Below the pieces are notes generated by a model, which saw only the letters and a list, made by a program, of their open reading frames with translations, did not search any database and was not told the origin of the DNA. The translations under genes and the position numbers were made by a program. This document shows positions 1-37,677 of a stretch of 37,677 nt of DNA, piece after piece. Within the stretch, counting starts at the first letter, position 1; each line of letters opens with the position of its first letter. This DNA is from Candidatus Caccovivens faecavium (lineage in GTDB: Bacteria > Bacillota > Clostridia > Christensenellales > UBA1242), in NCBI GenBank assembly GCA_018715545.1, contig DVLK01000003.1, positions 1 through 37,677 on the forward strand, given 5' to 3'.

Positions 1-30
1 AATTGTTTTTATAAGTCCATATTGCTTCAT
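1..30 (-). CDS. 5' end of an unnamed tail-module ORF (MKQYGLIKTI...) that continues beyond the left edge
   Basis: ATG at 30-28 on the minus strand, 6 nt downstream of an AGGAG that lies in the 3' end of the preceding tail gene. Its position matches that of a tail-assembly chaperone. Function was not verifiable. Confidence 0.35.
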   Translation of the reverse strand, partial: MKQYGLIKTI

Positions 31-31
31 A

Positions 32-634
32 CTATGCTCCTATAGTGGAATCTGGAATATAAATTTCATCTTGCACATCTACCCAAATATCTGAATTGAT
101 TTTGCTGTTTAAAATTGTATAAGTAACCTTCTCTTCTTGGTCATCAGCATTGATGTAATTGTATGGATAAACTTTCACATTTAAGGTCAAGTTCCTAATT
201 GTTTTCCCGTCAAAACTCATTGATGACAAACTTGGAAGAGAGAACACTGCCCTATACATTGTGAACATAGATTCCGAACCATCGCCCACACTTGAATAAT
301 AACCAAAAGCGACTTCTTTCGACTTTCCATTGCTTTTGATAACAATTGCACCATTTTTATCTTCTATAACATCAAAAAATTTGCTATAAACTTGAAAAGG
401 AAGAACTGCAAACTTGACTGTGCCTTCCCCTGTTATTTGAGTGTTGAGACGAATAAACGAAACATTGTCATCAGCATTTATTTCTGTCGTTTCAGATTTG
501 AATTCAATTGCAACTTCCATAAGTCCTTCGTGATACTCTTTCTCGCCAAAGCTTCCATCTTCAGTTACTGATGCCGCAAAGAACTTTTTGTTTCCTGTCT
601 CATAAAGTTGAGACACATTTTCTATCGTTGGCAT
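32..634 (-). CDS. Major tail protein (phi13/TP901-like), called from position and size
   Basis: 200-aa ORF directly after the head-tail joining genes, with a beta-rich composition typical of siphovirus tail tube proteins. No catalytic motifs. Confidence 0.55.
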   Translation of the reverse strand: MPTIENVSQLYETGNKKFFAASVTEDGSFGEKEYHEGLMEVAIEFKSETTEINADDNVSFIRLNTQITGEGTVKFAVLPFQVYSKFFDVIEDKNGAIVIKSNGKSKEVAFGYYSSVGDGSESMFTMYRAVFSLPSLSSMSFDGKTIRNLTLNVKVYPYNYINADDQEEKVTYTILNSKINSDIWVDVQDEIYIPDSTIGA

Positions 635-645
635 ATTCGCTCCTT

Positions 646-1071
646 TTAACTAAATAATTTGTAAAGTGTTAAAGGATAATGAAAAAGTGAAGTTTCTGAC
701 TCAAAAATTTCATCAGCAAACTCCACTTCGTATCCATTATCAATAAAACTATTTTCTAATAATTCCAGCAAATCAAGATTATCCTTACTGTCAAAACTCT
801 TTTTGCTGAAAACATCTATTGCCACAATAACTTCTTTTAAAAAATCGCTATTGTCTGCAACGATTGAATACTGACTTGTCGGAAAGTAATAAGCAACATA
901 ATTTGTTTTATTTCTTGCTTTTGGATTACGAACCACACCATGCCAAAACAATGTTTCTTTCGCTTCATCTATTTCCTTGTCCGACAAGCCTATCCCTTCT
1001 TTTAAACCTGCATTTTTTAGTATTGAGATTATCTCTTTTCTACACTTTTTCCTTGCTTCAATAGTTCTCAT
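646..1071 (-). CDS. Head-tail joining / tail-completion protein (HK97 gp10-like position)
   Basis: ORF in the connector module. I moved the start to the ATG at 1071 (MRTIEARKK...) because a GAGG lies 6 nt upstream. The tracked start at 1113 would overlap the upstream gene by 56 nt. Confidence 0.45.
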   Translation of the reverse strand: MRTIEARKKCRKEIISILKNAGLKEGIGLSDKEIDEAKETLFWHGVVRNPKARNKTNYVAYYFPTSQYSIVADNSDFLKEVIVAIDVFSKKSFDSKDNLDLLELLENSFIDNGYEVEFADEIFESETSLFHYPLTLYKLFS

Positions 1072-1420
1072 ACATAACCTCATCAAACTCTGGCGCCAAT
1101 ACTTGATTGGCATTTATAACCAAATCTGTGTGATTAAATTGATACTTATCTATTGAAACAATTTGATAGGTGTTTCCATTAAATTCAATGAATAGTTCAT
1201 TATTTATTTTAGGATTGTATACTATCTTAAATTGTGTTGTTTCTTCGATTTGTACTGCTTTCGCCGAGAACCTTTCATTCTCTGATAATTGCCTTACATA
1301 TGCCCAAATTCCCCCACTTTCTTTGCTATGGATATAAATCTTTACCACTTGTTCATAGGAGTCAACGAGCCTTGTTTCAAGCCTAAAAATCTGCACTTTC
1401 TTGTCTTTATTCTCTTTCAT
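1058..1420 (-). CDS. Head closure / head-tail adaptor protein
   Basis: 120 aa. The pattern ...IWAYVRQLSENERF...TQFKIVYNPKI...GNTYQIVSID resembles the SPP1 gp16/HK97 gp9-type head-tail adaptor family. Its start overlaps the stop of the upstream gene at 1420. Confidence 0.55.
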   Translation of the reverse strand: MKENKDKKVQIFRLETRLVDSYEQVVKIYIHSKESGGIWAYVRQLSENERFSAKAVQIEETTQFKIVYNPKINNELFIEFNGNTYQIVSIDKYQFNHTDLVINANQVLAPEFDEVMYENY

Positions 1421-1692
1421 TAAAACTCTTTTCTCCTATACTCCGAAAGTAAAACTGCAACATTGTTTTCAAGCTCTTTTACATTTGTTTGTTCTCTATT
1501 TGTGTAATAAGCAGAAACAATGTATTTTGCAGTTTCCTTAATGGTTGCAGGTATTTCTTCGAACTCTGAAAGTGGATATCTCAATACCTTTTCAATTATG
1601 TTTTGTGCTAGGTTTATAAAATCTAATATGAGGGAATCTAAATAATCTCCATCTATACCTAGATAAACTTTCATTTCTTCAACTGTTGGCAT
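1420..1692 (-). CDS. gp6-like head-tail connector (DNA-packaging) protein
   Basis: 90 aa. The N-terminus MPTVEEMKVYLGIDGDYLDSLILDFINLAQNIIE is typical of the Phage_connect_1/gp6-like family. Synteny after the capsid gene fits. Confidence 0.6.
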   Translation of the reverse strand: MPTVEEMKVYLGIDGDYLDSLILDFINLAQNIIEKVLRYPLSEFEEIPATIKETAKYIVSAYYTNREQTNVKELENNVAVLLSEYRRKEF

Positions 1693-1707
1693 GTGGTTCT
1701 CCTTGTT

Positions 1708-2082
1708 TTAATCTTCTATTGCATATCTTGGTTCTGCTAGAATTGCATAAATAGTGCCTGTGATAACACTATCTGCAACTTTCGCAACTTTAACGTAAAA
1801 TTCTGTAGCATCATAGTGTGCAAGTTCATTTGCTACAACATCAATGCCAGACACAATGTTTGCACCAATTGTGATTGTTTTCTCTTTAACTACAATTTCT
1901 TCTTCATCTTTTGTGATGCATACAAACACTGTAGTTTTTACAGCATCTCCTTCGCCTGACTCAATGATAACTTTCGCTGATTGATAGTTATCAAGTTTAA
2001 TGTTATCAGTTTGAATATCAGAAGCAAAAATTGCTCCTGACTCTTTCAAAATTTCAGATTTATTTGTAATGTATTGACTCAT
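1708..2082 (-). CDS. Hypothetical head-module protein (possible decoration or auxiliary protein)
   Basis: 124-aa ORF between the capsid and connector genes, with an AGGTAGG-type RBS. No recognised motif. Confidence 0.5.
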   Translation of the reverse strand: MSQYITNKSEILKESGAIFASDIQTDNIKLDNYQSAKVIIESGEGDAVKTTVFVCITKDEEEIVVKEKTITIGANIVSGIDVVANELAHYDATEFYVKVAKVADSVITGTIYAILAEPRYAIED

Positions 2083-2100
2083 TATTTTTACCTACCTTTT

Positions 2101-3468
2101 TTAATTTCGTTTTGCAAGTGCAATAAATGGACTTACTGATGCACTGCCCTTGTATGGCATAAGTGCTTTATTCCAAACTGGTTGTCCATCAACTCTATAA
2201 ATAAAGCGGAATACATTTTCATCATAAAGGAAACGAACGTGAATTGATGATGTTGCATTGATGCCACCCTTATCAATTAAAATGTATTGACTGAAGTCTG
2301 CAAGGATAATATCTCCCACTTCGCCAATTGCAGAACATTGTTCAAGAGGAACAACAGGACGACCAAAGAGTGTTCCGTATGGTGCTTCAGAAAGTCCGCC
2401 AGCAGGAATATAAACAGGTTTATCGCCCACTTTCAATGTATAAAGCAATGGTTCGATTTCAGGATTGATATACCATACTGAATTTGCTCTTGATCTCGAC
2501 CACATTCTTGACCACATTTTAACCAAGTTTTCTACTGTGATCTTATCAGTCTGTCCTGCCTCTTTTTCTACTTTTACAAGCGAACCTGAATTAAGAATTC
2601 CAAGTGGTTGTCCAGCACCAGTACCTGCAAGAATTGCATCATCGATTTTAAATCCAAACTCTTCTGCAAAACCTTCACGAATAACATTTTCAAGTGCTGC
2701 TGAATCTTGTAGAAGTTCATCTGTTACATAGCAAAGTCCAGTAAGTTTTTTAAGGGACAATTCCATTGTTCTAAATTTTGGTTTGCTACCAGTAAGTTTA
2801 TCAGCTTCATTCTCCCAATAAGTTTGAATTCCACCCCAACGTGAACCATTTGCTCTAGAATCTTCATCAATTGCATTAATTTTAATACCATTCGCATTTG
2901 TAGAAAGTGGAATTTTCTTTACTTTTGAAGCAAGAATACCTGTTTCATAAGTTCTCTTCAAAAGGTCAGCAACAAAATCTTTTTGCACTAAAAAACCACC
3001 ATCGCTTGGGTTTGTTTCATTCAAACCGCTTGCTGATCTGGTGGTCAATCTTCTATCTAACCTTCCGCCTGGCATTGATGCTCTATACACTGCCATCATT
3101 TGTTCGCCAAGACTTCTAAATTTTCTTTCTTCATCTTTCTTTGGATCATCTTTAATAACTTCATCTTCATCAGCTTCGCCAGCACTATCATTGGTTGTGT
3201 TTGCTGTTGGTTTTGTCTGTGTTGGAGATGATTCTACATCTGGTTTTACATCATCTACATCATTTGAAGACTCATTTGTGTCATTTTTGAACACTTCTAG
3301 TCTAATAATTTTCTTTTCCCAACCTCTCATTTCTTCTTCAAGATTGTTGAGTTCTCTATTTTCTTCTTCTGTAAGGAATCTATCTTCCTTTTCTGCCTTC
3401 TCAATAATTTGAAGTGCTTTAAGTCGGCAATCGTTCTTTCTTGCCTTCATCTCTTTAATTGAACGCAT
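2101..3468 (-). CDS. Major capsid protein, HK97 family, with an N-terminal coiled-coil delta/scaffold-like domain and an acidic low-complexity insert
   Basis: 455 aa following the prohead protease. It has an N-terminal coiled coil (KEMKARK...EEENRELNNLEEEMRGWEKK) and an HK97-like body (RSLGEQMMAVY...GG...LVQKDF...). GGAGG lies 6 nt upstream of the ATG. Confidence 0.85.
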   Translation of the reverse strand: MRSIKEMKARKNDCRLKALQIIEKAEKEDRFLTEEENRELNNLEEEMRGWEKKIIRLEVFKNDTNESSNDVDDVKPDVESSPTQTKPTANTTNDSAGEADEDEVIKDDPKKDEERKFRSLGEQMMAVYRASMPGGRLDRRLTTRSASGLNETNPSDGGFLVQKDFVADLLKRTYETGILASKVKKIPLSTNANGIKINAIDEDSRANGSRWGGIQTYWENEADKLTGSKPKFRTMELSLKKLTGLCYVTDELLQDSAALENVIREGFAEEFGFKIDDAILAGTGAGQPLGILNSGSLVKVEKEAGQTDKITVENLVKMWSRMWSRSRANSVWYINPEIEPLLYTLKVGDKPVYIPAGGLSEAPYGTLFGRPVVPLEQCSAIGEVGDIILADFSQYILIDKGGINATSSIHVRFLYDENVFRFIYRVDGQPVWNKALMPYKGSASVSPFIALAKRN

Positions 3469-3469
3469 T

Positions 3470-4087
3470 CTAATCCTCCATAAATTTTAATTTTTGTTTT
3501 TTAATTTCAAGATTTCTTTTGTTTTTGTCTTTGCTCTTTTGTGCTTCCTTGTGTCTTTCAAAAATAGTCCTTATACCACATTCTGTTTGGCTATATGCTG
3601 GGAAAGTTACTGGACTAACATCATAAAGTTTGACTTTTAAAAGTTCCCTAATATCAATGTTATCTTCATAACTCCACCTGTCCAGAATGACTGTAAAGCC
3701 AAATGACATTTGTGTGATATCTCCTCTTTTAATACTCACAAGCAAGTCTTTCGCCCACTGTGTTTGTGGTGGTGTAATTCTCACTCTCAACCCTTTTTCA
3801 TCTTCTTCAAGTGATAAAGTGTTTGAAGTATTTCTTCCTAATACATAGTTTGGATCGTGATTAAACAACGCCCTTATATCATCTCTTTGTATGGATTCTT
3901 CAAACGCACCTTTTACAACTCGTTCTCTGAAAGGAAATTCTCCACCTAGTTCTTCACTCCACGAGTCAAACACCGAAGCATAGCCTTCTATAACTGGTTC
4001 AGCATTTGATGTCGGAAGTTCATCAATAATTCTCAATTCTTTTAAAGTTATCGTTCTTCTTTCAATTTGATTTTCTTTGTTCTCCAT
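3470..4087 (-). CDS. Prohead (maturation) protease, HK97/S78 family
   Basis: GYASVFDS..., LFNHD (His) and DITQMSFGF (Ser) motifs. The start is moved to the second ATG at 4087, because the AAAGGAG abuts the first ATG at 4093. Confidence 0.85.
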   Translation of the reverse strand: MENKENQIERRTITLKELRIIDELPTSNAEPVIEGYASVFDSWSEELGGEFPFRERVVKGAFEESIQRDDIRALFNHDPNYVLGRNTSNTLSLEEDEKGLRVRITPPQTQWAKDLLVSIKRGDITQMSFGFTVILDRWSYEDNIDIRELLKVKLYDVSPVTFPAYSQTECGIRTIFERHKEAQKSKDKNKRNLEIKKQKLKFMED

Positions 4088-5342
4088 TTTCATCTCCTTT
4101 ATTTTCTACATTCCCTGCACCTCCACTGTTTACTGGGTTGGTTTGCGCTGCTGAAATCATATTGCCATTCAACAAATACAAATCTCCACCTTGCTCTGGT
4201 GGAATTTTGTTCATATTTTCAAGAGCTCGAATTTCATTCGCACTCATCCAACCATTTTGTCTTGCGATTGCATAACCACTCATTCGAGTAGCAAAATCGC
4301 CACGCATTAATCCATCAACATTAAATTTTGAATAATAAATAGTTCTTTCTTCATCAGTCAGCAAGGTTCGTGAAATTGCTTGCTCCCATCTTACAAGCCA
4401 AGGTCTTATGGTATGAACAACAAAATCGATAGATTGATGCTCTATATTGCTAAATGTGCTTCGTGATAAATCGCCTATCATATGAGGCGGAACACGAAAT
4501 ATTCTGCAAATTTCAGTCAGTTGAAACGACCTTGTTTGCAGAAACTGACTATCTTCAGGACTCATGCCTATCTCGTGATATTTCATTCCTTCTTCAAGCA
4601 CGGCAATTTTGTGTGAGTTTGCAGTGCCTTGATAAACTTTGTTCCAACTATCTCTTAGTTTCTCTGGATCTTTTACTACCCCTGGATGCTCTAGCACTCC
4701 ACCTGGTCTTGCACCATTTCCAAAGAACCTTGCACCAAATTCTTCTGTCGCAAGAGCAAGCCCCATTGCTTCTCGTGCATATGTTATCGGACTCACACCA
4801 AGCACGCCATCAAAAGTAAAAGCAGGTATGTGAAATACCTGCTTTGATGTGTATGTTTTTGTTTTAACACCATTTGTGTATGTGTATTTTATAACCCTTG
4901 TTTTTGGATCTCGCTCCACTGTCATATTCTTGCTTTTTAATGGATATAGTTCTGTAATTTGCCCATATCTGTTTCGCCGAATAAGTGCATAAGCATTACC
5001 CCATAAAAGCAAGTTAGTCATCAACATTTCCCTAAATGTAAAACTAGTCATTTCGCTATTCGGTATTTCGTAGAGCACATTATATAAAGGATGTTGTTTT
5101 GCCTTTTCATAATCTCCGTTGGTTAATTCTTTCAATAAGTGTAAAGGCAAACTCGCTATTGTTTCGCTTATAACTTTAACACAAGCATAAACTGCTGAAA
5201 TTTTGAGTGATGTTTCTTCATCTACATCAACCCCACTATTGCTTGTGGCAGCATTATCTAGGTCAACACCTTTAATAAAATCACTAGTTTTCTTATCAAG
5301 TTCTCTTTTTTCTTCTTTCTTTTTACGACTAAATAACCCCAT
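4062..5342 (-). CDS. Portal protein, HK97 family
   Basis: Size and synteny fit (terL ... portal, protease, capsid). The start is moved to the ATG at 5342 (MGLFSRKKK), with AAAGGAG 5 nt upstream. The tracked start at 5372 lies inside a terminator hairpin. Confidence 0.85.
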   Translation of the reverse strand: MGLFSRKKKEEKRELDKKTSDFIKGVDLDNAATSNSGVDVDEETSLKISAVYACVKVISETIASLPLHLLKELTNGDYEKAKQHPLYNVLYEIPNSEMTSFTFREMLMTNLLLWGNAYALIRRNRYGQITELYPLKSKNMTVERDPKTRVIKYTYTNGVKTKTYTSKQVFHIPAFTFDGVLGVSPITYAREAMGLALATEEFGARFFGNGARPGGVLEHPGVVKDPEKLRDSWNKVYQGTANSHKIAVLEEGMKYHEIGMSPEDSQFLQTRSFQLTEICRIFRVPPHMIGDLSRSTFSNIEHQSIDFVVHTIRPWLVRWEQAISRTLLTDEERTIYYSKFNVDGLMRGDFATRMSGYAIARQNGWMSANEIRALENMNKIPPEQGGDLYLLNGNMISAAQTNPVNSGGAGNVENKGDENGEQRKSN

Positions 5343-5361
5343 CTCTACTCCTTTTGGGCAA

Positions 5362-5391
5362 CAAAAAACCACCCAAAAGTTTTGAGTGGTC
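5362..5391 (-). terminator. Rho-independent terminator after the 144-aa moron
   Basis: The minus strand reads ACCACTCAAAACTTTTGGGTGGT, a roughly 10-bp stem with one mismatch, followed by TTTTTTGT. Confidence 0.6.
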
Positions 5392-5395
5392 TACA

Positions 5396-5830
5396 TTATT
5401 TTATTCTGTTATATTTTTTTAATATTTCAAACCTAAAATCTTCAGTGAGTTTTTGCATTCTTTTTATTTCTGTATTAACTGATTGCAACTTGCTATAATT
5501 TTTCTTATATTCTGTTGAATTTATGAAATTTTGAATGTATCCGAAATCTATGGCGCACTGATGACAATAGTAATTCCTATCTCTTGCCAGATTTTTCAAT
5601 ATTTTATAATCTTCTTTGCTAAAATATGGTTTATTGTCACTATTATCTAGTTTTTGTAAAGCGTTTATTATTTGTCCTAAGCCATGAAAAGTTTTATCTG
5701 CATAATCAATGTTATCATTAAAATCGCCAGACAACATACCTGCATAAATCATTTTTAGGTCATTTTCTATAAGTTGGTAATTTATTATCGTGTCGCCCAG
5801 CAAATATTTATAATTATCAAAATTACTCAT
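5396..5830 (-). CDS. Stand-alone small alpha-helical protein with an RNxxxH (Rx4H) HEPN-like motif, carried as a moron between terL and portal
   Basis: 144-aa ORF with AAAGGAG RBS. The motif RNYYCH is at aa 85-90 (nt 5561-5578). The gene has its own promoter and terminator and is more AT-rich than its neighbours. Confidence 0.5.
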   Translation of the reverse strand: MSNFDNYKYLLGDTIINYQLIENDLKMIYAGMLSGDFNDNIDYADKTFHGLGQIINALQKLDNSDNKPYFSKEDYKILKNLARDRNYYCHQCAIDFGYIQNFINSTEYKKNYSKLQSVNTEIKRMQKLTEDFRFEILKKYNRIK

Positions 5831-5851
5831 TTTTTGCTCCTTTTAGGCAAC

Positions 5852-5880
5852 ATTATAGCATATTTTTATAAAACTTTCCA
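5852..5880 (-). promoter_or_regulatory. Sigma-A-type promoter for the moron
   Basis: Minus strand: TGGAAA (5880-5875), 17 nt spacer, then TGCTATAAT (extended -10, TATAAT = 5857-5852). It sits between the terL stop and the moron RBS. Confidence 0.5.
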
Positions 5881-5889
5881 TTTTTTGAA

Positions 5890-7452
5890 TTATAAAATTA
5901 AAATGCCACGTTCATTGTAAATGCTACCAGTATCTCCGTTATGGCGCAATGCTCTATCAAGTGCCATAATAAGTGCAACTGCACCATCTATCTTTTCGGT
6001 AGATTTTTCTTTATCTGGTTTTACATTGCCCGCTGGATCTGTCTTTACATAGACATTGTCCATCATCCAAGCAAGTACCTCGTTGCCACTATGAGCAATT
6101 TTCTTTTCAAGTACAAGTTTCATAAGTTCCTTTGTCGCTGGACTCATATCTTTATATCCTTGACCGAATGGAACAATTGTAAATCCCATACCTTCTAGGT
6201 TCTGCACCATTTGAACTGCTCCCCATCTATCATATGCGATCTCTTTTATATCGTATAAAGTTCCAAGATTTTCAATAAACTTTTCAATAAATCCATAATG
6301 AACAACATTGCCTTCGGTGGTCATTATAAGTCCTTTCTTTTCCCAAACATCATAAGGCACATGATCTCTTCGAACTCTTAAATCCAATGTTTCTTCTGGT
6401 AACCAGAAAAAAGGAAGTATCTCATACTTACCATCTTCATCTTCTGGTGGAAACACTAAAACAAAAGCAGTGATATCTGTCGTGCTACTTAAATCTAGTC
6501 CACCATAGCATATTCGCCCTTTTAGTCTTTCCCTATCAACATTAAATGAACATAAGTTCCATTTATCCATTGGCATCCAGCGAATCGATTGCTTTACCCA
6601 CTGGTTTAATCGTAACTGCCTAAACAAATTTTCTTCCGCTGGATTTTCTTTTGCGCTGTTAAATGCTTGCCTTAACTTATCAACATCAACCGTTATGTCA
6701 AGACTAGGATTTGCTTTGTACCAATTCTTTTCATCAGTCCAGTCAGCACCATCTTCTAGTCCATAAATAACAGGATAGAAAGTATTATCAATTTTTTTGC
6801 CATTTTGTATATCTTCAGCTTTCTGATGCACTTCCCAACAAATACTATTTCTATCTGTTCCTGCTGTTGTTATAAGGAAATATAGTGGTTGTTTCCTGGC
6901 ATCACCTGAACCTGTGAGCATAACATCATATAATGCCCTGTTCGGTTGTGCGTGCAACTCATCAAAAATAACTCCGTGAACATTGAGCCCGTGTTTAGTA
7001 TAACTTTCTGCAGATAACACTTGATAAAACGATTTCAGCGGAAGATAAACAATTCTTTTCTGACTTGCAAGTATTTTACATCTTCTTTTCAGTGCTGGAC
7101 ACTGATTTATCATTTCCACTGCCACATCAAAAACGATTGATGCTTGTTGTCTATCAGCCGCACAACCATAAACTTCTGCACCATACTCGCCATCTCCGCA
7201 AGTAAGATAAAGAGCCACTGCCGCCGCAAGTTCGCTTTTCCCTTGTTTCTTTGGAATTTCAATGTATGCTGTGTTATATTGCCTATAACCGTTCGGTTTT
7301 AATGTGCCAAATAAATCTCTCACGATTTTGTTTTGCCAAGGTAAAAGTTCAAAGTTTTTACCATACCAAACGCCCTTTGTATGCTTCAATGAATTGATAA
7401 AGGCAACTGCTCTATTAGCTAAAGCGTTGCCTTTCTCTTTTATATCATCCAC
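5890..7452 (-). CDS. terL: Terminase large subunit (Terminase_1 type)
   Basis: LLPWQ motif, Walker A PKKQGKSE and Walker B VIFDELH. RNaseH-like nuclease Asp motifs are present (GLDLSSTTD, AYDRWG, IDGAVALIMAL). The start codon appears to be GTG. Confidence 0.9.
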   Translation of the reverse strand: MDDIKEKGNALANRAVAFINSLKHTKGVWYGKNFELLPWQNKIVRDLFGTLKPNGYRQYNTAYIEIPKKQGKSELAAAVALYLTCGDGEYGAEVYGCAADRQQASIVFDVAVEMINQCPALKRRCKILASQKRIVYLPLKSFYQVLSAESYTKHGLNVHGVIFDELHAQPNRALYDVMLTGSGDARKQPLYFLITTAGTDRNSICWEVHQKAEDIQNGKKIDNTFYPVIYGLEDGADWTDEKNWYKANPSLDITVDVDKLRQAFNSAKENPAEENLFRQLRLNQWVKQSIRWMPMDKWNLCSFNVDRERLKGRICYGGLDLSSTTDITAFVLVFPPEDEDGKYEILPFFWLPEETLDLRVRRDHVPYDVWEKKGLIMTTEGNVVHYGFIEKFIENLGTLYDIKEIAYDRWGAVQMVQNLEGMGFTIVPFGQGYKDMSPATKELMKLVLEKKIAHSGNEVLAWMMDNVYVKTDPAGNVKPDKEKSTEKIDGAVALIMALDRALRHNGDTGSIYNERGILIL

Positions 7453-7464
7453 CCAACTACCCCA

Positions 7465-7731
7465 TTAATACTCATCAGCAAATATAAAGGTAGTTATTTC
7501 ATGACCATATTCCGTTATTCCAAACACTTTTCCTTCACTAGTTTTGTATAGTGCAACTATTCTATCTTTTGTTTTGATTGCATCATCATTGAGTTTCTTA
7601 TCACTTTCGCAAGTATCTCCCCAATCTCTTATAAAATATTTTCCAACAAGTGTATAGAATTCATCTCTAAATGTTTCGGACTCTTCCATTTTGTTTTGTA
7701 TTCGTTTTGATATAAATACACCTTTAGTCAT
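7465..7731 (-). CDS. Hypothetical small protein
   Basis: Start moved to the ATG at 7731 (MTKGVFISKR...), with GGAGG 6 nt upstream. It overlaps the upstream gene by 8 nt. No recognised motif. Confidence 0.5.
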   Translation of the reverse strand: MTKGVFISKRIQNKMEESETFRDEFYTLVGKYFIRDWGDTCESDKKLNDDAIKTKDRIVALYKTSEGKVFGITEYGHEITTFIFADEY

Positions 7732-7990
7732 TTTCAGCCTCCATACATTCTTTCTTGCCACGCATTATATAATTTTTAAGTTTTTGCTCTTGACTTATAT
7801 CTACCAATTCAATTATTTTGTTTATGTTATATAATGCTTGATAATAACTACCTTTGTAGACTGTATCTCTTAATTCATTGAAGTCATTTATTCTTCTTTT
7901 CTTTTTCAGAATGTTGCTAACTTTTGCAAGTATAAAATAGATATTTCCATCTGGTCCTGTGATATCAATATAAAGTTTTGGTCTTTGCAT
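7724..7990 (-). CDS. Hypothetical small protein
   Basis: 88-aa ORF with an AAAAGGAG RBS. No recognised motif. Confidence 0.5.
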   Translation of the reverse strand: MQRPKLYIDITGPDGNIYFILAKVSNILKKKRRINDFNELRDTVYKGSYYQALYNINKIIELVDISQEQKLKNYIMRGKKECMEAEND

Positions 7991-8013
7991 ACTCTTTTCT
8001 CCTTTTAATCAAC

Positions 8014-8063
8014 ACAAACATACCGTAAAGGCTGTTAGAAGTCCAGAGAAAAGCCGAAGAAAA
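8014..8063 (-). repeat. Copy B of a roughly 50-nt intergenic element (core AAGTCCAGAGAAAA[A/G]CCGAA), immediately after the ParB-methylase gene
   Basis: About 80% identical by eye to 13011-13066. Both copies lie directly 3' of a DNA methylase gene on the minus strand. Confidence 0.6.
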
Positions 8064-9440
8064 TTAAATATTTTCGACAATTTTAGTCGCACTTATAGGC
8101 ATCATTTTTCCATCTCTTTCCAAATAAATTTCTTTATCTCCAAATGCCTTGACAAAACGTTTTACAATAACATCGCAATATGTTTCAGACAATTCGACAT
8201 TATACGACTTTCTATTTAATTGTTCACTTGCCATAAGTGTAGAACCGCTTCCAGCAAACAAATCAAGAACTATCTCTCTTTCCCTGCTGCTATTTCTAAT
8301 AAGCTTTCCACATAGTGTTATAGGTTTCATAGTTGGATGTTCGACATTTTTGAGTGGTTTAGCATCACGAACAACATCACTCGGATAATTTTCTAAAATT
8401 TTATTTAATAGATCTAGCAATTCATCTTTTTTCATCTTGCTCAAATCTTTTGTGCTATCAAGTAATGTTGCCATTGTTCTATCGTGAATAAAATAATGTG
8501 GTTTACCATCTTCGACTTTCCAACCATACAGAATAGGTTCGTGTTGCCATTGATAGTCTGACCTACCAAGTGTAAAATGGTCTTTTACCCATACCAGTGT
8601 TTGTGATACTTTATATCCTGCATTTTTCATTGCTTCAATAAAATTCACAGATTCTTTTGTGCTATGGAACACATAGATTGCTCCACCACCTTTTGTTACA
8701 GCGAATGCGGTTTCATAGAATGACAACAAAAATTTGTAAAATGATTCATCATCTAAATTATCGTTTAATATACTACGATTCTCAATTTCTTTGCCTCTGG
8801 CTCTTGCCCTATCTTGTTCACTTGTTCCGTAGTCTATATTATAAGGCGGATCTGTTACGATGAGATCCGCCTGTTCATTATCTTCAAATAATCTTTCTAC
8901 TTCTTCAAGTTTAGTGCTGTCTCCACAAAGCAACTTATGGTTTTTAATATGCCAAATATCGCCTTTTTTTGTGAATGGTTTGTTATCTATTTCTTCAACA
9001 GCTTTTTCCACATTGAAGTTATCTTCGCTAACATTGTATTCTGTTCCTGCAAATAAGTCATCTAGTTCTTCAGTGTCAAAACCTGTCAGTGAAACAATTC
9101 CATTTTTATCTAGTTCTTTTAACAAGTCTGTAAGAAGTTCTGTATCCCATTCGCCACTTATTTTATTAAGCGCAATATTCAATGCTTTCTCTTTTTGTTC
9201 ATCTAGGTCGACAATAACACAATCTACTTCGGTATATCCTAGATGTTTCATAACTTCAAGGCGCTGATGTCCACCTACTACCGTGTTTGTTCTCTTGTTT
9301 AGTATAATTGGTTCTACATATCCAAATTCTTCAATGCTGTTCTTGAGTTTTTCAAACTCTTTATCTCCTGGTTTTAACTTTTTTCGTGGATTGTAGTCCG
9401 CCGGTTTTAAATCTTCAATTCTTAATCTTTCAATTTGCAT
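8064..9440 (-). CDS. ParB-like nuclease domain fused to an N6-adenine/N4-cytosine DNA methyltransferase (beta class)
   Basis: The N-terminus has ParB-type features (LKPADYNPRK ... GGHQRLEV). It also carries DPPY (IVTDPPYNIDYG) and a C-terminal FAGSGST SAM-binding motif. The start is moved to the ATG at 9440 (MQIERL), with GGAG upstream. The tracked start at 9476 lies in a terminator hairpin. Confidence 0.85.
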   Translation of the reverse strand: MQIERLRIEDLKPADYNPRKKLKPGDKEFEKLKNSIEEFGYVEPIILNKRTNTVVGGHQRLEVMKHLGYTEVDCVIVDLDEQKEKALNIALNKISGEWDTELLTDLLKELDKNGIVSLTGFDTEELDDLFAGTEYNVSEDNFNVEKAVEEIDNKPFTKKGDIWHIKNHKLLCGDSTKLEEVERLFEDNEQADLIVTDPPYNIDYGTSEQDRARARGKEIENRSILNDNLDDESFYKFLLSFYETAFAVTKGGGAIYVFHSTKESVNFIEAMKNAGYKVSQTLVWVKDHFTLGRSDYQWQHEPILYGWKVEDGKPHYFIHDRTMATLLDSTKDLSKMKKDELLDLLNKILENYPSDVVRDAKPLKNVEHPTMKPITLCGKLIRNSSREREIVLDLFAGSGSTLMASEQLNRKSYNVELSETYCDVIVKRFVKAFGDKEIYLERDGKMMPISATKIVENI

Positions 9441-9460
9441 TTTTATCTCCATATTTGCTA

Positions 9461-9487
9461 TAAAAAAACCACACATTAAAGTGTGGA
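9461..9487 (-). terminator. Rho-independent terminator after the PIN-like gene
   Basis: The minus strand reads CCACAC-tttaat-GTGTGG followed by TTTTTTT. Confidence 0.55.
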
Positions 9488-9499
9488 AATAATTTTTAA

Positions 9500-10528
9500 T
9501 TAATATAAATAAAGTTTGCTTCCATCAAAAAAGAAATTCTTGTTATCTAATGATGTTTTTAATTGATATGTTTTATTTCTAATATCTAATGTTAAGTAAA
9601 ATTCTATTAGAACTCTTGTTTCCCCATTTGTATCAGTATAATCTTCGTAAATATAATCTTTCTTTTCGGAATCATATGCTGAATTAAATTCGTTAAACAA
9701 CTTACCACTAAAACTAATATCAGCATTAACTTCGCCAGCAATTACTATCTGATCATTACTGAAATCAAATATACTTGTACTTGGTACATCAAAATTAACA
9801 TCATCAATTTGTATGTCACTTTTAAAGTCATCACTATAAACTATATTTCCTTCAATTTTCGCTTTTATTTTTGACAATACTTGTTTTATATTACATAACT
9901 CTTCTAGAAGTTCTGTTGCTAAACTTTTTACATTAGAAAATATATAGTTTAAGGCTTCTTTAATGTCTTTAAAGAAAATAACACTTTCAATATTACATAG
10001 AGCATCTTTCCAATCTTTATCATTAGAAACTACTATAAATTTCTCATTATGTTCACTTATAAAGTTTAATAAACTTTCTATTATAATCGCATCAGGGAAT
10101 TCATCTTTTTTACCTTGTGTGCCAAATGGTGCATCCCTATTGAAATATTTTTTTATGATGTTATCTATATTGATGTTTTTATTGTCTAATATTATACATT
10201 TAGTATCAACAATATATTTATCTAACAAATTAGTCACATATTTTTTCGTTTCAATTTCTACAGCCATTCTAAGCGAATTTATTTGCTCTACTGTTAAGCC
10301 AATATTGGCATTTTTAATTGTTATATAGGCTAACTTTTTCAATTCTTTTGCCTTTTGATTTATGTGTAGCTTACATTCACTTATAATGATGTCATTGCTA
10401 AATAACTGAACTATACCTTTAGTACAATGTTCTTTTAAATATTGTAAAGCAATATCATCGTTAAAATCAAAATCCTTTGCCTGATAAACATTTGTATCTA
10501 GAAAAAAATTATATTTTATTTTCTCCAT
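9500..10528 (-). CDS. PIN-like (DUF4935/PIN_12-type) predicted nuclease, carried as a moron
   Basis: The N-terminal FFLDTNVY and later EFPDAIIIESL acidic motifs are typical of PIN-like folds. The C-terminal half is unassigned. The gene is very AT-rich and has its own candidate promoter and terminator. Confidence 0.5.
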   Translation of the reverse strand: MEKIKYNFFLDTNVYQAKDFDFNDDIALQYLKEHCTKGIVQLFSNDIIISECKLHINQKAKELKKLAYITIKNANIGLTVEQINSLRMAVEIETKKYVTNLLDKYIVDTKCIILDNKNINIDNIIKKYFNRDAPFGTQGKKDEFPDAIIIESLLNFISEHNEKFIVVSNDKDWKDALCNIESVIFFKDIKEALNYIFSNVKSLATELLEELCNIKQVLSKIKAKIEGNIVYSDDFKSDIQIDDVNFDVPSTSIFDFSNDQIVIAGEVNADISFSGKLFNEFNSAYDSEKKDYIYEDYTDTNGETRVLIEFYLTLDIRNKTYQLKTSLDNKNFFFDGSKLYLY

Positions 10529-10544
10529 AATTCACCTCAAGTGA

Positions 10545-10575
10545 ATTATAACATAAAACCTTACCTATTTTTCAA
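10545..10575 (-). promoter_or_regulatory. Candidate promoter for the PIN-like gene
   Basis: Minus strand: TTGAAA (10575-10570), 19 nt spacer, then TGTTATAAT (TATAAT = 10550-10545). The spacer is long, so this is tentative. Confidence 0.35.
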
Positions 10576-11652
10576 TATTTTCTCCCAAGAAAATTCATTT
10601 CTTCCAAAATGTCCATAGCAAGCAGTTTGTTTGTATATTGGTTTCAATAGATCAAGTTCCTTTATCATATCGCCTGGTCTGAAACTGAAATTGTCTGAAA
10701 CATATTTTTCTATTTCTTCCATTGGTTTCTTGTTTGTTCCAAAGCATTCGATATAAATCGATGTTGGATCTGCAAGGCCTATAGCATAACTCACTTGTAT
10801 TTCACATTCATCTGCAAGTCCGTTTGCCACTATATTCTTTGCAACATATCTTGCATAATATGCGCCTGACCTATCAACCTTGGTAGCGTTTTTGGAACTA
10901 AAACAGCCACCACCGACTCTACCAACTCCACCATAAGTGTCAACAATTATTTTTCTACCGACACAGCCACTATCTCCAAACGAACCCCAAATTGTAAATT
11001 TGCCACTTGGATTTATTATGATTTGAGTACTTGCTCCTATAAGGTGTGCAAATTCGGTCAAAACAGGTGCAACAACCGAGTTAACGATTGTATCTCGTAT
11101 TTCTTCCTTACCTAGTAATTTATCGTGCGACACGCTTAAAACAATTGATGCAATCTCTTTTGGAGCTTTATCTTCATAGACAATTGACACTTGACTTTTA
11201 GCATCTGCAAAATAGTTTTTTGTGTTTCGTCTAAACTCTTCATACTTTTTCATAAGCTTATGTGCAAACATAATTGGCAGTGGCATAAGTTCTGGTGTTT
11301 CGTTTGTTGCATAGCCATACACAATTCCTTGATCATTTGCACATAACTCTTTCTTTACAACTGCTTGATTGATATCTGGACTCTGCTGGCTTATCTCTTT
11401 TATGATTGTAAAATCGCATTGATAGCCAATATCTTTCAAAATATCTTTTGCTATTTTATCGTAGTCAATTTTTGCTTTGGTTGTTGCTTCGCCATAAATG
11501 AATAGTTTATCATTTTTGATTGCACACTCAACCGCCATTTGACTGTTCGGATCTTGCCTTAATGCTTCATCCAGGAAGGCATCAACAATAACATCACAAG
11601 TTTTATCAGGGTGTCCAATATTAACACTTTCGCTTGTTATAACTCTTATCAT
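10561..11652 (-). CDS. metK: S-adenosylmethionine synthetase (phage-encoded MetK)
   Basis: TSESV.IGHPDK, GGGCFSSKNATKVDRSGAY and other MetK signature blocks are present. The start is moved to the ATG at 11652 (MIRVITSE), with AAAGGAG 5 nt upstream. Confidence 0.9.
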   Translation of the reverse strand: MIRVITSESVNIGHPDKTCDVIVDAFLDEALRQDPNSQMAVECAIKNDKLFIYGEATTKAKIDYDKIAKDILKDIGYQCDFTIIKEISQQSPDINQAVVKKELCANDQGIVYGYATNETPELMPLPIMFAHKLMKKYEEFRRNTKNYFADAKSQVSIVYEDKAPKEIASIVLSVSHDKLLGKEEIRDTIVNSVVAPVLTEFAHLIGASTQIIINPSGKFTIWGSFGDSGCVGRKIIVDTYGGVGRVGGGCFSSKNATKVDRSGAYYARYVAKNIVANGLADECEIQVSYAIGLADPTSIYIECFGTNKKPMEEIEKYVSDNFSFRPGDMIKELDLLKPIYKQTACYGHFGRNEFSWEKILKNR

Positions 11653-11686
11653 AAACTCTCCTTTATCAAGTAAATCCATTATGTAA

Positions 11687-12115
11687 TTATAATGGATTTT
11701 TCATTCTTTTATAGGTATCTTTTAATGCATTTTCTAGATGCACTGTATCTAATCCAACATCGTGGTAACCTTGAAGTATCACGTTGTAATAATATCTATC
11801 TGGCATTTGTGGTTCGCCTATGTTCATTATATAAACCAGTGCTTTTGTTTTCTCGCCATTCAATTCTATGTCTAGGAATTCCTTTCTATATAGTCTTGGA
11901 TAACCTTCATATAGGTCGAGTGCTTTCTCACTTTTGGCATCTATTTCCCATATCGCAACAGGCACTATGGAATCTTTTTGTGGTTCTATAGTTGCCACTC
12001 GCCTAAATGTCAATTTATAATCTTTTAGGTTTGTAGTTCCTATCACTTTTGCTGTTGGACATCTTCGAGCCATTTGCTCAAGGTTTAAGTTGCTACCATA
12101 TGCAATGTATTTCAT
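11687..12115 (-). CDS. Gamma-glutamylcyclotransferase-like (AIG2/GGACT fold) protein
   Basis: MKYIAYGSNLNLEQMARRCP ... LDLYEGYPRLY is the characteristic GGCT/AIG2 pattern. Its start overlaps the amidoligase stop by 1 nt. Confidence 0.7.
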   Translation of the reverse strand: MKYIAYGSNLNLEQMARRCPTAKVIGTTNLKDYKLTFRRVATIEPQKDSIVPVAIWEIDAKSEKALDLYEGYPRLYRKEFLDIELNGEKTKALVYIMNIGEPQMPDRYYYNVILQGYHDVGLDTVHLENALKDTYKRMKNPL

Positions 12116-12984
12116 TATGCCACCTCCCTATTTCGCCATGCGATATTTCCATTTAAGTTTGCAAGCAAGTGCTTTCTTGCAGTTTTGAATTCATCTCCAA
12201 TCAACCCTAGTCTTAATAGCCAAGTCCTAAATGTGTATTTGTGATTTGTTGATTCGGTATGCCTTCTTGTCGCACAAGTTTGTGTCTTTGCTTGCTGGCT
12301 AATTGCCAGACAAAGTTGGATGTATGCTTTTATTTTGCCTGCATGTGTTGTGCTGTTGAAGCATCTAAACTCAATTGTTCCTTTCTGCCAAACCGAATGT
12401 AAGTTTAAAGCTCTATATCTCGTGGAACTATAATGAAGGTTAGCTTCATCATTTCCGTTATACCAAATTTTTCTTATAGAATTTATATCTTTTTTTCTTC
12501 TAGTATTAAGTTTATCAAGGAATTTTTCATCTACTTTTTTGCACCATCTATTCGCTCTTTCTTGATTTACATTTAATGCTTCGAATAGTAAGTCCTCTTT
12601 ACTTGACATTATGTTTGCAAGATTTTTTAGACTTTGTGCCGTGTGAGTGCTTGCATCTATGTGAATGTGAATACCTGTGCTTTCATTTACTAGCATTCCC
12701 TTATGCCTTAATTGTCTTACTATTTCTTGTATCTGTTCAATGTCCTCATAAGTGCATATTGGACTAACCAATTCGCATTGTGTTTTTGATGTTCCAGAGC
12801 ATCTAATACTACTATCACTCACAACTTTCCATTTTCTGCCCTTGTTATCTATGATTGAATATGCATCATAAATTCCACCATCATAATGTTCTTGTGTTTG
12901 AAAGTATTGTGCCACAACTCTAGCAGCATCGCATCTAGTCATTCCTGTGAACTCAATTTCTATTCCAAATCTTTGATTTTTCAT
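12115..12984 (-). CDS. Amidoligase (glutamine-synthetase-like Amidoligase_2 family)
   Basis: FGIEIEF..., CELVSP... and GIHIHID blocks are typical of the phage/prophage amidoligase family. RBS is GAAAGGAG. Confidence 0.7.
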   Translation of the reverse strand: MKNQRFGIEIEFTGMTRCDAARVVAQYFQTQEHYDGGIYDAYSIIDNKGRKWKVVSDSSIRCSGTSKTQCELVSPICTYEDIEQIQEIVRQLRHKGMLVNESTGIHIHIDASTHTAQSLKNLANIMSSKEDLLFEALNVNQERANRWCKKVDEKFLDKLNTRRKKDINSIRKIWYNGNDEANLHYSSTRYRALNLHSVWQKGTIEFRCFNSTTHAGKIKAYIQLCLAISQQAKTQTCATRRHTESTNHKYTFRTWLLRLGLIGDEFKTARKHLLANLNGNIAWRNREVA

Positions 12985-13010
12985 TCTTAACCTCTCCTTT
13001 CTAGGTTAAG

Positions 13011-13066
13011 CAAACAATACCGCAAACGGTTTTGCAAGTCCAGAGAAAAACCGAAAGAAAAACAAC
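13011..13066 (-). repeat. Copy A of the roughly 50-nt intergenic element (core AAGTCCAGAGAAAAACCGAAAG), immediately after the C5-methylase gene
   Basis: See 8014-8063. It can fold as CGGTTTT-loop(GCAAGTCCAGAGA)-AAAACCG. Confidence 0.6.
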
Positions 13067-13071
13067 TTTTT

Positions 13072-14403
13072 TTAATTATTTTTTCTTAAAAATAATTGTC
13101 TGAAAATTGCTTCTAAAACAGGCACTACAATTCCGTTTCCTGCCTGCTTATATAGTTGCGTATTACTGATTCCACTTGCAATAACTTTATCAATTTGTTC
13201 ATCTTTCCAACCCATAAGTCGCCAGCATTCTTTTGGTGTCAATTTTCTAATTCTTAGATAATTATTAATACAATGATTTTCCGCTTTTAATACTGTCGAA
13301 CTTGCAGAGTTAGATCCACAATTTGCAGTTTGTGTTGGTGTTATATTAGTCACTTCTTTCTTATTCCAAGGATTAAACAATTCTGGAATATATCCATTCT
13401 TTTCAATAAAATCTTGATACTTTGATGCAATATATTTTTGCTCTTGAACCAGGTTATCCTTTGCTACTGAAGTAAGTGCATTGCTTGTTCCTTGCTTATT
13501 TTCTTCAATGACTTGCCCTTCTTCTCTTCCACGAATAGCAATAATTTTTGTTTCTGTACCACCACCTCCACCCGCCATAATTGTTGGGCTTATTCCATCT
13601 GGATCAAACACTTGGCGAATTTGATTATATCTTTTATCCCAAACTCCGCCTTCAAGTTTCCCTACTGCAATAAGTTTTGGTTCATGAAAATCCCTAGCAC
13701 AAAGAGTTGCACAAATATCATTGCCACCATGTAGCAACCCTTTTCGCTGATTAAATGTTGTGTTAAGTATGCTTATTATCGTTGATGCTTTTAAATAATA
13801 TCTTTCATCAACTTTCTCTTCCAAGACATCTTTTAACCTTGTTTGGAGTTTTTGGCGCTCTGGAAACACAAAAGGTATATGCTCTCCAAGAATAGATACA
13901 GCAAATACTCTTTCCCTGTTTTGTGGAACTCCATAGTCTTTTGCATTGAGAACTTGCGTATATGTTGTATATCCTAGACTTGATAAAAAAGACAACCACT
14001 TTTCGTAGTTGCCTTTAAACTTTTTGCCTATTAAATTTTTAACATTTTCTAATAATAGATATTTTGGAAGAGTTCCTTGTTCCTGTGCTTTTAAAAGTAA
14101 TCTCTCAACTTCCCACAAAAGCCCTGATCTAGTTCCACTTCCTTGTTCAAAACCACGTTGCAAACCTGCAACAGAAATATCCTGACAAGGAAAAGAATAC
14201 GTCCATAAATCTGCATAAGGCAAACACTTTATCTTTGTTATGTCGCCAAGATTATTAACATTTGGATTATGCAAAATTCGATAGCTTTTATCTGCATTTT
14301 TATCATTATCGGATATTGCAACAACTTCGTGTTCTATACCAATGTTTTTTAGTGCTTGGGTTTGCGAACCAATACCTGCAAATAATTCTATAACTTTAAG
14401 CAT
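13072..14403 (-). CDS. DNA (cytosine-5) methyltransferase
   Basis: Motifs I (ELFAGIGS), IV (FPCQDIS), VI (ENVKNL), VIII (QNRERVF) and X (GNGIVVPV) are present. The ATG overlaps the terS stop (TAATG). Confidence 0.9.
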   Translation of the reverse strand: MLKVIELFAGIGSQTQALKNIGIEHEVVAISDNDKNADKSYRILHNPNVNNLGDITKIKCLPYADLWTYSFPCQDISVAGLQRGFEQGSGTRSGLLWEVERLLLKAQEQGTLPKYLLLENVKNLIGKKFKGNYEKWLSFLSSLGYTTYTQVLNAKDYGVPQNRERVFAVSILGEHIPFVFPERQKLQTRLKDVLEEKVDERYYLKASTIISILNTTFNQRKGLLHGGNDICATLCARDFHEPKLIAVGKLEGGVWDKRYNQIRQVFDPDGISPTIMAGGGGGTETKIIAIRGREEGQVIEENKQGTSNALTSVAKDNLVQEQKYIASKYQDFIEKNGYIPELFNPWNKKEVTNITPTQTANCGSNSASSTVLKAENHCINNYLRIRKLTPKECWRLMGWKDEQIDKVIASGISNTQLYKQAGNGIVVPVLEAIFRQLFLRKNN

Positions 14404-14894
14404 TATTTCCCCCTCAGCAAACTTTCCATAATATCATCATTTGGAGATGTGTTATCAAGTTCGGTTAACTTCGTTTCTCTCACAACTTGATAAATTTTTG
14501 CCCATACATCATTTGTCATTTTTAAATACTGTTGTGCAAGAGCCACATATGGATTTGGTATCGGTTTTCCACTGTTGTCTTTTACCAAGAAACCGTGTGT
14601 GCTTATTGCTTCTTCACTTTCAAGCCATCTCGATTTGCAATGAGCATACTCTTCTAGATTGTAAGGAAGTATCCCTTTCGTGCAACCTATTTTAACCAAC
14701 CAATCAACCAAACTTTTATAAATATCTTTTCCTTTTTTAGTTAACCAATTTGGTGGATCTAAAGGAATATCATCTCCATCTTCAAAGTTAAGCACTTCAA
14801 TTTTTCTTCGCCCAGGGTTGCCTTCAAGTATCTTCTCTGTAACTGACTTTTTCGGTCTGCCAGCACCTGGTCTATAACCACCTCTCTGCCCCAT
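14403..14894 (-). CDS. terS: Terminase small subunit, P27 family
   Basis: The N-terminal GRPKKS...GNPGRR and the ...PPNWL...Y..L... pattern fit the family. Its position directly after HNH and the cos-like region also fits. Confidence 0.7.
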   Translation of the reverse strand: MGQRGGYRPGAGRPKKSVTEKILEGNPGRRKIEVLNFEDGDDIPLDPPNWLTKKGKDIYKSLVDWLVKIGCTKGILPYNLEEYAHCKSRWLESEEAISTHGFLVKDNSGKPIPNPYVALAQQYLKMTNDVWAKIYQVVRETKLTELDNTSPNDDIMESLLRGK

Positions 14895-15088
14895 TTTCTC
14901 TCCTTTTTTGATTTATTTTGATTTTTAAATTGATTTTATTTGAATTTTTATGAAATTTGCTAAAACTGCAAAAATAGCAAAAAACACAGTAAATTCAAGG
15001 TTTTTACTGCGTTTTGATGCTTATTTTTTGATTTTTTTGTTTGATTTTTGATTTTGCGACTTTTTGCGTGCGACTGCCCGCCCGCTCT
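14895..15088 (-). repeat. Candidate cos/terminase-recognition region: at least 7 AATCAAA repeats, a hairpin and a GC-rich block
   Basis: The minus strand has multiple AAAATCAAA-type repeats in two clusters. It also has a hairpin CAGTAAA-N9-TTTACTG (plus-strand arms 14987-14993 and 15003-15009). The GC-rich block GAGCGGGCGGGCAGTCGCACGC (15066-15086) stands out in otherwise AT-rich DNA. Confidence 0.45.
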
Positions 15089-15481
15089 TTATTGTTTATC
15101 TCGTAGAGATTTGACCGTCCCTACCCCAAATCTACTTCCTTCTTGAATTGACTTTCTGCTGTGGCAAGACCAACAGAGTGTTTGTAAATTGTTTAGGTCA
15201 TATGGAGCACCACCTTGTTTGATTGGAATTATATGGTCAACTATCTTTCCGACTACAATTGTTCCATTCTTTTTACATTCTTCACAAAATGGTGATTGTT
15301 GGAGTTTAATTTTTCTTATCTTTTGCCATTGTTGAGTTCTATAAAATGTTCTGCTTAATTCATCTCTCTTGTATTGGTTATAAATTCTATTATCATCTTT
15401 TTTATGTTTCTCGCAGAATGTTTCATCAGTAAGTTCTGGACAGCCTGGAAATCTACAAGGTTTTCTTGGTCTATATGGCAT
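15089..15481 (-). CDS. HNH endonuclease (packaging-associated)
   Basis: Motif DHIIPIKQGGAPYDLNNLQTLCWSCHSRK. Its position next to a P27 terS is typical of HK97-like cos phages. Confidence 0.85.
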   Translation of the reverse strand: MPYRPRKPCRFPGCPELTDETFCEKHKKDDNRIYNQYKRDELSRTFYRTQQWQKIRKIKLQQSPFCEECKKNGTIVVGKIVDHIIPIKQGGAPYDLNNLQTLCWSCHSRKSIQEGSRFGVGTVKSLRDKQ

Positions 15482-15494
15482 ACTTCTCTCCTAA

Positions 15495-15549
15495 TAAAAA
15501 ATACAACTCACTTTCGCAAGTTGCATTTTTTCGTGTCACATATATTATA
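15495..15549 (-). promoter_or_regulatory. Late-operon leader: TATAAT box with a poor -35, followed by a terminator-like hairpin ahead of HNH
   Basis: Minus strand: TATAAT (15549-15544), then GCAACT-N10-AGTTGT (15524-15503) followed by ATTTTTTATT, then the HNH RBS. Confidence 0.4.
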
Positions 15550-15604
15550 CGGGCAAAATTTAATCATTTTGGACTAAAATTGTATCATTTTGTCTCATTT
15601 TTTC

Positions 15605-15925
15605 TCAATTTTTTAGAAATTTATTGAAATTTTCGGCAATTTGTATGATTGCTCTATCTTTTTTTCTGTAAATAGTTGCCCTGCTCATACACAATTTTTG
15701 CGCCAAACGCCTTCCTGACATTCCATTAAAAAAGAACATTCTTATAAGTTCTCCATCTTCCTGTGGAAGTCCCGCAATGCAAACTTCAAGTGTTTCCAAA
15801 CTCTCTTTTAAATCTTCAAGTTCCTCTTTCACTTGACTTGGAATGTTCCTCATTTTAATCATATTGACCTGTGCCTTATATTTGTTATAATTCTCTAATA
15901 AATCACTTACCATATAATCTTTCAT
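15605..15925 (-). CDS. Sigma-70 region-4-like / ArpU-RinA-type late transcriptional regulator
   Basis: 106 aa. The C-terminal HTH reads GMSGRRLAQKLCMSRATIYRKKDRAI. It sits immediately upstream of the packaging operon. Confidence 0.5.
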   Translation of the reverse strand: MKDYMVSDLLENYNKYKAQVNMIKMRNIPSQVKEELEDLKESLETLEVCIAGLPQEDGELIRMFFFNGMSGRRLAQKLCMSRATIYRKKDRAIIQIAENFNKFLKN

Positions 15926-16355
15926 ACCTTTTTATAGCCTCCATCTCCAATTTTTTTTCTCTTTCTTCAAGCAATTGTCTTTCTCGTAGTTCTTCAACCC
16001 AGTCAGGCTCTTCTTTCTCTGGATTAAGTTTTGTTTCTATCCAACTTCTTATAATTCCACTTTCTTCCATTTCTTCATCCCAGGACTCTTCTTCACAAAT
16101 GCCAACTAGATCCCAGATTTGCATATTGGCAAACTTTAAGCCTTTCTTGATAAAATAAAGCACTTTTGTTTCGCCAATAAAATCTTTCAATCTAAAATAA
16201 TGCTTGAATTGATATTTTTTATTTTCTGTTATATAAAATTCTAGTTCCTGTTTTGTTTCTCTTTTATTGAAGTTTGATGAAGCATTTTCCATGCATTCAA
16301 TATCAAACTCGGCTTCTTCGGTTATATTAACCTTATGGATTAAATGCTCCACCAT
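15903..16355 (-). CDS. Hypothetical acidic protein
   Basis: 150-aa ORF co-oriented with its neighbours, overlapping the downstream gene by 23 nt. No motif recognised. Confidence 0.5.
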   Translation of the reverse strand: MVEHLIHKVNITEEAEFDIECMENASSNFNKRETKQELEFYITENKKYQFKHYFRLKDFIGETKVLYFIKKGLKFANMQIWDLVGICEEESWDEEMEESGIIRSWIETKLNPEKEEPDWVEELRERQLLEEREKKLEMEAIKRYERLYGK

Positions 16356-16364
16356 ACTCTCCTT

Positions 16365-16643
16365 TTATAAATTTTCTATAACTTCCTTAACTTGTTTGAC
16401 ATCAGTTACCACCAAAGCAATTCCACCTGCTTTTAGCATTTTATTGAGTGTTATTTTTTGAAGAATTGTAAGTTTACCGTTCTTTCTTTTGCATTCAAAT
16501 GCGATGAATCTTCCTTTATAACAAACAATTATGTCTGGTATTCCTGCAGTTCCGAATTGCCCACCGTGTTCTTTCCAATAAAACAAGTTAGGAACTGAAT
16601 CTAAATATTTTTTAATGTTATCAACGAGTGTTTGTTCGGTCAT
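16365..16643 (-). CDS. VRR-NUC domain nuclease
   Basis: GIPDIIVCYKGRFIAFECKRKNGKLTILQK is a PD-(D/E)xK of VRR-NUC type. Size is 92 aa. Confidence 0.7.
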   Translation of the reverse strand: MTEQTLVDNIKKYLDSVPNLFYWKEHGGQFGTAGIPDIIVCYKGRFIAFECKRKNGKLTILQKITLNKMLKAGGIALVVTDVKQVKEVIENL

Positions 16644-16671
16644 ATTTGCTCCTTTTCTTATAAAAGTGCAT

Positions 16672-16782
16672 ATTCACTTTATTCACATCATTCACTTTGT
16701 GAATATCTTGAATAATATTTAAAAATAGCGCTTTAAGAGATTATTTTTGTGTTAAAAGTGAAGGATGTGAAGGTTGTGAATA
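16672..16782. repeat. Iteron-like array: 3x ATTCAC at 9-bp spacing plus an inverted GTGAAT, then 3x GTGAA(G/T) at 9-bp spacing
   Basis: ATTCAC occurs at 16672, 16681 and 16690, and GTGAAT at 16699. GTGAAGG occurs at 16758 and 16767, and GTGAATA at 16776. All lie in the 146-bp gap between the primase-helicase and VRR-NUC genes. Confidence 0.6.
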
Positions 16783-16789
16783 TGTTGTT

Positions 16790-18751
16790 TTACTTGTTGT
16801 AATTAAACAAATTGTATTTTTGCTTTGGAAAGAACGAGTGTTTGTTGCCATTATTTGAATGTTTCATTGTATGGTCAATGTTATATCGCCTTAAAAGTTC
16901 AATTTCAATGTCTTTTATTTCTCGGCCAACTTCTTGTTCCGTTCCAACATAAAGTCCACCTAGTATTTCAAGACTTGCTTTGATGAAATCTCTCGTTGTG
17001 CCTGTCCACCCTGATGGTTGTGCTTTCAGAAGTGCAAGAATGCTCTTTGTCACAGGACTATTGTCAACCTTCTCTCGTTTCCGCCTTTCAGCTTCTTCCT
17101 CAGGACTTCCCACTTTTGTCCATTTGCCTTCCGTGTCACTCTTTTGAATAAGTCTTTCAATTGTGAAAACATCTCGACCTGTTTGAGTGAGTGTCGAAGG
17201 TTCATCTTTCGCTGTTCTTTTTTTCTTGTAGATAAAGTAGGCATTGTCCAAAGCACCAAGCACACCGTTGCTGCCATTGATCATATTAAACACATCATTC
17301 TCATCAAGCATCTTTCTTGCGTGGTGAATGAGCAATATTGCAATATGATTCTCGGCACAAAATCTTCTTAATAATACAAGTTCACGATAGTCAAAACTAT
17401 ATGCAGTTTCATTTTTCTTGGCTTGTCCTCTTATCATTTGAAATGTATCTATGATGATAAGTTTTAGGTTTGGTATCTCTTTGACTCTGTGTTCTAGTTC
17501 TTCCATCAGTCCTGTATCCAAAGTCTTTGTTTCGAGCTGAATAAATAGATTTGTAGGTTTAGGTTTCTCTTTACATAAAATATTAAGTCGACCTATCATT
17601 CTCTCATCACTATCTTCTAGTGCATAATAAAGCACAGAACTTTGATGGGTTTGCTCATTCAAAAACTCTTCGCCAGAACTTACTGCTATTCCAAGTTGCA
17701 ACACCATCCAAGACTTTCCTATCTTGCTTGCCGCCACCAACATTGATAGACCTTCTGGAATCATATTGTCTACTATCCATTTTTTAGGTTCTATCTCTAA
17801 TTTACATAAGTCCGATGCTTTGATTAAATCAGTTCTTTCACGAGAAATTGCTTTTGCTTTGTTTATAGCTTTTTGTATGTTTAAGCATAAAGCATCAGCA
17901 TTTTTCATCAAGAGTTCGTTAGGATCTTTACATTCTCCAGCAATATTTTGTTGTAGGTATTTAATCTTTAATGCTTTAAACTCTTTGATTATTTTCTCTG
18001 TGGTTTTAACTCCTGCATCATCATTATCAAGACATAATATTATCGTTGAATTTGTAGGTTTCTTTTTTAATGTTTCTACGAGTTTGTTATACCCGCATCC
18101 ACATAAGGCAACAGCAAGCCCACCATATTGCATAATACTTAATGCGCATATTGGACTTTCAACAATAAACACTGGTGTTTTGTCTTGCCTACCTAATGCT
18201 TGTGCATTCCATAGTGGTTCTTCCCCTGCTTCTTCCGTTTTCGATTTATAAAACTTTTTATCAACTACACTTCGCCTTTGATAATAAGTAAGCGCAGAAC
18301 TATATGGGATGACTACTGCTTTCTCTTTAACATCGTATCCAAGAAAATATGCCTTGATTGTATATTCATCTAGTCCTCTCTTTTCAAAGTAGTCTGTCTT
18401 GCTTACATTTTGGATGCACTCTTTAATGTAGGTTTTAATTTTCATCACTGGATGCTCTGAAATTAAGTTGTCTATATCAATGTTGAGATGAAAATCTTGT
18501 GCTATTTGTTTTGCTGCTTCAAAGTTGTCAATGTTTTTTAGTCTTGCTACAAGCGTTATTCCATCTCCTGCAAAGTCGCAACCTGCACTAAAGCATTTGA
18601 ACATATTTTTGTTTTCATCGATTGAAAGTGATGGCGTCTTGTCTTTGTGAAATGGACACGATACTTTCTTTGCTCTATTGAGAGGTCCAATGTAGTACTC
18701 TACAATTTGTCTTATTCCAACACTACTTTTGATCGTTTCAAATAAATCCAT
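16790..18751 (-). CDS. Primase-helicase fusion (CHC2 zinc finger + Toprim + RepA/DnaB-like P-loop ATPase)
   Basis: CPFHKDKTPSLSI...FKCFSAGC is a CHC2 zinc finger. VFIVESPICALS...LDNDDAG is a Toprim domain. Walker A (AASKIGKSW) and Walker B (LIIIDT) are present. Confidence 0.85.
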   Translation of the reverse strand: MDLFETIKSSVGIRQIVEYYIGPLNRAKKVSCPFHKDKTPSLSIDENKNMFKCFSAGCDFAGDGITLVARLKNIDNFEAAKQIAQDFHLNIDIDNLISEHPVMKIKTYIKECIQNVSKTDYFEKRGLDEYTIKAYFLGYDVKEKAVVIPYSSALTYYQRRSVVDKKFYKSKTEEAGEEPLWNAQALGRQDKTPVFIVESPICALSIMQYGGLAVALCGCGYNKLVETLKKKPTNSTIILCLDNDDAGVKTTEKIIKEFKALKIKYLQQNIAGECKDPNELLMKNADALCLNIQKAINKAKAISRERTDLIKASDLCKLEIEPKKWIVDNMIPEGLSMLVAASKIGKSWMVLQLGIAVSSGEEFLNEQTHQSSVLYYALEDSDERMIGRLNILCKEKPKPTNLFIQLETKTLDTGLMEELEHRVKEIPNLKLIIIDTFQMIRGQAKKNETAYSFDYRELVLLRRFCAENHIAILLIHHARKMLDENDVFNMINGSNGVLGALDNAYFIYKKKRTAKDEPSTLTQTGRDVFTIERLIQKSDTEGKWTKVGSPEEEAERRKREKVDNSPVTKSILALLKAQPSGWTGTTRDFIKASLEILGGLYVGTEQEVGREIKDIEIELLRRYNIDHTMKHSNNGNKHSFFPKQKYNLFNYNK

Positions 18752-18777
18752 TATTGCTCCTTCGAGAGAGCAAGGAC

Positions 18778-19467
18778 TTATTCCTCACTCTCATAATTTT
18801 CTTGTAAGTTCGAAGCGATTGCTTTGACTTGTTCTGTCATTTTAGCAATATTCTTCATCTCTTCTTCATTAAGATCTCGCTCTGTTGCAAGCACTACTTT
18901 GCTGTATGTGATTCCACCAGCATTTTGTACTTTCTTCAAACTGAATTTTGTGACAACTTGGTTAGATTTCTTGCCTTTCGACACCAATCGCATAATATAC
19001 TTTGAGAAATCTCCAATGCTCGCTGTTGGCAGTGATAGAATTGTAGGTAGCATCTCATTTGCCCTCAAAATAAAGATTCTTCGCTTTGTCTTACAAGCCT
19101 TGCCACCATTTTCTCCTGTGCCGAAAACATTGAGTGGACAGTCCTTGCACTTTTTGATTTCGCCTGTTTCTCGCTCTACTCCATTGATGCCATCAAATGA
19201 TGAGCAGTCTGGGGCTTCGTTCCCACCTGTATATTTTTCTTTGTAATATGAAAGCACTGGATGATGATAAAGAATCACAGCACTAAACTCTTTTTGAAGG
19301 TCTGGTTCATCTGGATTTTCTCCTGGCACTTCGAATGCAAGCCCGCCACCACTTGGAACTTTAATCCTATCAAAAGTGATATTTAATCCCTGCATCTCTT
19401 CTTGAAAATCAATGTTCTCTACTGGTGTTATAAATTGTTCTTCTTTTTTAATGATTTCGTTGCTCAT
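18778..19467 (-). CDS. Hypothetical replication/recombination-module protein with a Cys cluster
   Basis: 229 aa with C-x16-CxxC-x13-C (CSSFDG...CKDCPLNVFG...CK). No Walker motif. Function not assignable by eye. Confidence 0.5.
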   Translation of the reverse strand: MSNEIIKKEEQFITPVENIDFQEEMQGLNITFDRIKVPSGGGLAFEVPGENPDEPDLQKEFSAVILYHHPVLSYYKEKYTGGNEAPDCSSFDGINGVERETGEIKKCKDCPLNVFGTGENGGKACKTKRRIFILRANEMLPTILSLPTASIGDFSKYIMRLVSKGKKSNQVVTKFSLKKVQNAGGITYSKVVLATERDLNEEEMKNIAKMTEQVKAIASNLQENYESEE

Positions 19468-19477
19468 ACTTATCTCC

Positions 19478-19876
19478 TTATTTCTTAATTCTTATTGATT
19501 GTTTTTCTGTTTGATTGATTAAGCCTTCAAGCCAATCTGGAAGTTTTCCATCATTTTCAGCAATAAGTTCCTTGACTGTTGCTGACAAAGTGTTTGTATT
19601 TATAGTGAATAGATGTTCAAATCCTTTTTGCTTCATTTGTAGGTATAATTCTTCTTTCCTTTCAGGATTTGCACTCTGGAACTCTCTTGTGACTACACTA
19701 TATAGAATTCCATTTCGTTTGAAACTGTCTATTTCATTGTCGGTCATAAGTCCAATAAGTTCTTGTTCTAGTGATTCAAGCTCCTTATTTACATCTTTAA
19801 TCTGTGTTTCTAGTTCGCTTTTCTTTTCTCTTTTTTCAAGATATTTGTCTGCTATTTCCAATATTGTTTCGTTCAT
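19478..19876 (-). CDS. Coiled-coil phage protein (possibly Gp157-like)
   Basis: 132 aa with an N-terminal coiled coil. Its position between the SNF2 helicase and replication genes matches Sfi11-type modules. The family call is tentative. Confidence 0.4.
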   Translation of the reverse strand: MNETILEIADKYLEKREKKSELETQIKDVNKELESLEQELIGLMTDNEIDSFKRNGILYSVVTREFQSANPERKEELYLQMKQKGFEHLFTINTNTLSATVKELIAENDGKLPDWLEGLINQTEKQSIRIKK

Positions 19877-21223
19877 TTAGTTCTCCTTCTCAAATAAACT
19901 TTTCCAATTATCAACAACTAGGTCTGCAATATTTTTCTTTTTGCTCAATGCTTCCATAACCTTTTCATCAATTGTTTTCTTTGCAATCAAGTGAATGTAG
20001 GTGCAATTGTTCTTTTGACCGATTCTGTGGATTCTCGCCTTCGCCTGTTCGTAGTCAGCAAAGTTATATGAAAGTGAATAGAATACTGCAGTGTCAGATG
20101 CTGTCAATGTCAATCCCATTCCTGTTGTTTGCAATTGACCTACAAAGACTTTTACATCTTTATCGTTTTGGAACTTTTCCACTTCACTTGCTCTATCTTT
20201 GACATCTCCACGAATAAGTGAATATTTTATTCCATAATGTTTAAGCATCTTTGTGATAGCATCAATTTCTGAAATAAATCTTGCAAACACAACCACCTTT
20301 TTATCTGCATCTAGGCACTCTTCTATAATTTCTTCAAGTGCATTTAGTTTTGCTGATGAGACCTGTTCTTCTATTTCGCTAAACTCATCCTTAATGTACC
20401 CACCTGTAATTTGTGAAAGTCTTAACAATTTTGTCAGTACATTTCGAACGACAACTTCGCCTTGCGATAGTTCGGCATAGCTATCTCTCTCCACTTGGTT
20501 GTAAATTGCTCTTGCCATAGGTTCTAGTTCTACATACCTTGTGACATCAACTTGTTCTGGAAGATCCAATGCTTCTTTCTTTGTTATTCTAAAAGCGATG
20601 CTATGGGCTTTTTCTGTTAATTCTGGCAGGTTTTTATAACCTACAACCTGATAGTTTCCATATCCACCCATAATGGCGTATCTTGCTCGGAAAGAATAAT
20701 AACTGCCACCGAATATGCTCTCATCCAGGAATTTGTATTGCGAAAAAAAGTCAAGTGGATTGTTTGTTACTGGTGTTCCTGTCAAAATCATATTGTGTTT
20801 ACTTATCTTGCCTAATCTATGAAGTGCCTTTGATTGCTTGGCTTGTGGATTTTTAATCTTGCTTGATTCATCGCAAATAATCATATCTGGTTTCCATAGA
20901 GCAATTTCTTTTTCCATTCGCCAGCACGATTCATAGTTGACAACAGCAACTTGCAGTTTTGTTCCAAATAAATTTCGAAGTGTTTCGCTCTTTTCTTTTG
21001 TAGGTCCTTCCAACACTTCCAACTGATAGTCAAAATCAGCGAACTTTTGGAACTCTTCTTCCCATACCTTTGTGATGGACAATGGCGCAACTATCAAAAG
21101 TTTATTTATCTCTTTTTGTAGGTATAGATAACCTGCAATGCCAATACTTATGAGTGTTTTTCCTGTTCCCATTTCTGCAAGGATTGCAGCCGATTTACTT
21201 TTTCTCATCACTTGCTCCTGCAA
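19877..21223 (-). CDS. SNF2-family helicase, main body. The N-terminal roughly 30 codons lie in another frame (ATG 21293), so the gene is apparently frameshifted.
   Basis: Motifs I (AEMGTGKT), II (ICDESSKIKN), III (LTGTPVTNN), V (GGMGLTLT) and VI (QAKARIHRIGQK) are present. The upstream frame encodes MPIKVKPYKHQLEAF... Confidence 0.8.
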   Translation of the reverse strand: MQEQVMRKSKSAAILAEMGTGKTLISIGIAGYLYLQKEINKLLIVAPLSITKVWEEEFQKFADFDYQLEVLEGPTKEKSETLRNLFGTKLQVAVVNYESCWRMEKEIALWKPDMIICDESSKIKNPQAKQSKALHRLGKISKHNMILTGTPVTNNPLDFFSQYKFLDESIFGGSYYSFRARYAIMGGYGNYQVVGYKNLPELTEKAHSIAFRITKKEALDLPEQVDVTRYVELEPMARAIYNQVERDSYAELSQGEVVVRNVLTKLLRLSQITGGYIKDEFSEIEEQVSSAKLNALEEIIEECLDADKKVVVFARFISEIDAITKMLKHYGIKYSLIRGDVKDRASEVEKFQNDKDVKVFVGQLQTTGMGLTLTASDTAVFYSLSYNFADYEQAKARIHRIGQKNNCTYIHLIAKKTIDEKVMEALSKKKNIADLVVDNWKSLFEKEN

Positions 21224-21282
21224 ATCCCATCACTTTCAGTGCAAAGATAAATGCTTCAAGTTGATGCTTATATGGTTTAACC

Positions 21283-21537
21283 TTAATTGGCATATACAAA
21301 GATTTCTCTTCTACTTGGTTTTCTTGCATCCATCTTCTCCCAATCTATAAGGTTATAAGCATCTTCTGCACCGACCATGTTGATAAATTTTTTTGAATTT
21401 TCTCTATCTAAATCGCCAGAACATAACAAAGTGTTTATTGAAATGCTTGCATCGAAATCGGCAAGGTTCATAAACTCTTGTAGGCTCATTTTGATTTTGA
21501 AAAGATAGAGTCTTAACTTAATTGAGTCAATTTTCAT
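21283..21537 (-). CDS. Small XRE-like HTH protein (tentative)
   Basis: 84 aa. The segment MSLQEFMNLADFDASISINTLL resembles an HTH. The ATGA overlaps the upstream gene. Confidence 0.4.
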   Translation of the reverse strand: MKIDSIKLRLYLFKIKMSLQEFMNLADFDASISINTLLCSGDLDRENSKKFINMVGAEDAYNLIDWEKMDARKPSRREIFVYAN

Positions 21538-21893
21538 AAGCTCTCCTTCTTGTCTTTTGGCAAAGTATAGTCACTGATTAAACTCTCTAATAACTTTTGG
21601 TCTACATCAGCACCTGACTTCTGCAAAAGTCTTAATGCTTGTTCGATGATTTGCAGCTCATCATTCGACCTAATCTTTCCTTGAAATAAATAGTTTTCAT
21701 CGAGCTTTACTCCACCATTTTTGTTACCACAAAAAGTTTGAATTGGATAGCGATATGAAAGTGATTGAATGTGCTTACGAACTGTTCTTTCAGACACTTC
21801 GACTTTGTCAGCAATTTCTTGCATCTTGTGCAGTTTACAATCAGATAAAATGTTAATGATATCCGCTGTAATGCTGGAATACTTCAAGTCCAT
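21534..21893 (-). CDS. HTH (DeoR/HTH_11-like) early regulator
   Basis: 119 aa. The segment KMQEIADKVEVSERTVRKHIQSL is a winged-helix/HTH signature. RBS is GAAAGGAGG. Confidence 0.5.
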   Translation of the reverse strand: MDLKYSSITADIINILSDCKLHKMQEIADKVEVSERTVRKHIQSLSYRYPIQTFCGNKNGGVKLDENYLFQGKIRSNDELQIIEQALRLLQKSGADVDQKLLESLISDYTLPKDKKESL

Positions 21894-22013
21894 ATCGCTA
21901 TCTCACCTCCTTTCTTTTTGTTTTAACGCCTATACTTTACCAATTGTTTTCGGAAGGCATCTTTCCGAGAACTTAACAATTTTTAAAAAAATTTTAAAAT
22001 TTTTATTTTAAAC

Positions 22014-22056
22014 ACAAAAAAACTCCCAAACCTTGGTTTAGATTTGGGAGTTTTAT
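22014..22056 (-). terminator. Strong bidirectional Rho-independent terminator
   Basis: Stem AAAACTCCCAAA / TTTGGGAGTTTT (22019-22030 / 22043-22054) with A- and T-runs on both sides. Confidence 0.7.
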
Positions 22057-22080
22057 GTCATATCTTGTCGAATAAAAAAT

Positions 22081-22157
22081 CCCAGTGACCAACATTTGAA
22101 TTTATCGGAACACTGGAGTTCACTGTAATTTAATGTTGGAACACTGGGGTTCACTGT
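22081..22157. repeat. Two 20-bp direct repeats 31 bp apart plus one inverted partial copy
   Basis: GGAACACTGGAGTTCACTGT is at 22107-22126 and GGAACACTGGGGTTCACTGT at 22138-22157. The inverted relative CCCAGTGACCAACATTT is at 22081-22097 and is followed on the minus strand by a T-run. Confidence 0.6.
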
Positions 22158-22172
22158 TTATGAATCTTAAAT

Positions 22173-22364
22173 CTATGGATCTATAAATTCCATAGAAACA
22201 AATAAATCTGATTTGCACTTACTGCACTTTATTTGGTGTATCATCTGCGTTTTTCTTAATCTTTTTGGTTCTCTAACAAGTATCTTTGTAAGTCCTGTGT
22301 TGTCAGATGAAATACTGTAACCGATGCACCGCTCGCAAAACGGACAATAAAGTTTGATTTTCAC
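22173..22364 (-). CDS. Zn-ribbon protein (two CxxC pairs; Mu Com-like pattern, tentative)
   Basis: 63 aa with CPFCERC...CSKCKSDL. Co-transcribed after the LexA-like repressor. Confidence 0.45.
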   Translation of the reverse strand: MKIKLYCPFCERCIGYSISSDNTGLTKILVREPKRLRKTQMIHQIKCSKCKSDLFVSMEFIDP

Positions 22365-22376
22365 TATTATAGCCTC

Positions 22377-22976
22377 CTAAAAGCATCTTACGACTCTCTT
22401 TACAATACCTTGAATTTTAACATCTTTAGTAATTATATCTTGATAACTTGGATTCTCTGGATGTAGAACAACACCTTCTTTTCTCTTGAAGTATCTTTTC
22501 ACTGTCGCGGCTTCATCTCCGATTAAAGCCACCACTATATCTCCATCATTTGCAATATTTGTAGGTAAATAGAATATTAAATCGCCATCAAATATTCCTA
22601 CACCTACCATACTATCGCCTTGTGCATAGAGCCCATAAAGTTCTTGATTTCCAAAAATCTCCACAGGAAGTCTTGCTGTGAACTCTATATTTTGTATCGC
22701 TAGTGTTGGTTGTCCACAAGCTACCGAACCAACTACAGGGGCTAGTATAGTTTGTCCAGTCTTATATTGAGAGGGAATTTGAATCGCACCTAAATTATCT
22801 TTTTTTAGTAAACCATTGCTATAAAGCCTATTAACATATCTGAACACCATTGCTAAATCATTAAATTTTAAATCTTTCATTATCGTTCTATATGATGGAG
22901 ATTTGCCATTTTGTTGCTGATATTCTTTTATATATGACAATAAGTTTCCTAATTTTTGATTATCTAGAGTTTTCAT
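22377..22976 (-). CDS. LexA-like S24-peptidase repressor (probable prophage CI-type repressor)
   Basis: It has an N-terminal winged-helix domain, a VACGQP segment at the position of LexA's Ala-Gly site, a GDSM catalytic Ser and a TVKRY catalytic Lys. RBS is GAGGAG. Confidence 0.8.
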   Translation of the reverse strand: MKTLDNQKLGNLLSYIKEYQQQNGKSPSYRTIMKDLKFNDLAMVFRYVNRLYSNGLLKKDNLGAIQIPSQYKTGQTILAPVVGSVACGQPTLAIQNIEFTARLPVEIFGNQELYGLYAQGDSMVGVGIFDGDLIFYLPTNIANDGDIVVALIGDEAATVKRYFKRKEGVVLHPENPSYQDIITKDVKIQGIVKRVVRCF

Positions 22977-22992
22977 ATTCTCTCCTCTTAAT

Positions 22993-23019
22993 CATAACGC
23001 AACACCCCGTTGCGTTATG
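22993..23019. promoter_or_regulatory. Perfect palindromic operator between the -10 box and the RBS of the LexA-like gene
   Basis: CATAACGCAAC-acccc-GTTGCGTTATG, with 11-bp arms. Confidence 0.6.
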
Positions 23020-23024
23020 AATGT

Positions 23025-23053
23025 ATTATATACTCTTAAATTATGAAAATCAA
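23025..23053 (-). promoter_or_regulatory. Near-consensus sigma-A promoter of the LexA-like gene
   Basis: Minus strand: TTGATT (23053-23048), 17 nt spacer, TATAAT (23030-23025). Confidence 0.65.
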
Positions 23054-23060
23054 GTATTTT

Positions 23061-23099
23061 TTCAAAAAAAATAAAAAAAGATAGAATAATCTATCTTCA
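23061..23099 (-). terminator. Rho-independent terminator ending the four-gene operon
   Basis: Hairpin AAGATAGA-ttat-TCTATCTT (23078-23097) followed on the minus strand by TTTTTATTTTTTTT. Confidence 0.7.
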
Positions 23100-24227
23100 A
23101 TTAACTTCCTTATATATACATTTTAAAGACTTTTTCAGTTTGCGTAATTCCATACCTTTTGTAAATAAACCTACACTAAACCTTATAGTTCCTTCTGGAT
23201 ATGAACCTAAAACTTTATGTGCGTACGGGCTACATTGCAATCCTATCCTTACAACAATTCCATATTTATCAAAAAACTTTTCAAAGTTAATAGGCTTATA
23301 TTTTGTAGGTAAGCAAGATATTATAGATGTTGCATTGGGAATTTCAAATACATTAAACAATTTAGAATCTATTAAAATCCTTTTCAATTTTCTAAACTTT
23401 TTTTGTTCTATTTGAAAAATTTTATTTATCTCTTTTTTCAAAATATAGCTTGTGCTATAATATAAACTATAAATACCAAGTAGGTTTTGTGTTCCTGGTT
23501 CTAGTCTTGTGGGTAAGGTTTTAGGCATTAACATGCTTGCTGAATCTATACCTGTACCGCCTTGAATAATGTCTTTGATTTTCAATTTTTTATCTATAAC
23601 CATACCACCGATTCCAACATACCCATACAATGTTTTGTGACCTGCAAAAACAATAGCATCTATTTTTTCTTCGGACATATTTATTTTTAGTAATCCACAA
23701 GATTGTGCCATGTCAAGAATTGTAATGGCCCCATAGTTTTTCGCTTCCTCAAATACAGGTTTATAATCTTGTATCAAACCACACACATTGCTTACATGAT
23801 TTATAATAACTAAATCAGGCTTATCTTTTTTTAATTGTTCTTTAACTAAATCTATTGATAGATTAAATCCTTTTAAACACAAATATTTAATGTTAAACTT
23901 ATAAATTTCTTGTAGGTTTGATAATACTCGATTTACAGCATTATGTTCAAACATTGTAATATACACATTCTTTAACTTTGAAAAATCCAGTCCTTTAATT
24001 AGTTGATTAAATGAAAATGTTGCGGATTGGCTAAAAACTACTTCATAATTATCATTTGCACCAACAAGTTTTTTTATATTCTTTCTTGTTTCATCTATAA
24101 AAAATTTACTTGCTTGATTGTTTCCGCGACTAATATTACCACCAACTTTTTTATAAAGCTTTACCGCTTTATAAACGCTTTTAGGTTTTCTATAAGTAGT
24201 AGAAGCATTATCAAAATAACTAATCAT
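23097..24227 (-). CDS. Cysteine desulfurase (class V aminotransferase; NifS/IscS/DndA/SspA-like)
   Basis: It has a YFDNASTT N-terminus, the PLP-lysine motif FAGHKTLYG and the active-site Cys loop VRIGLQCSPYAH. Its AAGGAG RBS lies inside the end of the upstream gene. Confidence 0.8.
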   Translation of the reverse strand: MISYFDNASTTYRKPKSVYKAVKLYKKVGGNISRGNNQASKFFIDETRKNIKKLVGANDNYEVVFSQSATFSFNQLIKGLDFSKLKNVYITMFEHNAVNRVLSNLQEIYKFNIKYLCLKGFNLSIDLVKEQLKKDKPDLVIINHVSNVCGLIQDYKPVFEEAKNYGAITILDMAQSCGLLKINMSEEKIDAIVFAGHKTLYGYVGIGGMVIDKKLKIKDIIQGGTGIDSASMLMPKTLPTRLEPGTQNLLGIYSLYYSTSYILKKEINKIFQIEQKKFRKLKRILIDSKLFNVFEIPNATSIISCLPTKYKPINFEKFFDKYGIVVRIGLQCSPYAHKVLGSYPEGTIRFSVGLFTKGMELRKLKKSLKCIYKEVN

Positions 24228-24229
24228 AT

Positions 24230-25825
24230 TTATCTCCTTGTCCTTAAGTATCTACACATCATACAACCACCTGGTATATACTTAGATGACACACACATTT
24301 GACAATGTTTACATAGTTTTTCATCTATTGAATATCCCTCTTTATCTAAATGAATAGCATTATGCATACATACACCTTCACATTTCAAACATTGCTTACA
24401 AGCATTAAACTTCATTATCTGATGAAAAATATTTTGATGTAGACTTTTATGATTTTTAACATTAAGTGTGATTATTTTTATTTTATAATCACTAATTTTT
24501 TGAAGTGATATAATTGGAACTAATGTTTTAATATCAAGAACGAGTTTCTCGCTTATAACTTTATCCCCATCTATTACTTTTCCAAATGGAATAAATAATT
24601 GAAAAAATCTATCATTTATCGGCTTTGATAAATCATAGATTTTCCCATTTTCTTGAACTGTACAATTTTGCTGAACTATCTTAACACTTTTAGCTTCTTC
24701 AAGTCCTGCTCCACCTTGTCTAGCTTTCCAACCTCCTGTATTTATGTATTCTTCTGGATTTTCTTTTCCAATAGCTCTTGCAAAATTTATTAAGAAATGA
24801 TTCCATCTTTCGTATTCCTTCTTCATATAAATTTTAGCCAAAAATTCTGAAATCACTGATGCATTTGGACAACACCAACATCCTACTCTTGAATAACCAA
24901 ATTTATATGCTTTATTAAAATCAAGATTATTTGTAAAAATATAAAGCCAAATATCAATATCCTTCCAATAAAATATTGGAGAACAAACAACTTGATTCAT
25001 AATCTTTTTATGTTCCGAATTTTCTTCTGTTCTTTTATATTTACTTCTAGCAACCGATTCACTTTTTCTTATACCATAAAAAGTTAAAACTTTTTTATTA
25101 CCGAACAATGTAGTCATCAATCTATTCACTGGACCAGTTTTAAACATATAACAACACCACCTTGACACTCTTGATGGAGGCCCTATCTTTTTCACAATAT
25201 CATAAAACTTACTATCAGTATTTCTTGCTATATGTAGGTTTATTAATTTATTTCTTTTTAAACGCCTGATATATTCATATGTGCATTTATGTTCTAAAGT
25301 TGTATCCCCAAATAAATGTTTTATTGATTTGTCATTAAGCGCCCTTATAACAAGATCCGATACTACCGTACTGTCTTTCCCACCTGAAAATGAAACCATT
25401 TTTTCATAATCCATATAAGTTTGTGTTTGCTCCTGTATGTATTTAATTGCTTCATCTTTTATTTCATTATAATGTTCTTGATTTGCTTTAATAAATAAAT
25501 TAATATAATGATTAAAACTATCATAATTAATCTTTGTATTTAAAAGTTTTTTTCTCAAACCTTTTATATCAGTAAACATTTGATTGGATAATTGCAAAGG
25601 GATTCCATCAACATAATATCTGGTCCTACCCTTCCAAATAGGTATATCTCTAAAATTTTTTCCTAGTAACAATTCTAACATTATTTTTTCTTGAGGAAAA
25701 ACAGGTCTAAGATCTGCTGAAATATATTTCAATTTTTCATTACATAACCTACAATTAAAATTACCCTTTTCGGTTTTAATAATTGGTACTTTGCACTGAT
25801 TACACCAATAAATAAAATTTTCCAT
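24230..25825 (-). CDS. PAPS-reductase-family PP-loop ATP pyrophosphatase (DndC/SspD/BrxP-like) with an N-terminal Zn ribbon and a C-terminal ferredoxin-like Cys clusters
   Basis: The N-terminus has CNQC...CRLC. The PP-loop is SFSGGKDS (nt about 25370-25390). Cys motifs SRWCC and SRVGCWCCP are present. The C-terminus has CKQCLKCEGVC and CKHCQMC...C..C. No CysH-type ECGLH tail was seen. Confidence 0.75.
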   Translation of the reverse strand: MENFIYWCNQCKVPIIKTEKGNFNCRLCNEKLKYISADLRPVFPQEKIMLELLLGKNFRDIPIWKGRTRYYVDGIPLQLSNQMFTDIKGLRKKLLNTKINYDSFNHYINLFIKANQEHYNEIKDEAIKYIQEQTQTYMDYEKMVSFSGGKDSTVVSDLVIRALNDKSIKHLFGDTTLEHKCTYEYIRRLKRNKLINLHIARNTDSKFYDIVKKIGPPSRVSRWCCYMFKTGPVNRLMTTLFGNKKVLTFYGIRKSESVARSKYKRTEENSEHKKIMNQVVCSPIFYWKDIDIWLYIFTNNLDFNKAYKFGYSRVGCWCCPNASVISEFLAKIYMKKEYERWNHFLINFARAIGKENPEEYINTGGWKARQGGAGLEEAKSVKIVQQNCTVQENGKIYDLSKPINDRFFQLFIPFGKVIDGDKVISEKLVLDIKTLVPIISLQKISDYKIKIITLNVKNHKSLHQNIFHQIMKFNACKQCLKCEGVCMHNAIHLDKEGYSIDEKLCKHCQMCVSSKYIPGGCMMCRYLRTRR

Positions 25826-25835
25826 ATTAACTCCT

Positions 25836-25871
25836 TTAAAAAAGTACCAATCATTATTGATTTGGTACTTA
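25836..25871 (-). terminator. Intra-operon hairpin with a short U-run (partial terminator or RNA stability element)
   Basis: AAGTACCAA (25842-25850) pairs with TTGGTACTT (25862-25870) and covers the helicase stop codon. On the minus strand it is followed by TTTT and then AAAGGAG. Confidence 0.4.
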
Positions 25872-27857
25872 ATTTAATTTTAAATTTGATTCTTTCAACC
25901 ACCTATAATACGATACATAATCGTCATTATTTTCAATTAGATAATTCAGCTTATCTCTGCTCCTATAATTCATTATTATCAATTTCTTTTTGGCGCGAGT
26001 ACAAGCTACATAAAACAATCTTATCTCTTCTTCTAATCTTTCAATCAAATTATTATGCTTTATATATTCAAAATTTTCATCTTCTGCCACAGCATAATTG
26101 TTTAAAACAATAGCGTTTTTATTGAAACTTATTAAATTATCATTTTCTTCATACTCATATTGAGTATTAGATACTCTATATAAATTTCTATCTGCATTAT
26201 ACAAAATAACTATATCTCCAGCCAAGCCTTTAAATGTATGAATTGTGCTTATGATAATGGGACTTTCAAACACTACCTCTGATTCTGGTTCATTTTGTTG
26301 TGTGTTTATCATCCTATTTAAATGGTCTATTATTTGAAGATTGGATAACCCTTGCATAGATAAGTCACGTATTATCTCTTTAATTCTATTTAAATTTGAG
26401 TTATATTGTTCTTTATAAATGCAAGAATAATATTCACATATCTTTGTTGCTTCAAATAATCTATTGATTATGTAGGTCAATGGATGGTTCTTAATCTCAT
26501 ACTTTAAACCATCTAAAACATTGTCTAAATGACTTTCAGTAAAAAATTTAATACAAGCAAGATAATAATCAGTAAAAAATATTTCAAACTTTTCAATAAT
26601 GTCATTTCTGCTTAAATAACGAAGAACCTTACATAAATCTATTATTGCTTTACTTCTAAATATTGATTTTGCTGAATAAACTTGTGCTTTAATATTCTGT
26701 TGCTTTAAATTGTTTGCTACATCACTAACCTCCCTATTAGTTCTGCATAAAACTACAATATTATTATTACATGCTTTATAATCAAAATCAATATTTTGTG
26801 CCACACTTTTTACAATATCAACAATATTTTTCCCATACGTTATTTCAAACACATCAATTTCTGAATCTTTTTTATAAGCTACCAAAGGAATATTTTTGAA
26901 TGACAATAAACTGTTGTGAAAATAAAATTTTGAATTAAAAATATCATTAATAATTTTTATTAAAGTAGAGTTCGTGCGAAAATTAGTATCATTTATTAAG
27001 CTATTTCCACCAGAATTGTTAAATTTTTCTATAAGTTTGATAAAAGCTTTTTTATTACTTCCTCTAAAACCATATACAGACTGTTTTTCATCTCCAACTA
27101 TTGTAATGTTAATAAATTTCATTAGATTTTCTATTAACTCCATTTGGTATAAGTTAATATCTTGACACTCATCAATAAACACATATTGAACTTTTTCTGC
27201 TATCTTTTTAGCGATGCCTTCTTCACTCGTCAATCTTGCCGCATAGCATAAAAGATCATTGTGCGTCAAAATATTAAGTTCTTTTTTCTCTTTTTCTATT
27301 TCTTCATCTAGCTTTTCATATAAATCACTAATGTATTGCCTAACTTCATCCCAAAAATCCATCTTATTTGATTTGTAGCTTAATTCATACTTAATTCCTT
27401 TATCTTTCATTTCTTTATAAAAATTTTTCAACAAATCTTTTATGGTATATGTAGGTATTTTAGAGCAAATTTTTTCATTATAATTTTCGTTTACTATTCT
27501 ATCTATAATTAAATTTGTTTCATAGCTAAACGAATCTATTCTATAATTTGGGCTTATTCCAATTCTAAGTCCATATTCTCTTATTATATCATCACAAAAG
27601 GAGTGAATAGTGCAAATTGAAGCCATATTTATCTTATCTATTTGATCTCGAAGTTTATTACTATCGCATGCTTGTATCAATAGTTTTTGTCTTAACCTCT
27701 CTTTCATTTCCTTTGTTGCTTTATTAGTAAAAGCTATCAACACAATATTCATTATGTCAACATGTTTTTCTATAATTAAACTTTCTATTTTGCTTACGAT
27801 TGTTTCTGTCTTACCAGTTCCGGCACTTGCTATTATCGTATTTAATTGACTATTCAT
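25869..27857 (-). CDS. UvrD/PcrA-type SF1 helicase (AddA-like motor without a nuclease domain)
   Basis: Walker A ASAGTGKTE, motif II FIDECQDIN, motif III GDEKQSVYGFRGS, STIHTFKGL and motif VI YVACTRAKKKL are present. Its start overlaps the upstream gene by 8 nt. Confidence 0.8.
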   Translation of the reverse strand: MNSQLNTIIASAGTGKTETIVSKIESLIIEKHVDIMNIVLIAFTNKATKEMKERLRQKLLIQACDSNKLRDQIDKINMASICTIHSFCDDIIREYGLRIGISPNYRIDSFSYETNLIIDRIVNENYNEKICSKIPTYTIKDLLKNFYKEMKDKGIKYELSYKSNKMDFWDEVRQYISDLYEKLDEEIEKEKKELNILTHNDLLCYAARLTSEEGIAKKIAEKVQYVFIDECQDINLYQMELIENLMKFINITIVGDEKQSVYGFRGSNKKAFIKLIEKFNNSGGNSLINDTNFRTNSTLIKIINDIFNSKFYFHNSLLSFKNIPLVAYKKDSEIDVFEITYGKNIVDIVKSVAQNIDFDYKACNNNIVVLCRTNREVSDVANNLKQQNIKAQVYSAKSIFRSKAIIDLCKVLRYLSRNDIIEKFEIFFTDYYLACIKFFTESHLDNVLDGLKYEIKNHPLTYIINRLFEATKICEYYSCIYKEQYNSNLNRIKEIIRDLSMQGLSNLQIIDHLNRMINTQQNEPESEVVFESPIIISTIHTFKGLAGDIVILYNADRNLYRVSNTQYEYEENDNLISFNKNAIVLNNYAVAEDENFEYIKHNNLIERLEEEIRLFYVACTRAKKKLIIMNYRSRDKLNYLIENNDDYVSYYRWLKESNLKLN

Positions 27858-30735
27858 CGATTAATGATCCTTTACAAATATCTTTCAATGTACAAAACCT
27901 ACAATAACTAGATGTCGAATCACACATGTTACTGTATATTGTACTTGTATTATTTATAATTTTTGATATTCTTTTAATTCCATCTTGATAAAACTTTTTA
28001 TTGTTCAACTGAGTATTTAATTTAAAACTAATAAAATTAATTAATGCAGTTTTATCATCAAATTTACTCCCGTTTTCTAATTGAAACACTAACTCATCAA
28101 AATGTTTAAAATCAAATTTTCTTCCACCACTACTGATAACCAAAAGATCTAAATTTTTACTGATATCGAATTCTGTTTCTCGTCCTGTATCAAGGTTTAG
28201 CATAATCAATGTTTCTCTTGTGCAAACATTGAATCTATCAAATATAACTTTTCTTTTACCAATTTTAAATTTGCAATTTTTACAAGAGAATTTACCACTC
28301 TTAAAATGAAGTTCTATAAAATCATCGATGTATTTTCTGCAAGTAATACGAATATCCTTTTTTTCATTTTCTCCTAACATGTCAAAATATTTTAAAACGG
28401 AAAGTAATGAATTAAAATAAATCTTATCAACTTCCTGCCCAAACTCCTTGCTGTTAAGATTATATCTTCTACTACTTCTCCCTAAATTTGTAAAAAATCT
28501 ATTTGTTATCAAAGCTTTTGCATAAAAAACTAGTAAAAATTTATCGCTATAACTAATTTTATTTTTGAAAAGACAATTACAAACGAATAGTTTAGGACAC
28601 AAATATTGTAGCAGCAATTGATTGAGATTGATCTTACTTACATTAAAGTTTTTAAAAATAAGTTCTCTATTTTCTAACTTATACCCTTTTAGTTTTGAGT
28701 GTGATGGTTCAAAAATTAATCTTGAATTTAACGTTTTTTGTATTTCATACGCATAATTTGAAATATCCATATAATTGTTGTTTTCTTTGCTAATATAGGT
28801 ATATGTTATTTGTTTTTCAACAAAACCAAATACATTTTTAAAAATATGCCTTGACATTTTTAAGTGATAATCCATCATATAATTTTTCTGAATGGAAAGA
28901 TTTAACTTTTGCAGAATTTCAATAATATCATTTGTATATGGGAATTCATTTTTTAAAATCCTTGGATATTTATTTTCTTCAAACAGCGGAAAGTAAACAT
29001 AATCATACTTTGTATAGTTTTCCATATTTACTACTGCCAACTTATAATCATCTTTCTTCTTATTTTCAACATATAAACATTGAGATAGTAAATCTTTTAA
29101 ATTTTCGGCAAAATAGACATAATCTACTTCTATACTATCATTGCACTTTACTTTATTTAACCCATCTAACAATATTGCTATAGCCTGCTTATCTTCACTT
29201 GTATCTAATTTGATTTTGTTTAAATTAAACACACTAATTAAAAGTTTAATGTGTTGCTTTATATTCCCATTGACTTTAAGTTTATTAACTATCACTTCTA
29301 TAAAATTTAAGAATTTTAGAATATAATTTAGCGTGGATTTTTGCACTCTGTGTAAAGGATGTGCTTCAAAATTTTCTTCATCTTTAATATTTGATTTTAA
29401 TTTAATAAGTTCATTTACACATTCTTTCCATTGTGTCAAAGTATTAAGTTGTTCGAAATAACTTTCTATATAATGAAAATCAATCAAAACACTTTCTTCA
29501 AATTTTTTATCTAGATTCCATTGTGTTTCCAACAATAACTTAAAAGTATCTAAATCCAAATCCTTAGCGACTACTTTGTATATGGAAATTATAAACTTTC
29601 CAAATGTTGTTTCAAACTCTGTAGAATTATATCCTAGAAACGAGATTCTTTTAAAATCATTAAATAATTTTAACTTATCTATATAACCTAACTTCCTACC
29701 TTTCACTTCTATAACTTCATTCAAAAAAGCCTGCTTTTCATAATAAATTGGTTTTAAACAACCATGAAAAGTGGCTTTAGGAACGAATACTCCCACTTCA
29801 CTAAAAACATCATCAAGAATATATAGTAACTCATCCTTATTCTTTGTTATCACTATTGCAAAATCTTCTAAAATAGAATTTAATTGATTGACTTCTGGAT
29901 TTAAGCTTTTTATTTTATCAGAAATTTGTTTAGCAATGAATTTAAACTCCTCTTCTCTACTAGAAAATGGTTTGTAGATTTTTATTTTGTCGACATCTTC
30001 CGTTTTTAAATTTATTTTAGATTGAGTAAAAATATTATCTTCTAGTTGGTTAAAAAATCCCTCCCTCTTTCCTGCAATTTTTCTTTGTTCTATACTATAA
30101 CCCAAACCTATCAATAAAGGTTTCAACAACTCTGATGATATAAAGTCACTATGTTTATTAATAAATATTAAATTTTTTGAATTTAAGCTTTTAATCAAAC
30201 ATTCTTGCATATCATTAAAAAAGACAAATCCGACAAACACAACTGTATCATATTCTTTCAATATATTAACTGCATTGTTTATAAGAGCACTTTTTAATAT
30301 ATCTTGTTTAGATTGCTGTAAATTAGTGCAAACAGATTTATAAATTGTAAAAATATCCTTTTCAACAAAAGAATATTCGTTAAAATCAATATTGATGCTT
30401 TGAGCAGAAACATTGTTCAATAAAAGCAAACTATATAAATCTTCAAGTCCATAAATACTATTTTTATAAGCTAATTGCTTTTCTCCATCAAATAGTGTAA
30501 CAATAGCCTTATTAATCAAAAATCTTAATTCGGTATTATTAATACACTTTGTATAATCAACATAATTTTGTGCTTTATTAATTAAATCTGCAAAAGAAAC
30601 TACACGATGTGCAGATGAAAATATTTCATTTTTCTTTAAATTTTGAGTTGCAGTAATAACAATTGCTTTTGAATCAGCAATATTAAATATACTGTAGTCA
30701 TCAACCTCAACAATTGTTGCCTTATTGATTTTCAT
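27850..30735 (-). CDS. AddB-like subunit: a helicase-like scaffold without Walker A plus a C-terminal Cas4/AddB-type Fe-S PD-(D/E)XK-like nuclease domain
   Basis: 961 aa. The first Cys is in QYLCPKLF (nt about 28598), and the C-terminal CRFCTLKDIC gives the C...CxxCxxxxxC spacing of AddB/Cas4. IFDRF...LNLDTG resembles IDRI...DYKTG, but the Lys is not evident. Confidence 0.5.
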   Translation of the reverse strand: MKINKATIVEVDDYSIFNIADSKAIVITATQNLKKNEIFSSAHRVVSFADLINKAQNYVDYTKCINNTELRFLINKAIVTLFDGEKQLAYKNSIYGLEDLYSLLLLNNVSAQSINIDFNEYSFVEKDIFTIYKSVCTNLQQSKQDILKSALINNAVNILKEYDTVVFVGFVFFNDMQECLIKSLNSKNLIFINKHSDFISSELLKPLLIGLGYSIEQRKIAGKREGFFNQLEDNIFTQSKINLKTEDVDKIKIYKPFSSREEEFKFIAKQISDKIKSLNPEVNQLNSILEDFAIVITKNKDELLYILDDVFSEVGVFVPKATFHGCLKPIYYEKQAFLNEVIEVKGRKLGYIDKLKLFNDFKRISFLGYNSTEFETTFGKFIISIYKVVAKDLDLDTFKLLLETQWNLDKKFEESVLIDFHYIESYFEQLNTLTQWKECVNELIKLKSNIKDEENFEAHPLHRVQKSTLNYILKFLNFIEVIVNKLKVNGNIKQHIKLLISVFNLNKIKLDTSEDKQAIAILLDGLNKVKCNDSIEVDYVYFAENLKDLLSQCLYVENKKKDDYKLAVVNMENYTKYDYVYFPLFEENKYPRILKNEFPYTNDIIEILQKLNLSIQKNYMMDYHLKMSRHIFKNVFGFVEKQITYTYISKENNNYMDISNYAYEIQKTLNSRLIFEPSHSKLKGYKLENRELIFKNFNVSKINLNQLLLQYLCPKLFVCNCLFKNKISYSDKFLLVFYAKALITNRFFTNLGRSSRRYNLNSKEFGQEVDKIYFNSLLSVLKYFDMLGENEKKDIRITCRKYIDDFIELHFKSGKFSCKNCKFKIGKRKVIFDRFNVCTRETLIMLNLDTGRETEFDISKNLDLLVISSGGRKFDFKHFDELVFQLENGSKFDDKTALINFISFKLNTQLNNKKFYQDGIKRISKIINNTSTIYSNMCDSTSSYCRFCTLKDICKGSLIDE

Positions 30736-30760
30736 ATGAGCATTATATCACAAATTTTGA

Positions 30761-30782
30761 AAAAACATATAAAAATCCGTCT
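30761..30782. repeat. Left arm of a 22-bp inverted repeat (21/22 match) flanking the 80-aa HTH gene
   Basis: AAAAACATATAAAAATCCGTCT. The partner at 31095-31116 is its reverse complement with one mismatch. Confidence 0.7.
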
Positions 30783-30817
30783 ATTTATATAAAAAAATAA
30801 ATATCATTAACTGATAT

Positions 30818-31060
30818 TTATTCCAAATCATCAACATCTTTAAATATATCATCATTAAAAAAATCATACACTGTCATACCTAATCCGCCACAAATTAGAG
30901 AAATGGTATAAACCGTTGTTGACTTTGCCGTCTTACAATAAAAAATAGTTTTTATTGTAGATGCCGTAACTCCACTTTTATGTGCCAAATCATTATAATT
31001 AGTGCCATTAGCCTTTATTAATTGCTTTAATCGAATCCTTATAGCATCAATCGACTTCAT
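30818..31060 (-). CDS. Small XRE-family HTH protein
   Basis: 80 aa. The segment NYNDLAHKSGVTASTIKTIF is an HTH. Confidence 0.6.
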   Translation of the reverse strand: MKSIDAIRIRLKQLIKANGTNYNDLAHKSGVTASTIKTIFYCKTAKSTTVYTISLICGGLGMTVYDFFNDDIFKDVDDLE

Positions 31061-31088
31061 AACACTAATTCTAGCAAAATCAAAATTT

Positions 31089-31739
31089 TTATGCAGACGG
31101 ATTTTTATATATTTTTGTCAAATTATGTCTTGTTTTGTAGTTTTTAATAAAATTTCTAAATTGCTTGTTTAGTTCTTTTCCATTATAAATTTTAGCATTT
31201 AATAAATATGTATAACGTTGTTTCGCAATTGAATAATTTACACCACATAGATTTTCAATCTCATATATAGAATTTACTTCACAAGCTTTAATAATACTTA
31301 ACGGCATAAGCATTTTTGCAGCAAAAGTATTTGCTTCGATTTCTCTTGTTCTAGGATCTGAATTTACAAAATGCTCTAATGCAATGTGACCTATTTCATG
31401 TGCAATAGTAAATCTCTGAGTAAAAACATCAATATTGTCGTTATAAAAAATTATATAATCTCCATTGTAGCACACAGTAAACCCCAGATCTGTATATATA
31501 ATATCCTCATAAAGTTGATATATATTTTTAGGTATTTTTGAATATGGTGCCAAGAGCCAACCATTTTTATTAGATAATTCAACAACATCAATTGGCATAA
31601 TTTTTAAATCGTTTTTTATCATAAATGAGTTAACAATACTATCTATCTGCTCATAGTTTATTAAACTCTCATCTTCTGTGAAAAACGCTAAATCTTCTCT
31701 TGTTCTTCCTAATAACCTAATTTTATTACTATTCATCAT
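31089..31739 (-). CDS. ImmA/IrrE-family Zn metallopeptidase
   Basis: HEIGH (AHEIGHIALEH) followed by EANTFAAKMLMP. Overlaps the upstream XRE gene by 11 nt. Confidence 0.8.
   Translation of the reverse strand: MMNSNKIRLLGRTREDLAFFTEDESLINYEQIDSIVNSFMIKNDLKIMPIDVVELSNKNGWLLAPYSKIPKNIYQLYEDIIYTDLGFTVCYNGDYIIFYNDNIDVFTQRFTIAHEIGHIALEHFVNSDPRTREIEANTFAAKMLMPLSIIKACEVNSIYEIENLCGVNYSIAKQRYTYLLNAKIYNGKELNKQFRNFIKNYKTRHNLTKIYKNPSA
31095..31116. repeat. Right arm of the 22-bp inverted repeat. It overlaps the last five codons of ImmA.
   Basis: AGACGGATTTTTATATATTTTT. Confidence 0.7.
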
Positions 31740-32043
31740 TATGTTTTAATGACTCAATGAAATTTTCTATTAAATTTATTTGATCATCTGATACCACAAT
31801 ATTTTTATGTGTACCTGCTTTACCCAGAATTACAATTGTATTATCATTATAATCATTTAACAAATAATCAGTTGATACATTAAAAATTTCAGAAATTTTT
31901 ACTATTGCATCTAAATCTGGCTGTCTCCTTCCCGTCTCCCAAAATCCCACTGTAGATGTCACAACTCCTAATTTTTGGGCTAATTCAGTTTGATTCATAT
32001 TAGATTTGCGTCTCAAATATCTTATCTTATCGCCTATTTCCAT
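31729..32043 (-). CDS. XRE-family HTH repressor (ImmR/CapH-like partner of the ImmA peptidase)
   Basis: MNQTELAQKLGVVTSTVGFWETGRRQP is an HTH. The start is moved to the ATG at 32043 (MEIGDK), with GGAG 6 nt upstream. Confidence 0.75.
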   Translation of the reverse strand: MEIGDKIRYLRRKSNMNQTELAQKLGVVTSTVGFWETGRRQPDLDAIVKISEIFNVSTDYLLNDYNDNTIVILGKAGTHKNIVVSDDQINLIENFIESLKHNDE

Positions 32044-32107
32044 AATACACTCCATTTCTTTATTATTTTACCATAGTTTTCAAGATTATGCAATTCTATT
32101 TTGATAT

Positions 32108-32153
32108 AAAAATTCTACATTTTGCTATAATTATCACAATTTGTAGAATTTTT
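32108..32153. promoter_or_regulatory. Operator: 12-bp perfect inverted repeat bracketing a TGCTATAAT box
   Basis: AAAAATTCTACA (32108-32119) pairs with TGTAGAATTTTT (32142-32153). A third half-site, TTGTAGAA, is at about 32195-32202. Confidence 0.55.
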
Positions 32154-32155
32154 GC

Positions 32156-32184
32156 TTGATTTTTTATTTACAAACTGATATAAT
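32156..32184 (+). promoter_or_regulatory. Near-consensus sigma-A promoter for the plus-strand regulator
   Basis: TTGATT (32156-32161), 17 nt spacer, TATAAT (32179-32184), with TG at -15/-14. Confidence 0.55.
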
Positions 32185-32215
32185 TATATCAAATTGTAGA
32201 AAAGGAGTGTTTTAT

Positions 32216-32602
32216 ATGACCAAGGAAGAATTAAAATCATTATTTGAGGATTATTGGTATGACAATCAATATTTAAAAGAAAAGTCTAAAGAAATAATGA
32301 CAACAAATAATTACTTAGCTAATACTGATGCCAAAAATTTCTTTGACGATTCTATAAATTATGAAAAGCAACAAATAGCATTGATTTTACATAAAAAACA
32401 ACATATAGAATCCCTTATTCAAACACTCAATCAACCATATAAAACTTTGATGTATTTAAAATACATAACCTTTCTGACATTTGACCAAATTGCTGACAGA
32501 ATGAGCTATTCTACAAAACGTATTTATCAACTACATAATGAAGCTATTAATAAAATACTTGAAGATTTGAATAAAAAAGACCCCAACATTAGCAAAAATT
32601 AG
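32216..32602 (+). CDS. Sigma-70 region-4-like / ArpU-type transcriptional regulator
   Basis: The start is taken at the ATG at 32216 (MTKEELKS), with AAAGGAG 8 nt upstream. The C-terminal HTH reads LTFDQIADRMSYSTKRIYQLHNEAINKIL. Confidence 0.55.
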   Translation: MTKEELKSLFEDYWYDNQYLKEKSKEIMTTNNYLANTDAKNFFDDSINYEKQQIALILHKKQHIESLIQTLNQPYKTLMYLKYITFLTFDQIADRMSYSTKRIYQLHNEAINKILEDLNKKDPNISKN

Positions 32603-32637
32603 CACTAATTAGCAAAAGTTAGACGGCATTAGAATTT
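32588..32637 (+). repeat. Five tandem 10-bp repeats (consensus ATTAGCAAAA)
   Basis: ATTAGCAAAA / ATTAGCACTA / ATTAGCAAAA / GTTAGACGGC / ATTAGAATTT at exact 10-bp phase. They span the regulator's stop codon and abut a TTGAGA -35-like hexamer. Confidence 0.7.
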
Positions 32638-32687
32638 TTGAGAATTAAAATATTTCATGTAATCAATAATTAAAAGGAGAAGAATAC

Positions 32688-35600
32688 ATGAAAAATTTTA
32701 AAATCAATAGCGAACATATTGCAACTGCTGAAGACAAAATAGAAATTTCTATTCCCTCTAACTTGAAAAACATTAAAGTGGTTGAAGCCATACTTAATGT
32801 TTCAGTTAATAGTGTTACATTAGAAAATAGAAATTTCCAAGTTGACTTTGAGTCAATAAAAAATTCAACAACCGACAAATCCTGGACTTATGTTGATTAT
32901 TTAAAAAATGTAAAAAATTTAGATAATTTAAAGATTAACATAAGCGACGAACTCCAAACGGTCATTGATAGTGATGCAACTACTTTAATTCTTCATTTTA
33001 AATGCAATGATGCTCATATTACTTTTGATAATTCTACAAGTGATTTTATAGATATTGATTACATTTCACTTGAAGAATTTCAAAATAATGGAAGCTCTCA
33101 AAATATTAATCTTGAGAAATCAGGAAATGCAACCATTAATCTTGCAACTGGTAAATTAAACATTACTACTCCTCTTATCTCTTCAGATGAAAATGTTTTG
33201 CCAATTTCTATCAATGCAAATTATTATTCAGTTCAAAATGATAAACTTAAAAATATTGGCTTGCCTAATAACTGGAACTTAAATGTAAATCAGTTTTTAA
33301 TAAAAAATGAAAATGATAATGAAAAATTGAGGTTTACATACATAGATGAAAATGGCAAAAACCAAATCATTGAAGAAAAGTACTATTATATAGATGAAAA
33401 TAATAAAAAAATATATGTAAATAGAAATCAAGTTACCGTTGATTTAGATGGAAATCTCCAATATAATGATAAAGAAGTCAAAACTGAACTTGAAGCACCA
33501 TCTGGCATTAAACTAATTTCTTCTATAAAAGACTTCAAAAATTCACATTTAGTAGATTATGAACCAGAAGAACTCTCAAATATCAAGCAACAAATTGAAC
33601 AAACTCAATTACAATACGATAACTATAATCTTTCATATAAAACTAACAACCAACAACTTGCATCATTGATTTTAACAAAGGAATATTTAAATAAACAACT
33701 TACCGCCCAAATAGATAAGTTGGCACAAAATGAAGAATATTTGGATTTACAAAGGAAACTAGAATCAATTAGAATGTGTTATTTCCAAACTACACGTACA
33801 TTTAAAGATTTAGATCCTACTGTGACCAATCCTTCTGTTTTGGAATATGCCCGGGATTATTTTAATAATAATGTACAAGCAAACAATAATGAGCCAATTT
33901 TAAAACAAAATAATATAACACTAGAAATGATAAATGATTTATTCAAATATTATTTTGAGAATATACCTATTTATGTTTCTAACAACAGCACTGATAAAGA
34001 ATTAACTATTCACGATGCACGTGTCTTGGCAAACATATTTTCAAATGAGGCATCTGGAATTTATTCTCTTGGGTTTGATGGAGATGACACTTTCAAAGGC
34101 ACAATAAAATCAGGAGAAGATGATCTAGCTTTACAAAAAGAAATATATAAACAAATTATTAGCGAAGAAACTTTTAAGAGTAATATAAAGAATGAAATTG
34201 AAAATATCATTAATGATGAATTTATTGTAACATTTAACTCTGAAAATTCTTCATTAAACGCCCAAGAAAATGAGAAATCCTATAATTTTGATATTTCAAA
34301 TATTAAAGAATTATTAGGTGAAGGCAAAAATATAAATCTTTCTTCAAAAGATTTAATATCATTAAACAGTCAAATTCAGTCACTAGTTAGCACAAATACT
34401 AGTTATCTTTCATTGATGAAAAAATTAAAAGACGAATTAGATAAGCTTAACCATCAAAAAGAACAATATGAAATGCAAGTTCCAGTTCATTATCTTTATA
34501 ACGAAGATAATATTATTTATGGCTTTGGTAAAACTAGCGATAAAAATACTTTTAGATTAGTTTTAATTACAGATCCATACGAAAACGCGGTATATTTCAC
34601 ATATGAATCGCTAGAATCTAATAGACTAGAAAGCATTATTGATAGCGCTGAAAAATTAATCACTTTCTCATATAAAAATGGACTTTTGTCAACAATCAAG
34701 GATGCTCGTGATAGAGAAGTCAAATTTAACTATGACACAAATAATATGCTCCATTGTATTGTCCATGTTGATAACACAAAATCATATTTTTACTATGAAG
34801 AAGAAAATGAACTAGATTATGCTCGACTAATAGCAGTTTTAAACGAAACAGGACTTGGAACGCTTTTTGAGTATACTGATAATAAAATCACAAAAGCAAC
34901 GGCATTATCTGTTTTAAATGATGTTACAAATGGAAAAGTTACCTATAAAAATATTAAAAGCGAAAACTCTACTGATGCCGTAAATTTAGAAACTCTTATT
35001 TCTTCAACACTCCAAACTTGTGAAGATTATAAGTTAAAAGATGCGATTACCTTTAAATATGAAAATTGTAAATCAACAACTTTAACCAATAGTAAAAACA
35101 AAAGTGTCACATATTTGTTTGACAAAGAAGGAAGAGTTAGAACTATTTACGAAAATGGATTTGATGAAAGCAATGATAATAGTCAAATAAATTTCCATGC
35201 CAAAGATTTTACTTACCAAGACAATAAAATAAGTAAAACAATAAGTCCACTTCCATACTCGCAAAATTACCTAAGTGACGTGGTTTTTAAAGAAGATGCA
35301 AAAACTATTGAATATGGTTTCTATCTTGGAGAAGAAGATTCCGTTTGTTCAGCAACAACAATACCTTATAGTTACGAGGTTAATGCTAAATATTATACGA
35401 TCGCAAGTTCTGACACAACAAAATCAATGATGGTTTCAATGTCTGACGACAAATTAGCAATGTTAAATGATGAAATTTCAAAAAGCAAGACGCAAGAAGA
35501 TATCTGTTCACACCATGCATATGTTGTTTCTGGATGGGCAAAATCAGGAAATGCCTCTTTCACATTGACAGATGAGAAAGACAAAGATGTATATGCTGAT

Positions 35601-37677
35601 TATATTAAAAATCGTAAGTTTGAATTAAGAGTGAAAGTTAAGTATGAAAGTGAGGATGAAAACAAAGAAAATTCTGACACTTTCATAACACCATTTGATT
35701 GGAGAAATACCGAATGGCAATATTGTGCTACTGCTATTTTATTAAGAAATGATACAATTTTAAGCATTGAATGTTCTATTGACTATTCTGAAAACACAGG
35801 CGACCTTATCTTTACCGATTTAGATTTTAAACAAGCAGACTTTGAAATAACCGATTATGACTCATTTAAACGCCCTATTAAGAATTATTCTGCACATAGC
35901 AATTTTATAACAACCTATGACTATGCTGATGACGAAACAACCAACCCATGTAAGCAAACTGTAACAATTAACAAAAACACATATATTACAACATTTGAAT
36001 ATACCAAAGAAGGCAAACTTCTTCGTTCAATCGACTATAATGGAATTGTTAAAGAAAACGTCTATAATGACCAAGGCATTGTTGTAAAAACTATTACCTA
36101 CCATAAAGATGAACCAACAAATAAATTTTATGATGAGAAAAAATTGGATGAAAAAGGGAAAGAAACCGCGTCTATTAACGAACTTGGCGAAGAAACAGCT
36201 TCGTATGAATATATAAACGGAACAGGTATTGTTTCTTCAAGCGTAGACGAAAACGGAGTTAAAACTTCCTATGGCTATTCCCCTGCTGATACTCTCCTTG
36301 AAACCTCAATCACAGCAAACGGAATTGAAAACACGAATACCTACGGCTACAACCTTGATTTTCTCACTTCACTTAAACATAATGACTTTGAAATAGGATA
36401 TGATTACGATGAGCAAGGTAGAACCAAACAAATCAACATTGCCGGCAACAAGTATCTATCAAAAGAATATGGAGAAAATGAAGAAACAACAACACTTAGC
36501 TCAAATGAAGTTTATCGTCAAACTTTCAATGATAGTGGTGACGTTCTTGACATTTACTACAAATCGAACGCAAATGATAGTGAGACTAAACTTGTTGAAA
36601 ATGTTTATGATACATATGGTAATATTACAATCTCAAAGGATTTAATCGAAAATAACACTCATACCTACTATTATGATAAGTTTGGCAATACGGTAAAAGA
36701 AACAAACACACAGCATGGTCAAAATATAACTATTGAAAACGTAATGGATGATGATAGTCATAGCAACATAAAAACATCAACTATAACAATAGGTTCCGAA
36801 ACTCTTGACTATATTTACGATAGAGAGGAAACCCCTGATGCTAAATTATTTGCCATTTCTCTTCCTGGTGGCATAGAACAAACTATTGACTATGATAAAC
36901 TTCAAAGAGTTAAGGAAATTCAAACATTAGATTTTGCTAAACAATTCACTTACTTGAAAAATGGAGATCATACAACAAACCTTATATCTAAACTTTTATT
37001 TGCTATAAAAAACGAAACTAAAGATAATTTAACTTATAAATATGATAAAAAAGGCAATATCACAGAAATTAGAGAAAACAACAAACTTCTCGCACGTTAT
37101 AAGTATGATGCACTTTCAAGAATAATTAGAGAAGATAATTCTTTATTTAATAAAACCTATACTTACTCTTATGATGCTGGTGGAAATATAACTCAAAGAG
37201 ACGAATATGCTTTCACGCTTGTTGAAAATCTTGATTTTGAAACTTCAACAAATTCTTTTAATTACTCATATTCAACTAAAGGCTGGAAAGATCAATTAAA
37301 GGAATATAATGGCGAAAAGTTTGTTTATGACAGTTTAGGTAATCCTACAACCTATCGTGATAAAACTCTCCTTTGGTCACATGGCAGACAACTTGACAAA
37401 TTTTCAGACGTTGCTGAATATAAATATAACGCAAATGGTATAAGAACAAGCAAAACAATAAATGTAAATATGTTGGAATGCAATTGTGGTAAAGAAGATT
37501 GCGATTGCAATGGAACATTCACAACCTCATTCTTCCTAAATGGAAATAAAATAATTAAACAGCATGACTGTTGCAATGATTTGACATTCTATTATGGAGC
37601 TGATGGTGTTACTGGTTTCCACCTTAAAAATAACCTTGTCGATGATGATTTCTATTATAAGAAAAATGCTCAAAACG
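32688..37677 (+). CDS. RHS/YD-repeat polymorphic-toxin-type protein. The 5' end is complete and the 3' end is truncated by the window (at least 1663 codons).
   Basis: Hand translation from the ATG at 32688 (AAAGGAGA RBS at 32673-32680) is open to the last base. Many YD-repeat units are present, for example FSYKNGLLSTIKDARDREVKFNYD, YKYDKKGNITEIRE, YSYDAGGNITQRDEY, YDSLGNPTTYRDK and YKYNANGIRTSK. It is absent from the ORF track, presumably because it has no in-window stop. Confidence 0.85.
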   Translation, partial: MKNFKINSEHIATAEDKIEISIPSNLKNIKVVEAILNVSVNSVTLENRNFQVDFESIKNSTTDKSWTYVDYLKNVKNLDNLKINISDELQTVIDSDATTLILHFKCNDAHITFDNSTSDFIDIDYISLEEFQNNGSSQNINLEKSGNATINLATGKLNITTPLISSDENVLPISINANYYSVQNDKLKNIGLPNNWNLNVNQFLIKNENDNEKLRFTYIDENGKNQIIEEKYYYIDENNKKIYVNRNQVTVDLDGNLQYNDKEVKTELEAPSGIKLISSIKDFKNSHLVDYEPEELSNIKQQIEQTQLQYDNYNLSYKTNNQQLASLILTKEYLNKQLTAQIDKLAQNEEYLDLQRKLESIRMCYFQTTRTFKDLDPTVTNPSVLEYARDYFNNNVQANNNEPILKQNNITLEMINDLFKYYFENIPIYVSNNSTDKELTIHDARVLANIFSNEASGIYSLGFDGDDTFKGTIKSGEDDLALQKEIYKQIISEETFKSNIKNEIENIINDEFIVTFNSENSSLNAQENEKSYNFDISNIKELLGEGKNINLSSKDLISLNSQIQSLVSTNTSYLSLMKKLKDELDKLNHQKEQYEMQVPVHYLYNEDNIIYGFGKTSDKNTFRLVLITDPYENAVYFTYESLESNRLESIIDSAEKLITFSYKNGLLSTIKDARDREVKFNYDTNNMLHCIVHVDNTKSYFYYEEENELDYARLIAVLNETGLGTLFEYTDNKITKATALSVLNDVTNGKVTYKNIKSENSTDAVNLETLISSTLQTCEDYKLKDAITFKYENCKSTTLTNSKNKSVTYLFDKEGRVRTIYENGFDESNDNSQINFHAKDFTYQDNKISKTISPLPYSQNYLSDVVFKEDAKTIEYGFYLGEEDSVCSATTIPYSYEVNAKYYTIASSDTTKSMMVSMSDDKLAMLNDEISKSKTQEDICSHHAYVVSGWAKSGNASFTLTDEKDKDVYADYIKNRKFELRVKVKYESEDENKENSDTFITPFDWRNTEWQYCATAILLRNDTILSIECSIDYSENTGDLIFTDLDFKQADFEITDYDSFKRPIKNYSAHSNFITTYDYADDETTNPCKQTVTINKNTYITTFEYTKEGKLLRSIDYNGIVKENVYNDQGIVVKTITYHKDEPTNKFYDEKKLDEKGKETASINELGEETASYEYINGTGIVSSSVDENGVKTSYGYSPADTLLETSITANGIENTNTYGYNLDFLTSLKHNDFEIGYDYDEQGRTKQINIAGNKYLSKEYGENEETTTLSSNEVYRQTFNDSGDVLDIYYKSNANDSETKLVENVYDTYGNITISKDLIENNTHTYYYDKFGNTVKETNTQHGQNITIENVMDDDSHSNIKTSTITIGSETLDYIYDREETPDAKLFAISLPGGIEQTIDYDKLQRVKEIQTLDFAKQFTYLKNGDHTTNLISKLLFAIKNETKDNLTYKYDKKGNITEIRENNKLLARYKYDALSRIIREDNSLFNKTYTYSYDAGGNITQRDEYAFTLVENLDFETSTNSFNYSYSTKGWKDQLKEYNGEKFVYDSLGNPTTYRDKTLLWSHGRQLDKFSDVAEYKYNANGIRTSKTINVNMLECNCGKEDCDCNGTFTTSFFLNGNKIIKQHDCCNDLTFYYGADGVTGFHLKNNLVDDDFYYKKNAQN

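Follow-up and report, generated by a model that had tools for sequence, protein, structure and literature searches.

What a prophage might gain from an operon that couples sulfur-handling enzymes to a helicase pair is the question raised by this locus, a block of four genes carried on a prophage in an uncultured Clostridia bacterium of the gut. The original prediction proposed that the helicase pair either replaces the DNA-handling partners of a phosphorothioation (PT) system or serves as its restriction arm, and this reading is supported by the analysis of the window (the whole stretch of 37,677 nucleotides). Three of the four outcomes set in advance as refuting it were examined computationally, i.e., a PP-loop protein that groups with CysH or tRNA-thiolation enzymes, a lack of co-occurrence of the four genes in other genomes, and a match to a catalogued system, and none of these was found.

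The operon spans positions 23097-30735 of the minus strand, where four co-oriented genes are tightly packed. These are gene 4 (27850-30735, 961 aa), an AddB-like protein with a degenerate SF1-helicase-like scaffold and a C-terminal Fe-S domain of the Cas4/AddB type, gene 3 (25869-27857, 662 aa), a UvrD/AddA-like SF1 helicase, gene 2 (24230-25825, 531 aa), a PP-loop (PAPS-reductase-like) sulfurtransferase of the SspD/BrxP-N type, and gene 1 (23097-24227, 376 aa), a class-V PLP cysteine desulfurase resembling SspA and DndA. The ORF coordinates agree with the claimed junctions: genes 3 and 4 overlap by 8 nt (27850-27857), and 2 nt (24228-24229) separate gene 2 from gene 1.

An extended -10 promoter element, TGATATAAT, is found at 30742-30750 of the same strand, 6 nt 5' of the gene-4 ATG, and the motif TGnTATAAT is kept 5-8 nt 5' of the start codon both in the window and in loci L008, L003, L007, and L016. 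Given that no Shine-Dalgarno sequence was found before this ATG, the gene-4 transcript may be leaderless. At the other end, an intrinsic-terminator-like hairpin with a U-tract (23064-23098, minus strand) overlaps the gene-1 stop codon, and consists of a 9-bp AT-rich stem and a 4-nt loop, followed by a long U-tract. The terminator had been described as strong, which overstates the case, as the hairpin and its U-tract are real, but the stem is AT-rich and its RNA fold reaches only about -10 kcal/mol (z = -2.8 against shuffled sequences); it was not picked up by a consensus scan, which demands three G-C pairs.

The operon is also poorer in G+C (0.25-0.28) than the structural genes (0.30-0.38) or the portal region (0.38), as had been claimed, but at approximately 70% of the phage level, rather than half, and the low-GC tract extends past the operon, to about position 35,000. 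The operon sits immediately upstream of genes for a LexA-like protein, an SNF2 helicase, and a primase, and the nine largest other ORFs of the window match phage structural or replication, methyltransferase, SAM-synthetase, or RHS-repeat families. The same phage encodes a C5 methylase, a ParB-fused N6/N4 methylase, and a SAM synthetase.

Gene 1, whose translation contains the YFDNASTT, GHK, and LQCSP motifs noted at the outset, matches Aminotran_5 in Pfam (8.6e-58), SspA (1.7e-31) and DndA (9.5e-31) in PADLOC, the TIGR01977 cysteine desulfurase family in NCBIfam (5e-97), and cysteine desulfurases in the PDB (7e-28). Gene 2 likewise contains all the expected motifs (SFSGGKDS, RVGCWCCP, an N-terminal CxxC...CxxC, and CxxCxxCxxxC), and the protein has an N-terminal Zn ribbon, a PP-loop core (PAPS_reduct, 1.6e-33, in Pfam), and a C-terminal 2x[4Fe-4S] ferredoxin-like domain. 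Its top PADLOC match is BrxP (3.4e-75), restricted to the SspD-like part of the profile (positions 17-512 of 779), with weaker matches to SspD (8e-15) and DndC (4e-14). The solved structures that match its AF2 model are CysH/APS-reductase and TtuA-type cores only, and cover the PAPS-reductase core alone.

In a neighbor-joining tree, gene 2 is nested inside the SspD radiation, and an SspD-SspB-SspC-SspA(-PbeA-like) array is present in all the informative loci among its best 80 metagenomic relatives, with 41-52% identity to the SspD of these SspD-SspB-SspC-SspA arrays. The closest phage-borne homologs of genes 1 and 2 (42-47% identity) are found in SspD-SspB-SspC-SspA-PbeA-like arrays, and phage contigs with Ssp modification genes do occur. 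A BrxP/SspD subset has been described with the architecture that gene 2 shares, i.e., PAPS-reductase, alpha+beta, and ferredoxin-like parts (PMC12839542), while BrxP itself is a PAPS reductase fused to DUF4007, and BrxP-dependent PT synthesis has been shown genetically (PMC12914056).

Two other assignments of gene 2 were considered and rejected. It falls under every NCBIfam cut-off for CysH, by a wide margin, and for DndC (39 bits, where 290 are required), and its PADLOC match to DndC (4e-14) is far weaker than that to BrxP. Given its best library match, the Ssp-array loci of its relatives, and its position in the SspD tree, it does not group with assimilatory CysH or with tRNA-thiolation enzymes. 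The proposed sulfur module thus stands as a desulfurase/PAPS-reductase pair of the phosphorothioation kind, but it is of the Ssp/BrxP type, and not DndA/DndC. By homology, genes 1 and 2 make up a minimal Ssp-type sulfur module, with a predicted activity in sulfur transfer.

The second half of the operon is a pair related to AddAB. Gene 3 was correctly read as a UvrD-type helicase, as its Walker A and DECQD motifs are intact and it carries the UvrD-helicase (7.6e-53) and UvrD_C (1.5e-27) Pfam domains, while its best NCBIfam match is AddA, as is its best PDB sequence match (3u44_A, 3.1e-28). The protein ends at 662 aa, and no nuclease domain was found in it by Pfam, NCBIfam, or PDB searches. Gene 3 matches the GajB profiles, as is to be expected of any UvrD-like helicase, but a Gabija assignment was rejected, and no GajA is found among the four operon proteins.

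Gene 4 was matched by no Pfam, PADLOC, or NCBIfam model, and its relatives belong to no NCBIfam family, with only marginal PADLOC matches to GajB/Cas4 (E of at least 3e-4). Its AF2 model (pLDDT 78) aligns over its full length with the AddB chains 4cei_B and 3u44_B, the top Foldseek matches (E about 1e-14), and the profile of its family matches AddB by sequence (E = 8.4e-12), while the identity of gene 4 to AddB is approximately 10%. The Fe-S signature read from the translation, C713 plus C945-x2-C948-x5-C954, is invariant in 49 family members. A Walker A motif is absent, and no D...(D/E)xK catalytic triad is conserved in the nuclease-like domain of the family, in which 10 of the 49 relatives, but not the window protein itself, reach the Pfam PDDEXK_1 model. 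The description of gene 4 as AddB-like thus holds for fold and profile, but a nuclease activity finds no support in a conserved catalytic triad. The gene 3 and gene 4 homologs are adjacent in every locus examined and are fused in protein P0053, and the fold, profile, natural gene fusion, and adjacency identify the two as an AddAB-like two-subunit motor, with a putative motor activity.

The usual partners of the sulfur enzymes were also sought in the window, and the tblastn searches agree with the claimed absence of SspB, SspC, DndB, DndD, DndE, and PbeA. The best match for SspB (DUF4007), with queries derived from two loci, has only E = 2, that for the ORC/Cdc6-type ATPase SspC only E = 4.8, and the DndB, DndD, and DndE queries from L011 and L014 returned only noise, with a best E of 0.012 in a structural gene. 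No homolog was found in the window for the C-terminal-only SspC protein of L010 and L013, nor any PbeA, and the four operon proteins have no PADLOC match to Pbe or to DndF, DndG, or DndH. DndFGH, SspE, BrxC, and PglZ were excluded indirectly, through the families of the nine largest other ORFs, among which neither BrxL nor PglZ was seen, while an SspC/BrxC-like match was absent by tblastn.

The four-gene set is not confined to this prophage. The same genes are found in the related phages of L003, L004, L007, and L008 (45-99% identity) and L016 (32-55%), with a range for the related phages also given as 31-63%, and all four are present in the unrelated chromosomal locus L013, at 24-44% identity and with genes 3 and 4 fused, which confirms the expected co-occurrence in other genomes. 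The gene set of L010 is the same, as far as its truncated contig extends, and the two modules thus co-occur beyond this phage lineage, and beyond phages. Both L010 and L013 keep the C-terminal third of SspC alone, without its ATPase. Within the phage lineage, on the other hand, the conservation partly reflects plain synteny, because the genes flanking the operon are conserved as well. The pair can also stand alone, given that L005 and L006, of the same lineage, have it without the sulfur genes, and no recognisable modification genes were found near the pair in L019.

More distant AddB-like/UvrD pairs adjoin dnd modification genes in L011, L014, and L017/18, with a complete dndCDEA operon in L017/18 and parts of such a set in L011 and L014. 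These loci also hold a small ORF, a full-length PbeC (5e-206), and an ORF of approximately 130 aa, whose order and sizes recall PbeB, PbeC, and PbeD, while no PbeA-like gene was called there. In L015, the genes that precede the pair are DpdH, DpdJ, and DpdD-like. The family of the pair occurs in defence islands, and a modification-based defence system adjoins it in six of the seven informative distant loci, with PT as the modification in five. Assuming that PT clusters occur in 8% of genomes (PMC12914056), the chance of at least five PT-adjacent loci in seven would be about 6e-5, a rough, conservative estimate. The sample of distant loci behind it is small and was not drawn systematically, with 8 loci from about 40 full-length clusters, in a gene-4 family of roughly 145 clusters.

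Our best explanation, held with moderate confidence, is that the operon is a compact prophage-borne module of PT modification and defence, in which a sulfur part is joined to an AddAB-like motor that acts as the effector. In this scheme, gene 1 would take sulfur off cysteine as a persulfide, and gene 2, a PP-loop ATP pyrophosphatase with Fe-S domains, would activate the backbone phosphate and insert the sulfur. Gene 3 would be the active SF1 helicase of the motor and gene 4 its AddB-like subunit, with an Fe-S cluster and no ATPase motif, and the two would translocate along the DNA, discriminating PT-marked self from unmarked foreign DNA, in the place held by PbeA, DndFGH, or TdpAB in other PT systems. 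The foreign DNA may be cleaved, or it may simply be unwound or held up, which is what has been reported for Pbe, both outcomes being kept because no conserved nuclease triad is visible.

The motor would also supply the ATPase and DNA handling that PT insertion normally needs, a role that is probable because the window has no SspB, SspC, DndD, or DndE. This role is supported by the lone SspC fragments of L010 and L013, and the conserved promoter of the operon has also been counted toward it, while the effector role is supported by the pairs beside dnd and Pbe-like genes (L011, L014, L017/18) and Dpd genes (L015). Against this explanation, PT synthesis in published work needs SspB and SspC, or BrxC, the pair occurs without sulfur genes in L005 and L006 and away from recognisable modification genes in L019, gene 4 shows no conserved triad, the syntenic flanks explain part of the conservation within the phage lineage, and the sample of distant loci is small.

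It is possible, though unlikely, that the pair serves modification only, taking over DNA handling and ATPase activity from SspB and SspC, with no restriction arm, in which case the phage would mark its own DNA with PT, either to protect itself from restriction by the host, PT-dependent or of another kind, or to set an epigenetic mark. The absence of SspB, SspC, DndD, and DndE, the isolated SspC fragments, the self-modification genes of the same phage, the Ssp genes of other phage contigs, and the lack of a conserved triad in gene 4 would all fit such a role, but in L017/18 the pair joins a complete dndCDEA that already has its ATPase and DNA-recognition partners, and there, as in L011 and L014 with their partial dnd sets, it is accompanied by restriction-side Pbe-like genes. 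Similarly, the Dpd genes around the pair in L015 are on the restriction side, and a pair without sulfur genes (L005, L006) would make no sense if it served purely as a cofactor of modification.

We regard it as improbable that the two halves are unrelated neighbours, i.e., an AddAB-like recombination or end-processing enzyme of the phage replication region beside an independent sulfur module. This would accord with a position directly upstream of the genes for the LexA-like protein, the SNF2 helicase, and the primase, with the solitary pairs of L005 and L006, and with a co-occurrence within the lineage that could be inheritance, given the syntenic flanks. Arguments against it are the joint recurrence of the modules beyond the lineage and beyond phages (L013, L010), the association of the pair in L011, L014, and L017 with Dnd, a PT module of another chemistry, the tight gene coupling under one promoter and one terminator, and the occurrence of its family in defence islands. 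Finally, it is very improbable that the sulfur genes thiolate a base, a tRNA, or a small molecule, or build the Fe-S clusters that genes 2 and 4 both need, since the solved matches of gene 2 and a PP-loop chemistry common to tRNA thiolation enzymes are outweighed by its scores far under the CysH cut-offs, its nesting in an SspD family whose neighbours are SspB, SspC, and SspA, and its BrxP architecture.

No account of a PT sulfur module paired with such an AddAB-like motor was met with in the literature and libraries that were searched. As had been proposed, the four genes correspond to no catalogued system in PADLOC (the 2023 release, which is older than Tdp), NCBIfam, Pfam, or papers up to 2026, and the PT partners named in these papers are only DndFGH/SspFGH, SspE, PbeABCD, DndI, and TdpAB. 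The operon looks like a putative novel form of DNA marking and defence by means of sulfur, with a previously unnamed pair in genes 3 and 4. Its known part is the sulfur-donating enzymes of phosphorothioation, and its new part the AddAB-like helicase pair joined to them in a prophage operon, with a predicted function.

The SspABCD system, a single-strand PT modification and defence system, is among the closest known systems, as genes 1 and 2 are SspA-like and SspD-like, and gene 2 falls inside the SspD radiation of the Ssp arrays. The operon differs in having neither SspB (DUF4007) nor the SspC ATPase, in its AddB-like/UvrD partner, instead of SspE, SspFGH, or a PbeA-like protein, and in its gene order, in which this pair comes first. 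Type 4 BREX shares the best-matching profile of gene 2, BrxP, and the same PAPS-reductase, alpha+beta, and ferredoxin-like architecture, but gene 2 has no fused DUF4007/SspB-like part, since the BrxP profile is covered at positions 17-512 of 779 only, and none of the examined ORFs was seen to be a BrxC, PglZ, or BrxL. The DndABCDE-DndFGH systems differ as well, given that gene 2 is not DndC and that, by tblastn, the window has no DndB, DndD, or DndE.

The DndCDEA-PbeABCD systems, in which Pbe halts replication without DNA cleavage, resemble the operon through the distant pairs that adjoin dnd, PbeB-like, PbeC, and PbeD-like genes, and in that PbeA has no PD-(D/E)xK active site and gene 4 no evident one. 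On the other hand, PbeB, PbeC, PbeD, DndC, DndD, and DndE are absent from the window, with the SMC-like PbeC restricted to L011, L014, and L017 among the distant loci, and the motor of the operon is an SF1 (UvrD/AddA-like) protein with an AddB-like Fe-S subunit, as opposed to the PLD-SF2 fusion of PbeA. In the TdpABC system of thermophiles, TdpAB is a translocase-nuclease powered by ATP and is inhibited where self DNA carries PT, and the logic proposed for the operon would be the same, compared by description only, although TdpA is a hexameric ATPase, and not an SF1 helicase. No Tdp entry is found among the 50 Foldseek PDB matches listed for gene 2, nor among those for gene 4. In the literature on TdpABC, a single PAPS-reductase-like enzyme, TdpC, is enough for PT.

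The AddAB complex of Bacillus subtilis (PDB 3U44, 4CEI) is the closest known counterpart of the other half of the operon, as gene 4 resembles AddB along its whole length in fold and profile and retains the C...CxxCxxxxxC motif, and the best solved relative of gene 3 is AddA. Gene 3 differs in having no C-terminal RecB-type nuclease domain of the AddA kind, and gene 4 in having neither a Walker A motif nor an evident nuclease triad, and the context is a phage or a defence island with DNA-modification genes, rather than housekeeping recombination.

The four minus-strand genes were recovered by ORF calling exactly as originally predicted, with an 8-nt overlap and a 2-nt gap, and encode proteins of 376 aa (gene 1, 23097-24227), 531 aa (gene 2, 24230-25825), 662 aa (gene 3, 25869-27857), and 961 aa (gene 4, 27850-30735), whose translations contain all the motifs that had been quoted. 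At a distance of 6 nt from the gene-4 ATG, which is preceded by no Shine-Dalgarno sequence, there is an extended -10 element, TGATATAAT, whose conservation in the homologous loci indicates that the operon is transcribed as an independent unit. At the other end, a 9-bp hairpin (approximately -10 kcal/mol, z = -2.8) with a long U-tract behind it overlaps the stop codon of the last gene, which supports the presence of a terminator, but not of a strong one, given that the stem is AT-rich. The G+C content of the operon is lower than that of the structural genes (0.25-0.28 vs. 0.30-0.38), but not half of it, as had been estimated, and as the low-GC tract runs past the operon to approximately 35 kb, low G+C was rejected as an operon-specific trait.

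The window is a phage or prophage, with genes for the capsid, portal, large terminase, primase-helicase, and SNF2 helicase, together with a LexA-like S24 repressor and an XRE/ImmA pair. A near-identical locus (94-99% protein identity) was found in the MAG of an uncultured Clostridia bacterium, on a contig of 175 kb. The phage has several DNA-modification functions beside the sulfur module, i.e., two methylases and a SAM synthetase, all on the minus strand (a C5-cytosine DNA methylase, 13072-14403; a ParB_N-fused N6/N4 DNA methylase, 8064-9476; the SAM synthetase, 10561-11679). A perfect 12-bp inverted repeat, TCATAACGCAAC-N5-GTTGCGTTATGA (22992-23020), which the terminator scan had called a plus-strand terminator, is flanked by a promoter-like TTGATT-17-TATAAT on one side and the LexA-like gene's ribosome-binding site on the other, and is a candidate operator. 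On the plus strand, an RHS-repeat ORF of at least 1663 aa (32670-37676) lies 3′ of a DUF1492/sigma-like gene (32156-32602) and runs off the right end of the window. In two loci of the related phage lineage (L003 and L007), this position is taken by homologs of 1966-2047 aa, and the ORF may encode either a tail protein or a polymorphic toxin carried by the prophage.

The sulfur module had been described as DndA/DndC-like, a description which holds for the presence of a desulfurase and a PP-loop enzyme, but not for the DndC type. Gene 1 is a class-V PLP cysteine desulfurase (Aminotran_5, 8.6e-58), which PADLOC matches to SspA (1.7e-31) and DndA (1e-30). Gene 2, publicly named only as a "PAPS reductase family protein", has a PAPS-reductase/PP-loop core and a C-terminal ferredoxin-like domain, and its best match in the defence libraries is BrxP (3.4e-75, profile positions 17-512 of 779), with much weaker PADLOC matches to SspD (8e-15) and DndC (4e-14), and scores far under the cut-offs of the NCBIfam CysH and DndC models. 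As BrxP is, in effect, an SspD-SspB fusion, which makes phosphorothioate (PT) together with BrxC and a desulfurase (PMC12914056), gene 2 is equivalent to just the SspD-like part. BrxP and a subset of SspD proteins have the PAPS-reductase, alpha+beta, and ferredoxin-like architecture in common (PMC12839542).

The neighbours of the gene-2 relatives point in the same direction. The closest phage-borne homologs (47% and 42% identity) are found in SspD-SspB-SspC-SspA-PbeA-like arrays, an arrangement also seen at every informative locus among the best 80 metagenomic relatives, with no UvrD or AddB-like neighbour at any of these loci, and the gene-2 proteins linked to the gene 3-gene 4 pair are nested within the SspD radiation in a neighbour-joining tree of 74 sequences. 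The AF2 model of gene 2 (pLDDT 82.5) matches solved structures through the generic PAPS-reductase core only, with Foldseek returning CysH-type cores and no DndC, SspD, or TdpC structure among the matches listed. Assimilatory CysH and tRNA thiolation enzymes were rejected as identities of gene 2 on the basis of the scores, neighbours, and tree.

In the helicase-nuclease half of the prediction, the helicase and AddB-like assignments were supported. Gene 3 encodes a complete SF1 helicase of the UvrD type, with AddA as its closest solved relative (3.1e-28), and no nuclease domain was found in it. Gene 4 has no match in Pfam, PADLOC (2023 models), or NCBIfam, and its relatives are publicly named "hypothetical protein", although its AF2 model (pLDDT 78, pTM 0.64) matches AddB chains over the full length as the top PDB hits (E ~1e-14, TM ~0.5), followed by UvrD helicases and RecC. 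The AddB-like assignment is further supported by the family profile, which matches AddB by sequence (8.4e-12) when the broader version (A2) is used, the close-family version (A1) having no match among the PDB sequences, and by the invariant cysteines of the Fe-S signature, as the C-terminal CxxCxxxxxC aligns with the AddB Fe-S motif.

An exhaustive profile search placed 145 clusters (at 50% identity) in the gene-4 family, approximately 40 of them full length, and a further search with A2 returned the close clade of gene 4 and nothing else. Across 49 clusters, only E263, P591, C713, C945, C948, and C954 are invariant; 10 of the 49 members have matches to Pfam PDDEXK_1 and one to Cas4, and a fusion with a UvrD helicase is seen in at least one (P0053, 1695 aa). 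Given that gene 4 has no Walker A, and that no conserved D...(D/E)xK triad was found in the family, the protein is best described as AddB-like, with at most a putative nuclease activity; an hhalign comparison of A1 with a single AddB-type protein (P0161) returned nothing on the nuclease site. No gene-4 matches were found in the phage collection, IMG/VR, or plasmids, the sole plasmid exception being a distant Paenibacillus match to the homolog P0087.

The four genes do occur together elsewhere. In the related phage lineage, the block is found in L003, L004, and L007 (45-63% identity) and in L016 (32-55%), although this co-occurrence is partly plain synteny, because the flanks are likewise conserved, and unrelated contexts provide the stronger evidence for a four-gene unit. 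For example, the chromosomal locus L013 has a desulfurase, a PAPS-reductase with a Fer4 domain, a 398-aa protein, and an AddB-like::UvrD fusion, and L010 has the same gene set as far as its contig reaches. The extra protein of approximately 400 aa in these loci (L010, 276-1541; L013, 6432-7628) is homologous to the C-terminal third of SspC alone (E = 1e-16), lacks the ATPase, and is placed between the SspD-like and SspA-like genes; no such gene is present in the lineage of the window.

More divergent pairs (17-22% identity) adjoin dnd genes in L011, L014, and L017/L018, the last with a complete dndCDEA. In these loci, the pair is transcribed divergently from three genes, a small ORF, PbeC (full length, 5e-206), and an ORF of approximately 130 aa, a set that mirrors PbeB, PbeC, and PbeD (PMC6459918). 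No gene for the PLD-helicase PbeA was called, and the helicase there is the pair; the module looks like a Pbe variant in which PbeA has been replaced. In L017/L018, the small ORF, PbeC-like SMC ATPase, ~130-aa ORF, and AddB-like and UvrD genes (6225-13951) lie beside dndCDEA and a GmrSD gene in Kroppenstedtia eburnea, a cultured carrier of this Dnd-linked variant (GCA_042680205.1; WP_380145125.1, listed in 54 blocks of the sequence collection). In L015, on the Paenibacillus sp. 37 plasmid pART37 (NZ_CP043762.1, 381879-408083), DpdH, DpdJ, and DpdD-like genes come before the pair and three dynamin-family genes come after it, and no PT genes are annotated in the vicinity. Overall, in this small sample, a modification-based defence system is adjacent to the pair in six of the seven informative distant loci and is PT-based in five of these, compared with a genome-wide PT-cluster frequency of approximately 8% (PMC12914056).

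Given these data, gene 1 would supply persulfide sulfur, which gene 2 would insert into the DNA backbone, and the AddAB-like motor formed by genes 3 and 4 would be the ATP-driven, DNA-translocating component. SspB, SspC, DndD, and DndE are absent from the window (tblastn), and the reading that we favour, as slightly more likely than not, is that the pair would have a dual role, in effector or discrimination functions and in the DNA handling required for modification. The second role is argued for by the Ssp-type loci linked to the pair, from which SspB and the SspC ATPase have been lost. This loss would also suit a pair devoted to modification only, protecting the phage's own DNA; this alternative appears unlikely, given that the pair is found where PbeA is expected and beside Dpd restriction-side genes, which argues for an effector or discrimination role.

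On the other hand, the operon might comprise two unrelated modules side by side, for which the counter-examples are L005 and L006, of the same phage lineage, which carry the pair without sulfur genes, and L019, with no recognisable modification genes nearby; the recurrence of the four-gene set in unrelated contexts makes this quite improbable. In L005 (8934-12677) and L006, which represent one lineage member, the genes behind the pair are a 63-aa ORF and one for a DUF5722-domain protein (more than 1248 aa), an arrangement that could reflect a module swap or the edge of a prophage. Sulfur chemistry directed at a target other than DNA would suit the generic core of the gene-2 model, and is very hard to credit for a protein nested among SspD enzymes. 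Beyond the dual role itself, the pair could, tentatively, be a new and portable effector family for Ssp-, Dnd/Pbe-type, and Dpd immunity, which here would read PT and let SspD and SspA install it without SspB and SspC, the motor reading PT marks during translocation as AddB reads Chi. If true, this would be a fifth PT-system architecture, with one motor for both modification and discrimination.

PT systems carry out the sole enzymatic modification of the DNA backbone that is known. A system of two sulfur enzymes and one well-understood type of motor (the AddAB/UvrD class) would be simple enough to ask what minimal machinery is needed for PT insertion, and how a translocating enzyme reads backbone sulfur. 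The PT mark is present at only 10-15% of sites, and how the restriction arms sense it is an unsettled question (PMC12914056). The gene-4 family, with its ~145 clusters and no Pfam, PADLOC, or NCBIfam model, is also an unnamed addition to the defence-island repertoire, and such sulfur/motor modules are carried by gut phages.

Finally, the reviews and primary papers up to 2026 describe dnd, ssp, tdp, and brxPCZL as PT synthesis systems, with DndFGH/SspFGH, SspE, PbeABCD, DndI, and TdpAB as partners, and no mention of a UvrD/AddB-type partner was found in this literature. The five-gene SspD-SspB-SspC-SspA-PbeA-like (PLD-helicase) array is very common in metagenomes from the gut and elsewhere (L001, L002, L020-L099, and L101), and is also found on phage contigs (MT835493, MT835506, and IMG/VR). 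Solitary, full-length SspD-type genes are present in the metagenomic loci L078, L089, and L095, where up to 10 kb of surrounding sequence contains neither SspB, SspC, or a desulfurase nor the pair. The operon fails the membership tests on the defining components of Ssp, Dnd, BREX type 4, Pbe, Gabija, and AddAB: Gabija was rejected for the lack of GajA, housekeeping AddAB for the missing AddA nuclease and the wrong context, and the canonical forms of the other four for the absence of their defining partners. From its sequence, the operon is predicted to work like a PT modification and defence system, with a component set that matches none of the systems tested.
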